In this document: positions 1 through 51,516 of the stretch, piece after piece
How positions within the stretch are numbered: the first letter of the stretch is position 1
How the letters are laid out: each line of letters opens with the position of its first letter
Virus record (IMG/VR): IMGVR_UViG_3300033232_000065
Span: 1-51,516 of that record
DNA: 51,516 nucleotides
DNA from: a virus
Taxonomy: Duplodnaviria > Caudoviricetes
Reading direction: 5' to 3' (one strand)
The notes under the pieces: model-generated
Told to the model about the DNA's origin: nothing
The model's input: only the letters and a program-made list of their open reading frames with translations
The model's database searches: none
Made by a program: the position numbers and the translations under genes

Positions 1-699
1 CTTGTAGGGGCTCACCCACAAGTTTCAAGAAGTAGTGCCGCCAAGGATGCAGGTCTTTCTCGGGACCAGAAGGTGACCGCCCTCCGGGTCGCGTCGGGGA
101 ACTGCTGAAGGAGATACCGGCCAAGGCCGGTTCCAGGTACGAGGTGGGGGGGCGCATCTCCACCTCGTCTCAGCGGGCCGAGGCCGCCCGGGACGCCGGG
201 CTATCCACCGACCAACGGAAGACCGCCCTCCGGGTCGCGTCGGGGAACTGCCGAAGGAGATACCGGCGCAACCGGGTAAGCGGACGGACCTCGTGGGGGC
301 GTCCCCACAAGGTTCAAGGGCAAGTGCCGCCCGGGCGGCCTCGGCCCGCTGAGACCGGTGGGGGGTCACCCCTCCACCGGTACTGGTGGCAAGCCGTTTC
401 TTCGCCTCCTCCTCGAAGTGCGGGTTGACCCCGAAGGCGGACGCGGCGTGGTCGCGGGCGTCGCCGGTGGCACCCCCCGGAATTTTTTCCGGAGGGTCAG
501 ACTTCACGCCGGCCAGCATTCTCTTCCTCGCCTCCCTCTCGTAGTGCGGGTTGACGCCGAAAGCGGAAGCGGCTTGATCGCGTGATCTCCCCTCTTCCGC
601 CTCGGGAATTTTTTCCACAGGCCGGGGGGTCTTTCCTCCGGTACTGGTGGCAAGCCGTTTCTTCGCCTCTCCCTCGAAGTGCGGGAGGGCGTCGGCGGC
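1..699. repeat. Tandem array of variant gene-fragment cassettes (type A = fragments of the 14035-14694 gene family; type B = fragments of the 11632-12720 gene family); truncated by the contig start
   Basis: A units (+): 1-97, 90-243, 236-335, joined at CGCGTCGG, plus an inverted partial A unit at ~331-381. B units (-): 376-424 (partial), 414-550, 540-699, joined at CG(A/T)AGTGCGGG. Matches to the phage genes: 236-335 vs revcomp 14382-14481 at 98/100; 58-97 vs revcomp 14331-14370 at 39/40; 420-459 identical to 12279-12318. Confidence 0.9.
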
Positions 700-736
700 A
701 TCTCGAATCTGCGCCGTAGAAGGCCCCCAGGAGCCC

Positions 737-1090
737 CTAGAGTCCACGATCGCCCTCTTCCCCGACCTCCGGCCCGGGGTTCGGAAGGAATCCCGCCTCG
801 ATCAGTTTCTTCCTGAAGACCCGGATCGTGCGGTTCATGATCCACCGTTCATGTTCCGTGTAGGCGTACCAGGAAATGTCCCGCGTGTAGAAGTCGAACA
901 CCAGCCCCGCGCCGCCGTCGCCGTTGGCCGATCTTTCCAACAGGTTGATGATGCTGATGGCCGTCTCGCGGACATCGTTGACGCGGCGGTCGGTCCACCC
1001 CTCGTTCTCCAGCCGGGCGGAGTGCGACCGGCGATAGGAGGACGTGACGCTGGCCGCAAAGTTTAACCAGCCTCTCGGACTTGACGGCAT
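737..1090 (-). CDS. Hypothetical protein (satellite-like segment)
   Basis: 117-aa ORF, RBS GGAGGT before ATG; no motif recognised. Confidence 0.6.
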   Translation of the reverse strand: MPSSPRGWLNFAASVTSSYRRSHSARLENEGWTDRRVNDVRETAISIINLLERSANGDGGAGLVFDFYTRDISWYAYTEHERWIMNRTIRVFRKKLIEAGFLPNPGPEVGEEGDRGL

Positions 1091-1493
1091 CGCACCTCCG
1101 TTACATCAGTGTTTTTCGATGAACTGCCAAGCCGCGCCGATCAAGGGTTGATGGGTTATAGATAATTCTGCATATCGTCAAATCACGATAACAAGATACT
1201 ATCCGTCAAATACAAGGGACGCTGTGATTTCGTCTGCGCGGCGGTCGCCGACGGGGGCGTCACCTTTTTTGAGAAGGGGAGCCCCCGCAGGGGCCCCCCG
1301 CGCTTGTTGCCGTCAACGATCCGGGGAATGAACCCATTTCGTGCGGCACTCCTGCTCCCCGGAACCGGCCACCCCGGGTCGGGTGAGGAAAGGGAGGAAC
1401 GCCCTCCCCGCCGAAAGGTTGCCCGGGGACCGCGGCGGACGCCCCCCGGGCGAGGCGTTGGAGACAGGGGCGATACCCTGACCGCCGCGAATG

Positions 1494-1718
1494 TCACAGC
1501 AGCTCCGTCTTTTCGCTGCCCTCGATGATCCGGGCTTTATTCCGGCGTTCGAGGTCCCGAGCATCGACGATCGGGAGGCGTGCACGATCTCCAGCTTTTT
1601 GCACCTCACCGGCGATGCGATAGCTAATTTTCGCGTCCGCCGGCACGATGCACTCGATCTCGATGGTGCGAGTCGGAAATCTCATCCTGTCCATTCCGGG
1701 TCGATCGAAGGGCTGCAT
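1494..1718 (-). CDS. Small capsid-associated protein, positional paralogue of 42842-43066
   Basis: Directly follows the capsid paralogue; weak pattern IEI..R..G....G......A.D.....KA shared with MKIEIIQRCRVRG...AYDRIGAKKAK. Confidence 0.55.
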   Translation of the reverse strand: MQPFDRPGMDRMRFPTRTIEIECIVPADAKISYRIAGEVQKAGDRARLPIVDARDLERRNKARIIEGSEKTELL

Positions 1719-2789
1719 TTAATTCACCCCCGTCGCGATCGCGAAGGCCGCCGTCCGGCGAACGAACACGTCGATGGACGCGAAGCCGATGATGCGGACC
1801 TGGCCTTCCTTCGACCTGGTTTTGTCGTCGATGAGAATTTCGATGCCCGGCCCCCACGTCGCGAGGACCACGCCCTCCTGGAAGTTCCCGAGGAGGATCG
1901 TCCCCGAGGGGATCGAAGTCGTCACGTACAGCGGACGCGCCATCAAGAGGTTGTCGTCGCCCACCATCATCACTTCCCCCCCGGAAATCTTCGGCCGCTT
2001 CCGGAGGATCTCCGCCACGTCAGGACTCGCAATCCACGCTGCGTTCTCCGTCCGGACGTTCCCGTCTTCGAGGACCTTGATCATCCCCGCGCCCGTGGAA
2101 AGCGAGAACCCCGCGCCGGGCCTGGAGTCGATCCCCGGGGTATTCAGGACGCCCGCCGGCTGCCCGTTGACTCCGGAGCCCGCGAAAAGCGCCGTGTCGA
2201 TCCCGGAGGCTAAGGCTCGCCGGACCATGCCTTTCAAAATCGGCTCCGTCGAGCGGCGCGCGCCGAGGAGCAACAGGTTTCTGCTGACCGGCGGGAGCAA
2301 GCAACCGATGGTGCGCGTGCGGAGGACGGCGGCTCCGAGGGACACGGGACTTTCGTCCGGCGCGTTTCCTTCCGTATCAAGCCAGTACCAGAGTCCGCTT
2401 CCGTCCTCCTTCGGGACCACCGCGTCTCCCACCAGGCCGGGCCAAACCTCGACGCCGAGCCGGTTCGCGAGTGCGACGGGGCCGAGCGCGGCCACGAAAT
2501 CATCCGGCCGGGTATTCTCCGCGACGAGGTACCCGCCGGCGGGGTCGGTGGTGATGTTCATGTCGCGGGCGATCGCCCTCGGCGGGATGTACTCCCCGAT
2601 CCGGGCGATCTCGATGTTTTTGAGCATCCCGAGCGAGGAAACGTAGCGACGCTCAGCGCGGCCCTCATCACCGTTTTCCAGGCAGTGCCGAACGTAGTGC
2701 AGGAGGGAGAAGGGCTCCTCCTTCCGTCCCGGCGGTTCAAACGTGATCCGGGAGCCGGGTTCGATCAGTTTTGCTTTGAGTGCAGTCAT
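1719..2789 (-). CDS. HK97-fold major capsid protein paralogue lacking protease/scaffold regions
   Basis: RDMNITTDPAGGYLV vs helper RDMNITTDTAGGFLV; GSGVNGQPAG vs GTGANGQPTG; VRIIGFASIDVFVR vs IRIVGYQSVDVGVR. Confidence 0.9.
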   Translation of the reverse strand: MTALKAKLIEPGSRITFEPPGRKEEPFSLLHYVRHCLENGDEGRAERRYVSSLGMLKNIEIARIGEYIPPRAIARDMNITTDPAGGYLVAENTRPDDFVAALGPVALANRLGVEVWPGLVGDAVVPKEDGSGLWYWLDTEGNAPDESPVSLGAAVLRTRTIGCLLPPVSRNLLLLGARRSTEPILKGMVRRALASGIDTALFAGSGVNGQPAGVLNTPGIDSRPGAGFSLSTGAGMIKVLEDGNVRTENAAWIASPDVAEILRKRPKISGGEVMMVGDDNLLMARPLYVTTSIPSGTILLGNFQEGVVLATWGPGIEILIDDKTRSKEGQVRIIGFASIDVFVRRTAAFAIATGVN

Positions 2790-2807
2790 TTCGTACCTTC
2801 CTTTCTG

Positions 2808-3545
2808 TCACGTATGACGTGACACTTTTTTATCGTTCTCGAACACCTCCGCGGCCTTCCGACCTTTCCGCCCCCGGGGGCCAGCCGGGAGAGGGGAGGG
2901 GGAATCGTCCTGCATATAAAGTTTCTCGATCTCGCGAATCATCATCTCGATCTTCGGATTCTCCGCAATCTGCTTCTCCAGGTGCTCGGCCCACCCGGGG
3001 ATTGCGAAGGACTCCCACGCCTTGCGGACCATCTTTCTCACCTCGGACGGCTTTTCTCCCGTGTTCACCGCGAGCCGGACATGAAATTCAGCGTAGGTGT
3101 GGTACAGGATGTCGGCCATGTGATCGTCGAATTTGTAAAGCGCCTCCCGCGTCGAATCACACTCGTGAGCGAGAACAACCAATTGAACGATGTTGTGGCG
3201 GAACGATTGCCGCAGCCTCGTGAACAGGTCGCACAAGGCGAAGTCCACCTCCGCCTTTTCGACCAATTCACCCTCGCGATGACGAAGCCGCAGTTCCCGG
3301 AGGCGGATCTCTACCCCGAGATTCTTCGCCCGGAGCGCGGCGAGCTTCCCGTCCGTCTTCGAGGTAGGAGACTTGTACTCCTTCACTAGCGCCCGGGTCG
3401 CGCCTACATCGATCCGGGGGGGGTCGTCGTCAGTCCACGCGACGGCTCCGGCCTGATCCCATCGCGTCACGCTGGACCGCGCCACACCTTCAAGGCGGGA
3501 AAGCTCGGCCAGGTTGCACACAGACTTACCGGTCTTTTTTGCCAT
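2808..3545 (-). CDS. terS: Terminase small subunit, lambda Nu1-like (second copy)
   Basis: N-terminal HTH (NLAELSRLEGVARSSVTRW) and LRELRLRHREGELVEKAEV motif; GGAGG RBS; directly downstream of the cos-like region. Confidence 0.75.
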   Translation of the reverse strand: MAKKTGKSVCNLAELSRLEGVARSSVTRWDQAGAVAWTDDDPPRIDVGATRALVKEYKSPTSKTDGKLAALRAKNLGVEIRLRELRLRHREGELVEKAEVDFALCDLFTRLRQSFRHNIVQLVVLAHECDSTREALYKFDDHMADILYHTYAEFHVRLAVNTGEKPSEVRKMVRKAWESFAIPGWAEHLEKQIAENPKIEMMIREIEKLYMQDDSPSPLPAGPRGRKGRKAAEVFENDKKVSRHT

Positions 3546-3608
3546 AAAACCTCCTTGTGTTGCGTGTTGCGGAAAAACAAAAATGTAATCGGCGAAGGAT
3601 AAGATCGG

Positions 3609-3655
3609 GGTCCGAATATACCCCTGACGCAACCTCGCCGGGAGTACCTAAGGTT
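3609..3655 (-). other. Putative cos/packaging initiation site
   Basis: Minus strand AGGTACTCCCGGCGAGGTTGCGTCAGGGGTATATTCGGACC just upstream of terS; resembles the lambda cosQ..AGGTTACG arrangement; imperfect inverted arms GTCAG/CGGAC. Confidence 0.5.
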
Positions 3656-3735
3656 AATCAAGCACTTACGCATGGTCCGCCATCCTCCCCTCCTTCCCCT
3701 CCTTCGCCTCCCTTTCGATGAGGTCTTCCTCCCGG
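3609..3735. repeat. 127-bp exact repeat of the contig end (51390-51516); circularisation overlap
   Basis: Base-by-base identity; length equals a common assembler k of 127. Confidence 0.95.
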
Positions 3736-3842
3736 CGTCGGACGTACGTCCAGCAGCAGCGGGCCTTCTCGCATTCCTGCAGGGTCCGGCCGTCCAGGTG
3801 CTCGCAATCGAGCTCGCAACAGGGGAAGGGATCGGCCGTCAT
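3666..3842 (-). CDS. Small Cys-rich hypothetical protein
   Basis: 58 aa MTADPFPCCELDCEHL...; GGAGG RBS. Confidence 0.5.
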   Translation of the reverse strand: MTADPFPCCELDCEHLDGRTLQECEKARCCWTYVRRREEDLIEREAKEGKEGRMADHA

Positions 3843-3909
3843 AACGCCTCCCTGTTCCGGATCGCGTCCGCTATGTCGGACAGCCCGCCCGTGATGGCGT
3901 CGCCGATCA

Positions 3910-4644
3910 TCACGCGCCACCCTCGATCGCCTCGCGTACTGCGGTAGCCGTCTCTTCCGCGAGGGTATCTCTGGCGAATTGTTCGGAGAGTTCGTAGAAC
4001 GGGAAGTGCTTCTCGTACTGCGGAACTTTGCGCGTCCGGAAAAAAAGGAGCGTGACCTTTCTCCCCTTGCGCTGCCAGATCCCGGCCTTCGTGAAGAAAT
4101 ACCATTCGCCGCTCTTCTTCCTCCTCCGCGACACCGCTGTCGTGTTCGCAAGCGCGTCCGGCTGCGCCTGTAGCCCGGCAAGAATCTTCTGGATCATCCC
4201 GGGTGATACGTTGCCGAACTGGTTCAACGCCACGCCGCGGGCGGGGATGAGGTATTCATTGTTCATCAGCACGTCCTGGATGCCCCGCATCCCGACGCCG
4301 CGGACACCGAACATGGACATCGCCACCTCGAACCCCTTGCGCCGGCGGGGTCCGCCCTCGACCTGCGGCTCGAGATACTTCACGGAGCGCGGCGCCCACG
4401 GCTCCTTGAACCCGATCTCGGCCGTCATATTGTCCATTCTCGGCGGCCGGGAGCGCAGGGCGTTCAGGGTGTACGGGGTCGGGCGGTCGAAGACGCGATG
4501 CATCTCCGAATACAGACGGGCTTTGGTCTTGTCGGTGGTACGGTCCAGCGCTTTCAGCATGGCGAACCGGATGCGGAGTTGGATCGAGCCGCTGAGGGAG
4601 GCGACGAACCTCTCCACGCCCTTTACCTCAGCCTTGATCTGCAT
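3910..4644 (-). CDS. Virion morphogenesis protein (gpZ/HK97 gp10-like)
   Basis: VFDRPTPYTLNAL motif, basic, typical position upstream of terS in GpA-type phages. Confidence 0.65.
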   Translation of the reverse strand: MQIKAEVKGVERFVASLSGSIQLRIRFAMLKALDRTTDKTKARLYSEMHRVFDRPTPYTLNALRSRPPRMDNMTAEIGFKEPWAPRSVKYLEPQVEGGPRRRKGFEVAMSMFGVRGVGMRGIQDVLMNNEYLIPARGVALNQFGNVSPGMIQKILAGLQAQPDALANTTAVSRRRKKSGEWYFFTKAGIWQRKGRKVTLLFFRTRKVPQYEKHFPFYELSEQFARDTLAEETATAVREAIEGGA

Positions 4645-4716
4645 GTAGCCTCCAAGCGCGTCCCGAACCGATCACGCTGCAAACGACGCCGCGCTCTGCC
4701 GCATGGAGCACACCGC

Positions 4717-5025
4717 TCATGCGTTTCCCGCCATGTCGTCCTCCGGCCACCGTGCCCGCTCCTTGTCTGCGAACTCCACAATCCCTCGTGCCACCTGTTC
4801 GAGCACCCACGCCATTTCTGGATGCTCATGCACCGACCGCTGGTACATCGTCATCAGCATTACGCCCGTGGCGTTACTGTTGCCGTAACTGAGCATCACG
4901 CAACCCGGCGGCTCTGCCGGCACGCTGGCCAGCAGGAGGAATCCATTGCATGGACGTACCTCGCCGGCGCAATGAACATCTATGGGATGCGATGACTTGT
5001 CCAAATGGATAATCACCTCGTCCAT
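4717..5025 (-). CDS. Hypothetical protein
   Basis: 102-aa ORF, RBS GGAGG, coupled to an upstream stop. Confidence 0.55.
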   Translation of the reverse strand: MDEVIIHLDKSSHPIDVHCAGEVRPCNGFLLLASVPAEPPGCVMLSYGNSNATGVMLMTMYQRSVHEHPEMAWVLEQVARGIVEFADKERARWPEDDMAGNA

Positions 5026-5285
5026 CAGACTGCCTCCCCCATGCACGCCCGACGCGACACCCTCACCGGGATCAACCGCAGGTCGTGATAGTTCCTCCGC
5101 TCTTCGCGCAGGATGAGCGCCGCCTCCGCATCGTTGTCTGCTGTGGCAACGTCGACCACCTTACCCGTAATCTTGTCGATGCCGACGATTCGGTAAATGA
5201 TGGCCTCCGGAAAAGGGTGCGGCCCCGGTTTTTAGTCGGGGCCGCGGGAAAGGAGAGGAACGCCATCGTGGCGGGATGGCCGAAC

Positions 5286-5402
5286 GAAAAAAGCCCCGGG
5301 GGTTCCGGGGCCTGCGGACAGTACTCAATATTGCGAGAATGCTACAGCACTCACGGGGGGTGCGTATGGTGACAAATTATGGGAATGTCCTCATTTGTCC
5401 AC
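5286..5402 (-). promoter_or_regulatory. Probable late-control region with hairpin terminator
   Basis: AT-richer intergenic stretch with GGACA repeats, followed by GCCCCGGAACCCCCGGGGC plus a T-run on the minus strand. Confidence 0.45.
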
Positions 5403-5621
5403 TTAGGCTTCAACGAGCATCCCGCCGCACGTCGCGCAGGGCTTCGCCGCGTGCTCCCGGACCCACCTGTCGATGTCCTCCGGCTTCGCCATCATCTTGC
5501 GTCCGAGGAAGGAAACGGGGAAGTCCGGATACTTCGCGAGTAGGCGCGAGACGGTGCGTCCCGTCACGTTCAGATATTCCGCGATCGCCTTGCGGCCGGT
5601 GAGCCAGCGGGAACCAGTCAC
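5403..5621 (-). CDS. HTH DNA-binding protein (AlpA/MerR-like), possible late activator
   Basis: GRKAIAEYLNVTGRTVSRL HTH; C-terminal CxxC. Confidence 0.75.
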   Translation of the reverse strand: MTGSRWLTGRKAIAEYLNVTGRTVSRLLAKYPDFPVSFLGRKMMAKPEDIDRWVREHAAKPCATCGGMLVEA

Positions 5622-5866
5622 GCTGCCGCCTCCCTGTTCCGGTTATTTTTCTTGAATGAATCCATCGTCATCTTCTGGATCTTGCCGAAGGTTCTTTTTG
5701 GATCAATGTCCAAGTGGCGGCAACACCACACGAAAGAAAACAGATCCTCATCCTCCCGCATAAACCAATGCGCGGCCTGTTTTCTGTACGTCCTGTTCTT
5801 CGAAAGATAATCTTTTGTCGCCAATTCCAGCACGGCGACGATCAGTTTGCGCTCCCCGCTCATCAT
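5618..5866 (-). CDS. Conserved hypothetical phage protein
   Basis: KLIVAVLELA...AAHWF...FSFVWCCRHLDIDP pattern; overlapping start/stop with neighbours. Confidence 0.65.
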   Translation of the reverse strand: MMSGERKLIVAVLELATKDYLSKNRTYRKQAAHWFMREDEDLFSFVWCCRHLDIDPKRTFGKIQKMTMDSFKKNNRNREAAA

Positions 5867-6303
5867 CCCCTCTCCCCCTTCTCCGTCTTGCATCGGATCA
5901 ACCCGCCGTTCAGCGCCGCCCGCATCTTCCGCAGGTCCGCCGACACCAACCCCCGCAGCACCTTCGGCCGGACGAACGTGTTGCACGCCATACACCATAC
6001 CCGCCCCTTGCCCCGATCCGCCGGCGCGCGCCCCAGGCACAGCGGGCAGACGCTCCACTCCGGGATTGAATGCCAGAACGTGCCGGCCACGTCATCGGAC
6101 GCTTTGAGATACGCCTCCGCGTACCCCGTCCGGTCGTACTTCTCGATCACCCCGCGGACGGAGACGGCGTACTCCATCTGCCGGTTTCCGGCGTCGACCC
6201 GGACCGGCGCGGGAAGGCCCTTCTGCGGTACCAGCGTCCGCACCCCGAGGCAGGACATGATCTCCTCGGCCCGGGCGACGTGCTGGCGCAGGGAGAACTT
6301 CAC
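5863..6303 (-). CDS. Hypothetical protein with Zn-ribbon
   Basis: CPLC...CMAC; coupled to neighbours. Confidence 0.6.
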   Translation of the reverse strand: MKFSLRQHVARAEEIMSCLGVRTLVPQKGLPAPVRVDAGNRQMEYAVSVRGVIEKYDRTGYAEAYLKASDDVAGTFWHSIPEWSVCPLCLGRAPADRGKGRVWCMACNTFVRPKVLRGLVSADLRKMRAALNGGLIRCKTEKGERG

Positions 6304-6566
6304 GCCGCATCCTCCGGGGGCTTGTCGTAGAGGCTATCAAGTGATTGAAATACGATCTTCTTCTCCTCCAGCACGCCCTCCGTCTTCCCATCGTGCGGCC
6401 CCTCGAACAGCGCCTCCCAATCGCCGTGCCGATTCGGGATGACGGAGAAGAGGCGGAAGCCTTCCGGCAGGCCATCAATGACGCGGGTCGGACGGATCGC
6501 CGCGCCGGTCACAAGGTACTGGACGATGAACTCCGGAGAGAATCGAACTCTATAGATCATCCCCAT
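6300..6566 (-). CDS. Hypothetical protein
   Basis: 88-aa ORF in operon context. Confidence 0.55.
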   Translation of the reverse strand: MGMIYRVRFSPEFIVQYLVTGAAIRPTRVIDGLPEGFRLFSVIPNRHGDWEALFEGPHDGKTEGVLEEKKIVFQSLDSLYDKPPEDAA

Positions 6567-6595
6567 CTTCCTCTACCCCTTCGGGCGTTGATGGT

Positions 6596-6763
6596 TCACT
6601 GCGCTTCGGCTTTCTTCAACCACGCGATGCTCTGCCGCACCATGATCATCTCCACGTGCCGCTCGTGGCACTCCGGGCACTCGATCGGCTCATCCGCGTC
6701 CGCTACGAACAGGCCGCGGTAGGCGCAGGTGCGGCAGAACATCCAAACAGGCCGGTCAGGCAT
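6596..6763 (-). CDS. Small Zn-ribbon protein
   Basis: 55 aa, CRTC...CPEC; GGAGG RBS. Confidence 0.5.
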   Translation of the reverse strand: MPDRPVWMFCRTCAYRGLFVADADEPIECPECHERHVEMIMVRQSIAWLKKAEAQ

Positions 6764-7139
6764 GGGTCACCTCCAATGCGTTCAGCACATCGTCCACAGA
6801 CCGCGCCAGCACGTATCGATCGCCCCACGCTTCCGTCTGCTGCTGGAACGCGATCTGCGCGTCGGACTGCCTGCCGTCCTTCGCCTTCAGTTCGATCCAT
6901 ACCGTCCGCCACGACTCGCATTTGTTTTTGCGGACACGGACCATCACGTCAGCCATGCCCTGGTATCCGTAGCGCACCTTCCGCCCGCCGTGAATCGCCA
7001 TGCCGGTATTCATCCGGATCGCCTGGACGCCCGGCAGTCGGCACAGCAGGGCCAGGACCTCGGAGAGTAGTGATGACTCCGGAGTCTTGTGGCGTTGCGC
7101 CAGCAGGTGCGCGGCGGCGCGGTAATCGCGGAGGTTCAC
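6756..7139 (-). CDS. VRR-NUC domain nuclease (Holliday junction resolvase-like)
   Basis: GMAD...WIELKAKDGRQSDAQIAFQ motif. Confidence 0.85.
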   Translation of the reverse strand: MNLRDYRAAAHLLAQRHKTPESSLLSEVLALLCRLPGVQAIRMNTGMAIHGGRKVRYGYQGMADVMVRVRKNKCESWRTVWIELKAKDGRQSDAQIAFQQQTEAWGDRYVLARSVDDVLNALEVTHA

Positions 7140-7354
7140 TTCGCCTTCACCGCCGGCAGGTCGAACTGCTGCGCCGTGATCACCACGTTGACGGGCAACT
7201 CCTGCATCGCCAGCAGGTCCTGCAACTCGGCGATCCCTTTTTCGGTGGGCGTGAACTCCAGAACGACTCTCGCGACGAGCTGGATATTATCCGAGGTCTC
7301 CTTCCGTGCGAGTTGGATCGTCTTCACCTCTCCGTCGAGTCGAACTGTTCCCAT
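7136..7354 (-). CDS. Hypothetical protein
   Basis: 72 aa, AGGAGG RBS. Confidence 0.6.
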   Translation of the reverse strand: MGTVRLDGEVKTIQLARKETSDNIQLVARVVLEFTPTEKGIAELQDLLAMQELPVNVVITAQQFDLPAVKAK

Positions 7355-7386
7355 CGTGCGCCTCCTTTTTTTTGGTGTGCGGTTCG

Positions 7387-8067
7387 TCAGGCTCCGATCC
7401 TTCTATCCTTGCCCGTCAATTCGATCACCCTGCACATTCCCGCAATCCGGGAGGCAATCCGATCCCCGACCTTTTCCGCGATCTCGTCAAGGGTCAGGTT
7501 GCTTGTAATGATCGTGTCCCGGCATTCGGAATACCGCTTGTCGATGATGATGTAGAGCGACTGGAGCGCAAACTCGCTGGCCTTCTCCGCGCCGAGGTCA
7601 TCCAGAACCACAAGGCTCGGCTTCGTGTACTGCCGGATGATGTCCATCTCCCTCCACTCGGCACCCTTCCGGAAGCTCTCCCGTAGCTCCAGCAGGAGGT
7701 TCGCGACGGTCGTGAACGTGTCGTACTCCTGCATCCCCGCGCTCATCAGCAGGGCGACGGCAAAATATGTCTTCCCGGTGCCTGGAGGGCCGTGAAGGAA
7801 CAACCCGCCGCTCTCCTTAGCCGTGCACAGACCCCAAAGCGCCTCATCGATCGACCGAGGGTCTACGTCAAGAAACCTTCTCGGCACCCCCGCGCACTCC
7901 GCCGTCCTCCTCTGCCGCTTTCGTGTTTCCTCCGGCGTCAGTAGTTTCGGCACGAACACCCGTGCTGATTCCGGCGTACTTTCCTGGACGGGCCTTGACG
8001 TTGCCAGTTTGAGCACTCGATCCATGCACGCCTTTGTTTCCGGATCCATTCCTTGTCTCCTTTTCAT
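7387..8067 (-). CDS. DnaC/IstB-like AAA+ helicase loader
   Basis: Walker A GPPGTGKT, Walker B VVLDDLG, TIITSN, RIASRI. Confidence 0.9.
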   Translation of the reverse strand: MKRRQGMDPETKACMDRVLKLATSRPVQESTPESARVFVPKLLTPEETRKRQRRTAECAGVPRRFLDVDPRSIDEALWGLCTAKESGGLFLHGPPGTGKTYFAVALLMSAGMQEYDTFTTVANLLLELRESFRKGAEWREMDIIRQYTKPSLVVLDDLGAEKASEFALQSLYIIIDKRYSECRDTIITSNLTLDEIAEKVGDRIASRIAGMCRVIELTGKDRRIGA

Positions 8068-8695
8068 TCAGGTACGCTTCAAAGTTTCCGGAAAACAACG
8101 TCTGAGGCCGCAGATAGGCGTCCATCTTCGGATCGCCCTTCCATTGGCCGCACTTCTTCTCGATCACCCGAAAGAATTGCTCAACCTGGAATCCCTCCTT
8201 CCACCTGGCGTGGATATGGGATCGGGTCGCCTTGCCTGAGTGTCTGAAGTTCTTTCCCGACATTTCGTTCAGGAAGGAAATGATTCTGTCATATGGGGGC
8301 GCATCGTCGGGCTTGCCCGACAATAGCTCTGTCTCTGTCTCTGTCTCTGTCTCTGTCTCTGTCTCTGTCTCTGTCTCTTGCTCTGGAGTAGCATTTTGAT
8401 ATCCGTCTGACATCAACGTGATATCATCTTGTATCAACCAATGAGATAGTTTGGTAAGTATTTGTATTAATTGCTTTTCTGAAATTCTGAGTCGAAACGC
8501 GAGTTTTTTTATGCTTGTGAGGTCGCCTTCATTCTCGGAAGCGATCAACCAGAGCATAATGAGGACTTTTGCTGATTGTGGGTCGAGTTCATGCCATTCG
8601 ACATCATCCAATAGCTCGCGGTAGAGTTTTATCCAAGGGGGGCGGCGGTCCTTGAAATGTTGAAACCGTTTCCAATTCTTAATTCGGATCGCCAT
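7868..8695 (-). CDS. Phage replication initiator
   Basis: N-terminal NWKRFQHFKDRRPPWIKLY, (ET)8 linker, C-terminal YLRPQTLF domain; upstream of the helicase loader. Confidence 0.85.
   Translation of the reverse strand: MAIRIKNWKRFQHFKDRRPPWIKLYRELLDDVEWHELDPQSAKVLIMLWLIASENEGDLTSIKKLAFRLRISEKQLIQILTKLSHWLIQDDITLMSDGYQNATPEQETETETETETETETETELLSGKPDDAPPYDRIISFLNEMSGKNFRHSGKATRSHIHARWKEGFQVEQFFRVIEKKCGQWKGDPKMDAYLRPQTLFSGNFEAYLNEKETRNGSGNKGVHGSSAQTGNVKARPGKYAGISTGVRAETTDAGGNTKAAEEDGGVRGGAEKVS
8327..8378. repeat. (CTCTGT)8 microsatellite encoding (ET)8
   Basis: Read directly from the sequence. Confidence 0.95.
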
Positions 8696-8807
8696 CTACT
8701 TCCCCTCCCCCTTCATCTCCCTGTCGATCGCGTCGTACCGCCGGGAGTCCTCCGCGTCGGCGACGATGTGGCGATGCCACCACGACTTCTTTGCGAGAGT
8801 CGGGCCG

Positions 8808-9482
8808 TCAGCCCCCCCGCTCGCCAGCCCTTGTCCTGCGGGCGTCTGCGGCCCCTGCGGGGGGGCCAGCCGGGCCGCTTGCGGGGGGTAGATCTTTATC
8901 TTTAAAAGGAGTCGGAGTCGGAGTCGGGGCATTGCGGTTTGTATGCGGCTCGCATAAACCTTCGCGTTCTTGCGGGGTTGCGGATGGCTCTCCGGTGACT
9001 CCGGTTGTGCCTATTTCCGGCTTTTCGACCCCTGTGGATAACTCTGCCGCATTGCGGTTTGTATGCGGTCTCGATGCGCCTCGTATGCGCCTCGTAGAAT
9101 CTCTTTTGATTCCAACACTCTGCCACTTTGAGTGCGCACCTATTTTTGCCGCTTCGGACCGCCTTTTTGATCCAAACGCCCACGGTTGGTGCTCCGGCCA
9201 GTCGTGAACCGATAACACCCCCTCGGGGCTTACGTCGACCCACCGCTTGCTCGTCGCATACGAGGTGAATGCACCCGGCATCCCGGTCCACTCTGCGATC
9301 GCCTCAAGGTCGTCGAGACCGACCCCCTCGAGCACCCCCTGGGGGTGTCTTTCCCGGGTGTAGCACCACAGACAAAACAGGCTGACGATCCCCTGGGACC
9401 CGAGCGCGGCCACGAGCTTCCGGGTCTTCAGGTTCCGGAAGAAAGCAACGTCCAACCGGATGTCGATCGGGGTGACGCTCAT
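8808..9482 (-). CDS. Second replication-initiator-like protein (N-terminal domain plus iteron region)
   Basis: IRLDVAFFRNLKTRKL...LWCY...HDWPEHQPWA, PTPTPTP linker, internal 20-bp direct repeats. Confidence 0.65.
   Translation of the reverse strand: MSVTPIDIRLDVAFFRNLKTRKLVAALGSQGIVSLFCLWCYTRERHPQGVLEGVGLDDLEAIAEWTGMPGAFTSYATSKRWVDVSPEGVLSVHDWPEHQPWAFGSKRRSEAAKIGAHSKWQSVGIKRDSTRRIRGASRPHTNRNAAELSTGVEKPEIGTTGVTGEPSATPQEREGLCEPHTNRNAPTPTPTPFKDKDLPPASGPAGPPAGAADARRTRAGERGG
8929..9068. promoter_or_regulatory. Iteron-like direct repeats flanking a perfect DnaA box
   Basis: GCATTGCGGTTTGTATGCGG at 8929-8948 and 9049-9068; TGTGGATAA at 9033-9041. Confidence 0.55.
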
Positions 9483-9652
9483 CGGGGGACACTTGGCGGG
9501 GGTGGTGGAGCGGGTCGGTGCACGAGCACGTTGTCGATGTGGACGCCAGCGTACCCGATCCGGCGAACGTACCCGACCAGGGTCCAGCCTTGCTTCTCTA
9601 ATTCCTCGAGGCGGGCGCTCCCGATCAGGTGGTACTCGCCCGCGTGGTTCAT
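9479..9652 (-). CDS. Small hypothetical protein
   Basis: 57 aa, ATGA overlaps on both sides. Confidence 0.5.
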   Translation of the reverse strand: MNHAGEYHLIGSARLEELEKQGWTLVGYVRRIGYAGVHIDNVLVHRPAPPPPPSVPR

Positions 9653-10851
9653 CCCCCGGCCTCCATGTACGCTCTCACGAACGCTTCCGCCACTGGTGCG
9701 ACGATGGCGTTTCCATATCCCCTTAGTCGCATTGCCCTCGCTTCCGCCGTCGCGTCTGGATCAAACGATGCGATCGAATCGCCGCCTCGCACCACTCGGG
9801 AGGAAGCCCCATCAACCAGCGGGAATGTGCCGGGTTCAATTGGCCTGTCTTTCCCGTCACGGCAGGGGATCCAGATGGCGTCTCGCCAGAAGCCGTTGCA
9901 AGAACCGCGAAGTTCCGGAGGGGTTGATCGCAAGTCCGCATCTCGGGCGTTCCCACGCGCCCCCTCACGTTCGGCCCGTCGCTCTTGTGATCCTCCGTGG
10001 TCGGCGTCGGCCACGAGGCGAGCACCGCCGTCCTGCCCAACAAGGCGTTTACTGGAACATTCTGACAACTGTGCGCATCTCCGTCCTTGTGGTCCCTCGT
10101 TGTCGGCGTCGGCCATGATGCCAGCATCGACACCACAGACAGCGACGGCCCCTTGTTCCTCGCCACCTCGTTCATCGCGCCGTCTTCCGTTCGAGATTCC
10201 TTCTCCGCTTCGGATGCTTTCGGCGTCGGCCAGGGGGCCAAGGCTTGGGCCGTCCACGCCAGATTGCTCCCGCTGTTCGAGCGGTTTAGTTGTTTCTGCG
10301 AGTACGATTGTGGATCGGAAGCTCGACTTGCATTGTTGTCCGCCACTTGCGGCGTCGGCCACGAAGTACAGCCGCTGCCGGATGTGCGGCGCACCGAAGC
10401 CCGCAGCGCAAAGATCGACCGCCCCAATGGCGTAACCCGCTCCTTCCATGTCAGCGTATACAGAGTCGAGCCAAGCGAGTCCGTCTTTGCTCGCAACCTG
10501 CTCGCCAAAGACGACGCGAGGACGGCAGACGGAGATGAGCCGGAAGAAATCGGGCCAAAGGTGGCGCACGTCGTCTGTTCCTCTGTGCTTCCCTGCCGCG
10601 CTAAACGGCTGGCAGGGGCAGGAGCCGGTCCACACGGGGCGGTCGTCGGGCCATCCAGCGCGGCGGAGGGCGTAGGACCAGACCCCGACCCCGGCGAAGA
10701 AGTGATGTTGGGTGTATCCCATAAGGTCGCTTGCCTGGACATCCTGTATGCTCCTTTCATCAACCACCCCCTCGGCGATATGCCCCCGCTTTATCAGTTC
10801 CCGCAGCCACGCGGCGGCCTTCGGATCGTTCTCCGAATAATATGCGGTCAT
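9649..10851 (-). CDS. C5 cytosine DNA methyltransferase, alpha polypeptide
   Basis: FFAGVG (I), GSCPCQPFS (IV), EQV (VI), HIRQRLYF (VIII), LRGYGNAI (X). Confidence 0.92.
   Translation of the reverse strand: MTAYYSENDPKAAAWLRELIKRGHIAEGVVDERSIQDVQASDLMGYTQHHFFAGVGVWSYALRRAGWPDDRPVWTGSCPCQPFSAAGKHRGTDDVRHLWPDFFRLISVCRPRVVFGEQVASKDGLAWLDSVYADMEGAGYAIGAVDLCAAGFGAPHIRQRLYFVADAASGGQQCKSSFRSTIVLAETTKPLEQREQSGVDGPSLGPLADAESIRSGEGISNGRRRDERGGEEQGAVAVCGVDAGIMADADNEGPQGRRCAQLSECSSKRLVGQDGGARLVADADHGGSQERRAEREGARGNARDADLRSTPPELRGSCNGFWRDAIWIPCRDGKDRPIEPGTFPLVDGASSRVVRGGDSIASFDPDATAEARAMRLRGYGNAIVAPVAEAFVRAYMEAGG
9723..10742 (-). CDS. Alternative-frame C5-MTase beta polypeptide with four WPTP repeats
   Basis: Own RBS AAAGGAG before ATG 10742; four WPTP units; LNPAHSRWLMGLP; arrangement as in M.EcoHK31I. 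Confidence 0.75.
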   Translation of the reverse strand: MSRQATLWDTPNITSSPGSGSGPTPSAALDGPTTAPCGPAPAPASRLARQGSTEEQTTCATFGPISSGSSPSAVLASSLASRLRAKTDSLGSTLYTLTWKERVTPLGRSIFALRASVRRTSGSGCTSWPTPQVADNNASRASDPQSYSQKQLNRSNSGSNLAWTAQALAPWPTPKASEAEKESRTEDGAMNEVARNKGPSLSVVSMLASWPTPTTRDHKDGDAHSCQNVPVNALLGRTAVLASWPTPTTEDHKSDGPNVRGRVGTPEMRTCDQPLRNFAVLATASGETPSGSPAVTGKTGQLNPAHSRWLMGLPPEWCEAAIRSHRLIQTRRRKRGQCD

Positions 10852-11126
10852 ACCAGCATCATCTCCGACGTCGCGTCCCTCGATAGTTCCGCGAGTCGCG
10901 CCGCGCCCCTCGCCGCCGGGAATGATCTTGGCTTCGCGGGCCGCTTCCGTGGCGGGATGATCAGGCCGAGTTCGTGTGCGAATTCCTCGATGGTCCAGTG
11001 CCGGGCCGGTATGTTCACCAGTGGATGCCAGGCCCGGATGGAGATGCGCCGCCTGCGGTTCTTGCACGTGGATTCGATCGCGCAGCCGACCGGGTCGCTG
11101 GACGGGGCCCCAATGCGGATCATCAC
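10848..11126 (-). CDS. Hypothetical protein
   Basis: GTGA/ATGA overlaps with both neighbours. Confidence 0.5.
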   Translation of the reverse strand: MMIRIGAPSSDPVGCAIESTCKNRRRRISIRAWHPLVNIPARHWTIEEFAHELGLIIPPRKRPAKPRSFPAARGAARLAELSRDATSEMMLV

Positions 11127-11659
11127 GTTCTCCGCAGCGGGTTGCATTCGGACTTTTGAAGGAAGAGATTTCCTGTTCTCCCGGCGGGTGCGTCGCACTT
11201 TACCTGTATCCGTTTCTTACAGAACAGGAGGATATCCGTCCCTTTGATCTGTACGTCCTGCCGCTTGTCCTCTTCGGCGTCCATCCAGATCGGGAACCGC
11301 CCGCGCCGCATCAACTCGACGACGCACTGGACGGCGAACTTGCCTTTTTGTGAAGTGCTCATCGCTTCCGAAAACTCGCTCCATTTCGGGTAGGACTCGA
11401 AACGCAGGGTCCGCATGTCTTCTACCCATTCGATACGAACAAGCCATCCTTCCGCTGTAACGCCATTCACTCCGTTTTGCGTTGCTTTGCCGAGTCGTGG
11501 GCTGTGCCGCTTGATCGCTTCAATTCCGTTCCTCGTGGGGAAGACGTATACCCTCTTCTCGAAAGGCGAGACGTGGGCGCGGATGTCACTATTCTCCTCG
11601 AAGATCCCATGCTCAAAGAGCGGAGGAGCTTCTACAGTTGGTTGCCCCAGTGCTCCCAT
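11123..11659 (-). CDS. Putative PD-(D/E)XK nuclease
   Basis: DVQIKGTD...IQVKCD....TGNLFLQ motif; overlaps the end of the MT-A70 gene. Confidence 0.6.
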   Translation of the reverse strand: MGALGQPTVEAPPLFEHGIFEENSDIRAHVSPFEKRVYVFPTRNGIEAIKRHSPRLGKATQNGVNGVTAEGWLVRIEWVEDMRTLRFESYPKWSEFSEAMSTSQKGKFAVQCVVELMRRGRFPIWMDAEEDKRQDVQIKGTDILLFCKKRIQVKCDAPAGRTGNLFLQKSECNPLRRT

Positions 11660-12720
11660 CCCCTCGCCTTCGCCCGTGCAAATAGTTCGATCCGTTTCCC
11701 GTGCGTATAAAGTTTGTCGATCAGTTCGCGGAAACGTTCCGGCTTCACGGAATGTTCCGTGCGCTCGATGGAGACAACGCTGTCGTGCAGTTCCTTCGCG
11801 TCGGGGGTACAGGATCCCCGCGTGGCGATGAGGAGAAATTCGTGGCGTACGCTGTTGTAATGCCCGAAGTTGTGCTTCACCTTGTCCCATACGAAAGAGG
11901 ACTTGTAGCGGAAGCCCCAAGCGCCGATGACTTTGAGCGCGTCTTCGAGTAGCGGGGATGTCGCCCATAGGAACAGGACGGCGTTTTCGTCCGCCATGTC
12001 TCGTATCGGAAGATCGCAGATCGCCTGCAGGGTCATCGTCGGGTAGTGGTGGTCCGGTTGCGGATACCCTTTCAGTGCCTCTCCGTATTTGTTCCCGTAC
12101 TCCCACGGCGGGTCCGCGTACAGGACGCGGTACTTGGCCTTCGGCATCGGTGCGGGGTCTTTCGCCTCCCGCCGTCGCAGTTCCTTGGCGGCATGCGGCA
12201 TTTTCATCTCGCCCGTGCGGACTTTCGCCGCGATGTCCGGTGCGCGCTCCTGGAGGGCTTTTGCGTTGGAGACGTAGCGCGGGTTGACCCCGAAGGCGGA
12301 CGCGGCGTGGTCGCGGGCTTGTAAAAGGTCAGGAATTTTTTCCTTACCTTTCTCCGCTGGCCTTCCGGGTGCAGACTTCTTCCCGGCGTCTGACATCCGC
12401 GCCTTCGCCTCCCTCTCGTAGTGCGGGAGAGCGTCGGCGGCGGCCATCGCACGCTGCGCCGCTGTCAGGTGCCTCCGTTTCAGGTTCAGGGAGACAACGA
12501 AGGAGACGGCGGACGGGCCGCGCCATTCGCGGAACTTCGGCTCGATCTTCAATTCACGACAGGCGCGGTATCGGTTGCGCCCGTCGAGGATCTTCCCCTC
12601 GTAAGTCCAGATCGGCTCGATCAGGCCGTTTTCGCGGATATCGTTTTTCAGGGAGTCGTATTCCTCCCCGGACATCATCGGGAAGATGGAGGCGACGGGG
12701 TGAAAGTCTGGGCGGGTCAC
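11632..12720 (-). CDS. ParB-N/HTH/MT-A70 adenine methyltransferase fusion
   Basis: ILDGRNRYRAC (ParB box), NLKRRHLT, HTH ARDHAASAFGVNPRYV, YADPPW, LFLWAT, HSVKPE, RIELFAR. Confidence 0.92.
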   Translation of the reverse strand: MTRPDFHPVASIFPMMSGEEYDSLKNDIRENGLIEPIWTYEGKILDGRNRYRACRELKIEPKFREWRGPSAVSFVVSLNLKRRHLTAAQRAMAAADALPHYEREAKARMSDAGKKSAPGRPAEKGKEKIPDLLQARDHAASAFGVNPRYVSNAKALQERAPDIAAKVRTGEMKMPHAAKELRRREAKDPAPMPKAKYRVLYADPPWEYGNKYGEALKGYPQPDHHYPTMTLQAICDLPIRDMADENAVLFLWATSPLLEDALKVIGAWGFRYKSSFVWDKVKHNFGHYNSVRHEFLLIATRGSCTPDAKELHDSVVSIERTEHSVKPERFRELIDKLYTHGKRIELFARAKARGWEHWGNQL

Positions 12721-12938
12721 TCTCCGACCGCCCGGGGTTTCAATTCACTCGACTCCACGACAAGATCGTCCAGAGTGACTTGGCCGCGGGTGGCCTTCAT
12801 GACGGCGAGTTTCACGTCATCGGAGAACCGGCGTTCCCGTGCGAGGACCTTCCGAACCATCACCTCGGAAGATCCAATTTCCTTTGCGAAGTCTTCAATT
12901 TTGACGTGGTTAACTTCAAGATAACGACCAAGGTCCAT
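12717..12938 (-). CDS. Cro-like HTH regulator
   Basis: 73 aa, FAKEIGSSEVMVRKVL..., TRGQVTLDDL; first gene of the leftward operon, divergent from the repressor. Confidence 0.75.
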   Translation of the reverse strand: MDLGRYLEVNHVKIEDFAKEIGSSEVMVRKVLARERRFSDDVKLAVMKATRGQVTLDDLVVESSELKPRAVGE

Positions 12939-12959
12939 ACGCGGTTTCCTCCGTATTTG

Positions 12960-13010
12960 CATTTGTACCATTGGTCCTATATGGTTGTCAATACCTGTAC
13001 CGCTGGTATT
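12960..13010 (-). promoter_or_regulatory. Leftward promoter with two operator-like sites
   Basis: TTGACA on the minus strand at 12986-12991; TGTACCATTGGTCCT 12964-12978 and TGTACCGCTGGTATT 12996-13010. Confidence 0.65.
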
Positions 13011-13045
13011 TGCGGAATACTGGCGTTGGAGGGGAAAATAATTAT

Positions 13046-13315
13046 GTGGGGAAAAACGTAAGGGCCATATTCGCCGCGAACATGACGGCGCTCAGGCTTT
13101 CCCGAGGACTGACGTTCGAGAAGGCCGCGGACCTCTATGGGGTTTCGATGCGGCAGGTTGCGAAGTACGAGAAGCGCGGGAACTGGCCCAAGCCGGAGAT
13201 ATTAGACAATATCGCCGACACGTACAGAGTCACGGTGGATCAACTCATGGGGCGAACGCTTCTTGTGCCTGTTGCAGAACCGGATCAAGACAAAGGCAAT
13301 TCCTCCGCCGCATAA
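13046..13315 (+). CDS. CI-like XRE-family repressor without peptidase domain
   Basis: LRLSRGLTFEKAADLYGVSMRQVAKYEK HTH; flanked by operators; start codon uncertain. Confidence 0.8.
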   Translation: MGKNVRAIFAANMTALRLSRGLTFEKAADLYGVSMRQVAKYEKRGNWPKPEILDNIADTYRVTVDQLMGRTLLVPVAEPDQDKGNSSAA

Positions 13316-13341
13316 TCCCTGATATTTTTTTACCCTCCCCG

Positions 13342-13394
13342 TGTACCAATGGTACAAGAAAGTGCTTGACACATGTACCAACGGTCCATATACT
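13342..13394 (+). promoter_or_regulatory. Strong sigma70 promoter with two operators
   Basis: TTGACA(13366)-17 bp-TATACT(13389); palindromic TGTACCAATGGTACA 13342-13356 and TGTACCAACGGTCCA in the spacer. Confidence 0.85.
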
Positions 13395-13589
13395 CGTTTT
13401 CAACATCCCCTCCCGCCCCCCGCCGACCGGCTCGACTGGCTCCGGCTGGTAGGCGCGAAACGCGGAGGAAGAGAGGGGAAAGAGTGGCGGTACCGCAAGG
13501 GCGCGGCCAGCTTGACGGAGACGCCGGAGGGAGCAGACGAGTCTGTTCCGATACGCCTCACGGCAGGATGGACCCGACAGCGGCCAAGG

Positions 13590-14033
13590 TCACGCTACTG
13601 CCTTCCGCCCATCCATGAAGCGGCGCAATTCATCCGCATGCTTTTCATGCCCCTTTGCGGCTCTTTCGTGCGCCTCTATCTTTGATTTTATTTCGTCGTC
13701 AGTTAGCAACGCTACCGGCACAATCGTCTGAATCCCGCCTCTCTCGACGGAATAAGCCACCTGCAGTCTTTCATATCCGGGGAAAAGTTCTATCTGCTCA
13801 CTTGGACCCGCATCGTCTTCCGATGCCTTGATGCTTCTTACATAAGCGTTTACAGCATCCCACACATTTCCCTTGGTGCAACGCTTATACCATTCCACAT
13901 CGCTCCCGGAAATGTCCGGATGGGCCTTTATAATTCCTTCTACGGCCCAGGTTATTGGAACTGGTATGTCTTGCCGGATAAGCCTGGCGTAAAACTCCCG
14001 GACTTCTTGTGCGAGTTCCTTCGGAATCCCCAT
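13590..14033 (-). CDS. Hypothetical protein (AT-richer accessory gene)
   Basis: 147 aa, GGAGG RBS, coupled to 14035-14694. Confidence 0.75.
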   Translation of the reverse strand: MGIPKELAQEVREFYARLIRQDIPVPITWAVEGIIKAHPDISGSDVEWYKRCTKGNVWDAVNAYVRSIKASEDDAGPSEQIELFPGYERLQVAYSVERGGIQTIVPVALLTDDEIKSKIEAHERAAKGHEKHADELRRFMDGRKAVA

Positions 14034-14034
14034 C

Positions 14035-14694
14035 TCACGTCACCTCCATTATCCTGATAAGGGTTGAAAGCCAATCAAAACACAGGCGCGTATTTTTCAA
14101 AATATTATCCTTCTCGTGTGTCTCCAACCCGGCCAGAAAATACTCTGAGGTGATCCCATCTATGTCACGGGACAATCGGCCAATGGTTCCGCCGATCCTT
14201 GTGGCGACGGCGAAGTTTTCAGGAGGGACGGTGTGCTTGAAAGGAGTCTTCTTCGTTCCGATTTCCGCCAGCCCCGTCACGGTGGGCGGCTCGTCCGATT
14301 CCACCATCTGCTCGAATACGTCCTTCGGCACCGACGCGACTCGGAGGGCGGTCACCTTCTGGTCCCGAGACAGGCCCGCGTCCCGAGCGGCACTTGCCCT
14401 TGAACCTTGTGGGGACGCCCCCACGAGGTCCGTCCGCTTACCCGGTTGCGCCGGTATCTCCTTCAGCAGTTCCCCGACGCGGAGCATGGCGCGGGCCTGG
14501 ATGCGGTCTGCACATTTGCGGAGAGTGTTGTCTCCCGCCTGCTTCGCGTAGGAGGCGATGGCCTCGGCCTTGTTCGCCCAATCCTTGCACTCATCCAGGC
14601 GAGAACACTTTTCAATCGCGGCTCTGGCGTTCTTGTACGTCTCCGGAAGCATCGCCCCCGCTATCTGTGATTCCTTGACCGGGAGTGTGTTCAC
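14035..14694 (-). CDS. Putative DNA-binding protein (helical N-domain, variable linker, HTH-like segment)
   Basis: DECKDWANKAEAIASYAKQA...RIQARA..RVGELL, then AARDAGLSRDQKVTALRVA; source family of the type A cassettes. Confidence 0.8.
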   Translation of the reverse strand: MNTLPVKESQIAGAMLPETYKNARAAIEKCSRLDECKDWANKAEAIASYAKQAGDNTLRKCADRIQARAMLRVGELLKEIPAQPGKRTDLVGASPQGSRASAARDAGLSRDQKVTALRVASVPKDVFEQMVESDEPPTVTGLAEIGTKKTPFKHTVPPENFAVATRIGGTIGRLSRDIDGITSEYFLAGLETHEKDNILKNTRLCFDWLSTLIRIMEVT

Positions 14695-14878
14695 GCCGCT
14701 TTGCCCTCTCGCTTCTTCGGGGTGTAATCCTTACCCGTGATTTCCTTCAGGATGGAGAGGGAAAGACGGGACGGCTTCACCCTGCCGGATGCCCAATTGT
14801 TAATGCTTTGGCGGGGGAAACCCATGTCCAGCAAGGCTTGACGAGTTTTGCGCGATATATATATCTTCATGGCCCGAA

Positions 14879-14947
14879 ATCCTACAGGAAAATATTTCCC
14901 GTGTCAATATTATTTTGTTGACAAACATTTTCCGTTTCTTGTAGTAT
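14879..14947. promoter_or_regulatory. Back-to-back sigma70 promoters
   Basis: Minus: TTGACA(14907-14902)-17-TAGGAT; plus: TTGACA(14918)-18-TAGTAT; both spacers contain AAAYATTTTCC. Confidence 0.7.
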
Positions 14948-15287
14948 GCATCCAATATTGACGCACCCCGGGGAATACCCGGCGCTTCATCCCCCGGCAC
15001 CAGCCCTGCCGATCGCGCCCGCTGAGCGGATCGGTGGATAACGCAACGGCCCGGAGGCAGCACAAGGATCTTTGAACGATGCGGCAGGCGTACCGGGAGC
15101 GTCGCGCATCACGACACCGGGAGGGCCGCCCCGAAGCGCCGGAGGGTGCCCCGCTGCAATGCGGGCTTAAACGGGATACCAGAGCCCTCCACAACGGTCC
15201 CGGCGTCCGTGGCCATAGGCGGACTGCAACGTGGCCGGGCTGCTGCAGATCAGCCCCGCCGGGACCACAACCGAAAGGAGACGCACC

Positions 15288-15521
15288 ATGCCCCACCCGT
15301 ACAACACCGAGGAGGACCGTAGACACATCGACAAGGACTTCAACTACCACCCACCGAAGGCCGACCAAGTGCCTCGATACAACGAGATCCGGGATACAGC
15401 GAAAGGCCTCGCCCTTGTCATCATGGTCCTATGCCCGCCGTCCCGGGAGCGCTCCCTCGCGCTGACCGCCCTCGAAGAAGCCGTTATGTGGAGTAATGCG
15501 GCGATCGCCAGGTACGAGTAG
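15288..15521 (+). CDS. Acb2/Tad1-like helical hairpin protein (candidate nucleotide-signal sponge)
   Basis: FNYHPP...SRERSLALTALEEAVMWSNAAIAR resembles the Tad1 C-terminal SRE..ALT..EEA.MW.N motif; first early gene. Confidence 0.7.
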   Translation: MPHPYNTEEDRRHIDKDFNYHPPKADQVPRYNEIRDTAKGLALVIMVLCPPSRERSLALTALEEAVMWSNAAIARYE

Positions 15522-15536
15522 AAGAAAGGAGCTCAC

Positions 15537-15728
15537 ATGCGATCCGCGCGATTCGGTTTCAGGGAAGCCCCGGAGAAGAAGGAGGCCCCTCGCGCCTCCG
15601 TGATGCCGCCGCACATGGAAGTCGATCCCATCTTCCTCGATGGCGTGTTCCGAATGTTCACGCCGGAGGAAGAGAAGATGGTGGAGGAGAAACTGGAGGA
15701 TCGGGCGAGGAAGGAGGGGGGAATCTAG
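15537..15728 (+). CDS. Hypothetical protein
   Basis: 63 aa, AAGGAG RBS. Confidence 0.55.
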   Translation: MRSARFGFREAPEKKEAPRASVMPPHMEVDPIFLDGVFRMFTPEEEKMVEEKLEDRARKEGGI

Positions 15729-15904
15729 TGACCACCTACCGCGATCCCTACATCCGCGAGATCGCCTTACGTTCCCTAGCAGAGGTGCGCGGGGAAATGC
15801 GGTACCCGCAGGTCATCGGCATCCTCACGGCATTGCTGGACGACGACCGGGAGCTGGTGGCCGCCATCCGGGACGCGCTCCACGAGGCGCGGAAGGAGGA
15901 CTGA
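15728..15904 (+). CDS. Hypothetical protein
   Basis: 58 aa from a GTG overlapping the upstream TAG. Confidence 0.5.
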   Translation: MTTYRDPYIREIALRSLAEVRGEMRYPQVIGILTALLDDDRELVAAIRDALHEARKED

Positions 15905-15906
15905 CC

Positions 15907-16212
15907 GTGGACCTATTCCTCGCCGCCTTCCCGAACGCTCGATGGACCAAGATCCTGGAGTTGCGGGATCAGGACACCGCGAAGGCCAGGGTGTTCCGCA
16001 CCCTCTTGTCGGGCGGATGGGTACCGGGCGAGAAACTGGAGGCCGCCGGCGGGGGATGGGATTTCCGCAGCCGATGTGCGCGGCTCCGCGACCTCGGTAT
16101 ACCGGTCGAGTCCAGACCGTCGCAGGTGGGCCGCGCCTGCCACGAGTTCCGTATCCCCGAAATGTTCCTGATGGCGTACGGAGAAAAACTTAGCGAATGG
16201 AGGAGTACATGA
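15907..16212 (+). CDS. Winged-HTH protein
   Basis: WVPGEKL...SRCARLRDLGIPVES pattern; GGAGG RBS. Confidence 0.6.
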   Translation: MDLFLAAFPNARWTKILELRDQDTAKARVFRTLLSGGWVPGEKLEAAGGGWDFRSRCARLRDLGIPVESRPSQVGRACHEFRIPEMFLMAYGEKLSEWRST

Positions 16213-16469
16213 AGATCGAGAACCTGATCGAGACCGACGATTCCCGACGCGAGAAACGCCGCTTGTCTCTCCTCAAGGCGCAGTATTTCTGCTTCGGCGT
16301 ATCCGGTGCCGCGCTGGCCGGGGCCGCCGACGCCTGGTGGAAGTCCGGCCACGTGGCCGCCCTGTTCCTCGTGGCGGCGCTGATCCTCGGGGCGTGCAAG
16401 GTGTCGTGCCGCGCCCCGCGGAGAAGGGGGCGCCTCTCCCGCCCGATCCCGCTGCCGGCGGCGAAGTGA
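16209..16469 (+). CDS. Small membrane protein
   Basis: Two hydrophobic segments; ATGA overlap. Confidence 0.55.
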   Translation: MKIENLIETDDSRREKRRLSLLKAQYFCFGVSGAALAGAADAWWKSGHVAALFLVAALILGACKVSCRAPRRRGRLSRPIPLPAAK

Positions 16470-16630
16470 TGATTGATTTCCTCGACATCATTTACGCGGC
16501 GTTCGTGGCGGTCGTCGTGGCGTGTGCGTTGGCGGGGTTTCTCGGATAACCCGGCCGCTACCAGTGAGAGATGGTACTGCCCGCGCTCGGGCATCCGCCC
16601 AGGTCGTGGCCGGCCGGAAAGGAGGGGGCG

Positions 16631-16831
16631 ATGATGTGTGACACCTGCGAACACGAAGAGGTCCTCGAAGAATTGAACGACCTGTGCGCCAATCCCGATT
16701 ACGAGTGGGCGAACGACACCTTATCCTCGATTGCAGAGTGGGTCGAGGAGAAGGGTCACGTGACGGAGAAGCAGATCGACGCGATCGAGAACATCAAGGC
16801 GAAAGTGGAGGAAAAGGATGCCCTGGACTGA
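16631..16831 (+). CDS. Hypothetical protein
   Basis: 66 aa acidic, strong RBS. Confidence 0.6.
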   Translation: MMCDTCEHEEVLEELNDLCANPDYEWANDTLSSIAEWVEEKGHVTEKQIDAIENIKAKVEEKDALD

Positions 16832-17705
16832 GTTCGAATGCCCCGATGGCGAGAAGATCCTGATCGAGAAATGCCTTGTCTCCTGCCGCATGGGGGGCCG
16901 CTGCGTGGCGAAGCCGACGCTGATGCTGATGTCCCGACGCCGCCCGTGGAAAGGTAAGATTTCCGCAACCCAGGGCCTGAACGGAACGCGCATGGAGTAT
17001 CTTAAGATCACGCAGCCGCACTCGGAGAGGCCCACGGACCGGGCGTTCGCGCTTCTCGGCACGTTCCACCACCTGAAGATGCAGAGCGTCGCCGTGCCGG
17101 AATCCCTCACGGAAGAGTGGATGGAGGACGAAGCCGGGACGGGGATGTTCGACTGCTACGACGCCGAGGAGAAAGCGCTCTACGACTTCAAGACGTGCGG
17201 CTGCTTCAAGATCAACCGCGCACTCGGCAAGGTGAAGCAGGAGGAGATCGACCCGACTGCGGAGCCGTACAAGAGCGGCCCACGGAAGGGACAGCCGAGG
17301 ACCCGCACGGTGTGGTCGATGGGCGAGCCCGACATCTTCGAATGGCAGATGCAACTCTCCCGGTACGCCTGGATGATCCGGGACGCGGGGTTCGAGGTCG
17401 AGCGGGCCTTCGTCCAGGCGACCGCTCGGGACTTCAACGCGCAGAACTCCCGGCAGTACGGGCTCGATCGGCAGATCTACATCATCCCGATCGACATCCT
17501 GTCCCGCGACATCGTGTTCGCCTACTACACCGAGAAGCAGGTGGCGCTTTGGTCCACGCTTGCCGACAACAAGATCCCGCCGCCGTGCAGTGATCGAGAG
17601 ACTTGGGAAGGGCGAAGATGCCAGCGGTATTGTCCGGTATGGGCGTACTGCGACGTCGGAATCGCCGCGCATCAAACCGCAGACCCGAAGGAGGAGATCA
17701 CATGA
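16818..17705 (+). CDS. Cas4/RecB-like PD-(D/E)XK exonuclease
   Basis: GTFHH, FDCYD...LYDFKT, QLSRY, C-terminal C..C..YC.V..YC. Confidence 0.8.
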   Translation: MPWTEFECPDGEKILIEKCLVSCRMGGRCVAKPTLMLMSRRRPWKGKISATQGLNGTRMEYLKITQPHSERPTDRAFALLGTFHHLKMQSVAVPESLTEEWMEDEAGTGMFDCYDAEEKALYDFKTCGCFKINRALGKVKQEEIDPTAEPYKSGPRKGQPRTRTVWSMGEPDIFEWQMQLSRYAWMIRDAGFEVERAFVQATARDFNAQNSRQYGLDRQIYIIPIDILSRDIVFAYYTEKQVALWSTLADNKIPPPCSDRETWEGRRCQRYCPVWAYCDVGIAAHQTADPKEEIT

Positions 17706-18835
17706 GCATACCTTCCAACAGATTCAAGCCGCGTCCGCAATATACGACCATCGTAGGGCTCTCCTCCGTCATGAGGATGCCACGCCTCGGCAAAATACGG
17801 CTCGGCATTAAGGTGAAGAACGCGAAGGGCGTCGAGTACCCGAAGGATGTCGACTATTTCGTATGCGGCCCTGAAGTGCAGGAGATCTACGGGGCGGAAC
17901 CGAAAGAACTGGATGTGCTGATTCCGGCCTCCGACCCCAGTTTGTACTTTCCACAATCGTTGAAATGGTATCGTGGCGCCCGCCTGGTCTGTAAGGGGAA
18001 CGGGGAGACGGCGACGCGTATCAACGAGGAGACGGGGAACATGTTCGAGATGGACTGCCCGTGCGAGCAACTCCACGACCCGCAGACGAACCCGAAGGGT
18101 CCCTGCCGGCCGCGGGCGAATCTCATGTTGATCCTTCCGAAGGTCAGCATGGGCGGTGCGTACCAAGTCGATACGGGGTCTACGAACAACATCGTCAACA
18201 TCAACTCGACGCTGAAGTGGATTGAGTCCATGCTCGGTCGGGTCGCATGGGTACCCCTCACCCTGAAGCGCGTCCCGACGAAGATCCAGACCCCGGACGG
18301 GACCACGACGAAATCCCTGCTGCAACTCGAATTCAAGGGGAACATGCAGGACGCGGCCGCCCTTCGTCAGTCGGACTGGATCAGCATCCAAGGGGGCTCC
18401 GTTCCCGCCGCCCTTCCGCCGCACGTCATCGACGATGACGGACCGGGGGATGTGACCGCCGATGTCATCGACGAGACAACCGGGGAGGTCATCGAGGGGG
18501 CTTCCGGATCTGCCCCCTCTGCCGAGGAGAAAAAACAGGAACCGCCGCCCGTCGATCTGTCGAAGTCCACCCCGCCGGCCGAAGGAGAAGAACCATTCAT
18601 CGATACCGACACGGGGCATTCAGAGGATCCCCCGCCCCCGTTGCCGAAGTTCGAGTGGCAGATCCATCCGCCGAAGGACGCCGGCGGCCTCGCCATGGCG
18701 GCGAACAAGATCAAGTCCCGCGACGAGTTCGACCTGTTCCGGAAGGAGTTCCAGGCCATCATCGACAAGATGCGCCCGGGCATGAAGGTCGCCGTTGAGA
18801 AGGCCATCACCGACCGACAGGCCACGCTGTTCTAA
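17702..18835 (+). CDS. Gp3-like/recombination-associated protein (likely annealing partner of the exonuclease)
   Basis: MPRLGKIRLGIK...YPKDVDYF...LVCKGNGE motif; acidic tail; follows the exonuclease. Confidence 0.7.
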   Translation: MSIPSNRFKPRPQYTTIVGLSSVMRMPRLGKIRLGIKVKNAKGVEYPKDVDYFVCGPEVQEIYGAEPKELDVLIPASDPSLYFPQSLKWYRGARLVCKGNGETATRINEETGNMFEMDCPCEQLHDPQTNPKGPCRPRANLMLILPKVSMGGAYQVDTGSTNNIVNINSTLKWIESMLGRVAWVPLTLKRVPTKIQTPDGTTTKSLLQLEFKGNMQDAAALRQSDWISIQGGSVPAALPPHVIDDDGPGDVTADVIDETTGEVIEGASGSAPSAEEKKQEPPPVDLSKSTPPAEGEEPFIDTDTGHSEDPPPPLPKFEWQIHPPKDAGGLAMAANKIKSRDEFDLFRKEFQAIIDKMRPGMKVAVEKAITDRQATLF

Positions 18836-18888
18836 CCATCAAGCCGAAGAAGGAAGCAGATGCCTCGAAAAACACAGAGGGTGGCGCG

Positions 18889-19113
18889 ATGAAGGAAGAC
18901 AAAGAGATCCGGATTGAGGTGGTCGGAAACGCTTACGTCCTGGGGTTGTCGGTCTATGACGATGCCACGGGGTTGACGTTGGCCACAGGCAAGAAGGTCG
19001 TGGTCCTGGACACGGTCGAGGACGCCGCGCTCGGCAAGGCGATCCGGGATCTGCTCCGTACCCGGATCCGGTCGCCCCGGAAGGCGAAGCGCGGAGAGGA
19101 GGTGACGGCATGA
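18889..19113 (+). CDS. Hypothetical protein
   Basis: 74 aa; C-terminal LGKAIR resembles LGRAVR of the next ORF. Confidence 0.55.
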   Translation: MKEDKEIRIEVVGNAYVLGLSVYDDATGLTLATGKKVVVLDTVEDAALGKAIRDLLRTRIRSPRKAKRGEEVTA

Positions 19114-19313
19114 AGAAACGCCAAGCGATCGTTCGACTCACAGCCAAGGGGTTCCGCGTTGACGTTGAAGAAATTTTGGAGGAATCCAGGAGCGGGGATA
19201 GTTCGACCCAGGGGATCCGCAGACTCTACGTCCCCTGTCCCGGAACCAGGACGCGGGGGGCCAACGACCTGGAGCTTGGCCGGGCGGTGAGAAGGGCAGT
19301 GGCAGGAACATGA
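19110..19313 (+). CDS. Hypothetical protein
   Basis: ATGA overlap, GGAGG RBS. Confidence 0.55.
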   Translation: MKKRQAIVRLTAKGFRVDVEEILEESRSGDSSTQGIRRLYVPCPGTRTRGANDLELGRAVRRAVAGT

Positions 19314-19513
19314 GCAAGCCCCTGAAGGTTCCCTGCCCGAAATGCCCCGGGCTGATGAACAAGGGGTCGCTGGCCTGTTACAAGTGCAGCCACGAGGTGA
19401 TGAGGCGGTCGATGTTCATGCAGTCCCACAACGCGCGAACGAAGAAAGCGAGGGAAGCGCAATGGACCAATTCTGGAATCCGTGGTGGGAAGGGTTCGTC
19501 TACGGAGCCGTAG
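19310..19513 (+). CDS. Small Zn-finger protein
   Basis: CPKC...CYKC. Confidence 0.5.
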   Translation: MSKPLKVPCPKCPGLMNKGSLACYKCSHEVMRRSMFMQSHNARTKKAREAQWTNSGIRGGKGSSTEP

Positions 19514-19671
19514 CGTTAAGCGTGGCCGAGTTCATGCTGGCGGAGGGGATCTTCCTGGTGCTCCGGCACCAGGACCGGAAGGCGGCGCGGCGGGCCGAGG
19601 CGCGAATCAGGCTGTACCAAAGTTCCGAAGATAAGACGCTGTCCGGGTGGAAGGAAGGATTAGATGGATAA
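19462..19671 (+). CDS. Small membrane protein
   Basis: Single hydrophobic helix. Confidence 0.45.
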   Translation: MDQFWNPWWEGFVYGAVALSVAEFMLAEGIFLVLRHQDRKAARRAEARIRLYQSSEDKTLSGWKEGLDG

Positions 19672-19686
19672 GGGGCCGTGGTAGGG

Positions 19687-21048
19687 GTGGCCGATAAATC
19701 GAAGATAGAATGGTGCGATGCTACGTGGAACCCGATCACGGGCTGCACTCCGGTTTCGGCGGGGTGCGCGAACTGCTACGCCTCCCGGATGGCGAAACGG
19801 TTCCCTCATCTGCACGGGATGGACGTTCTGCCCTCGCACATGGGGTACGGTCCCGGTGACGCCGATCCGTTCCCTTTCTCGCGCATCAACTTTCATCCTG
19901 ACCGCCTCGACCGGCCCCTCCGCTGGAAGAAGCCGCGCAGGATTTTCGTGTGCTCGATAGGGGATCTGTTCCATGAGGACGTGGAGGATGATTGGATCGA
20001 TGATGTGCTGGAAGTCGTGCACGACGAGCGGCGGCACACTTTCATGATTCTCACAAAGCGACCGGAACGGATGCGACACATTTTTAATGAGCGTTACCGG
20101 CACACAGCATTTCCAAATCTCTGGCTCGGCGTCACCGCAGAGAATCAGGAGATGGCCGACCAGCGCATCCCGATCCTGCTGCAGACACCAGCGGCGAAGA
20201 GATTCGTATCTTGTGAACCTCTTTTGAGTATGATAGATTTGTCTCGTTGGTTCCACACACACCAAGGAGGCAAAGACAATGAATCGAGCAGAGAAGGCAT
20301 TTCTAGCGCAGTACGCAATCGGTGTATTTTCTGTGGACGCGAAGGGGAGGATATGGCGTCATCGCATCCATCAAAGCGGGAGCAAGACCGGAACCCCACC
20401 GACAGAGAAGGAAATTCCTGTTCGCCGTGCGGAATCCACCGCCCACAAAGCGGGACATCTGAAGGTACAGATCCAGGACGATGGGAAGAAGATGATGGTG
20501 TCCGCTCATCGGGTCGTTTGGATGTTGCACAACCAATCCGACATTCCGGAGGGTTTGGAAATAAATCACAAGAACGGGGATCCTCCCGACAACCAGCCGT
20601 TGAACTTGGAACTTGTGACGCCGAGCGGGAACGTCATTCATGCCATGAAAGTTTTAGGGAAGATGGACCGGAAAGGATCAAAGAACAGCTCGGCGAAATT
20701 GACGGAAGATCAGGCGAGAGAAATCAGGCGACTTTGCGAGGCAAGGACTCTCCCGCAAAGACTGATCGGACTCCAGTTCGGGGTATCGACAAAGACGGTT
20801 CAGGACATCTTCTATCGGAGGCACTGGAAAAACCTTTAATCGATTGGTGCATCGTCGGCGGCGAGTCCGGCCCCGGTGCGCGACCGATGCCGCCCGGTGC
20901 GGCGCGTTCCCTTCGGGATCAATGCCAATGGGCGGGAGTACCATTCTTCTACAAGGGTGCGGGTACATATTCGATGAAAAAAAGGAATCCAAATTACACA
21001 AAGATCGACGGACGCGATTGGAAGGGGTTTCCAGAGGTGAAGAGATGA
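19687..21048 (+). CDS. DUF5131 (phage Gp37/Gp68-like, radical-SAM-related) protein with ~190-aa insertion
   Basis: [54 protein letters not shown]...[11 protein letters not shown]. Confidence 0.88.
20279..20839 (+). CDS. HNH homing endonuclease nested out-of-frame in the DUF5131 gene
   Basis: AHRVVW...[26 protein letters not shown]-terminal AKLTE..HTH; own RBS AAGGAGG. Confidence 0.9.
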
Positions 21049-21416
21049 CCGACGATGTTGTGGCCTTCAGGCACTCTCTGCCCCGAATGGAAGGAGGGAT
21101 GATGAACAAGACGATGAAATTGAATCTGCCCGCATTAAGGGCAGTTCTTTACACCGACACGATTGCGGGAAATCAGGTTTGTCGAGACGATCTGTGGGCG
21201 GTCAGTACGGATGAATTGAACGCCGTCCACGCCGAGCTAGCCACGCTACGGGAAGAGAACAAACAGCTCCGCAAGGTGGCGGAAGAAGCGGAGAGGTTCA
21301 GGAGCGCCCTTAGAGAGGATTACACGCAGCCGGGATTGAAAGTAACCGCGACTGTATTGCCAGCATCGTTCAATGCGTTCGACGCCGCCCTGCGCGGGTG
21401 GAAGGAGGGGGGATGA
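21045..21416 (+). CDS. Hypothetical protein
   Basis: ATGA overlap; coiled coil; alternative start near 21100. Confidence 0.55.
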
Positions 21417-22018
21417 GCCAGGGACTTGTTTGTAGACGCTGTCGCAAGTATATCCTATCCACCGAATCATGGGGCTTCCACGAATCGTGCGCCCAAGAAG
21501 AATTTGCAACCTACTTGCAAGAGATTCAAGAACTTCGCGCCGAGGTGGAGCGGTTGAAGGAAGAAATCGACGGATTGAGGCGAACCGGGGAGATTGACCG
21601 TGACTCCCTCACGGGGAAGGAAGACGAAATTGCGCGTCTCGGCGAGAAACTGTGTAAGGTCAAGGAATGGTGCGATAAACATGGTTTTGACGAACCTACG
21701 AATATGAATAGAGTCCAACCTGTCATTCGTGGTCTTCTCGAATTTCCCTCCCCCTGCCCGCACGAAGAACAAGAAAAGATTACGCAGGGTCGCCTTTGCC
21801 GGCTCCGGTCAGAGGTGGACAAAGCCATCCATGTCCTGAAAGTTCGCATGAAGTCCGATGGCATCCCGAGGGATTTTACAGTAGAGGATCTTGAGCGTTC
21901 CCGTTATTCGGATACCCCCTGCTCGCACAAGGCGCGGCTGAAGGAGTTGGAGAGAGCACTTCGTGGCGGGTTACAACAGCAGCGCCTTAACGGGGAGAAA
22001 AACGATGGCCGATCTTAA
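21413..22018 (+). CDS. Hypothetical coiled-coil protein
   Basis: ELRAEVERLKEE; ATGA overlap. Confidence 0.6.
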   Translation: MSQGLVCRRCRKYILSTESWGFHESCAQEEFATYLQEIQELRAEVERLKEEIDGLRRTGEIDRDSLTGKEDEIARLGEKLCKVKEWCDKHGFDEPTNMNRVQPVIRGLLEFPSPCPHEEQEKITQGRLCRLRSEVDKAIHVLKVRMKSDGIPRDFTVEDLERSRYSDTPCSHKARLKELERALRGGLQQQRLNGEKNDGRS

Positions 22019-22202
22019 CAAGTACGCAAATATCCGGGGGTCGAACGCCGGATACGATGTCCATCTCGACATAGGGCATCAGCATTTCTGCGTCACCCCG
22101 GTCCCGTACGCAACGCGTGAAGAGGCCGAGTGGATGCGGAAGCGACTCGTCAAGGCGCTGGAGAAGATGATGGCCGAGATCCGCGCCTCCGGGGGAGGTT
22201 GA
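22005..22202 (+). CDS. Hypothetical protein
   Basis: 65 aa; last gene of the rightward operon. Confidence 0.55.
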   Translation: MADLNKYANIRGSNAGYDVHLDIGHQHFCVTPVPYATREEAEWMRKRLVKALEKMMAEIRASGGG

Positions 22203-22478
22203 CTACTTCAGCACCGTTGGCAACAAGTAGGATAGCGCCACCATATTGAGCACTACGCCGCCCACGACGATGATCAACACGCCCACAACGATCTGTTTAA
22301 TCATGCCTTCTCTCGCCGTCCTTTCTCGGTCGATTGCCGACCAAATATCGGCAGTATCCCTCTTTACCGTCTCCCGCAGGTCGTTGATGGCGCGGTCGTG
22401 AGATGTCTTGTGGGCGCAACCATCCTCGGCGATCCTGTTAACCTTCTCCCATACGCCCTGCAGGTCTCCATTAGCCAT
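22203..22478 (-). CDS. Membrane protein of the lysis module (coiled coil plus C-terminal TM)
   Basis: Hydrophobic C-terminus; end of the late operon. Confidence 0.65.
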   Translation of the reverse strand: MANGDLQGVWEKVNRIAEDGCAHKTSHDRAINDLRETVKRDTADIWSAIDRERTAREGMIKQIVVGVLIIVVGGVVLNMVALSYLLPTVLK

Positions 22479-22493
22479 CGTGTCCGCCTTTAT

Positions 22494-22694
22494 TCAGGTT
22501 TTTGACGCCTTATTGTACCCGCACTCCTTGCATCCCCACGTATCGTCGTCGGCGCAAGGATTCTCCGTCAGGTCTATGCGGTCAGGAATATTACAGGTGG
22601 AGCGGAAAATATCGCAGTGCCGGGGCAACGGGCAGTAGGGATGACAGCGGGCCAGGGCCTCGATGATCTCCCGGCACAGGCGATATTTTTCCAT
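22494..22694 (-). CDS. Small Cys-rich protein
   Basis: 66 aa with 8 Cys. Confidence 0.4.
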   Translation of the reverse strand: MEKYRLCREIIEALARCHPYCPLPRHCDIFRSTCNIPDRIDLTENPCADDDTWGCKECGYNKASKT

Positions 22695-22716
22695 GATGCG
22701 CCTCCAAGGGGCTACT

Positions 22717-23004
22717 TCACGGCCCGGCCTTCGGTTCGGTCGTGGTCCCCGTCGTGGTGGTCGTGTCGCCCTTCGGGGGGACGCGCCCGGCGATGGCATC
22801 GTCCTTCTTCGCGCTGCCGAGGGAGGATCCGAGGAAGTAATTGACTCCTGCTCCGGCGAAGCCAACGAGCGAGCCGAGGAGAAGAAGGAAATACTTCTCG
22901 TTCACGGTCGGCACGGATCCGAACATCAGAACGGCGAGGACCACCGCGAAGATCAGCGTGTACGCATAGGTCAGGATCGCCCCGACGTTGCTCTTTTCCC
23001 ACAT
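22717..23004 (-). CDS. Holin-like protein
   Basis: Two TM helices, VNYFLGSSLGSAKKD motif. Confidence 0.7.
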   Translation of the reverse strand: MWEKSNVGAILTYAYTLIFAVVLAVLMFGSVPTVNEKYFLLLLGSLVGFAGAGVNYFLGSSLGSAKKDDAIAGRVPPKGDTTTTTGTTTEPKAGP

Positions 23005-23014
23005 GGCTATCTCC

Positions 23015-23191
23015 TTACGAGGGGTCGGGGATCTTGTCCGGGTCTTTCAACCGGAACTCATCCCGCCGCTTGAGATACAGCGTGTCGATCTGCTCCTGAG
23101 TCATTCCCGCGAGTCTCGCCTGCTCGAAATACATCACGAGCAATAACTTCGCCAGTTCCCCCGCGAGGGCTACGCCTGCCGCTGCGCTCAT
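23015..23191 (-). CDS. Small protein coupled to the lipoprotein
   Basis: 58 aa, ATGA overlap. Confidence 0.5.
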   Translation of the reverse strand: MSAAAGVALAGELAKLLLVMYFEQARLAGMTQEQIDTLYLKRRDEFRLKDPDKIPDPS

Positions 23192-23550
23192 ATGATTGTC
23201 CCTCCCGCCGTGGCTAATTCGTTGATGAGGTTGAGTAACGCCGCTTCATCGTCCACCGATGGAGCCATGCCGTGATCCACGTAGGTCAGATACGCCGCCA
23301 GCAGAGGGCGCATCTGTTTCAGGACGGCTTTCTTGCGGACCACCATCGCCTTCTGCGCGTCGGACGCCAGTGGATTCGTTGCCATCCGCATCGTGTCATC
23401 GTACTGCGCGTTGTAGATCCCCAACATGAAGTTGGCCCGCTCCTTGGGCGTCTGCTGCGCCCACGGTTTCGCGTTGACGTTCATCGTCGCGCACCCGGCC
23501 AAGAAAACAGCCAGGACGATCCCTACTACCAGCCATTTCTTGCGATTCAT
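23188..23550 (-). CDS. Lipoprotein (possible spanin component)
   Basis: Signal peptide with lipobox LAGC. Confidence 0.7.
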   Translation of the reverse strand: MNRKKWLVVGIVLAVFLAGCATMNVNAKPWAQQTPKERANFMLGIYNAQYDDTMRMATNPLASDAQKAMVVRKKAVLKQMRPLLAAYLTYVDHGMAPSVDDEAALLNLINELATAGGTII

Positions 23551-23782
23551 TCTCTGTTCCCCTCTCTTTGGCCGAAATTCGTCCATATTGGCCCCCAGGA
23601 TGGAACGGGACCGGCCCCCACCTGACCCCCGGAATTTCCCCGGGGGCGCCACAGGGTGCGTAGGACGGCTTCGCTGGGGGGTCGAATTTACGGACGGCGG
23701 GTCAGCGGCGACGGCCTACGGAGCTGCAACCCGGTCTCCTTTCACAATAAATATTCGCTTTATCGGACCATCCTATCGCATC

Positions 23783-24133
23783 CTACGGACTGATTTTTAA
23801 CTGGCCGGGGGCGTTCGGGTTCCCCGCCGGGGAAGTCCACGCGTAAAAAGGGGACCAGGTGCTCCTGATCGGCGTTCCGGTGTTATCGAACGCGCCGAGT
23901 TGCGTCTGCGCCCTGAACTGATGCGTCGACTTCTTTGGTACCGCAGGAATCTCCCAGGAGGTGGCCGAGGTTTTCGTCACGACCTGGACGCCGTCCATTT
24001 CGATGTTGTAGAAAACGCCCTGCGCCTCCGGGCCGATCGCGGTGTTATCGGTGTAGGTCGACGTCGGATCCCACGACATGGTGAACCCCGAGAACAGCAG
24101 GAACAGGAAACCGAGCATTGCAATCCGTTTCAT
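23783..24133 (-). CDS. Secreted FN3-like protein
   Basis: Signal peptide, SWDP.STYTD.T, C-terminal P.APG.LKI. Confidence 0.6.
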   Translation of the reverse strand: MKRIAMLGFLFLLFSGFTMSWDPTSTYTDNTAIGPEAQGVFYNIEMDGVQVVTKTSATSWEIPAVPKKSTHQFRAQTQLGAFDNTGTPIRSTWSPFYAWTSPAGNPNAPGQLKISP

Positions 24134-24146
24134 GGATCCCTCCCTT

Positions 24147-24659
24147 TCAGGCGTTGAAGTGTTCGAGCCGCGCGAGGACTTCCTTGGCGTACTTCGCGTT
24201 ATGCCCGACCGCCCCCGGACCGCCGTTGTACGCCTCGAGTGCACGGAACGGATCCTTGTACCGCCGGAGGTAGGCCGCCAGGTGGATGCACCCGTACTTC
24301 AGCCCCTCGGGAGGATCGCAGAGTTGCGACAGGAACCGTCCCATGAAGCCGCGCTCCCGGGCGACGGCGCCCATTATTTGCATCAGCCCCCACGATGCCT
24401 GCTGCCCCCACCACTCGGCGTCCGCAGGGACGCCCTTATAGGCTCGGAAATCCTTCGGTGGGATCTCGGAGGCGATCTCCGCAGGCGTGAGCTTCCGGAA
24501 GGGCCGCTGCATCAGGACGTCCCACAGGTAGCGGTACCTCGGCTCCGGGTTCCAGGACCACGGGTCGAAGGACGATTCCTGCTCGACGACCGCCAGCACG
24601 AGCCCCTGGGGGAGCTTGAAGCGATCGGCGGTTGCCACGATCAGGTCGGGAGAGAGCAT
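24147..24659 (-). CDS. Endolysin, SLT lytic transglycosylase
   Basis: QESS, SWGLMQI, AYNGG motifs. Confidence 0.9.
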   Translation of the reverse strand: MLSPDLIVATADRFKLPQGLVLAVVEQESSFDPWSWNPEPRYRYLWDVLMQRPFRKLTPAEIASEIPPKDFRAYKGVPADAEWWGQQASWGLMQIMGAVARERGFMGRFLSQLCDPPEGLKYGCIHLAAYLRRYKDPFRALEAYNGGPGAVGHNAKYAKEVLARLEHFNA

Positions 24660-24728
24660 CTGTTCCTCCAAAAGAAAACGGCCTCGCAAGGGCCGCCATT
24701 GACAGCGATGGTCCGACGTTTCCGCGCG

Positions 24729-25046
24729 TCAGGTCTCCCGGATCGGCACAATCAGGTCTTCCTCCAGTTCCTCGCCCCGTGTGGTGCGGATCCTTACCGT
24801 GTACTTGTATTTCTGCCCGTTCATCCCGCCGATCCCGAGGAACGTGACCTTGTTCCCCACGATCGCGGGAGAGTCCGGTTCGATCGCCGTGGCCGTGACG
24901 TTCGTGCCCTCCGGATCCAGAGCGCAGAATAGGGACAGGAGGGATGCCAGACTATCCCCGGAAATCAGCGCACCCTTTGCGTCGAAGTTGATCGTGTACC
25001 AGATCTTCTCCGACGGCTGTTTCGGTTCCCGCGCTTCCTGCACCAT
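24729..25046 (-). CDS. Fibre-tail adaptor-like protein
   Basis: KQPSEKIWYTINF...GG.NGQKYK.TV...T..G pattern. Confidence 0.6.
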   Translation of the reverse strand: MVQEAREPKQPSEKIWYTINFDAKGALISGDSLASLLSLFCALDPEGTNVTATAIEPDSPAIVGNKVTFLGIGGMNGQKYKYTVRIRTTRGEELEEDLIVPIRET

Positions 25047-25061
25047 CGTTTTGCCCCTCCT

Positions 25062-26057
25062 CTACTGGTTGTCGTACTCACGTTTGCGGGCGAGGGCGTC
25101 GTACTCACGTTTGCTGGCGAGGGCGTCGTACTCACGTTTGCGGGCGAGGGCGTCGTAGAGATGCCGCGCCGCCGCGATCCTCGGGGCGATCCCCCACTGC
25201 TCCATGTCTGCCACGATGGAGAGGGCCAGCGAGACATTCAAGTCCTGCCCCATCGAGTCGATCTTCGCGCAGGCGATCGAGAGCGCCAGTTGCGCCTCCG
25301 CCGTCATGGTCGCAGCCTGGGCCTGCGATGCCTGAACGTTCAGCTCCACGGCAGCGGTTAGGAGGTACCCGACGGTCTGAGCCATCCCTGCGTTGATACC
25401 GAGAGAGGCGGCGTCTTCCAGCGACAAACCACCGGAAGCGGATAGACCACCAGATGCGCCGAGCAGAATAGACGCCTGAAGGACGAGCGCCGTCCCGAAG
25501 GCCGCTCCCATGGAGGTATCTAGGTTGAGGGACGCAGAGAGGGATCCGACGGGCGCCTGGATCATATAGGCCGTCGCCTGCAGCACGAGGGCATTGACCA
25601 TGACCATCTGGCCGGTCTGCCCCTGACCGGCGATCGCAGCAAGTGTCACGGCTTCCTGCAGGTTGCCGACGGCGGAATGCGACATCCCCATTGCCGCCGC
25701 AAGCGTTGCCGCTTCCTCGTAGGTCTGCGCCCCGGTAGTGACATCCCCCGCCTGCAGCATCGCCATCGCAAGGGAGAGGGCAATGACGGCATCCATCTCG
25801 GCGACGTTCCCAGTCCCCTGCTCTGCCGAGATCGCAAAAGAGAGTCCGGCGTTCAGTTCGGCGGTCACAGAGTGGACCAGGTTTCCGGAGATGCCGAGGA
25901 TTAAAATCTCATCGTAAGTGTTTCCTCCCGCGCTAACATATTCAGCCGCCCAGATACTCCCGCTTTCTCCATTCGCCCATCCCCACTCGATGGACTGCGA
26001 AGGACGCGCCTGTGGGAGTACGGATTCTCCGTTTCCCCATTTCGCCTCGGCAGACAT
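25062..26057 (-). CDS. Ala-rich structural/fibre protein
   Basis: Repetitive beta-strand pattern; located in the tail-fibre region. Confidence 0.6.
   Translation of the reverse strand: MSAEAKWGNGESVLPQARPSQSIEWGWANGESGSIWAAEYVSAGGNTYDEILILGISGNLVHSVTAELNAGLSFAISAEQGTGNVAEMDAVIALSLAMAMLQAGDVTTGAQTYEEAATLAAAMGMSHSAVGNLQEAVTLAAIAGQGQTGQMVMVNALVLQATAYMIQAPVGSLSASLNLDTSMGAAFGTALVLQASILLGASGGLSASGGLSLEDAASLGINAGMAQTVGYLLTAAVELNVQASQAQAATMTAEAQLALSIACAKIDSMGQDLNVSLALSIVADMEQWGIAPRIAAARHLYDALARKREYDALASKREYDALARKREYDNQ
25071..25157. repeat. Three 27-bp tandem repeats encoding YDALA(R/S)KRE
   Basis: GTCGTACTCACGTTTGC(G/T)GGCGAGGGC x3 plus a partial copy. Confidence 0.95.
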
Positions 26058-28130
26058 TTATGCGCTCACCAGCATGTTGTCAATGTAGATCTTTCGACTG
26101 GCCTCGTACTTCTTCAGATAGGCCCGATATCGCACGTGTCCCGCAATCGCAGGGGTGAATTCGGGGATGCTGAACTGCACCCACGTTGATCCGTCGGACA
26201 AGACGGCGTTGGACTTTACAACGGTCGTGGCGAACGTGGTGCCGTCGCTGATGTACTCCGCCTCGATGTACAGTTCGTCCGCCGTCGGGTACACAGACCA
26301 CGCATCGTCGGCCCGCATGTAGACCGATTTGTTCCGCGCGGATGCCGGGACGGAAAGTTCCGTCCATTCGAAGATGATGATTTCCGATCCGATGGCGCAA
26401 TTGGACAGCGGCACCACTTCGATCGACGATGCCGCACCGCCCGAGCGCACGATATCCGTATTCTTGATGACATCCCCGAACATCAAATATGCATAAGAAG
26501 CCCCGAGGACTTTGCCATAATCCTCGAAAAATACCCCCTGACGAAATGGACCCCCCGCGCCGACAGTATTTCTATAGAGAATGGTTGGGGCGGACGGAAC
26601 AAGCGTTGCAGACGGTCGCACAGAAACGGATAGCCCCGAGGATGCACCTCCACTGTTAAAAACGAATTGGTAGTTGCAGCCGCTGATCGTCCCGCTGATC
26701 GTGTGACCGGGGCCGGAGTTGATGCCATTGTAGCAGCCGCTGATCGTCCCGCTGATCGTGTGACCGGTGCCGGAGATGATGCCGCTGGAGCAGCCGCTGA
26801 TCGTCCCGCTGATCGTGTGGCCGGTGCCGGAGTTGATGCCATTGTAGCAGCCGCTGATCGTCCCGCTGATCGTGTGGCCGGTGCCGGAGTTGATGCCATT
26901 GTAGCAGCCGCTGATCGTCCCGCTGATCGTGTGACCGGTGCCGGAGTTGATGCCGCTGGAGCAGCCGCTGATCGTCCCGCTGATCGTGTGACCGGTGCCG
27001 TAGGCGATGCCGCTGGAGCAGCCGCTGATCGTTCCACTGATCGTATGCCCGGTGCCGTAGAGGATGCCGTACCCATAAAACGTCGTGCCGGTTCCTGCCG
27101 TCGAGTTGATCTCACATTGGAACACGCCTCCATGCGTTGCTCCGGACGTGTAGTCAACAATACCGATATTCGTGTTCCCGTTGAACCGGATCGACACGTT
27201 CCGCGAAATCAGATAGATCCTCGCCCCCGGATACTGCGTCGAATCAACCGCAGCGGACAGTACAATGGACCCGGCGTTGATCGTCGTGAGTTGCAGCCGC
27301 TGCTGGTCGTAGATCTGTGGTCCGGCGTTCGCAAGCACAACCCGATCATGCCCGTCCGTTGTGACCCATGGTCCATCAGCGGTCACGTCATCCAGCACGT
27401 TGACCGTCGCAGAGCCGGAGGCGTACCCGGTAAACAGGGTGCACGTTCCAGAGCCAGTCCCGGTGATATCGACGATTGTTTCGTCTGAGTTCTGCGTGGC
27501 CAACTTGCAGGTATTCCCTGAAACTCCACGGACGTAATAGATCGTGTCTTCCAGCAGTCCGGTCGGCAGTACACCAGCCGCCGAGGTAATCATTACGGCG
27601 GTCCCGGCGGATGGAGGCGGGGTTCCGAGGTCAATCGTGTCGTTCGCTGTATCAACTGTCGCCCCGGACGCCGTGAAATCGTATTTCGTGCCATAGGTGC
27701 GGACGGATTTATTCGTCGGCTCGGAATCGTACAGGGCGATATCGAGGTACAACGCTTGGATCCGAGACGTGCCATTGAGTTCGATGATGGCCTTGTTGGC
27801 GAACGCCAACGATCCCGTGTTGCCCCACACGCCGTCCGAGTTGGCGAGCAATCTGCCCTTCACCGCCGCGTTCGTTCCGAGAATTCCGTAGTTCGTCCCG
27901 GTGCGGAATTTCAGGTGGCCGGTGGAGCCGTCCTTGAAGTACAGCATCCCCGGCGTGGTCGCGTGGCCTTCAATCGTTACAGTGAGTAGTCCCGTGTACG
28001 CCGATAAATCCGAATCCATCAGGACGGAATGACCCGCGGCGATGACAACGGCATCCCCATCAACGGGAGGAACATCCCACGTCCCGGCGACAGACCAGGC
28101 TCCTGATCCCTGAGAAGTTCTGATAGCCAT
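26058..28130 (-). CDS. Beta-helix tail fibre/spike-like protein
   Basis: G8-like start (SGAWS..TW...P..GD.V.I.AGH.V), 19-aa beta-helix repeats. Confidence 0.75.
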   Translation of the reverse strand: MAIRTSQGSGAWSVAGTWDVPPVDGDAVVIAAGHSVLMDSDLSAYTGLLTVTIEGHATTPGMLYFKDGSTGHLKFRTGTNYGILGTNAAVKGRLLANSDGVWGNTGSLAFANKAIIELNGTSRIQALYLDIALYDSEPTNKSVRTYGTKYDFTASGATVDTANDTIDLGTPPPSAGTAVMITSAAGVLPTGLLEDTIYYVRGVSGNTCKLATQNSDETIVDITGTGSGTCTLFTGYASGSATVNVLDDVTADGPWVTTDGHDRVVLANAGPQIYDQQRLQLTTINAGSIVLSAAVDSTQYPGARIYLISRNVSIRFNGNTNIGIVDYTSGATHGGVFQCEINSTAGTGTTFYGYGILYGTGHTISGTISGCSSGIAYGTGHTISGTISGCSSGINSGTGHTISGTISGCYNGINSGTGHTISGTISGCYNGINSGTGHTISGTISGCSSGIISGTGHTISGTISGCYNGINSGPGHTISGTISGCNYQFVFNSGGASSGLSVSVRPSATLVPSAPTILYRNTVGAGGPFRQGVFFEDYGKVLGASYAYLMFGDVIKNTDIVRSGGAASSIEVVPLSNCAIGSEIIIFEWTELSVPASARNKSVYMRADDAWSVYPTADELYIEAEYISDGTTFATTVVKSNAVLSDGSTWVQFSIPEFTPAIAGHVRYRAYLKKYEASRKIYIDNMLVSA
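26676..27068. repeat. Seven 57-bp tandem repeats (GTGHTISGTISGCxxGIxx)
   Basis: Read directly; period 57. Confidence 0.95.
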
Positions 28131-28457
28131 CTACTTCACCACCTTCACGGCCTTGAGGTCAGCGACTTCCTTGACAAGCACGGCTTTCTCCGCCTCCAGC
28201 ACAGCCACCTTCGCCGCCAATTCCTCCTTCGTCGGCTCCAGAGGTTTCACCTTCTCCGCGACCTCGAAGGCGATGCGAGACTCCACGGAGGATCGAATAG
28301 ACGCAACCTTCGCGGACAGTTCTTTCGCGTCCGGCTCCTTCGGGAACGTGAGCACTCCGTTATAGATCACGCCGGAATCGTCGGTGAAATCCACGCGGAC
28401 CTCGTATCCCCACGGGCGGACAACGTTGCCCCAGACGGACTGCTTTATGATCGCCAT
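28131..28457 (-). CDS. Hypothetical tail-region protein
   Basis: 108 aa, GGAGG RBS, C-terminal coiled coil. Confidence 0.6.
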   Translation of the reverse strand: MAIIKQSVWGNVVRPWGYEVRVDFTDDSGVIYNGVLTFPKEPDAKELSAKVASIRSSVESRIAFEVAEKVKPLEPTKEELAAKVAVLEAEKAVLVKEVADLKAVKVVK

Positions 28458-28474
28458 GACTGCCTCCCGAGAAT

Positions 28475-28990
28475 TTACGGCGTCTCCGCCGTCAGCGTGA
28501 CCTGCACGTTCAACGTGTCGCCGGAAAGCACTGCGCGGGGAGACGCGAAATCGCCCGCGCCGTACAGGACACCAGTATCTCCGGTCGCGCTGTCGCAGAG
28601 ACCGCACCCGTAGATCGTGTCATTCCCGGTGATCGGGAAGACGGCCTTGGATGCGGAGTTATCCACCGACCCGGCAGCGACGGACCCCGGCGTAAACGCC
28701 TGCCGGTCGCCGGTGTAGTTCGTCAGCCACGCCCACGTCACATGGGATGCCATCGTGTCGCCCGCCGCCGGAGCGCCGGTGTCTTTGAGGCCGACGTACC
28801 ACGCCGGAGCCGCAAGCCCGGTCTTGAAGCAGGCATCGAGGACCTTGTTGAGACCCGCCGTGACGACAAGGTTCTCGAAGCCGTCCCGCCATTTCAGGAT
28901 GCCGTCCGGCCCGTAGCACTCGACCTCGTATTTCGTCCGCATCACAACCCCGTTCACCAGTCCGAGCAACCGCGCAAGGATCTTCTTCAT
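28475..28990 (-). CDS. Structural protein (tail/fibre associated)
   Basis: KWRDGFENLVVTAGLN...GDTLNVQVTL pattern. Confidence 0.7.
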   Translation of the reverse strand: MKKILARLLGLVNGVVMRTKYEVECYGPDGILKWRDGFENLVVTAGLNKVLDACFKTGLAAPAWYVGLKDTGAPAAGDTMASHVTWAWLTNYTGDRQAFTPGSVAAGSVDNSASKAVFPITGNDTIYGCGLCDSATGDTGVLYGAGDFASPRAVLSGDTLNVQVTLTAETP

Positions 28991-29014
28991 CGCCTTCCTC
29001 CTTCTTGCCTTTGT

Positions 29015-29814
29015 TTATGGGGCCAAAATCTCCCAGGAGATACACCCGGGCGGGACATGCCCAACGTACCCTGGATCGGCGGGAGGTGTATACCCCGTTG
29101 GACTCTGCCGTAGATGCGCCCGCATCCGGGGTGGGATGGGAATGTAATCCACCTGTTGCGCGGCGATCGTAGTCACGTGCCAGGTATCGGATATCACGCC
29201 GCCGAGCGTCAGGGTACATGCCTTGTCGGTCGAGTAGTTCGGGGAGGAGAGCACCCGGAGCGCCACGTTATCGTTTAGGATGACGTTGTCGCCTGAGGTC
29301 AACCAGTCGCCAGCCCCGTTGACCTGATACTTGCAATCCGCGCCGGAGATGGAGATGTCCGTGTCGTTGTCGATCCCCGTCACGCTGATGGAGGTGGCCG
29401 TCGCCACTCCAAGCGTCGGTGTGGTGAACGAGGGCGAGACGAGAGAAGCCTTCGCGTCAAGGAGTCCCTGGAGGTCGCTGCCCGCAAGGTCTATTGACGT
29501 GAACGCCGCCGCCGCAGGGGTCGTGCCGCCGATGACCGAATTATCAATCGTCGCATTGTCTACTGCGGTTATACCGTCGGAGGTGATTGCAATATCCACC
29601 GTTTCGTGCCTGCGTTTGTGTCTGGAGCGATTACCTGCGGGGAAGATTCTGCGGCCCCGGAATCAGCATCGAGGAGGTACGGGTAGAAATTGCCGCCCGC
29701 CATTACATACGCCCGATCCCCGTCGACAAGGGAGTCCCCGTCAACGGAATCGAGCGCGGTAGCGGTGCCTCCTGTGAGAGCGGTGAAGCCCTCATAGATC
29801 GTCTGGATCGCCAT
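29015..29814 (-). pseudogene. Tail-fibre-like gene split into two overlapping frames (29569-29814 and 29015-29599)
   Basis: The first ORF stops shortly after KRWILQ; the overlapping frame continues with fibre motifs IDNSVIGGTTPAA and SPSFTTPTLG. Confidence 0.45.
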
Positions 29815-29979
29815 CTACTCCCCCTTATTCTCCGGCGGTACAGCGGCGAGCGGAGCGGGTGGTACTTCCTTAATCTGTCCGAACGCGTTGATGAGCGGAG
29901 CAACCTCGACATAGGGCTGCTTGCCCAAGTAATTGAGCACGGCGTTGACGAGCTGCTCGGGGACGACGTACTGTTTCAT
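29815..29979 (-). CDS. Small tail-fibre-associated protein
   Basis: 54 aa LNYLGKQPYVEVAALI; AAGGAGG RBS. Confidence 0.6.
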   Translation of the reverse strand: MKQYVVPEQLVNAVLNYLGKQPYVEVAPLINAFGQIKEVPPAPLAAVPPENKGE

Positions 29980-29991
29980 GTAACCTCCTTG

Positions 29992-30024
29992 AAAATGGAA
30001 AGGGCCTCCGAAAAGGCCCCTTTG
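29992..30024 (-). terminator. Intrinsic terminator-like hairpin
   Basis: AGGGGCCTTTTCGGAGGCCCT followed by TTCCATTTT. Confidence 0.6.
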
Positions 30025-30043
30025 GATCCGATATGACGACGGG

Positions 30044-30424
30044 TTAGAATTTCACGCGGATGCCGATCCCGTAGTTATGATTGATCCAGTACGCTTCATA
30101 TCCGATCGTGCCGATCTGGAACATCCTGCGGTACGGGTTCGGAAGCGTGCGGGCGATTGCCGTGTTTAGGATCATCGACCCGGCGAAGTACCAGTTCACT
30201 CCGCTTACCGACGGGTGCCTCCCGAGAAACGCCTCCGCAACACCGTCCTCATAGTAGAGCGTGGGGTTCTTGGCGATCTGCCGCGTTTGGTTCCAGTCTG
30301 CGGCGATTGACACGATGGACGCCGCCTGGAAAACGGTGTCCATCTTGGTCCACTTCCACTTAGAGTCTTCGGCGTTGGCGATAAGAGGAGCAACAAGGAA
30401 CGCGACGATGAGGATCTTTTTCAT
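30044..30424 (-). CDS. Exported/membrane hypothetical protein (moron-like)
   Basis: Signal peptide; AADWNQTRQI...YE...FLGRHPS; C-terminal F. Confidence 0.7.
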   Translation of the reverse strand: MKKILIVAFLVAPLIANAEDSKWKWTKMDTVFQAASIVSIAADWNQTRQIAKNPTLYYEDGVAEAFLGRHPSVSGVNWYFAGSMILNTAIARTLPNPYRRMFQIGTIGYEAYWINHNYGIGIRVKF

Positions 30425-30548
30425 ATGCCACCTCCGCATGGCCTCCGACGGGTTAGGGGGAAACGGAGTCGGAGAACTCCGCTTGTCGGGCTGCAGACCC
30501 TATCCCCCTATATATTGTTCACCATTCAATCATAAAGGCAAGGGTTAT

Positions 30549-33500
30549 TTACTGCGCCCCCACCTTCTGCCATGTGGTTGAGCCACTTGTGTTGATATAG
30601 AGGACGCCAGCGGACGTAACCCAAAGGGATCCTTTTCCCGCGGTGTGTGAAGGAGCGGAAGCGGAAGCAGATGGGTAAAGCACCACTGGGGATTTTGCCC
30701 CGTTAAAATGTCCGCCGTACCCAGCCCCACCATATCCATACACACCAATATTTCCGTTTGACTCGCCCCAGACACCATATCCGGCAGATGAATTTGATAC
30801 ACCCCTTACACCAATCCCGTCGGTAGTATCACTGTTACAAGAGCCAAGAATTGCGTCTGCGCTGGCACCTTGAACGGTCACTGCAAATCCGTTACGACCA
30901 GCAATTTGAGATAGGATCCCTAACACGTTGGAACCGGTGTCCCCGATGCTTATATATTCAACCCAACCTGTGCCATTCCATCGATACCCATGAATGCGCC
31001 CGTCTGCTGTGAAGTTCGTCGCGTTATTTAGCGGATACCGCTTCGTCAATCCCGTTGCCGTCAGATATTTTCCGATGCAGATGAGATAGTTCCCGTCGGA
31101 TGACAGGATGGTCCCGCCGAACGTCTGATCCCCGCCGTACGCCTCGATCTTTCCCCCGGTGATCTTCAGCCCCGCGCCGGGGGTGGTGTTGTCGTCGCCG
31201 GGCGCGGTGTAGCCCGCCTGAATCGTCCCACCTGAATCGAGCGTCAAACCACCACCGGTAAGAGATAATCCCCCGTTGATGGCGGAGAGGGTTACATCCG
31301 CTCCCGTCGCGATCCCGGAGAGTTTCGTGGCGGCGGTGGAATCCAATCCGGATAGATCGCTAAAAGCAAGTCTCTCCGTGGCGAGTGTCCCTGCCGTGAT
31401 ATCGTCCGCGTTCAGCGTTCCCCGGATCGTCAGGGCGGACCCGTCCCATGTCAGGTATTTCGTCCCGTTCCCGATGCTGAACTTATACGCTGCGCTCTCA
31501 TACCCGAGGAAGAACCCCGTACCCGCCGCATAGGCCGTCTGCCCACCCTTGATGGAACCCCCTGCGGAGAGTGTCAACCCGCCACCGGTAAGCGTTAAAC
31601 CTCCGTTGATGGCCGACAGAGTGACATCCGCATCGTCGGACGGCTGGTGTCCATTATCGTCGGTTATCTGACTCCATCCGATAGTCCCGCTTAGGGTGAG
31701 GTCGCCCCGGATGACAAGCCCGCCCGCCGCCGTGTACTTGATGTAGTCGCCCGTCTCCCCTGCGGCCCCGAGGTAGAAGCCGTCCGTGGCGAACTTCGCC
31801 AGCAGATTCTGCGTCGGCGAGGCCGTATCGTAGATGTACAATCCCTTGACACCGGCGACTGTGCCGAGCCGCACGATGGTCTGATCGGAGGCGTTGTTGA
31901 TGAGAAACGCCCCGTCGTTCTCCACAATCCAGTCTCCGGACTTATAGACCGCATCCCCGTCGATCTTCAGGTTATCGCCCGCCGCGGCCCAGAACCCGTA
32001 ATCCCCCGCGCCCCAGTTCCCCGTACCATCGTTCTTCGCCAGCCCGTTCAGGTACCCCATCGCCGTCTTCGTCGCGTCGGTGGCGTCCTTGACCGAGATG
32101 CGGGCGAGATCGAGGTCCAGTTCAATCCGGGCAACGCCTGCGCCGCCGAGCCGCAGCCCGTTCGCCGGATCATATTTCAGGAACTTCGACGAATCGCCGA
32201 TGGCGAGGCCGTAGGTGTCGACCACGTACCCGAGGAAGCCGTTCAGATTCCCGATCCGCAGCCGCTCCGTGTCGGCGGAGTACAGGGATACCCGCAGAGG
32301 AGACGCCGGTTCCAGGAGTATATAGTTCGTCGACTGCCCGACCCGCAGCCGCCCGGGGAGTGCGTTCGGAAGGTTGCCGGTCGATACCGTGCCGTCCGGA
32401 CCCGCCACGACGGGAGAGTACGCCGTGGTCGGTGCGTCCGAAGCGATCGTGATCGCGCCGGGGGCGAGGTCTTCCCAGTCGTCAAACACCTCCGAGAAGC
32501 GGATCGCGCTGATGCCGACGGACACGTCCGGGTTGATCGTGATCTCGTCGATCAGCACGTTGTACGTGCCGCCATAGTCGGCATAATTTACGGTGATCAC
32601 ATCATCGGGCCGAAGGGCGAGAAGCGTGCCCTTGCCGATGAACGAGATATCCGCCGCCTTCAAGAACTTCCGCTGGTAGTAGATCGTCCCGAGTTTCTGG
32701 ACATGCTGATTATTCTGTACGCCGGGGAAGGTGATGACTTCGGCGTCCTTCACGTCCGTCGCCGACTTCGCGGGAACGAGGATCTTCAGGAATTGATCCT
32801 GCGATTCCCCGGCCTGCTGGAACGCGACATACCCGGAGTCCGACACCCGCTCCGCGATGGCGTCCGTGTACCGGAACGTATCCTGGCCGACTTCCTGCCC
32901 CTGCGGCTTCAGGACTTCCGCATCCGTGATCGTCGATCTCGAAGCCTTCGACAAGACTTGCAGACTGATCTTCTCGCCGACGATCAGCGCACAATGGCAC
33001 ATGGCGAGAAGGCGAGACAGGACGGCGCGGCGGTTCTCCTTGTAGTAGAAGGCGAAGTTCCAGGCGAGGGACCACGTCGCAAAGGTCGCCGCCGCTGTGT
33101 CGAATGATGCAAGGTCGAGATCGTAGTCCAGCACCCCCATGTTGCGGAGCACTCGCCGGATGATCTCCGCGGGATCCGTGACCGACGCGGTATCCGACCG
33201 GGAGAACTTCGTCGGCACATCAAGGATCCGGTCGCCCGACATGAAGATGCCCGCCGCGTCCGCCGTACCGTCTCCGTCGCTGTCCGCGATGATCGCCTGA
33301 AACATCCGCCAATCGGTGGCCGCCGCGTCCGCCACGGTGGACTGGGGAAAGGTGAACCCCGCGCTGGCCCACGTGATCTTTGCGCCTAACTCCCGGGGGG
33401 AGCGTACCTCGTCGATCGTGTACGTGTTCGCGGTATCGCCGAGCATGTAATACCGCGCCGCACCCGCAAACACGGACCGAAGCGGAATATAGCAGGTCCC

Positions 33501-34073
33501 GTACGGCTCCGGAATGCACATGGTATCCGGCACTACTCCGTCCGCCACGGGGAAGATGTCGGAGATGAGCCGCGTGTTCGGGTACGATCCGGTAAGGTAC
33601 TCCTGCAGGAAATCCTCGCAGGTCACGTCGATCTGCTGCGCGTACGGCGAGGCCGACTTGATCCGGAACCGCCACGAACCGCACAACTCTTTCCCGTTGC
33701 CGTCGTCGATGACAAGACCGATGCGGACCGTCCCGCCTGAGAAGTTCTCGGCGGCCAGTCCGTTCCCGGCGTTGACGATGGAGAAGGAGACATCATTCGG
33801 TGCATGGATGCCGGATTCGGATTTGGAACGGCGCAGCGCGATCCCGGAGAAATTCACGATCTTGAACGTGTGCGCCCGTTCCCACTCCGACCCCGAGTAG
33901 GAGCCGGGGGAGAGGACGGCACCGGAGATGATCGTCTCCCCGCCGGAGGATGCCTGCGTACCCGTGGACCAGTAGTACACGTTGTCGAGGTTGTCGGTTA
34001 CGCGGAACAACCACGCGACGGTCTTGTTCGCAGCGGCGATCACGGCGGTTTGACGAGTGCTGAAGGTCTCCAT
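30549..34073 (-). CDS. Large tail tip/host-specificity protein
   Basis: 1174 aa after the distal tail gene; tail-hub-like N-half, Gly-rich fibre C-half with duplicated ADVTLSAINGGL.LTGGGLTL. Confidence 0.8.
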   Translation of the reverse strand: METFSTRQTAVIAAANKTVAWLFRVTDNLDNVYYWSTGTQASSGGETIISGAVLSPGSYSGSEWERAHTFKIVNFSGIALRRSKSESGIHAPNDVSFSIVNAGNGLAAENFSGGTVRIGLVIDDGNGKELCGSWRFRIKSASPYAQQIDVTCEDFLQEYLTGSYPNTRLISDIFPVADGVVPDTMCIPEPYGTCYIPLRSVFAGAARYYMLGDTANTYTIDEVRSPRELGAKITWASAGFTFPQSTVADAAATDWRMFQAIIADSDGDGTADAAGIFMSGDRILDVPTKFSRSDTASVTDPAEIIRRVLRNMGVLDYDLDLASFDTAAATFATWSLAWNFAFYYKENRRAVLSRLLAMCHCALIVGEKISLQVLSKASRSTITDAEVLKPQGQEVGQDTFRYTDAIAERVSDSGYVAFQQAGESQDQFLKILVPAKSATDVKDAEVITFPGVQNNQHVQKLGTIYYQRKFLKAADISFIGKGTLLALRPDDVITVNYADYGGTYNVLIDEITINPDVSVGISAIRFSEVFDDWEDLAPGAITIASDAPTTAYSPVVAGPDGTVSTGNLPNALPGRLRVGQSTNYILLEPASPLRVSLYSADTERLRIGNLNGFLGYVVDTYGLAIGDSSKFLKYDPANGLRLGGAGVARIELDLDLARISVKDATDATKTAMGYLNGLAKNDGTGNWGAGDYGFWAAAGDNLKIDGDAVYKSGDWIVENDGAFLINNASDQTIVRLGTVAGVKGLYIYDTASPTQNLLAKFATDGFYLGAAGETGDYIKYTAAGGLVIRGDLTLSGTIGWSQITDDNGHQPSDDADVTLSAINGGLTLTGGGLTLSAGGSIKGGQTAYAAGTGFFLGYESAAYKFSIGNGTKYLTWDGSALTIRGTLNADDITAGTLATERLAFSDLSGLDSTAATKLSGIATGADVTLSAINGGLSLTGGGLTLDSGGTIQAGYTAPGDDNTTPGAGLKITGGKIEAYGGDQTFGGTILSSDGNYLICIGKYLTATGLTKRYPLNNATNFTADGRIHGYRWNGTGWVEYISIGDTGSNVLGILSQIAGRNGFAVTVQGASADAILGSCNSDTTDGIGVRGVSNSSAGYGVWGESNGNIGVYGYGGAGYGGHFNGAKSPVVLYPSASASAPSHTAGKGSLWVTSAGVLYINTSGSTTWQKVGAQ

Positions 34074-34480
34074 CAGTCTGCGATCCTGCCTAAAACTTTC
34101 ATCCTGATTCCGGTGATACCCATGCGCGACATCGCTTGCCCTGAACGCGTGAAGATAGAATCGAAACGGCAGACGTAGACGTGCCCATCTCCGAACGCAT
34201 ATTTGAACGACCGCTGCCGCCCGTTCGCCTTCGCGGGATCGTTGTACCAGTCGAAGATCGTTCCACTGTTGGCCTCGGAAAGAATATTCCAACTGACGGT
34301 GATGTAGAAAATGGATGTCGAATTAAAGGAAATGCGTTCCTCCGAACCATCCGCGCCAATGTGGATCACGTCGTTCTTGGACGACTCCTCAGACACCACT
34401 CCCTGCGGCGTGATGCCGATGGCTGCGTTGTAGTCAGGCGTGATCGTTGGCGTGAAATCATACATCTCCTTCGCCGACAA
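34073..34480 (-). CDS. Distal tail protein-like
   Basis: 135 aa directly after the tape measure gene. Confidence 0.65.
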   Translation of the reverse strand: MSAKEMYDFTPTITPDYNAAIGITPQGVVSEESSKNDVIHIGADGSEERISFNSTSIFYITVSWNILSEANSGTIFDWYNDPAKANGRQRSFKYAFGDGHVYVCRFDSIFTRSGQAMSRMGITGIRMKVLGRIAD

Positions 34481-37400
34481 TTAATTCACCCTCCGGATGG
34501 CATCTGATAGATTCGTGTTGCTCTTGATGTTCTTCGCCACGACATCGGCGACCACCTTCCCATCGAGGTAGACCGGGACGCGCACGGTGATATCCCCGCC
34601 TCCCCCCGGTTGCACCACGCCCGCCCCCCGCAGGTTCTCCCAGAACTGCGGCGGCGCGGATTCAAGGAAACGCGACCGCTGCGGTTCGTACGTCGGGACG
34701 ATCCACTCCTTACCGGACTCCCCGGCGATGGACGGGCCGTAAGTCAGGCCGCCGTGCGCATAATGCGCCAGCCAGGGATACGCTCCGCTGTTGGTATCCT
34801 CCGCCCAATTCGGATCAGACGTGTAATCGTAACTCGCCGGATAGCCGTATGGGTTCGGCAAGGTATCGTAGATGGACGTCCCTGTTGATCCAGTCCCTGA
34901 CATTCCGGCCACGATTGCGGTCGTTGCCAACAGTTGCCTCTCCGCCGCGTCCCGCGCCGCCGCGTCCGCCGCCTCGATCGCCATGATCTGCGCATCCTTG
35001 ATATCGCCCAACTGCTGTACGTCGCCCATGACGGCATCGAACACGGCCTGATAGTCGCCGCCGTAGGCCCGCATGAACTGGAGATATTCCTTACTGACGC
35101 TCAAGAAGGAGGAGAGGTCCTTCGTGGTCGCGCCGGGGGCGCTCACGGTCGCTTTCTGCCGCTCGTACTCGGCAACCCACGCCTCCCGCGACGTGACGGG
35201 CGCGAGGGAACTGATCGTCATACTGGCGATCCAGTCCGTGATCATCTTCTTCTGGTCGAGCAACGACTCGGTGAGTTTCTTCGTACCGTCCGCCGCATCC
35301 TCGACCACGGAATAATACTCATCCGCCGCGCCGGACCATTTCAGGAGGGCGACGTACGCCTCCCTCCCTGCGTCCGTAGACAGGTCAAGCGCCTCCACGA
35401 TTGCGCGGTACCCGTCCCGCGTCGACGGCAGGAAGAGATTCACGTCCTCCAACGCGCCCGACAGTTGCTCCTGAAGCCGCGTCTGTTTCTCCGCGTCGGT
35501 GAAGAACTTGTCATAGTATGTGGCGGCGGATTCCTGCAACTCGTCCAGCCCGCCCGCAAGTTCGATGATGGACTCGGAGAAAGCGATGACCGCCGCCGTC
35601 GCGCCGGGGAACCCCTGCTCCGTCATCTTCAGGATCTCGGTCACGACCGCCTTGTCTACGGCCAGCCGCGCCGCCGTCTCGAACAGACCTTCGTTCAACT
35701 GCTGGTACTTTGACACGAGGTCGCCGAAGAGGGCTTCGACCGCCTCATCGCCGACTTTCGAAAAGTATTCCGACAGGGCCTTCTGGATCTCCTCGCCGGT
35801 CTTCCCCTTCAGGTCCAACTGACTCCCCTCGAACGTGTACTCCAGCACGCGGTTTACGTCGACGCCAAGGCCCGTGGCGATATCGACGAGCGTCCGGCTC
35901 ATCCCCTGGAACACGAGGTTGAACAGCCGACTCACGTCGGCGTCCAGCGACTCGTAGAGGGTCTGGTAGGATGTCTTGTCCGAGTGGAACCATCCGCCGT
36001 CCTTCACCGTCTTGATGACGGAATACTGAAGGACGTCCATGTACTCCCCGGCGATCAGTTGGCCGGCGGTGACCCCCTTGGACTCAATCCCCGAAGCCTC
36101 CAACGTCTGCTTCTTCCCTCCGCCGAAGATCCCGCCGACCACGGTGTTCAAGACCCAGTTGCCGAAATCCTCAATCGCGCCCGCGACCCCCCCGTATAGC
36201 TTATCTTCGCCGTACGTGCCGAACATCGTGGCTGTGTTTTTGAGCGTTACCCCGGCCATCTCCACGCTTCCCGTCCGGACGATGGAGGTGACAAGTCCGG
36301 TGATATTCGTATTCAACTGCTTCACGGAATTATGGATCCCGGTCAGTTCGCGGTACTCCAGATCGTAGGTGTCCTGAAGAAGATCCCACACCTTAGACAC
36401 GGATTCGCTGCCGGTCCCGGCTTCCGCGCCGAGGACGGTGGAGGGAGGAAGGGCGGAAGCCGATGCGCCGCCGCCTCCGCCGCCGAAGGATATGCCCGCC
36501 TGTGAAAGAACGCTCGCCATCAGCGCGATCATCGCGGCGACTCTTGCAAACGCGGTGTACGGATCCCCCTTGCCCTGCGTCGCCACGGCGACGGTAGCCG
36601 CTGCGATCGCCTCCTTCAGGAGAAGTCCCTGTTGGATTACCGATGCCACGGAGGCCGCGTCGTGTGCCAACTTCGCCTGTTTAGAGTTCTCATCGTACAG
36701 GCCACTGATCGCATCCAGCATATCGGCATAGCCGGAGGTCTTCTTCAGGATGTCGTCCATCCGCTTTTCGGTCGCGGCGTCGGCGATGGCGTTCCCTGCC
36801 TGCTCCCGCATCGCGTCGGTGATGTTCTTCTCCAAGTTGTACTTCATCTGAAGCGCATCTATTTCCATATCCAGGAACGACAATTTCTTTTCGTAATACG
36901 TTTCCTCGAATCCGGCCAAATCCTTATAGATGCTCAATTCCTCTTCCATCACCATCATCATTTCGGCTTCGAGTGCACGTGCGGAGGCCCCGCGAACCGC
37001 AGCGAGTCCTTCATCCAACTGAGCGAGGTTAATCGTCCCCGCTTCCCACAGTTCATAAACTCTCGCTACGGCGGTCTCTTCCAGCGCAAGCCGCTTGTTG
37101 ATGATGAGCTGCATCTTGTCCATTTCCCAGACTTGCGCGGAGGTGACGATCTTTTGCCATTCCTTGATGCCGCGTTCGCGTTCGGCCTGCGCTTTTCTTT
37201 CGAACTTCAGCGATTCAGCTGCTCGTTCCCCCTCTACGCCGCCCTCTGCGCCCTCTCTCCACTTGGAGATTACCGCTGCGGCACCGGGGACTTGCTTGAA
37301 CTTCTCGACAAGTTTCTCGGCCTCCACTCGGATGGCGATTAATCGCTTTGTGAACCTGTCGACGCCCTCTCCCTCGATTTTGGCTTCAAGGGTTCGCTTC

Positions 37401-38845
37401 GTTTCCTTCCATTGTTCCCGGAGGTGCTTCTGTTCGTCGGTGACTTCTTTGGCCCCTTCTCCGGCGTTGACCGCAATGCCCTTAACGGCATCCGCTGCGT
37501 CTTTCGCCGCCTTCGCCGCTGCCTTCCCCGCAGGAGAAATGGAGTCTTCGAGTGCGACATACTTGTCGGCTAACGCCTGCAATTGCTTCTCCGTCGCTTC
37601 GTAGCGTTTGCGGAGGGCATCGTTCTGGGCCAAGGCGTCCTGGTAAGCCGTCCCTTTGCCCCCGAAAACCCCCTGCACGAAGTCCGTCACGCCCCCTGCC
37701 AGCGTCTTGAGCGTGGTAAGCGTCCCGCCGACCTTATCGATAAACATCGAAAGCCGCATGACCTCGGCTTCGATGCTGATAATCGTCAACCTGAAACGGA
37801 CGCCCCACTCGTGGATCACGTCCATATTGTCATCCAACTCACCGTTAAGGCCGGTAACGGATCGGGTGATCTCCTCGACTATTTCAGCGAGGGCAGGAGT
37901 GAACGCGGCGCCAGCGAGGACCTTCAGGTTCTCGAAATGTCTTTCGAGGGTCAGGAGTTGTTTCCCGGCCGTCTGCATGGACGCTTCATATGTCCCTGCG
38001 ATCATTCTTCCCGCTTCAATCACCTCGTTCGTCCGGATCGTCGCCTTCTCCACCTCGCTCAATGAGGCGACGGTTCGCCCCATTTCCTTGGCGACACGAG
38101 CATAACTTTCCCCAAACTGGACGTTGATTCCCATCGTCCGAAGTACGCGAACATTCGCGGCCTGGATGCCGTAAATCATCTGCTCGAACGCTTTCGATGA
38201 GTTCATGTTCGCGATGACGGCAGCGTCCTGCGCAATCCGGCCCAATTCTGTCGACTTCGTCAAATCCAACTGCGCCCGCGCCATCATCGACAGAGATTGC
38301 CGGGCGGAGAGCATGGAGATTCCGGTCTTTTCGAGGGACCTGGCGAATTCCTCCATCTCCGCGCCGGAATATCCTGCGTTCCGGCCCACAACGCGCATAA
38401 CGATCCCCATCGTCTCCATGCGGGCGGAGGTGAGCGTAACGTCTTTCAGCACGTCCATGGCGCCACGCATCGCGTAAAACGCCGCCGTAACCACTGCGGC
38501 AAGCCCGAGCCAGTTCTGCTTCATCTTGCCTATGAGGGAAGTCTGCACGCCGTACTGCTGTTCGTTGATCCGCCGGATCTTGTCGGCGGCGGACTGCTCC
38601 GCCCTGACCTTCTCGTCTGCGGTAGTCAAGTGGGATTGCTTTATCGCGGTGAGGGAGTTCTGGATGTTCTTTTTCATCGCGTCGTACATCTTGTCGGAGG
38701 TGATACCGACCCGCCCGAAGGTCTTCTCGATGTCGGCGGAGTTCTTCTTCGCAGCGTCGAGGATTTCCTTCTGGGCGGACGTGTATTTCGTGGCGTCGAG
38801 CGACAGTTCAACGATGATCGTACCGGATTTTTTCCCCTCTCCCAC
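34481..38845 (-). CDS. Tail tape measure protein
   Basis: ~1455 aa, Ala-rich helical, follows the tail chaperones; C-terminal YAHGG...AGE.G.EWIVP. Confidence 0.92.
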   Translation of the reverse strand: MGEGKKSGTIIVELSLDATKYTSAQKEILDAAKKNSADIEKTFGRVGITSDKMYDAMKKNIQNSLTAIKQSHLTTADEKVRAEQSAADKIRRINEQQYGVQTSLIGKMKQNWLGLAAVVTAAFYAMRGAMDVLKDVTLTSARMETMGIVMRVVGRNAGYSGAEMEEFARSLEKTGISMLSARQSLSMMARAQLDLTKSTELGRIAQDAAVIANMNSSKAFEQMIYGIQAANVRVLRTMGINVQFGESYARVAKEMGRTVASLSEVEKATIRTNEVIEAGRMIAGTYEASMQTAGKQLLTLERHFENLKVLAGAAFTPALAEIVEEITRSVTGLNGELDDNMDVIHEWGVRFRLTIISIEAEVMRLSMFIDKVGGTLTTLKTLAGGVTDFVQGVFGGKGTAYQDALAQNDALRKRYEATEKQLQALADKYVALEDSISPAGKAAAKAAKDAADAVKGIAVNAGEGAKEVTDEQKHLREQWKETKRTLEAKIEGEGVDRFTKRLIAIRVEAEKLVEKFKQVPGAAAVISKWREGAEGGVEGERAAESLKFERKAQAERERGIKEWQKIVTSAQVWEMDKMQLIINKRLALEETAVARVYELWEAGTINLAQLDEGLAAVRGASARALEAEMMMVMEEELSIYKDLAGFEETYYEKKLSFLDMEIDALQMKYNLEKNITDAMREQAGNAIADAATEKRMDDILKKTSGYADMLDAISGLYDENSKQAKLAHDAASVASVIQQGLLLKEAIAAATVAVATQGKGDPYTAFARVAAMIALMASVLSQAGISFGGGGGGASASALPPSTVLGAEAGTGSESVSKVWDLLQDTYDLEYRELTGIHNSVKQLNTNITGLVTSIVRTGSVEMAGVTLKNTATMFGTYGEDKLYGGVAGAIEDFGNWVLNTVVGGIFGGGKKQTLEASGIESKGVTAGQLIAGEYMDVLQYSVIKTVKDGGWFHSDKTSYQTLYESLDADVSRLFNLVFQGMSRTLVDIATGLGVDVNRVLEYTFEGSQLDLKGKTGEEIQKALSEYFSKVGDEAVEALFGDLVSKYQQLNEGLFETAARLAVDKAVVTEILKMTEQGFPGATAAVIAFSESIIELAGGLDELQESAATYYDKFFTDAEKQTRLQEQLSGALEDVNLFLPSTRDGYRAIVEALDLSTDAGREAYVALLKWSGAADEYYSVVEDAADGTKKLTESLLDQKKMITDWIASMTISSLAPVTSREAWVAEYERQKATVSAPGATTKDLSSFLSVSKEYLQFMRAYGGDYQAVFDAVMGDVQQLGDIKDAQIMAIEAADAAARDAAERQLLATTAIVAGMSGTGSTGTSIYDTLPNPYGYPASYDYTSDPNWAEDTNSGAYPWLAHYAHGGLTYGPSIAGESGKEWIVPTYEPQRSRFLESAPPQFWENLRGAGVVQPGGGGDITVRVPVYLDGKVVADVVAKNIKSNTNLSDAIRRVN

Positions 38846-38855
38846 GCTGTGCCCC

Positions 38856-39191
38856 CTATGTTTCCCTCTTCTCATTGATCCTGTCGATCATCCACCGGGA
38901 CAGGACGAGGATCTTCCTGAACGTGCCCGGGGCATCCTTTACTCGGTACCGGTCGATCGCTTCCCACACGGCGAGGTGGTTGATGTCCACCGGGCCGCCG
39001 CCGCCCATGATCCACTGGTTCTGAACGATGGAGTATAACGTGAGGGCCGCTTCGTTCTCTTCAAGCACGACAGGACGGCAGGTATCGCAGGGCGGTTCCT
39101 GCGGAGGCACCCTGCGGTCGTAGAGGTCGCGGCAGGCGTCGCAGTTCGGTTGGCAGTCAACCCGCCACTCCGCGACCTCTACGAGTTTTTT
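38856..39191 (-). CDS. Tail assembly chaperone frameshift extension (gpT-like)
   Basis: Open -1 frame from the slippery site; QWIMGGGGPVDIN. Confidence 0.7.
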   Translation of the reverse strand, partial: KKLVEVAEWRVDCQPNCDACRDLYDRRVPPQEPPCDTCRPVVLEENEAALTLYSIVQNQWIMGGGGPVDINHLAVWEAIDRYRVKDAPGTFRKILVLSRWMIDRINEKRET

Positions 39192-39637
39192 TCCTCGTCC
39201 TCTCTTGCCTTGATCCCGGCTCCTCCCATGATCTGCCAGCACCGCGCAACGAAGCGGTCAAAGACGGGAACCTTCATCAGGGCCAACTTGTTTTCCAGGG
39301 TACAGGTGATGACTTCACCGGTCTCGCTGTTTTTGAAATTCTCTAGGCCGGTGATTGCATAGTCGATCATCTCTTCCCTCTCCGCATTAATTTCTTCCGG
39401 AGTCAGGTCGGGATAGTATGAGATGCGCTCCATCGCCCGCGTCTTCGGATTATAGACGTGTTCAACGACTCTCTTTCGCTTGGCGATCCTCTCTTCGAGG
39501 AAGGGGCCGATGTTTCGTATCTGCACCCTTGCGTCCGACACCGGTTCCTCGAAGACGATCTCTCCGGTGTTGGGATTTACGTGCGACCCAAAAAAATGAA
39601 ACCATTCTCCCTGCGATGCATTCAGATCAAAAAGCAT
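39179..39637 (-). CDS. Tail assembly chaperone (gpG-like)
   Basis: Between tail tube and TMP; ends EEKNS with slippery A AAA AAC at 39185-39191. Confidence 0.8.
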   Translation of the reverse strand: MLFDLNASQGEWFHFFGSHVNPNTGEIVFEEPVSDARVQIRNIGPFLEERIAKRKRVVEHVYNPKTRAMERISYYPDLTPEEINAEREEMIDYAITGLENFKNSETGEVITCTLENKLALMKVPVFDRFVARCWQIMGGAGIKAREDEEKNS

Positions 39638-39668
39638 GATTCCCTCCCCGTTAGGGTCTGCTGATGTG

Positions 39669-40085
39669 TTAGGCTACCCGCTCCATCGCCTTCCCGGAAA
39701 CCTTCCCTTCGAAGGAAATCGTCGCCAGCCCGTTCTTCGTGAACTTCGGCGCTCCGAACTTCGAGATGACGAGCGTCCCGCCCGATCCCACACGCCAGAA
39801 CACGCTGGTTGACTCGTAGAAGTAGATGTTCGTAAACTCCGCATCCGCTTCCTGCAGCGCGTTCAAGGCCACCTGCCCGTTCGTGTCCGCCGGATCGTAG
39901 TTCCCGGAGAACGTGAACGTACCGGCATCGCCGATGCCCGCCTGTTTCCACTTCTTCACCGTGTCGCCGAATGCGGTGTCCTCCTGGATGTCCGGGACGA
40001 ACCCGCTTAAGGACCACTCCCCCATCCCCGCGATCACGACGCTGCCGTACATCACCTTGGCCAATCGTCCACCGATCGAAGCCAT
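39669..40085 (-). CDS. Tail tube (major tail) protein
   Basis: EDTAFGD..K....G..DAG..TFSGNYDP.D..GQ. Confidence 0.8.
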   Translation of the reverse strand: MASIGGRLAKVMYGSVVIAGMGEWSLSGFVPDIQEDTAFGDTVKKWKQAGIGDAGTFTFSGNYDPADTNGQVALNALQEADAEFTNIYFYESTSVFWRVGSGGTLVISKFGAPKFTKNGLATISFEGKVSGKAMERVA

Positions 40086-40143
40086 TTTCCTTACCTCCTG
40101 ATCGTTTTGTCTGAGTGTTGGACTTCGACTAAATGCCCCGCAT

Positions 40144-40176
40144 AAAATACAAAGGGCCGCCCGAAGGCGACCCTCA
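40144..40176 (-). terminator. Intrinsic terminator-like hairpin
   Basis: GAGGGTCGCCTTCGGGCGGCCCT then TTGTATTTT. Confidence 0.6.
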
Positions 40177-40199
40177 GTAACGCCGATTTCAGGGAATGC

Positions 40200-40955
40200 T
40201 TATCCCGCCGTGTGCTCCAGTTGTTCCTCGTGCGCCTCGATCTGCGCCGCCAACTCGTCTCCCGTGTCGGCGTCATGCATCTTCCCGATGGCCCGCTTCC
40301 CCTCGTTCGGGACTCCAAGGACGGTCGTGTCAATCCGTGGCGCACCCTTGAACCGTTCATGAAGCCACTTGAAATTTGCCTCGAACTGTTTATCCGGATA
40401 CCAGGTGAATGGGCGCATGCAGTAATGCTCGGCGAAGGCGTCAATGATCCACGCCGTGCCGCCCATCTCCCACGATTGCAGAACGCAGAGTGTTCCGTAC
40501 AGGTCGAATCCGGCGAGCCGCTCATTGAACCGGAAACCCTTCTTCATGTTCACGAAGATACAGCACTCGTCGAAACAACACGCTTCCTGCGGAAAGGTGT
40601 GGATATCAGACGTGTTGAACACCAGCGGGATCCGCATATCGTGGAACTTCCCGCAGATCGCACCCCCCATACATTTCCCGATGATCCCGGCGACGATCCA
40701 CGACTCCGGCAACTTCTCCAGTTCCAACTCAACCCTTCTCAACCACCCCTTCCGGTAGAACATGTCCTGGTGCGTGAGGATCGCCACGTCGGAGCCGTCT
40801 TTCTCGATGACGCCGAGCAACCGGTTCAACCCCTTCGTCGCCGAGTCCGGCATCTTGATCGTGTGGCATGGGATCATCGGGTCGAGCTGCGACTGGCAGA
40901 GGCACATGTGCAGCCGCATGATGTCGTTTACGAGAACGCCGAAGGAGAACTTCAC
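40200..40955 (-). CDS. Glycosyltransferase-like protein (GT2/GT-A fold)
   Basis: LN.....DVAILTHQD, FDEC, FDLYG..LC.Q..., EH. Confidence 0.7.
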   Translation of the reverse strand: MKFSFGVLVNDIMRLHMCLCQSQLDPMIPCHTIKMPDSATKGLNRLLGVIEKDGSDVAILTHQDMFYRKGWLRRVELELEKLPESWIVAGIIGKCMGGAICGKFHDMRIPLVFNTSDIHTFPQEACCFDECCIFVNMKKGFRFNERLAGFDLYGTLCVLQSWEMGGTAWIIDAFAEHYCMRPFTWYPDKQFEANFKWLHERFKGAPRIDTTVLGVPNEGKRAIGKMHDADTGDELAAQIEAHEEQLEHTAG

Positions 40956-41638
40956 GCGATCCTCTGGAACAGCGCGACCCCGCATGGCTTAACCTTCTTC
41001 GATGTCCATTCCCCGATAAACTGGAACGCCGGGTCTTCCTTCAACTCGGCCACGACACGAGGAACGCCCCAGTTCTTCAGCGCGGAGTCGTGGAGCATCA
41101 GGAACCCTCCATCGCTCAGGTAGGGAGCGTACAGTTCTACGTCCCTCTTCACATTCTCGTAGTGGTGGACGCCGTCGATCATCACGGCGTCGAAAAGATA
41201 CCCGAGATCAACGACGCGGTCTCTGATGGCATCGTCCCCCGACTTGCCGATGATCTCCGTCGTCCGAATCCCCGCAAGCACCTGCGGGCGGTTGACGCAA
41301 CGGGGATGCTCGTTCGTATCGACAAGGACGATCTCCTCCGGGTGGAAGAAATGGTTCGTAAGGTACGTCATCCCTCCGGCTGCGACGCCGATCTCCAGGT
41401 AGGTTTCGATCGGTTCCCCAGATTCGAGGATCGCGTGGATGCACGGCGCGATCTCGTCGGGGATCTGCTGGACGAAGATCCCGCCGACGTGCTTCCCGCC
41501 GAACGTCGGAAGATCATCCGATCCGGCGTCCTCGACAAACCGCTCGATCTCCTCGATCGACGGAACCTCCAGCTTCCATGTTTCGGACCCATGCTTCATC
41601 CCGCCCATACTCTTCCCTCCCGTGGTTTGTCCCGTCAT
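40952..41638 (-). CDS. Class I SAM-dependent methyltransferase (Methyltransf_24-like)
   Basis: YLEIGVAAGG, IDGVHHYENVKRD, GGFLMLHD. Confidence 0.85.
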   Translation of the reverse strand: MTGQTTGGKSMGGMKHGSETWKLEVPSIEEIERFVEDAGSDDLPTFGGKHVGGIFVQQIPDEIAPCIHAILESGEPIETYLEIGVAAGGMTYLTNHFFHPEEIVLVDTNEHPRCVNRPQVLAGIRTTEIIGKSGDDAIRDRVVDLGYLFDAVMIDGVHHYENVKRDVELYAPYLSDGGFLMLHDSALKNWGVPRVVAELKEDPAFQFIGEWTSKKVKPCGVALFQRIA

Positions 41639-42042
41639 GGCTGCCCGTTCGGGTGCGAATAGGTGATCTTGAACATCTGCTGCATGGCGATGATCCCCCT
41701 CCCGGGGTCGAGGGAAAGGACCATCGAGCCCGTGCGCCGGTTCTGGATGGCGTTCCCGCCCAAGGTGTGGTCGGCCGCCATCACCGTATGGATAGCGGCA
41801 AAAACTGTCTCTGCATCCGTGTCCTTGCACCAGGTCTCCACGAGGATATCCCACTCGAACACCTCGACGCCGAACTCCTCGTCCGGAGACTCCTGGTCCG
41901 ACCCCTGCAGGACGAACAGAGCCGGAAGCGTCAACTGCTCTAGGTCCGCCTGCTCGTACTTCCCGACGAAGACATCCCCGACACCGGTGATGCTACCGAG
42001 GGCGGTTTCAATATTGGCGAGGATGGAGGATCGGACGCTCAT
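41635..42042 (-). CDS. Tail terminator-like protein
   Basis: MSVRSSILANI...LPAL; position after the head-tail joining gene. Confidence 0.7.
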   Translation of the reverse strand: MSVRSSILANIETALGSITGVGDVFVGKYEQADLEQLTLPALFVLQGSDQESPDEEFGVEVFEWDILVETWCKDTDAETVFAAIHTVMAADHTLGGNAIQNRRTGSMVLSLDPGRGIIAMQQMFKITYSHPNGQP

Positions 42043-42045
42043 CCG

Positions 42046-42348
42046 TCAGTACTCCTTTCCGAGATAAAGAGTGGTCCAGCCAGTCTCATCGGGCTGGACC
42101 TTGAGCACGCGGTATGCCACGCTGTCCACCGTGAGCGTGTCGCCGTTCTTCACCCCGGAAATATCGGAGGTCCTGCATCCCGCTTGCCCGATGGACCCCT
42201 GGGGAACGATGTCCCCGCCGAGGTTCACGTCCTCCACGCCGAGGGAGAAGCAGACCCGAATCGCGGCGGCCTGCCCCTCCGCAGGCGTGAAGGTGGCGTC
42301 CATCCCGAGGAAGTCGTCATCCAGAAAGTCGGCGTGGGGAAAGTCCAT
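42046..42348 (-). CDS. Head-tail joining protein (gpFII-like)
   Basis: GDTLTVD...YRV..VQPDETGWTTLYL. Confidence 0.8.
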   Translation of the reverse strand: MDFPHADFLDDDFLGMDATFTPAEGQAAAIRVCFSLGVEDVNLGGDIVPQGSIGQAGCRTSDISGVKNGDTLTVDSVAYRVLKVQPDETGWTTLYLGKEY

Positions 42349-42360
42349 CCCTCGCGGCCC

Positions 42361-42840
42361 CTATCGAACGACCGGCTTGTACTGCGGGTATCCCTTGATC
42401 GCGATCGCGGAGAAGGTTGCCGCTCCCGTGTTGTTTGCCGGGGCGATCCTCAGCCGGGTGTACCTCTTCGTCCCGGCGTATTCGAGCATGTACACAGCGT
42501 TGTTGTCCGCGATGCTGAACGTCGCGGCGGCCTCGGTTCCGTGCAGTTGGGCGTCGGCAACCTCCTCCGCATCTGACAAGACGCTGTTATCCCCGTGGAA
42601 CAGAACCGGGGTGAACGTCGCGTCGGTGTCGGCCACGGTCGCCACGTTGATGACGTACAGTACGGACGAATACCCGCGCCCGTCGATGATCTGGCTGTCC
42701 GTGTTGTCGTTGTTCGACACCGTGACCGGCGAGATAGCCCGGACCGCGAGGGTATTGTTGTACAGGTCCGCGCCGATAGCGATCGCGGCCCCGACGATGA
42801 TGATGAGCATTGATGCGAGTACGATCAGGCGTTTACGCAT
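42361..42840 (-). CDS. Capsid-associated/decoration-like protein with hydrophobic N-terminus
   Basis: IIDGRGY..V...GDNS.LSDA..V...EY.GTKRY.R pattern; two genes after the capsid. Confidence 0.6.
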   Translation of the reverse strand: MRKRLIVLASMLIIIVGAAIAIGADLYNNTLAVRAISPVTVSNNDNTDSQIIDGRGYSSVLYVINVATVADTDATFTPVLFHGDNSVLSDAEEVADAQLHGTEAAATFSIADNNAVYMLEYAGTKRYTRLRIAPANNTGAATFSAIAIKGYPQYKPVVR

Positions 42841-42841
42841 C

Positions 42842-43066
42842 TTATCCGTCCTCCTTCTTTTTCTTCTTCCTCTTCGGTTCCTCTTCCGTGGCGGCGGCCT
42901 CTGCGCCGTCGGCCACTTCGACCTCCGGAGGGGGAGGCGCAACGTACTTCTTCGCCTTCTTCGCCCCGATCCGGTCATACGCGGTGGCCTTGTCCGTCTC
43001 CACGATGGTCCCGGGTATGCAATCCACGCCGCGCACCCGGCACCTCTGAATGATTTCGATTTTCAT
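42842..43066 (-). CDS. Small capsid-adjacent protein
   Basis: 74 aa, AGGAGG RBS, basic tail. Confidence 0.65.
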   Translation of the reverse strand: MKIEIIQRCRVRGVDCIPGTIVETDKATAYDRIGAKKAKKYVAPPPPEVEVADGAEAAATEEEPKRKKKKKEDG

Positions 43067-43139
43067 CGTCGGACCCTCCTGTGGAGCCAGGCGGGGGGAA
43101 AGCCCCCCGCCTGTCCTGGTATCGAATGCCACGGCCCGA

Positions 43140-45092
43140 TTACGACAGGTCGGTGGCGAGGGTGAACGCGCCGGCCTGCCGGACACCCACGTCAACGCTC
43201 TGATACCCGACGATGCGGATCCCGCCGGAGGTCGAGAGCGACTTGTCGTCGACGTTGATGTCAAGGACGCCCCACTCGCCGATGATCGCCTGCAGGAAGT
43301 CACCGAAGAACAGGTACTGCGCGGTGATCTGCGTCGAGGTGAGGACCGGGAATCCGGCCATGCGATCATCGTCGCCGCACAGGTACACGGGGTACCCCGC
43401 GGTCCCCTTCTCGCGGGTCTTCAGGATCCCCCACGAGGTCGGGTTGCAAACCCAGTTCATCCCGGGCTTCTCTGCGTTCGCGTTCATTACGTCGGTGAGC
43501 GCGGAGATGGCGAGGATCCACGAGAAGGTCGCGCCGGTGAACGCGCCGCCGGCGGCCGTCGCGATGCCGGTCGGCTGCCCGTTCGCCCCGGTGCCGTGGA
43601 ACACGGCGAGGTCGATCATCCGGGCGAGGACCTTGACGAGACTGTTCAGCACGATGTTGTCGGCCGCCGGCGCCGACTGCTTCATGAGGTTCCGGGTGAT
43701 GTCCACCCAGGCGGCGACGTTCTTAAGCGAGAGCGTCACCTGACCGACGGTCCCCTGGCTCTCCGTCGGAGGGTTGCCTTCCGTCTCGATCCAGTACCCG
43801 GTCGGGTCCGCGGTCTCCTTCGGGATGGCGACGTTGCCGACGAGGCCGGACATGATCTGCACGCCGGCGGCAGCGGCTACGAGCTTCGCCCGAAGCAACT
43901 CGATGAACGATCCCGCCATGTGCTGCGTCCCGACGAGGAACCCGCCGGCGGTGTCGGTGGTGATGTTCATGTCGCGCCGGTTGCGCGGCGCCGTCATGAT
44001 GTCGTACGGCAGGTAGAAGGACCGGGACTCCGATCCCACCTGCTTTGCGACCTGGTCCGAGCACTCCTTCTCGAAGGGCGCATCCCGCCAGTCCTTGGTC
44101 GTCGCGGCCCGGATCGCCCGGAGGATGCTGTACCGCTGCGCCTCGTTGTGCGTGAGGCCGATCTCCCCCAACGGCGTGTACAGGGGCTTGGAGTTGGTTC
44201 CGTCGTTGATGCGGTTAAGGACGATGCCGCGGAACTCCTCGATGGTCGTCCCCTTCTGCTCCGCCATGTCCACGATGCGGACCGGCAGGCCGTGGCGGGA
44301 GGCCAGCTCGCGGATCTCCTTCATGCGCGCCCGCTCCTTCTGGGTCGCGTCATCGGCCGCCTTCACGCGGTCCGCCTTCATTTCCAACTCGACTTCTTCA
44401 AGCGTCTTGGTGTCGGGCATTTCCCGTTCCTCCTTTTTTTGTCCGGAAACTATTGAGGCCCCCGAAGGGGCCTCGCTTGACTGCTTGTTTTCGCCCGGCG
44501 GGATGCCGGGTGGCTTGACCTCGCTGCCCTCCTGCCCTCCGCCGGGTTCTGCGGTCCGTCCGACGCCAACCGTCGGGTCCGCAGGTACCGTGACGAACGA
44601 ACATTCATAGGGCTCCCAATCCGTGATCCGATAGACCGGCAGTTTCTCCCGAGCCGCCATCTCCATCAGGTCAGGTGTCATCTTCTTCGGATCCATCTCC
44701 TTCATGAAGTGGATCTCGTATCCCACGGAAACGTCTTTCAGAATGCCGTCCTCTACATCGCGCAGTTTCTCCGCGGCTAGCGGCCCCTGGCCGAACCGCG
44801 CGGTCCCGCGTCCGACCTTGTCATCGTCGCACCGGCAGTCCGTCAGGATCCCGAGATGTTCGCTGCGCCCATGATTGAACAGGACGGCGATCCCGTCTTT
44901 TGCCCTGTCCATCCGCATCGCGCCAGGGGAGTGGTCAAGGATCTCGATCCCCCACCAGCGGACGTACGGAAGCTCAGACGAGAAGGCGAGATCGACGGTC
45001 CTTTCCGTTGCCTTTACCGTCGCCCGGTCGAGTTGGAACGTTCTCCTCATCGGCTCCTTCTTCAGCTTCGTCAGTAACTCCCTGATCTCCAT
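43140..45092 (-). CDS. Prohead protease-major capsid protein fusion (HK97 fold)
   Basis: LFNH, VSVGY, WEPYECSFVTVPAD protease motifs followed by the capsid domain. Confidence 0.92.
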   Translation of the reverse strand: MEIRELLTKLKKEPMRRTFQLDRATVKATERTVDLAFSSELPYVRWWGIEILDHSPGAMRMDRAKDGIAVLFNHGRSEHLGILTDCRCDDDKVGRGTARFGQGPLAAEKLRDVEDGILKDVSVGYEIHFMKEMDPKKMTPDLMEMAAREKLPVYRITDWEPYECSFVTVPADPTVGVGRTAEPGGGQEGSEVKPPGIPPGENKQSSEAPSGASIVSGQKKEEREMPDTKTLEEVELEMKADRVKAADDATQKERARMKEIRELASRHGLPVRIVDMAEQKGTTIEEFRGIVLNRINDGTNSKPLYTPLGEIGLTHNEAQRYSILRAIRAATTKDWRDAPFEKECSDQVAKQVGSESRSFYLPYDIMTAPRNRRDMNITTDTAGGFLVGTQHMAGSFIELLRAKLVAAAAGVQIMSGLVGNVAIPKETADPTGYWIETEGNPPTESQGTVGQVTLSLKNVAAWVDITRNLMKQSAPAADNIVLNSLVKVLARMIDLAVFHGTGANGQPTGIATAAGGAFTGATFSWILAISALTDVMNANAEKPGMNWVCNPTSWGILKTREKGTAGYPVYLCGDDDRMAGFPVLTSTQITAQYLFFGDFLQAIIGEWGVLDINVDDKSLSTSGGIRIVGYQSVDVGVRQAGAFTLATDLS

Positions 45093-46542
45093 CGCTCTTC
45101 CCTCCGTATTCGAATTCCAGGCCATACTTCGCTGCGAGTTCCTTCTCCGCCTTAAGCTCCTGATACAACTCCTCGATGTCTCCGCCGTTCTCGCTGATGA
45201 CCTGCGTCGAGCTCTTGAAGCCGGACTTCACCGCCTCCTGGTATGCCTTCACTTCCTCGAGTGGTTTCACCCAGGACCATCGCCGCCCGGTCCATGCGGG
45301 GACGTTGAACTTGTTGTACTTCGAGAAGGGCAGGATGACCGCGCCGGACATGAGCGCCATGTACAGCCACTCGGCGTATACCCGGTCGAGGAACATTTCG
45401 ATGAACCACGACTGGAGACTCTTCCAGGTCTCCCGCTCCTCCAGAAGTCCCGCTCGGATCGACGAGAAATTGACATCCGTCAGATCGTTCGACAGCGAGG
45501 AGAAGGAAACGCCCAGTCCCGAGGAGATCCCACGCAGGATCGATTTCACGAAGGGATCAAACTGCGCCTCCGGATACTTCGGATCGAATCCCTGGAACTC
45601 CTTATCCCCGATGTCCTCGAACGTCCCGGGTTCGCAGGTGACGGTCATATTCCCGGAGGCGTCTATCGCATCGCCTTTGTAGGCATCGTCCCCTCCGGGA
45701 GTGCGGAAGAAGCCGAGTTTATTCGCTCCCGCCCGGGCGTTGATGATCGCGCCTTCCACGTACCCTTTGAGGTCGTGGAGCGACAGCATCGCCGGGGCCA
45801 TCCAGGAGATCCCCCGGGTCTGGTCCGCACGCTCCGGATCGAACACGTGGATCATGTCGGAGGCCGGGACCGCGGTCCGCGGGCCGGACGGGACGATGTA
45901 CCCGTACACATCTATGCCCTTGGGGCGCTGGCTCACGTGATACGCCACGGGACGCCGCCATGAGTCGGTCTCGACGCCCATCCGTACGATGTTCCCGTTC
46001 GGGAGTTCCGTGCTGTACTTCTCGTCGATCCAATCCGGCTCGATGAGTTGGAGCGAGAAGGAGTACCGGTTGATGTTCGCACCCCGGACCAGCCGGATGA
46101 ACATCTCCCCGTCCCGGGCCACCGTCTCGACGATGATTTCCTGCGCCTTCCGGAAGGAGATGTTCCCCGCGACGGTGGCGGTCGCGGGCTTTCCCCAATC
46201 GTAGAAGGCGTTCTCGAGGATCGTATTCGCAAGATGGTCCGGCTCGGGCTCCCCGTTCTTGTAATCCATCGCCTTGACCTGGAGCGCGAATCCCTCGCTA
46301 CCGACGACGTTCTTCTTAACCGCCCGCAGATACGCCCGCACGTACTCGTTGTTCTGGCTCAAATCCCGCGCACGGGATCGGACCTTCACGAGTCCGGACC
46401 GGATGTCCTGGTCGATGGATGTCGCGCCGGAGATCCAATCGGCGGTCAGGCGCCCCATCTTCGCGGCGGCGTAGGCGCGGCGACCGGATCTTCTCGGCGA
46501 TCCCTGAAGAACGAACAGCAGGCGTTCAAGAAATCCCATCAC
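44974..46542 (-). CDS. Portal protein, lambda family
   Basis: RSRARDL..NN, GVE.D.W.RPVAY, QTRGISW, VNFSSIR, WSWVKPLEE. Confidence 0.93.
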   Translation of the reverse strand: MMGFLERLLFVLQGSPRRSGRRAYAAAKMGRLTADWISGATSIDQDIRSGLVKVRSRARDLSQNNEYVRAYLRAVKKNVVGSEGFALQVKAMDYKNGEPEPDHLANTILENAFYDWGKPATATVAGNISFRKAQEIIVETVARDGEMFIRLVRGANINRYSFSLQLIEPDWIDEKYSTELPNGNIVRMGVETDSWRRPVAYHVSQRPKGIDVYGYIVPSGPRTAVPASDMIHVFDPERADQTRGISWMAPAMLSLHDLKGYVEGAIINARAGANKLGFFRTPGGDDAYKGDAIDASGNMTVTCEPGTFEDIGDKEFQGFDPKYPEAQFDPFVKSILRGISSGLGVSFSSLSNDLTDVNFSSIRAGLLEERETWKSLQSWFIEMFLDRVYAEWLYMALMSGAVILPFSKYNKFNVPAWTGRRWSWVKPLEEVKAYQEAVKSGFKSSTQVISENGGDIEELYQELKAEKELAAKYGLEFEYGGKSDGDQGVTDEAEEGADEENVPTRPGDGKGNGKDRRSRLLV

Positions 46543-47072
46543 GCGCTCCCAAATTGGATTCCAACGATGGATCTCTCGCCCTTCTCCTTCGCCACCTCGC
46601 GCCGGTACTGCGCCCGCATCTTCAGCAGATCATCCCGCTTGTACTGGACGGACTTCCCATTGATCGTCAGCGCGACGATGGCGGCCTTCGGAGCAGCGCT
46701 CTCCAGCGCGGTCTCGATCGCATCGAGCATCTTTCGGGCGTGGGAGCGGTTGTCCGTGTACGTGTCCGCAGCGCCGAGATAGGGGAGGAGAGTTACGATC
46801 CCGCTTCCGACGGTGTACCGCTCAATATTCGGCGCCGTACCCTTCTCGACCACGGCGGCCCACTGATAGGTGCCCTTGAGGTATGTGGCGGTCACACTGC
46901 CAGCGACAGCCACATCGTAGTCGTCGCCGTCTGCGGTTGCCTCGATGTCGATCACGGTCAAGCCGAATCCGCGGAAGGCGAATTTAAGCGTCCACTCCGT
47001 GGCGGGATAGTCGACGACTGTGGCGGTCCACGCCCACGTATCCCCTATTTGCAGCGTGTCCGGAGTTATCAA
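46539..47072 (-). CDS. Head-tail adaptor (gpW-like C-terminus)
   Basis: RSHARKMLDAIE...TINGKSVQY..DLLKMR; immediately upstream of the portal. Confidence 0.75.
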   Translation of the reverse strand: MITPDTLQIGDTWAWTATVVDYPATEWTLKFAFRGFGLTVIDIEATADGDDYDVAVAGSVTATYLKGTYQWAAVVEKGTAPNIERYTVGSGIVTLLPYLGAADTYTDNRSHARKMLDAIETALESAAPKAAIVALTINGKSVQYKRDDLLKMRAQYRREVAKEKGERSIVGIQFGSA

Positions 47073-48496
47073 TGGGCCTTCCTCCTGAAAGTACGTGATC
47101 CGGGGAATTGCGTTTTCCTCGAGAGGATGAATTCGTACGGAATGACCGGCGGCACGAACAGGAATCTCGTTCGCCGATGCGTCCCCCGCCAGCCGATCGC
47201 CGTAGACGCCACCGTTGCTCCGGCGAGTTGCCCCGACAGGTCCGCCACAACCGGAACCGTACCCGCTGCGGCGACCGTTGCCCCTTCAAGGACCACGGAG
47301 AGTTCCGCGGTACGACTATCGTCCGTGGAGGCGGTCGCCTGGAGCGTGGCGCCGGTGAGAGATACCGAAACATCCGCCACGACCGGAACCGTGGCGCCGG
47401 AAGATACGCCGGCGCTCGCAAGTTGCACGGACAGATCGGCGGTCCTTGAATCAATCCCTGATGCCGTGGCGGATAGCGTAGCGCCTGCAAGTTGTACCGC
47501 CGCATCCGCCCCCACCGGAACAGAGACACCCGATTGGACGGAGGCTCCTGCTAGCGCCACCCCTGAATCGGCCACAACAGGGACGGTCGCCCCGGAGGAA
47601 AGGGCCGCCCCCTCCATCCCGGCGGCAAGGTCGACTACAACTGCTCCCGAGCCTTCTGCCTCGAGGGAAGCCCCGTCGAGTTGAACGGATGCCGCTCCCG
47701 CAGTCGGAGCAGTTGCCCCGGAGGATACCGCCGTCCCGTCAAGCGTGATGCCGAGAGCGGCGAACCTCTCGTCCAGCCCGCTCTCCGCCGTAGCGGTGGA
47801 GGCCAGCGTTGTCCCGCTGAGCGTCTTCCCGAGGTCCGCTGCTATCGGAGACGTCGCCCCGGATCCGACCGTCGCGCCCGACAGTTGGGCCGCAAGGGCC
47901 GCCGTGGCCGCCAGCGTCGCCGCCGCCGCACAGACCGCCCCGGCGAGGGAGACGGAGAGATTCGCCGTGCGTTCCGGCAGCGATGCCGTTGTCGTGAAGA
48001 CCTGCGGATACGTCTCCGCGGTGTCGAGCGGGACCGCGGTCCCGGCGATCAGCGTACGGAAATAGTAGGTCGTCTCCGCCGACACGTTCCCGGTAGGGAC
48101 GATCGCCATGTCGTTTTCGGTAACGGTCGATGCGGGGTAAGACACGGTCGACGCGGCTGATTCGCAGTATCTCCCCTTTCCATCCGAATCGGACAGAAGT
48201 CGGTAGGATATGACTTCCCCATCCACGTCCGCCCCGTCCGCGTGATCCCAATGCGCCGCCGCGCCCAGAGAGAACCAATCTGCCTGATTGATTGAATACT
48301 CGAGGATCGTGACCGCGTTGTTAGATGCCTTGCCGCCCGTCTCCGCGATGGAGACGCGGAATCGGAGAATACTTGTGTTATCCGCAAGCGTCGGCTTGAC
48401 GTTCTCGCTGGCGAGGGCATCCCCGACAGATGGCCCGGCGGCATCCGCGAAAACCCGCCAGTTGCGTTGCTTTGGGGTGAAAGCGCTCCCGCCCAT
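47069..48496 (-). CDS. Ala/Gly-rich repetitive structural protein
   Basis: Repeated LAGAT..SGATVPV.AD units, basic C-terminus. Confidence 0.65.
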   Translation of the reverse strand: MGGSAFTPKQRNWRVFADAAGPSVGDALASENVKPTLADNTSILRFRVSIAETGGKASNNAVTILEYSINQADWFSLGAAAHWDHADGADVDGEVISYRLLSDSDGKGRYCESAASTVSYPASTVTENDMAIVPTGNVSAETTYYFRTLIAGTAVPLDTAETYPQVFTTTASLPERTANLSVSLAGAVCAAAATLAATAALAAQLSGATVGSGATSPIAADLGKTLSGTTLASTATAESGLDERFAALGITLDGTAVSSGATAPTAGAASVQLDGASLEAEGSGAVVVDLAAGMEGAALSSGATVPVVADSGVALAGASVQSGVSVPVGADAAVQLAGATLSATASGIDSRTADLSVQLASAGVSSGATVPVVADVSVSLTGATLQATASTDDSRTAELSVVLEGATVAAAGTVPVVADLSGQLAGATVASTAIGWRGTHRRTRFLFVPPVIPYEFILSRKTQFPGSRTFRRKAH

Positions 48497-48497
48497 G

Positions 48498-48755
48498 CTA
48501 TCGTTCCCCCCCGTAGTACAGACCGCACCCGTCGGGCCGCGGATCTTGCGGTTGCGGCCACAAGGCGCACCGTGCGGGCCGGTCGAAATACACCTTGCAG
48601 TACCACCGGGGCTTGTCGTTCATGTTCTCGACGCCCAGACGGTCGCATTCTGTCAACCGGCAACACGCCCCGCACCGCTTGCACGCCCCCAGAAGTGCCA
48701 CACCGTCGGCGGAAAGGATGCGGAGGGTATCGCCGTCGACTATCAGGCGAGGCAT
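48498..48755 (-). CDS. CxxCxxCC Cys-cluster protein (YkgJ-like)
   Basis: CKRCGACC...C.VY.DRP..C..WP. Confidence 0.7.
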   Translation of the reverse strand: MPRLIVDGDTLRILSADGVALLGACKRCGACCRLTECDRLGVENMNDKPRWYCKVYFDRPARCALWPQPQDPRPDGCGLYYGGER

Positions 48756-48758
48756 TGA

Positions 48759-49175
48759 TTAAGCATTGCCTGCCGTCAACCCAAACGTGTTAACCGTAAC
48801 CGCTTGATCTTGCGCGACATTTATATTATCCATTGTAAGGTCTCCGCCGCCAGCCGTCACCGTCACGGTGCCCTGGAGGTGGACGGTCGTCCCGGCGGTA
48901 TCCACGATCCGGAAATGGCCTACATTGGTTCCCGCTCCCGCTCCCGCCGCGCCGGTGCCGGACCACGTGCCGCCCTTCGACTTCACACCGCCGGATGACG
49001 CCCCGAGCCAGTCGGAGGGGAGGGTGATCTCACACAGTAGCGTCCCGGTCTCCGTTGCGGCGCAGTTGGCCTCCACCGCGCCACTCAGGAGTCGAAGTTT
49101 CGGCGCGGTGGAGACGGTCGTCTCGATCGCATCGTTCTGTGCGTCACGTACGGCTACGGATAACTTAAGAGCCAT
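48759..49175 (-). CDS. Structural protein
   Basis: LSVAVRDA...GTLLCEITLP...HFRI...QGTV...GGDL pattern. Confidence 0.7.
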   Translation of the reverse strand: MALKLSVAVRDAQNDAIETTVSTAPKLRLLSGAVEANCAATETGTLLCEITLPSDWLGASSGGVKSKGGTWSGTGAAGAGAGTNVGHFRIVDTAGTTVHLQGTVTVTAGGGDLTMDNINVAQDQAVTVNTFGLTAGNA

Positions 49176-49199
49176 CGGTTCCTGCCTCCTTTTATTTGT

Positions 49200-51095
49200 C
49201 TACCATTTCGTTGCCGACCACCCTTTGCGGGGCATCCTGCCGCGTGGAGTAGGCGTAGGAGTCGTAGGCCCGTCGTCGGGTGACGGCTTATCCGTCTTCC
49301 GGATCATCTCCGCCTGCGCCTCGAGACGCTGCGCCAGTTGATCGAGGTTCGCGTTCAAGGTCGCCAGGGCCGCCAGAGAATAAACATCGCAATCCAGCGC
49401 CTCGTTCCTCGCCCGAGTCTTGATCCATACCTTCGACGGGAAACCGCGGGTAAATTTCGTGACCTGCTTCTCGGCGGTGAGTTGCTTAAAATATTCCTCG
49501 TCGACCTCGGGACGCCGCGGGAAGTGCATGTACCCCGGGCCGTACTCCTCGACCTGCAGCCGGGAGTAGATCAGGCCCTTGCAGGTGTCCGAGCCGACCA
49601 GTGCGAGGACGACCTTCCCGGTATTCTTCCGGGTCGACAACTTGATGACCGGAGCACCGGCGCCGCCGACGCCCTTGATGGCGAAGATCCGCCGATGCCC
49701 CCGGGTCCGCACGAAGTCATACGCCTGTTTCGTCGCGTGACCGCCGGAGTCGATGCAGACGGCGGCGATCCGCAGCGTGGTCCCCAACTCGTGCGCCCAC
49801 ACCCGGGAGAGCACGGCGTCCAGATCCGCCCAGACCTTCGGGTCCGTCTCCGGCCGCCCGGGAATCGTGATCCAGTCGATGAGCCACGATTCCTCGCCGC
49901 GGCCCCATCCCTTAACCGTGACGAGCAGCCGATCGTCCTGTACGTCGACCCCGGCGGTGAGGACGGCAACCCCCAGAGGGACCGGCGCCGTGTACTCCTC
50001 CCGGCGGGACAGGAGCGAGCCGTCGTCGACGGTCAGGCCCTCCTCCTCCCACGTCTCCCCGAGAGAGGTATTGACCCAGACTTTAAGCGTCTCGGGCCGC
50101 TTCTTCGCCTCAAGGAAATCCTCGACGACCTTCTGCCACGCCGACCAGGGGGAGTACAACTCGTTTAAATGAAACCCGGCCTTCGTCGTCACCTCGGGAC
50201 GATCGGCGATCCACTGCCCGTTGCGGACCATCCGGAGCTTGTCGGCCTCGTACAGTTTCGCGCGACAGTGCTCGCACTCGTAATGCACGTCGACCGGGCG
50301 GCCCTTATCGTCCTTCGTAAACTTTATCTGCCCCCACCGCAGGACCTGATGCCCCCCACAGTATGGGCAGGGAACGTGAAACCGCCGCTGGTCCGACTCC
50401 TCCCACTCGGCCTCCACCCGAGACGCCCCCTTGACCGTGGGAGTGGAAAACTTGCCGATCTTGCGGTTCCAGAACGTCTGCGCCCGCTTGATGGCTAAGC
50501 GAACCGGGTCTCCCTCCGACCCCGCAGACGGAGGGAAGCGGTCAATCTCGTCCATCAGGACGATACGCACCGGGCGGGAAGCCAGCCCCGCCGGCGAGTT
50601 TGCGCCGCCGATGGCGATTCTCCCCCCGGGGAACTCCTTCTCCTGGATCGTGTTCCCCGAGTCCCTCGATTTCGGGTCCTTCACTAACCCTTGCAGCGAT
50701 GGCGTATCCCGGAGCATGGGAGCCAGACGGTCACGGCTCCAGACCTTCCCCATATCGACCGTCGGCTGGATGATGAGCATCGGGCCGGGGTCCTGCTCGA
50801 TGTAATACCCAACGACGTTGTTCAGGATTTCGGTTTTGCCGACTTGCGCGGAGGATATGACGACAACTTCTTCAATGGCGGGGTCCGTAAACGCGTTCAG
50901 GATCCCGCGCTGGTACTCCGCGCGGCTGGTATACCACTGCCCCGGCTCGGCACTACTTTCTGGGCTTAGTTTTCTTTTTGCGTCTGCCCATTCCGCCAGA
51001 TTCAGGCGTGGAGGAGCCTTCCACATCCGCTGTATCGACGTAAACGCTTGCTCCAACCGAAAGTTCGTCAAGGCACTCGTGGATATTGCGCTCAA
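49200..51095 (-). CDS. terL: Terminase large subunit, GpA family
   Basis: SAQVGKTE, DEIDRFP, STPT, VPCPYC, GVDVQDDR, RNEALDC. Confidence 0.96.
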   Translation of the reverse strand: MSAISTSALTNFRLEQAFTSIQRMWKAPPRLNLAEWADAKRKLSPESSAEPGQWYTSRAEYQRGILNAFTDPAIEEVVVISSAQVGKTEILNNVVGYYIEQDPGPMLIIQPTVDMGKVWSRDRLAPMLRDTPSLQGLVKDPKSRDSGNTIQEKEFPGGRIAIGGANSPAGLASRPVRIVLMDEIDRFPPSAGSEGDPVRLAIKRAQTFWNRKIGKFSTPTVKGASRVEAEWEESDQRRFHVPCPYCGGHQVLRWGQIKFTKDDKGRPVDVHYECEHCRAKLYEADKLRMVRNGQWIADRPEVTTKAGFHLNELYSPWSAWQKVVEDFLEAKKRPETLKVWVNTSLGETWEEEGLTVDDGSLLSRREEYTAPVPLGVAVLTAGVDVQDDRLLVTVKGWGRGEESWLIDWITIPGRPETDPKVWADLDAVLSRVWAHELGTTLRIAAVCIDSGGHATKQAYDFVRTRGHRRIFAIKGVGGAGAPVIKLSTRKNTGKVVLALVGSDTCKGLIYSRLQVEEYGPGYMHFPRRPEVDEEYFKQLTAEKQVTKFTRGFPSKVWIKTRARNEALDCDVYSLAALATLNANLDQLAQRLEAQAEMIRKTDKPSPDDGPTTPTPTPRGRMPRKGWSATKW

Positions 51096-51342
51096 GCAGG
51101 GCCTTTACCTCCGAAATGTTGGAACATCCAACAATCTGCGGGGAAATCCTGGTCGGCAAACCCAACAAGCGGGCTCGGCAGGCCCCGATCCGGCCCTCCC
51201 ACACGCCAATGACGCCGGAAACAGGGACCAACTCGCCGTTTTTAACGGCCAATTCCAATTCCTTCAAGGATGCCTGGGCCTTCAGTAGGCGGGACCGCTG
51301 GACGGCAACCTTCGAATTATCCGACCGGCTGTGAGTCGCCAT
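50953..51342 (-). CDS. terS: Terminase small subunit (short, Nu1-like C-terminal part)
   Basis: ELELAVKNGELVPV...RARLLGLPTRI...IHECLDEL; upstream of terL. Confidence 0.8.
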   Translation of the reverse strand: MATHSRSDNSKVAVQRSRLLKAQASLKELELAVKNGELVPVSGVIGVWEGRIGACRARLLGLPTRISPQIVGCSNISEVKALLERNIHECLDELSVGASVYVDTADVEGSSTPESGGMGRRKKKTKPRK

Positions 51343-51389
51343 GAAACCTCAGAGGGTAACTTTTTTGGTACAAACTGGGGAGAAAACAT

Positions 51390-51516
51390 GGTCCGAATAT
51401 ACCCCTGACGCAACCTCGCCGGGAGTACCTAAGGTTAATCAAGCACTTACGCATGGTCCGCCATCCTCCCCTCCTTCCCCTCCTTCGCCTCCCTTTCGAT
51501 GAGGTCTTCCTCCCGG
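51390..51516. repeat. Terminal copy of 3609-3735
   Basis: Exact 127-bp identity. Confidence 0.95.

Follow-up and report, generated by a model that had tools for sequence, protein, structure and literature searches.

Partial copies of the variable segments of two phage genes, here called gene A and gene B, fill the first 699 nt of the window, i.e. the whole 51,516-nt stretch of viral DNA analysed (IMGVR_UViG_3300033232_000065). A new observation of the present analysis is that, in natural homologues of the two genes, the variable middle consists of an allele-specific DNA palindrome whose place in the linker-coding stretch is fixed. As assembled, and judging from the sequence, positions 1-699 belong to the interior of a real array that is longer and has at least nine fragments. 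We tentatively suggest, as possible rather than probable, that the array brings together helper cis-sites of several alleles, which would serve as landing pads or decoys, and that it was built by unequal recombination. No description of such arrays or of linker palindromes was found in the literature searched.

A satellite fragment joined to a circular phage

The window is one assembly path, leading from a satellite fragment (1-3608) into a circular phage (3609-51389; 47,781 bp). An exact 127-nt overlap closes the phage circle and joins the satellite tail to it. The main features outside the array are the following.

737-3608, minus strand: satellite backbone, with the 117-aa gene, capsid protein and small terminase
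737-1090, minus strand: 117-aa gene of the satellite backbone
1719-2789, minus strand: HK97-type capsid protein of the satellite tail (Pfam Phage_capsid, 3.8e-19)
2808-3632, minus strand: small terminase of the satellite tail, probable ATG at 3545
3609-3735, no strand: exact 127-nt repeat, 100% identical to the last 127 nt of the contig (51390-51516)
11632-12720, minus strand: gene B, resident allele; cassette ~12273-12441; palindrome 12325-12352
14035-14694, minus strand: gene A, resident allele (phrog_33995); cassette 14331-14481; palindrome 14405-14430

The preliminary description had placed the array on a satellite-like element. This holds for the carrier, given the small terminase and HK97-type capsid in 1-3608 and the sister arrays in integrase-bearing islands described below, but the contig is not a single element. 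The satellite's own share of the window is restricted to the small-terminase, capsid and 117-aa part. Within its backbone phrog_617 and phrog_57 were matched, and a 53%-identical homologue of the 117-aa protein adjoins an integrase in another locus (L008). The backbone is ~80% identical to that of a related satellite, G137:C51, and the stretch 3608-3651, upstream of the small terminase gene, is common to the phage and both satellites. The tie between the satellite and the co-assembled phage, its putative helper, consists of such sequence sharing. Position 1 of the window is a branch point in the assembly graph, where an exact 127-mer is shared with G137:C51 and with G137:C8, G137 being one bacterial MAG. 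No Rfam family was matched in positions 1-4000.

Structure of the array

By count of fragments, 1-699 contains seven incomplete copies of the gene A and gene B variable segments, as listed here with the adjoining remnant.

1-97, plus strand: A1, 3' two-thirds of an A-type unit (LVGAHPQVSRSSAAKDAGLSRDQKVTALRVAS); 81% identical to the reverse complement of 14331-14427; palindrome 1-22
98-243, plus strand: A2, complete A-type unit, frame-shifted relative to A1; palindrome 139-168
244-335, plus strand: A3, A-type unit cut after 'AAR', nearly the resident allele; palindrome 288-313
326-339, no strand: inverted (head-to-head) junction, a 14-nt palindrome (GCCGCCCGGGCGGC) at the CCCGGG of two 'AAR' codings
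336-372, minus strand: inverted A-type fragment (..GVTPHRSQRAEAAR); the microhomology GGTGGA joins it to B3'
373-424, minus strand: B3', left part only of a B-type unit (PHFEEEAKKRLATSTGG); 94% identical to 634-685
425-550, minus strand: B2, complete B-type unit, right flank 96% identical to resident gene B; palindrome 472-497
551-699, minus strand: B1, complete B-type unit; palindrome 599-622
700-747, minus strand: remnant of a ParB-like domain end (STAQIRDAADAL...), compared with P0002, with the GTG start of the ORF 25-747 (minus strand)

The count of at least seven fragments given previously is thus right, but they do not form a head-to-tail row: the A units are coded on the plus strand and the B units on the minus strand, and these two convergent blocks of short-microhomology joins meet at the palindrome of 326-339, the one inverted junction. 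The repeats of the array are far above chance (E from 9.5e-45 to 4e-9). The assignment of type A units to the variable segment of gene A was confirmed by the matches of 236-335 to the reverse complement of 14382-14481 (98 of 100 positions, the near-identity to the resident allele already reported) and of 90-121 to that of 14450-14481 (32 of 32). Type B units likewise correspond to the variable segment of gene B, a ParB-MT-A70 gene, with 414-459 being 96% identical to 12273-12318 and 661-699 being 90% identical to 12403-12441. The array can still be called an archive in which one segment from each of two helper-type genes is present as several differing alleles. The statement that only this segment had been captured needs correction for B1, which extends ~48 nt upstream into the end of a ParB-like domain (700-747).

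The start of A1 was found on the graph-neighbour contig G137:C8, and the complete unit is seen in L132. The junction microhomology CGCGTCGG of A2 is present at 90-97 and at 236-243, and the middle of A2 resembles that of the natural allele P0140. Positions 330-355 are the exact reverse complement of 167-192 (26 of 26), and the inverted A-type fragment, whose natural counterpart in the allele P0141 reads GGGATPHRSQRAAAARDAGLS, forms together with B3' a palindrome at 354-381. The segment 373-459 is identical to 374-460 of L038. It had been expected that each middle would match an intact gene of another phage; similar middles do occur in P0140, P0141, P0142 and P0143, but none is identical.

The fragments are 52-149 nt long, and their conserved parts are coding flanks of 40-85 nt, 75-94% alike, that diverge mainly at synonymous sites. 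Between A1 and the resident allele there are 6 synonymous and 1 non-synonymous codon changes in 20 codons, and between B2 and B1 5 synonymous and 3 non-synonymous in 14 codons. The middles are unalignable, differing in length and in all bases. Since the A period is 146 nt, successive A units are read in different frames. A common frame is kept by the B units (126 and 135 nt) within the ORF 25-747 on the minus strand, the start of which overlaps the stop codon of the 117-aa gene and which continues across ~105 codons of antisense A sequence. The junctions fall 40-70 nt away from the palindromes, at varied microhomologies: CGCGTCGG, CGTAGYGCGGG, GGTGGA and the CCCGGG inversion in the window, GCGGC in G137:C51, and 4-5 nt in L028, a locus described below.

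An allele-specific palindrome in the linker-coding stretch

In natural homologues of both genes, the palindromes span 20-48 bp and are located just before the HTH-coding part, in a stretch that codes for a disordered linker. For gene A, 76 of the 80 loci were usable and gave 65 distinct natural variable regions. In these regions the best inverted repeat has on average 9.5 pairs vs 5.9 in shuffles, and at least 10 pairs are reached by 49% of them vs 0.6% of shuffles. No control window from the same gene surpassed the variable region in 75% of the 76 loci, and the palindrome centre lies 25.5 nt (IQR 22.5-28.5) before the HTH anchor. For gene B, all 5 distinct full-length natural loci, like the resident gene, have the best inverted repeat of the whole gene in the linker (8-21 pairs).

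The same is observed in the array. Positions 1-760 of the window contain four inverted repeats of 10-11 pairs, while the rest averages 1.2 of at least 8 pairs per 760 nt, and folding z-scores are negative in all nine stretches considered, seven from the array and two from the resident genes (-0.35 to -3.15). B units share a common core, GGAA-WWWW-TTCC, with outer arms that are different yet complementary. By our own reading, the palindrome is retained in 16 of 17 fragments across three arrays with varying breakpoints, B3' being the single fragment without the GGAAWWWWTTCC-core palindrome, and the units of L028 retain it despite the absence of the HTH-coding part. The arms vary greatly among alleles with similar HTH. 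Covariation of half-sites with the recognition helix gave a partial Mantel r of 0.07 (p ~0.05), and the 'innermost 8 nt' register was not uniform.

Two other readings of the palindromes were considered and rejected. Mismatches internal to them comprise 12 G.T, 20 A.C and 39 others; there is no G.T bias and therefore no signature of an RNA hairpin. An origin of replication was discarded because initiator genes and (CTCTGT)n repeats are located at 7868-9482.

Gene A codes for a protein with a helical N-terminal part, followed by a disordered linker (residues 79-98), an HTH and, at its C-terminus, a putative dimer domain. Its large and as yet unnamed family (phrog_33995) yielded 468 relatives in one search. 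The relatives P0003 and P0004 have the N-terminal sequence in common up to GELLKEIP and then other middles. In the AF2 model (pLDDT 82) the disordered linker is followed by the HTH helices. The homodimer model scored 0.77 vs 0.00 for the best of 3 controls, a mark reached by 20 of 30 proteins with structures solved as pairs of one chain and by 1 of 23 solved as single chains, counts that are rough as our own alignment was used. Repeated runs agree in at least 68% of contacts, with partner pLDDT of at least 75. This modelling supports pairing as a predicted dimer, and the protein has the predicted build of a dimeric site-binder. For gene A there is no Pfam family, no match in a PDB sequence-profile search and nothing at E<=0.001 in Foldseek against PDB. 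In a wide fold search with VIA the best Z was 5.6, and the SopB DNA-binding domain (Z 5.4) was tied with unrelated helical proteins, so that the likeness to SopB/VirB/ParB HTH domains is below significance and no higher than noise. A tblastn search with P0001 gave no match in cultured phages or plasmids.

Gene B encodes a ParB-like domain (phrog_4715, 5e-12), a linker, an HTH and an MT-A70 methyltransferase (MT-A70, 4.7e-22). Neither gene matches replication initiators. A passage of PMC12704722 still terms the function of phage ParB-like methyltransferase fusions unknown.

Occurrence in other satellites

Comparable arrays, which the preliminary description had proposed to look for, were found in L028, in the G137 contigs C51 and C8, and in multi-unit ORFs from databases. 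In L028, from an independent assembly and an unrelated satellite, an array of this kind is internal to a 102.7-kb contig and lies on an 8.8-kb island between a tRNA-Leu and a 61-nt repeat of the tRNA-Leu 3' end, together with integrase, primase and DUF3987 genes. G137:C51 contains a related integrated satellite whose genes include those for capsid, small terminase, primase-polymerase and integrase; this satellite bears a sister array, one unit of which is 96% identical to resident gene B over 155 nt. Two further units are found in G137:C8, ending ~115 nt after a tRNA-Met gene. Both L028 and G137:C51 have the marks of satellites: a small integrase island, att repeats, a few genes for packaging or replication and the lack of a full virion module. 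Since C51 and C8 share the assembly graph of the window, L028 and the database ORFs are the only independent cases.

Array blocks are 98-100% identical between satellites whose backbones are ~80% identical. Judging by identity, there is recent exchange between satellite array and helper, in view of A3 (98/100) and of the C51 unit (96%). In phage loci, no extra units were found (0 of 80 for gene A and 0 of 12 for gene B).

The B units keep their reading frame in the window, in C51 and in L028. Of the 23 multi-stretch database matches that were read, at least 10 are in-frame multi-unit ORFs, from several sources; one of them, P0274, has a ParB-like N-terminus and four in-frame units. The frame is kept partly because the two flanks are alike in frame (P-H/R-Y...AK), and in-frame cases are favoured because they were found through a protein search.

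Searches for the A/A arrangement were negative. The 24-mer of the A/A junction had no match in viral contigs, and its 20-mer had 18 matches in metagenome contigs, none of them in a gene A context. A gapped pattern of two ALRVA codings 117-147 nt apart had no match in viral contigs. A protein search with the A-array reading (window 99-428) gave 4 matches, all of them natural single-unit genes or fragments and none with an A/A junction. No relative of P0123 was found in viral contigs.

Origin and possible role of the array

In the reading that we tentatively favour, a set of helper cis-sites, the palindromes would be cis-acting sites of the proteins of genes A and B, like parS or operator sites. 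An array on an integrative island near a tRNA gene, with its own capsid and small-terminase genes, would then be able to load or sequester proteins from any infecting variant of the helper. The satellite could gain by having its DNA treated by the helper's ParB-methyltransferase or, alternatively, by titrating a helper regulator. New units would join through unequal or microhomology-mediated recombination between the conserved flanks of the array and the helper gene. Protein binding, benefit to the satellite and mode of acquisition are steps that we infer. Of the two roles proposed earlier, a silent donor library and a collection of binding sites, the second gains indirect support from the allele-specific palindrome that the cassettes carry and that marks these gene families.

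A set of cis-sites sits less easily with several observations. The arrays are untidy, with truncated, inverted and chimeric B/A units and five kinds of microhomology junction, which fits debris too. The array of the window lies at a contig-end branch point, and no second example of its exact A/A junction turned up in the viral and metagenome contigs searched. The B units of all three arrays share a reading frame, which a DNA site does not need. The covariation of half-sites with the helix is weak, and the fold match of gene A to ParB-type HTH is not significant.

A bolder extension, which we regard as rather unlikely, is that satellites keep a growing record of helper specificities, the array being a heritable memory of past helpers. 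Two widespread phage HTH families, one of them fused to a ParB-like domain and a DNA methyltransferase, would have as their loading site an allele-specific palindrome within the DNA that codes for their own linker, and helpers would vary this cassette of site and reader to evade piracy. Satellites would respond by taking each new cassette into the tandem array, which would act via protein capture or titration and not via guide RNAs.

Among the alternatives, the one that survives best, doubtful as it is, sees in the array the debris of a recombination hot-spot: functionless fragments piling up on a dead helper-gene remnant carried by the satellite. Palindromes stimulate slippage between flanking direct repeats, which counts for this account, and here they could, no less doubtfully, make replication stall and induce template switching as well as unequal exchange with incoming phages. 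The joins at short microhomologies of several kinds in the window, C51 and L028 speak for such a process, as do the out-of-frame A units and the truncated and chimeric ones. However, mere debris accounts poorly for the retention of the palindrome in nearly all fragments of three arrays despite varying breakpoints, for the comparable position of the array in unrelated satellites, for blocks so much more alike than their backbones, and for the lack of pile-ups in the 92 phage loci with the same palindromes.

The first of the two earlier proposals, silent donor cassettes of the vls/pilS kind, copied by gene conversion into the expressed helper genes to switch their specificity, now seems improbable. 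The conserved flanks do also border the variable region in the expressed genes, the resident allele is nearly matched by one unit, P0003 and P0004 agree in their N-terminal sequence as far as GELLKEIP but have other middles, and a cassette would carry palindrome and HTH together. Nevertheless, this proposal is weakened by the location of array and expressed genes on different replicons, by the lack of the HTH part in the L028 units, and by the host MAG of L028, in which no second match to the array protein was found. In addition, A3 and several other units are truncated, and the benefit to the satellite is not evident.

It is improbable as well that the array is an artefact of assembly, in which a chimeric path was taken through strain variants where the contig end is tangled. 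Such an origin is suggested by the position of the array at the end of the contig, by the exact 127-mer at which the window, G137:C51 and G137:C8 meet, and by the satellite-plus-phage path closed with a 127-nt overlap. The microhomologies at the junctions (5-11 nt) are nevertheless far under any assembly k, the L028 array is internal to a long contig of another assembly, and multi-unit ORFs are known from several sources. As the two A/A and the two B/B junctions differ in sequence, each of them needs its own reads.

Finally, it is very improbable that the B block is translated into a tandem linker/HTH protein, a dominant-negative decoy against the helper ParB-methyltransferase with the A block irrelevant, as, in spite of the in-frame B units of three arrays, the GTG start overlapping the 117-aa gene stop and database ORFs such as P0274, the ORF of the window passes through the antisense A sequence, the L028 units have no HTH and the A units are unreadable as one protein.

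If the cis-site reading is true, the phrog_33995 family and the common phage ParB-like methyltransferase fusions hide a cis-element, an allele-specific palindrome, in their coding sequence, which would be a testable handle on the role and loading place of proteins of the gene A and gene B types. Collecting helper sites would be a new route by which satellites exploit or disarm many helper variants. This would add a new layer to the arms race between helpers and satellites and, among mobile elements, a sequence archive of a new kind. Should the arrays prove to be debris, the palindrome-in-linker rule still accounts for the hypervariability of these segments and for the breaks that they cause in assemblies.

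Comparison with known systems

Diversity-generating retroelements (DGR) have a reverse transcriptase gene beside the template repeat, and their template and variable repeats differ mainly at adenines. PF00078 had no match in the 51.5-kb record while control genomes were matched, and the middles differ in all bases, which excludes a DGR. In integrons, cassette boundaries are inside attC palindromes and intI is beside attI. An integron was also rejected, as the junctions are 40-70 nt from the palindromes and there is no tyrosine recombinase in the window. CRISPR arrays consist of near-identical direct repeats of ~23-50 nt alternating with unique spacers of similar length. The present array is not one of them: its flanks are 75-94% alike, its periods are 126, 135 and 146 nt, its blocks converge, and there are no cas genes.

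According to a bioRxiv preprint (10.64898/2026.10.15.759431), VIPR is an ordered archive from competing mobile elements carried on a mobile element, and a VIPR array is defined by tandem 5-nt units GG[C/T]NN, four or more in a row. With CRISPR and with VIPR, our array shares the nature of an ordered archive of competitor-derived sequences on a mobile element. By the definition just given it is not a VIPR array, the pattern GGYNN x4+GGY having no match in the window.

The silent-cassette gene conversion systems are Borrelia vls, Neisseria pilS and Mycoplasma MgPar. As in vls and pilS, there are tandem partial cassettes with conserved flanks shared with expressed genes and with short flanking repeats, and as in MgPar, pieces of two genes stand in one array. 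In contrast to these three, the donor and the expressed genes belong to different elements, the proteins targeted bind DNA inside the cell, and the variable part is a DNA palindrome.

Lambda-type origins have iterons within the linker-coding part of the initiator gene O. A candidate cis site is similarly housed here in a tolerant linker-coding stretch of its own gene and co-varies between phage types, but the phage origin is likely elsewhere, at the (CTCTGT)n repeats inside the initiator gene 7868-8695.

In the ParB-parS, SopB-sopC and KorB-OB systems, short palindromes are bound by dimeric HTH proteins of the ParB class, with sites that can be in or beside the parB gene. The likeness lies in the palindromic sites, in the ParB-like domain followed by an HTH in gene B and in the predicted dimer of gene A. 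In contrast, our palindromes, candidate sites by sequence, are longer (20-48 bp), allele-specific and inside the linker-coding stretch.

Satellites are known to pirate the cis-acting sites of their helpers, P4 having P2-type cos and PICIs mimicking pac/cos. The array differs from P4/PICI piracy in its many differing tandem alleles, which come from inside two early genes and not from packaging sites, in units embedded in coding flanks, and in proteins that are HTH/ParB-like and not terminase. In the reading proposed here, the satellite would likewise hold copies of helper DNA sites for helper proteins, and the stretch 3608-3651, shared by the phage and both satellites, is a further helper-like sequence of this kind.

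Array anatomy and contig structure

By sequence comparison, window positions 1-699 are made up of partial copies of two resident genes, A and B. The preliminary description had at least seven fragments, all head to tail. Seven are indeed counted, but the A units lie on the plus strand and the B units on the minus strand, with the two blocks head to head.

Features of the array, the satellite tail and the phage genes
1-97, plus strand, A-type unit A1
98-243, plus strand, A-type unit A2
244-335, plus strand, A-type unit A3
336-372, short A-type piece, orientation opposite to the other A units
373-424, minus strand, B-type fragment
425-550, minus strand, B-type fragment B2
551-699, minus strand, B-type fragment B1
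700-747, 48-nt remnant of the ParB-like domain end, beyond B1
737-1090, 117-aa protein, satellite tail
1719-2789, HK97-type capsid protein, satellite tail
2808-3632, small terminase, N-terminal DNA-binding part (phrog_57 positions 10-135), satellite tail
11632-12720, minus strand, gene B, 362 aa, ParB-like N-terminal part (phrog_4715) and MT-A70 methyltransferase (Pfam 4.7e-22)
14035-14694, minus strand, gene A, 219 aa, HTH protein, phrog_33995
50960-51342, the phage's own small terminase, matching only the C-terminal part of phrog_57 (positions 87-173)

The matches to the resident genes have E-values from 9.5e-45 to 4e-9 and include, at 236-335, the unit already described as nearly identical to the resident allele.

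Matches between array and resident genes (array; resident; identity)
236-335; reverse complement of 14382-14481; 98/100
1-97; reverse complement of 14331-14427; 81%
90-121; reverse complement of 14450-14481; 32/32
414-459; 12273-12318; 96%
661-699; 12403-12441; 90%

The A/A junctions fall at the 8-nt microhomology CGCGTCGG, which borders the segment on both sides in gene A (...LRVGELL and ...LRVASVP); since the A period is 146 nt, successive A units are out of frame. The B/B junctions are found at the near-repeat CGTAG(T/C)GCGGG, bordering the segment in gene B (PHYE... and PRYV...), and the B units share one frame inside an ORF at 25-747 on the minus strand. The head-to-head meeting point of the two blocks is the palindrome GCCGCCCGGGCGGC (326-339), and 330-355 is the exact reverse complement of 167-192. 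Differences between units in the conserved flanks are mostly synonymous (6 synonymous and 1 non-synonymous codon changes in 20 codons between A1 and the resident allele, 5 and 3 in 14 codons between B2 and B1), which indicates that the units diverged as working genes before being placed in the array.

The window is the entire IMG/VR record, labelled 'linear' with a CheckV completeness of 100. Its last 127 nt (51390-51516) are an exact repeat of 3609-3735; 127 is a common choice of largest k in de Bruijn assembly, and such a terminal overlap fits a k=127 path re-entering a visited node. The 47,781 bp from 3609 to 51389 are thus a circular phage genome and 1-3608 a tail entering the circle, so that the 'linear, 100% complete' record is a circular phage plus a 3.6-kb satellite tail, joined via common sequence. 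The element had been called satellite-like, in agreement with the small terminase, capsid and 117-aa protein encoded by the tail and with the integrase adjoining a relative of the last. In this relative, the only one found in viral contigs (locus L008, 53% identity), the 117-aa homologue is followed by a small HExxH protein and then a tyrosine integrase.

Unlike the satellite's, the phage small terminase is without the N-terminal DNA-binding part. Just upstream of the small terminase genes, a 44-nt stretch (3608-3651; 3331-3374 in locus L038) is identical in the phage, the tail and a second satellite on bacterial contig C51, being a candidate common late promoter or packaging site. In the phage early region, genes A and B are followed, in this order, by another methyltransferase (9649-11067), two replication initiators and a DnaC-like loader. 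The initiator gene at 7868-8695 (minus strand) contains some ten CTCTGT units in tandem (8315-8391), in the lowest-GC kilobase of the window (0.533), and probably houses the phage origin at these repeats. At 26616-27128, likely within a structural gene, a 57-nt period is repeated seven times in tandem, the copies being 66-100% alike.

Continuation of the array beyond position 1

The B block, used as a protein query, led to P0123/P0138, an ORF with four B units on a bacterial MAG contig; among the four are B1 and B2, ordered as in the window, and a copy of the allele of resident gene B. A genome search placed it on C51 (111,261 nt) of MAG G137. The first 127 nt of C51 are exactly those of the window, with divergence after them, and the identical 127-mer ends a second contig of the same MAG, C8 (87,668 nt), which carries ordinary bacterial genes (MutS-, GlnD-, XerD- and TrpS-like judging by N-termini). 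Since one exact 127-mer lies where the window, C51 and C8 meet, all three are edges of one assembly graph, and window position 1 is a branch point and no physical end.

Towards this branch point, C8 has an integrase-like ORF, an ORF6N-like ORF (both labelled from reading the translations), a tRNA-Met, other sequence of about 115 nt, 17 nt left from an A right flank, and units A0 and A1, both full. The extension past position 1 that had been proposed thus carries the array on along C8, giving at least nine fragments on the C8-window path. In a given cell, C8 may continue into either the window or C51. The integrase-like and ORF6N-like ORFs (L136, about 16364-17944) are on the 5' side of the tRNA-Met, which may therefore be element cargo rather than target.

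The sister array on C51 consists of A1, a different A unit, an inverted junction at GCCGCCCGGG into B2, then B1, a resident-type B unit (415-569, 96% to window 12273-12427) and a partial B unit. The inverted junction is common to the window and C51, but the C51 side leads into B2. Array blocks of the two are 98-100% identical, and the C51 backbone after the array is about 80% identical to the window's tail, with capsid, small terminase and primase-polymerase genes, an integrase, an apparent partial tRNA 3' end and bacterial genes. The partial tRNA is different from the tRNA-Met of C8.

Palindromes in the variable segments

Gene A, which matches no Pfam family, belongs to a large family (468 matches) following the pattern ...ADRIQARAIRRCGELLKEI - 15-30 variable residues - SR.QAA.DAGLS..Q..TALRVA.VP... 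In the AF2 model (pLDDT 82), variable residues 79-98 form a disordered loop that connects a long helix to the HTH helices. At the DNA level, this variable part is a palindrome. Among 76 usable loci out of 80, with 65 distinct variable regions, the best inverted repeat averages 9.5 pairs, against 6.2 in control windows of the same genes and 5.9 in shuffles; at least 10 pairs are reached by 49% of variable regions and 0.6% of shuffles, and in 75% of the 76 loci the variable region equals or exceeds every control window of its own gene. The centre lies 25.5 nt (IQR 22.5-28.5) ahead of the HTH anchor. The cores are GC-rich (GGGGCGCCCC, GGACGGCACCGTCC and similar), while the arms vary by allele, as in GAACCTAGTAGGGGCGCCCCTACTAGGTTC in locus L057.

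For gene B, the linker contains the best inverted repeat of the whole gene (8-21 pairs, with a palindrome as long as 48 nt in L040), both in the resident gene and in all five natural loci that are distinct and full-length. The core GGAA-WWWW-TTCC, corresponding to the 'EKIP' codons, is found in the B units of all three arrays, those of the window, of C51 and of L028 (a locus of an independent assembly), with outer arms that vary between units and keep their complementarity. Mismatches inside the palindromes are not biased towards G.T, which gives no reason to assume an RNA hairpin over a DNA feature.

In the natural phage genes (L051-L130 for gene A, L039-L045 for gene B), the linker-coding stretch contains a long palindrome that is fixed in position and specific to the allele. 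Within subgroups of these genes, outer arms are common (ATCAAA...TTTGAT) and inner arms change in a compensating manner.

Comparable arrays

A search for similar arrays in other satellites had been suggested, and the C51 and L028 islands both carry one. In L028, inside a 102.7-kb contig titled uncultured Thermodesulfobacteriota MAG, P0124 has four in-frame variant units after a remnant of the ParB-like domain end (EAKKR - variable - EKIP - ..SREH), joined at three different 4-5-nt microhomologies and without the HTH-coding part. Flanking the 8.8-kb island are a tRNA-Leu and a 61-nt repeat of the 3' end of that tRNA; inside are an integrase, a primase, DUF3987, a weak match to a small terminase and, adjoining the array, a small HExxH protein. 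No further match was found in this MAG with the array protein. Past the right repeat, the tRNA-Leu 3' end occurs a third time in degenerate form (78%; 19044-19070), which may be the trace of an earlier island at this site.

Scanned in full with HMMER, 1.84 billion representatives yielded 190 matches to the B block at E<=0.001, and we inspected the 23 in which more than one stretch matched. Variant units in tandem and in frame make up at least 10 of these (P0144, P0150, P0156, P0157, P0172, P0176, P0181, P0216, P0230 and P0274), a further two are unrelated repeat proteins, and the remaining ones are single-unit genes. Extra units were found in none of 80 gene-A and 12 gene-B phage loci in viral contigs. 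In P0143, a gene-A homologue on a JGI contig of 1169 nt, the right flank ..ALRVANVPKG abuts another allele-like middle (GEAFPHHSQRA..), which may be an A/A junction within a gene. L028 and the database ORFs are the sole cases from outside the window's assembly.

By reading, the family palindrome is kept in 16 of 17 fragments of the three arrays (window 6/7, C51 6/6, L028 4/4), the fourth L028 unit having just its core. The flanks are cut variably: A3 ends with AAR, the L028 units lack the HTH part, and both the inverted piece and the partial unit of C51 are short. What all units have in common is therefore the palindrome, and neither a reading frame nor a protein domain.

Possible role of the array

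In the favoured reading, at somewhat less than even odds, the palindromes would be cis-acting sites of the gene A and gene B HTH proteins, and the array would be the satellite's multi-allele set of them. The build of the proteins supports such sites: in gene B an HTH comes after the ParB-like domain, and the gene A protein combines an HTH with a C-terminal domain that the homodimer model places in a symmetric interface. The homodimer score is 0.77, against 0.00 for the best of three controls, a mark reached by 20 of 30 proteins solved as one-chain pairs and 1 of 23 solved as single chains (rough counts, as our own alignment was used); the runs have at least 68% contact agreement and partner pLDDT of at least 75. 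These models support, rather than show, pairing of the gene A protein. Since the palindrome adjoins the coding sequence of its presumed reader, both travel as one cassette. The near-identical copies of the co-assembled phage's alleles also support a site set, while the weak covariation result, the untidiness of the arrays and the restriction of assembly-independent cases to L028 and the database ORFs count against it.

The array would be built by unequal or microhomology recombination between its conserved flanks and the gene of the current helper. The satellite could gain by loading the helper's ParB-like methyltransferase onto its own DNA, or by titrating a helper regulator. PMC13229309 cites ParB homologues directing modification enzymes to loci as an unconfirmed hypothesis, and PMC12704722 describes ParB-methyltransferase fusions as common in phages, with unknown role.

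The main rival, that the arrays are debris from palindrome-provoked template switching, is somewhat unlikely. It is quite improbable that the array is a vls-like donor library; the cassette anatomy fits, but separate replicons and truncated units do not. A pure assembly artefact is quite improbable too, considering that the junction microhomologies are far below any k, that each junction type is present in two sequence versions and that the L028 array lies well inside a contig. A decoy protein translated from the tandem units, which the in-frame B blocks would fit, is hardly to be expected given the A block and the long antisense tail of the ORF.

Comparison with known systems

CRISPR, VIPR, DGR and integron readings of the array were all ruled out. 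We found no description of such arrays or linker palindromes in the literature searched, and the array anatomy appears to be new. The concepts closest to it are the piracy of helper cis sites by satellites, sites of the ParB-parS kind, replication origins placed where an initiator gene encodes its linker, and silent-cassette systems; the array departs from each of these four in defining respects.

Follow-up and report, generated by a model that had tools for sequence, protein, structure and literature searches.

A DNA palindrome in the linker codons of two phage gene families covaries with the adjacent helix-turn-helix and is a candidate docking site for the encoded protein

Two families of phage proteins with a helix-turn-helix (HTH), called A and B here, have a DNA palindrome in the codons of the linker next to the HTH, and its arms differ between homologues yet stay complementary. 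The palindromes are genuine and characterize both protein families, beyond the window (the whole stretch of 51,516 nucleotides analyzed) in which they were noticed. The sequence of the dyad follows the HTH and not the other domains of the protein. From this pattern, each gene probably carries its own putative docking site, and we see about an even chance that the dyad is a cis-acting DNA site recognized by the protein encoded around it. Among the readings considered, a protein's own site placed beside its HTH codons appears the best supported, its support being the covariation of site and HTH across homologues.

The window is a complete virus record of IMG/VR, classed as linear and rated 100% complete by the CheckV estimate. 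It encodes a gpA-type large terminase, a protease-capsid fusion and tail genes, while the early region holds HTH regulators, two methyltransferases and replication genes. The replication-type genes (7868-8695 and 8808-9482) are separate from genes A and B, and a general family scan found no ParA-like family among the 55 window ORFs scanned. The coordinates of the features are given in Table 1.

Table 1. Features of the 51,516-nt window.
Feature	Position	Strand	Description
Tail outside the closed circle	1..3608		array, P0004 (737-1090), small ORFs, capsid-like gene (1719-2789), TerS-like gene (2808-3632)
Cassette A1, cut by contig start	1..96	+	frame 1; reads LVGAHPQVSRSSAAKDAGLSRDQKVTALRVAS; weak dyad 1-22; 81% identical to the reverse complement of 14331-14427
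Cassette A2	96..242	+	frame 3; one full 146-nt unit; dyad 139-168
Cassette A3	242..334	+	frame 2; 98% identical to resident gene; dyad 288-313; ends at strand switch
Perfect 14-nt palindrome GCCGCCCGGGCGGC	326..339		self-match; array changes strand here
Inverted partial cassette A4'	330..381	-	reads TGGGVTPHRSQRAEAARA; dyad 354-381
In-frame B array	373..747	-	inside ORF 25-747
Partial B unit	373-414	-	part of B array
Unit B2	415-540	-	dyad 472-497
Unit B1	541-675	-	weak EKIP dyad 605-616
B-array leader	676-747	-	truncated copy of resident TAAQRAMAAADALPHY
Closure overlap of the ~47.8-kb circle / tail branch point	3609..3735		127 nt identical to 51390-51516
Resident gene B, P0002, 362 aa	11632..12720	-	ParB-N-like domain, linker, HTH, MT-A70 methyltransferase
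Resident B dyad AAAGGTCAGGAATTTTTTCCTTACCTTT	12324..12351		11 pairs, 1 mismatch; over codons for K-G-K-E-K-I-P-D-L
Resident gene A, P0001, 219 aa	14035..14694	-	helical N-domain, disordered linker, HTH, helical C-domain
Resident A dyad ACCTTGTGGGGACGCCCCCACGAGGT	14404..14429		10 pairs, 1 mismatch; encodes D-L-V-G-A-S-P-Q-G

The product of resident gene A, P0001, matches phrog_33995 (E=1.4e-37) and has 468 homologues at E<=1e-5. No Pfam family scored above cut-off, and its HTH segment alone (residues 95-150) retrieved nothing at E<=10. The AF2 model is all-helical (pLDDT 83) with residues 79-98 devoid of secondary structure; a Foldseek search of this model against the PDB returned nothing at E<=0.001, a PDB sequence profile search gave nothing useful and tblastn against GenBank phages gave no match. 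Structural neighbours of P0001 in the ESM Atlas include clusters fused to Mom and Dam domains, which we record as a lead only. The product of resident gene B, P0002, contains an MT-A70 domain (E=4.7e-22) and matches phrog_4715, annotated as 'ParB-like partition protein', over residues 16-171 (E=5e-12). Pfam models of ParB stay below their curated cut-offs on this protein (PF02195 ParB_N, E=0.0037 and 17.7 bits for a cut-off of 26.3; PF17762 HTH_ParB, E=0.11 and 13.1 bits for a cut-off of 22.6), and a DGRNRYRA motif is visible by eye. At least 575 relatives with the ParB-N/MT-A70 architecture were counted in viral contigs. The two proteins can be aligned by hhalign in register over residues 92-134 of A and 121-170 of B, weakly (probability 2.5%, E=0.018).

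A sequence-only reading of this DNA had reported a palindrome inside the linker of every full cassette of an array at the start of the window and of both resident genes, and all the sequences it listed lie where it had placed them. Scanning the window for dyads with at most one mismatch and a loop of at most 12 yielded 12 dyads of at least 10 pairs. Four of these fall within the first 760 nt, where 0.18 are expected (139-168, 288-313 and 472-497 with 10 pairs each, 354-381 with 11), and two more are the resident sites. The remaining two array sites are weak: the one at 1-22, truncated where the contig begins, forms 5+3 pairs and contains a single bulged base, and the one at 605-616 has 7/9 positions paired with two adjacent mismatches. 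The type B core GGAATTTTTTCC is in itself not a palindrome, having 4-bp arms around TTTT, and the real B dyads are longer. The array dyad 472-497 is built around GGAATTTTTTCC at 479-490, and the resident B site, present as reported at 12332-12343, is part of a dyad that extends beyond it on both sides. The only other copy of the resident A dyad in the window is its exact reverse complement at 288-313. The resident B dyad is single-copy and, like the array dyad 354-381, ranks among the three strongest palindromes of the window, whereas the resident A dyad falls below the ranking threshold of 11 pairs. Both resident linkers beat synonymous resampling (p=0.01 for each) and codon permutation (p=0.005 for A, 0/200 for B).

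The same controls were applied to homologous linkers of both families. The A set consisted of 79 of 80 viral loci plus the window, that is 68 distinct genes, with L026 left out as a second copy in one record; the B set consisted of 50 loci whose match reaches the N-terminal part (47 of L102-L181, and L009, L010 and L019) plus the window, that is 51 distinct genes. Duplicates and linkers shorter than 30 nt or longer than 200 nt were dropped before the control tests. In A (n=67) the best inverted repeat of the linker has a mean of 9.13 pairs, compared with 5.78 after synonymous resampling and 5.45 after codon permutation, and 40/67 and 45/67 linkers respectively reach p<=0.05. In B (n=47) the mean is 10.28 pairs, compared with 5.75 and 5.39, and 32/47 and 34/47 linkers reach this threshold. 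The codon-shuffled control on homologous linkers had been set beforehand as the refuting test, and the palindromes exceed it in both families. A test based on minimum free energy was weaker than the stem-based one, with 9/66 linkers at p<=0.05 and a mean z of -0.67.

The position of the dyad within the gene is also a family property. A dyad of at least 9 pairs occurs somewhere in 46/68 A genes, and in 40 of these 46 the gene's best one has its centre at P0001 residues 87-94; such a dyad occurs in 39/51 B genes, with stems of up to 21 bp, and the best is centred at P0002 residues 112-131 in 29 of the 39. Dyads of this strength are absent from 22/68 A genes and 12/51 B genes. The typical dyad measures ~26-30 bp, two ~13-bp arms flanking a centre of ~4 nt. 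Counted by distance from the axis, complementarity is 0.8-1.0 at positions 3-13, ~0.5 at positions 1-2 and 0.2-0.3 beyond 16. The feature is also found in two cultured phages, Agrobacterium phage Rivra and Mesorhizobium phage vB_MseS-P1, in whose homologues the dyad lies after the HTH and not before it. We then looked at whole genomes, using the window and six relatives, of which four are rated 100% complete. In all seven the dyad is single-copy, the array copy aside, and its half-sites are not repeated above chance. It is among the strongest palindromes in 4/7 genomes ranked, being first in G001 and G050, second in G014 and among the strongest in the window; in G003, G009 and G049 the list of dyads with at least 11 pairs does not include it. 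A greedy survey of the adjacent ORFs in the relatives, whose DNA is high in GC, was uninformative. Full-text searches of the literature gave no description of linker-embedded palindromes in these two families.

To follow the arms across homologues, ungapped alignments anchored on the dyad axis were made only from genes in which a dyad with 9 or more pairs had been found (53/68 for A; for B the 23 even-centred sequences among 35/51). In these alignments every arm position varies on both sides. In A, 83% of the cells are paired against 52% in shuffles, and in B 86% against 50%, percentages that are inflated because the sets were preselected for dyads; the variety of pair types is unaffected by this selection. 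The covariation score is 0.73 in A (shuffles 0.20) and 0.86 in B (shuffles 0.20), with 0/500 shuffles as high in either family, and sliding the partner position brings it to 0.11-0.21 in A and 0.11-0.23 over both families. The compensatory pattern proposed from the window thus holds across homologues. That such change indicates selection does not follow directly, since templated quasi-palindrome correction yields the same pattern.

What the dyad sequence follows was examined by partial Mantel correlations. In A, the distance between sites correlates with that between HTH segments given the N-domain (r=0.33, p=0.0005), whereas the correlation with the N-domain given the HTH is 0.06. In B the corresponding values are 0.38 (p=0.0005) and 0.05, and the methyltransferase domain gives -0.10. 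Over both families, the reverse partial correlations and those with the downstream or methyltransferase segments range from -0.10 to 0.07. Because no coding segment is closer to the dyad than the HTH, part of the Mantel signal could come from tight linkage in mosaic phages. Genes of one HTH class share the inner arms: S-E-R-Q goes with GGGACGG/CCGTCCC, S-[RK]-D-Q with GTGGGG/CCCCAC, and VSHDTI.K with CAGA[AT]/[AT]TCTG. In contrast, the outer 7 nt of each arm differ within one HTH class yet remain complementary. A plain dimer site does not explain outer arms of this kind, which keeps hairpin or cruciform action, or templated correction, in the picture. The recognition helix of A is fairly conserved while the arms differ widely. 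We also looked by eye for a methyltransferase target within the dyad and found no consistent motif.

These observations are consistent with the dyad being a private parS- or operator-like candidate docking site in the linker DNA, in most genes just upstream of the HTH codons. Such a site could serve autoregulation, or could load the ParB-like methyltransferase onto the phage's own genome. With a candidate site inside the gene and beside the HTH codons, recombination between phages would not separate the reader from its site. Class specificity is apparent in the inner arms only; the outer arms may remain complementary because a hairpin or cruciform is extruded, or because an unconstrained linker tolerates templated quasi-palindrome correction. 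An operator would be unusual as a single copy per genome located within an ORF.

The cassettes at 1-747 turned out to be permuted tandem copies of a unit made of linker and HTH. The helix that precedes the linker is similar to the recognition helix in both genes (MLRVG and ALRVA in A, PHYEREAKA and PRYVSNAKA in B), so each unit amounts to one linker and one complete HTH. On the plus strand, 1-334 holds three head-to-tail copies of one gene A segment, which begins at GELLKEIPA, includes the linker and ends at ALRVAS. Successive copies fall in frames 1, 3 and 2 because their period is 146 nt. These units join at the 8-nt repeat CGCGTCGG, which resident gene A has at both ends of the segment, as judged by eye. 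The inverted A4' continues in frame into the B units, with the microhomology CCNCCGGT at the fusion point, and the B units have a period of 126 nt and are joined at GTAG[TC]GCGGG, which encodes P-[HR]-Y. ORF 25-747, which contains the B units, has its start 11 nt ahead of the stop codon of gene 737-1090 upstream. Linker alleles of the units are found in other contigs as the alleles of resident genes: the one of A2 is a natural allele, 82% identical to the resident one of a full-length gene elsewhere (P0124), and the linkers of P0125 and P0127 resemble those of A4' and A1 respectively. Identity to the resident gene reaches 98% in unit 236-335 and 100% in two segments, one of 32 nt and one of 40 nt. 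The junction between A units is present twice (47 nt, 98% identity) with different interiors, and all repeats internal to the array are shorter than 127 nt. The sequence-only reading had proposed that a cassette moves a site together with, perhaps, part of its specificity determinant; each unit does hold a linker and a whole HTH. The reading frame shifts from one A unit to the next. Its interpretation as a whole is partly supported.

The place of the array in the record deserves attention. The record ends in 127 nt (51390-51516) that recur without change at 3609-3735, and directly left of the latter stretch the agreement is lost. The record thus reads as a closed circle of ~47.8 kb (3609-51389) with a 3608-nt tail that enters it at 3609, and an overlap of exactly 127 nt suggests the k-mer of an assembler. 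The array occupies the free tip of this 3.6-kb tail, outside the circle. The tail has a TerS-like and a capsid-like gene of its own, in each case a second one in the record; the capsid-like protein is 34% identical to the phage's own capsid, and a search of viral_contigs for its relatives gave none. A prophage junction at 3609 is a possible reading that was set aside, no integrase family and no tRNA being found among the ORFs scanned.

We next searched for similar arrays elsewhere. The records of 50 A-family relatives (50/80 loci submitted) contain no extra partial copy of A; applied to the window, this search recovers three cassettes. Searching 1.84 billion representatives with the B-array ORF retrieved P0132 (E=1.6e-64, 82% identity), of which P0281 is a longer gene call on an independent 111-kb NCBI/JGI contig from another assembly. 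This protein contains a near-identical B array in which B1 and B2 stand in the same order after one resident-type unit and one further unit. P0263/P0282 has four in-frame units within an otherwise intact ParB-N gene, and P0133, P0134 and P0140 are likewise multi-unit. Among the 149 other proteins listed, ~23 have at least two matched stretches, including three (P0149, P0203 and P0240) that look like unrelated repeat proteins. P0132 was not found in genome_contigs or metagenome_contigs, nor P0263 in genome_contigs or viral_contigs, so the other arrays are known here from protein sequences. A small unit HMM run on six-frame translations found no multi-unit B locus, the HMM being too narrow for this to count as a test. 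Exact scans found neither a 24-mer spanning the junction of two A units in viral_contigs nor a 35-mer from the tail beside the array in metagenome_contigs. In all, unit multiplication is real and recurrent in family B. For gene A, cassette exchange is possible but unsupported.

Several other explanations of the dyads were weighed against a cognate DNA site. A hairpin in the gene's own or an antisense transcript could act on mRNA stability, processing or termination, or on ribosome pausing at the domain boundary. It would account for the stem-loop geometry, with ~13-bp arms and a less constrained 4-nt centre, and for arms that covary without sequence conservation; moreover the dyads of AT-rich relatives (e.g. 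L049 and L086) look like bidirectional terminators. In B the antisense fold is the more stable one in 27 genes against 13 (p=0.04), a weak preference, and sense-strand mismatches are A.C in 52 cases and G.T in 17, A.C corresponding to G.U pairs on the antisense strand. A shows no strand preference, however (29 genes against 28), and the mismatch bias, which may come from avoidance of T-rich codons, runs against a hairpin in the sense mRNA. Complementarity at the centre exceeds the baseline of 0.26, and many dyads are perfect through the centre (loop 0 in 21/58 A and 11/44 B). The resident dyads are not among the terminator-like sites (GC-rich stem and T run), no Rfam match reached the gathering score, and a transcript hairpin leaves the agreement of inner arms and HTH class unexplained. 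We consider this explanation unlikely. Equally unlikely in our view is a functionless by-product, in which a seed palindrome arising from Gly (GGN) and Pro (CCN) or E-K-I-P codons is extended by templated quasi-palindrome correction, an established mutational route, since a disordered linker tolerates any peptide. In its favor the axis falls precisely between two codons in most A genes, the residues encoded at the centre are G-x-x-P, or E/Q-K/N-I/S, the AF2 model shows no structure in the linker, and the outer arms vary freely while paired. Against this, arms of 9-21 bp occupy the same fixed position in two families whose homologues are 35-50% identical, far exceed peptide-preserving controls, rank among the strongest palindromes of whole genomes in several relatives and covary with HTH class and not with other domains. 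Other disordered stretches show nothing similar, the best dyad lying outside the linker in only 6/46 A and 10/39 B genes.

Two further explanations concern the array. The dyad could be a hot spot for breakage or slippage, by hairpin-stimulated template switching or as a nuclease target, that drives both exchange and multiplication of the linker and HTH unit, the array then being a store of silent cassettes for programmed variation of the resident genes. The recurrence of tandem arrays in family B and the linker alleles shared with other contigs agree with this, as do the junctions at short repeats flanking the dyad (CGCGTCGG and GTAG[TC]GCGGG) and the strand switch at a palindrome, and the near-identity of unit 236-335 to the resident gene points to recent exchange. 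Set against these are the lack of extra partial copies in the records of the A-family relatives, the lack of a recombinase or nuclease linked to the array, and the location of the array outside the phage circle; we regard a hot spot as improbable, more so than a transcript hairpin or a by-product. Least probable of all is that the array (not the resident dyads) is a chimera of assembly or amplification at the contig tip. Its position at the free end of a tail, beside a circle closed by an assembler-like overlap, would fit, as would junctions that are all microhomologies, one of them a strand switch, and the absence of the junction 24-mer and the tail 35-mer from the contigs scanned. However, B1 and B2 recur in unchanged order, along with two more units, on an independent contig, random chimeras do not produce the same junction twice with different interiors, and the repeats inside the array are all below the overlap length. 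A diversity-generating retroelement was rejected because no reverse transcriptase was found among the Pfam hits. A CRISPR-like array, an integron attC and a serine-recombinase site were also considered, and were dropped since the dyad occurs once per genome and has a fixed place in two gene families.

In the docking-site reading, unequal recombination at a short repeat, namely the pre-linker helix that resembles the recognition helix, would multiply the whole unit of site and HTH. The array at 1-747 would then be a mosaic of such units with alleles from related phages, in a neighbouring or defective element. Going beyond this, palindrome and HTH may together form a portable, self-addressed specificity module. 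Each phage DNA-modifying or ParB-like protein would load only at the site in its own gene and mark or handle its own genome in cis, and units would be multiplied and swapped by unequal recombination. The array outside the circle would be a collection of sites and readers, drawn from several phage lineages, by which a resident element captures or titrates incoming phage proteins, in piracy or defence. We offer this extension as speculative and rather doubtful; if true, it would mean proteins with several HTHs and genes with several sites. A cognate site, for its part, would give two large uncharacterized phage protein families a testable cis target, for which the covariation table is a ready-made candidate recognition code.

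Palindromic DNA inside genes has precedents. The Rickettsia palindromic elements are mobile, multicopy, in-frame insertions in genes, and they show, as does the present case, that an ORF can accommodate a palindrome by translating it into additional surface or linker peptide. The dyad described here, unlike them, is single-copy, occupies a homologous position in each family and has a different sequence in every lineage. Gene conversion from silent cassettes is known from pilE/pilS and vlsE. The array shares with these systems partial, promoterless, variable copies with conserved flanks and short repeats, distant from the expressed gene, and B-type arrays recur, but in other contexts. It differs in that its A units are frame-shifted and one is inverted, and in that it lies outside the circle and is absent from 50/50 A-family relatives.

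In ParB-parS systems, a ParB-type fold with an HTH reads a palindrome; parS has 16 bp, with a consensus that begins with TGTT and ends with AACA, one parS lies inside Bacillus subtilis spo0J, and KorB-OB is similar. Some B dyads likewise begin with TGTT and end with AACA (L130, L159, L164 and L165). The dyads found here, by contrast, are 24-30 bp long, one per genome and always in linker codons, B is fused to an MT-A70 methyltransferase, A has no ParB N-domain, and the Pfam ParB models score below their cut-offs. Fusions of a ParB-CTPase fold to DNA methyltransferases have been described in phages, are enriched in prophages and have been suggested to play anti-defence roles (PMC12704722); gene B has this same architecture. 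The main text of that paper contains none of the terms 'palindrom', 'parS-like' and 'own gene', and its passages on the fusions describe no cognate site for them (PMC12704722). A cognate site in the linker codons would suggest how ParB-fold methyltransferase fusions find the phage's own DNA.

A close parallel is the lambda origin, where dyad-symmetric repeats lie inside gene O, in the codons of a flexible linker beside the DNA-binding domain of the very protein that binds them. The lambda origin has four iterons and an AT-rich stretch, and the gene O product is the initiator. In the families described here a candidate cis site, with binding predicted from sequence, likewise has a fixed place in linker codons, and site and specificity would be inherited together among mosaic phages. 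Unlike in lambda, there is a single dyad per gene, it lies upstream of the HTH, and A and B are not the replication initiator, the replication-type genes being located at 7868-9482. If the dyad is indeed the cognate site, these families would represent a second, widespread case of the lambda O/ori logic, in which reader and site form one recombination unit.

The exact 127-nt repeat shared by an internal stretch of the window (3609-3735) and the end of the record (51390-51516) indicates that the record is made up of a 3.6-kb tail attached to a circle of about 47.8 kb. Despite this circle-plus-tail layout the record is classified as linear and 100% complete. The tail carries a second capsid-like and a second TerS-like gene (see table), and could be a satellite, a defective neighbouring prophage or a variant phage.

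Second capsid-like and TerS-like genes of the tail and dyads of two cultured phages (L209 and L210, their DNA records)
Feature	Position	Strand	Remark
Second capsid-like gene in the window	1719-2789	minus	34% identity to the capsid part of 43140-45125
Second, longer TerS-like gene in the window	2808-3632	minus	in the tail
21-nt dyad, vB_MseS-P1 gp19	L209 1869-1889		over V-D-G-G-E-I-(S/P)-H
21-nt dyad, Rivra gp59	L210 1848-1868		over V-D-G-G-E-I-(S/P)-H

In the linker-coding DNA of most A-family genes, the axis of the inverted repeat (dyad) coincides with the border between two codons. Across A- and B-family linkers, pairing is reduced 5 positions away from the axis, and mismatches on the sense strand are more often A.C (52) than G.T (17).

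Other repeats and palindromes were also observed. The strongest dyad of the window (43086-43115; 12 pairs, G/C-rich) lies directly downstream of the capsid gene and is probably a terminator. Five copies of a CTCTGT repeat run in a 12-nt register at 8315-8391, between or inside early genes, and a 32-nt motif occurs three times (9985-10364; 75-100% identical, spacings of 102 and 246 nt) within the C5-methyltransferase ORF at 9649-11067. Divergent promoter-like sites (14879-14947; TTGACA, spacers of 17 and 18 nt) adjoin, on its upstream side, the operon that begins with gene A. In the phage that carries L036, the strongest palindrome (12960-12991 of L193, the record of L036) is located in an ORF other than the A-family gene, one encoding tandem peptide repeats of the GNSSVVAR type, and lies roughly 1 kb upstream of that gene.

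Among cultured phages, vB_MseS-P1 gp19 and Rivra gp59 both carry the HTH ahead of the dyad, and their two dyads differ by one compensatory pair. Directly upstream of gp19, vB_MseS-P1 encodes a stand-alone ParB-N/HTH paralogue, gp18.
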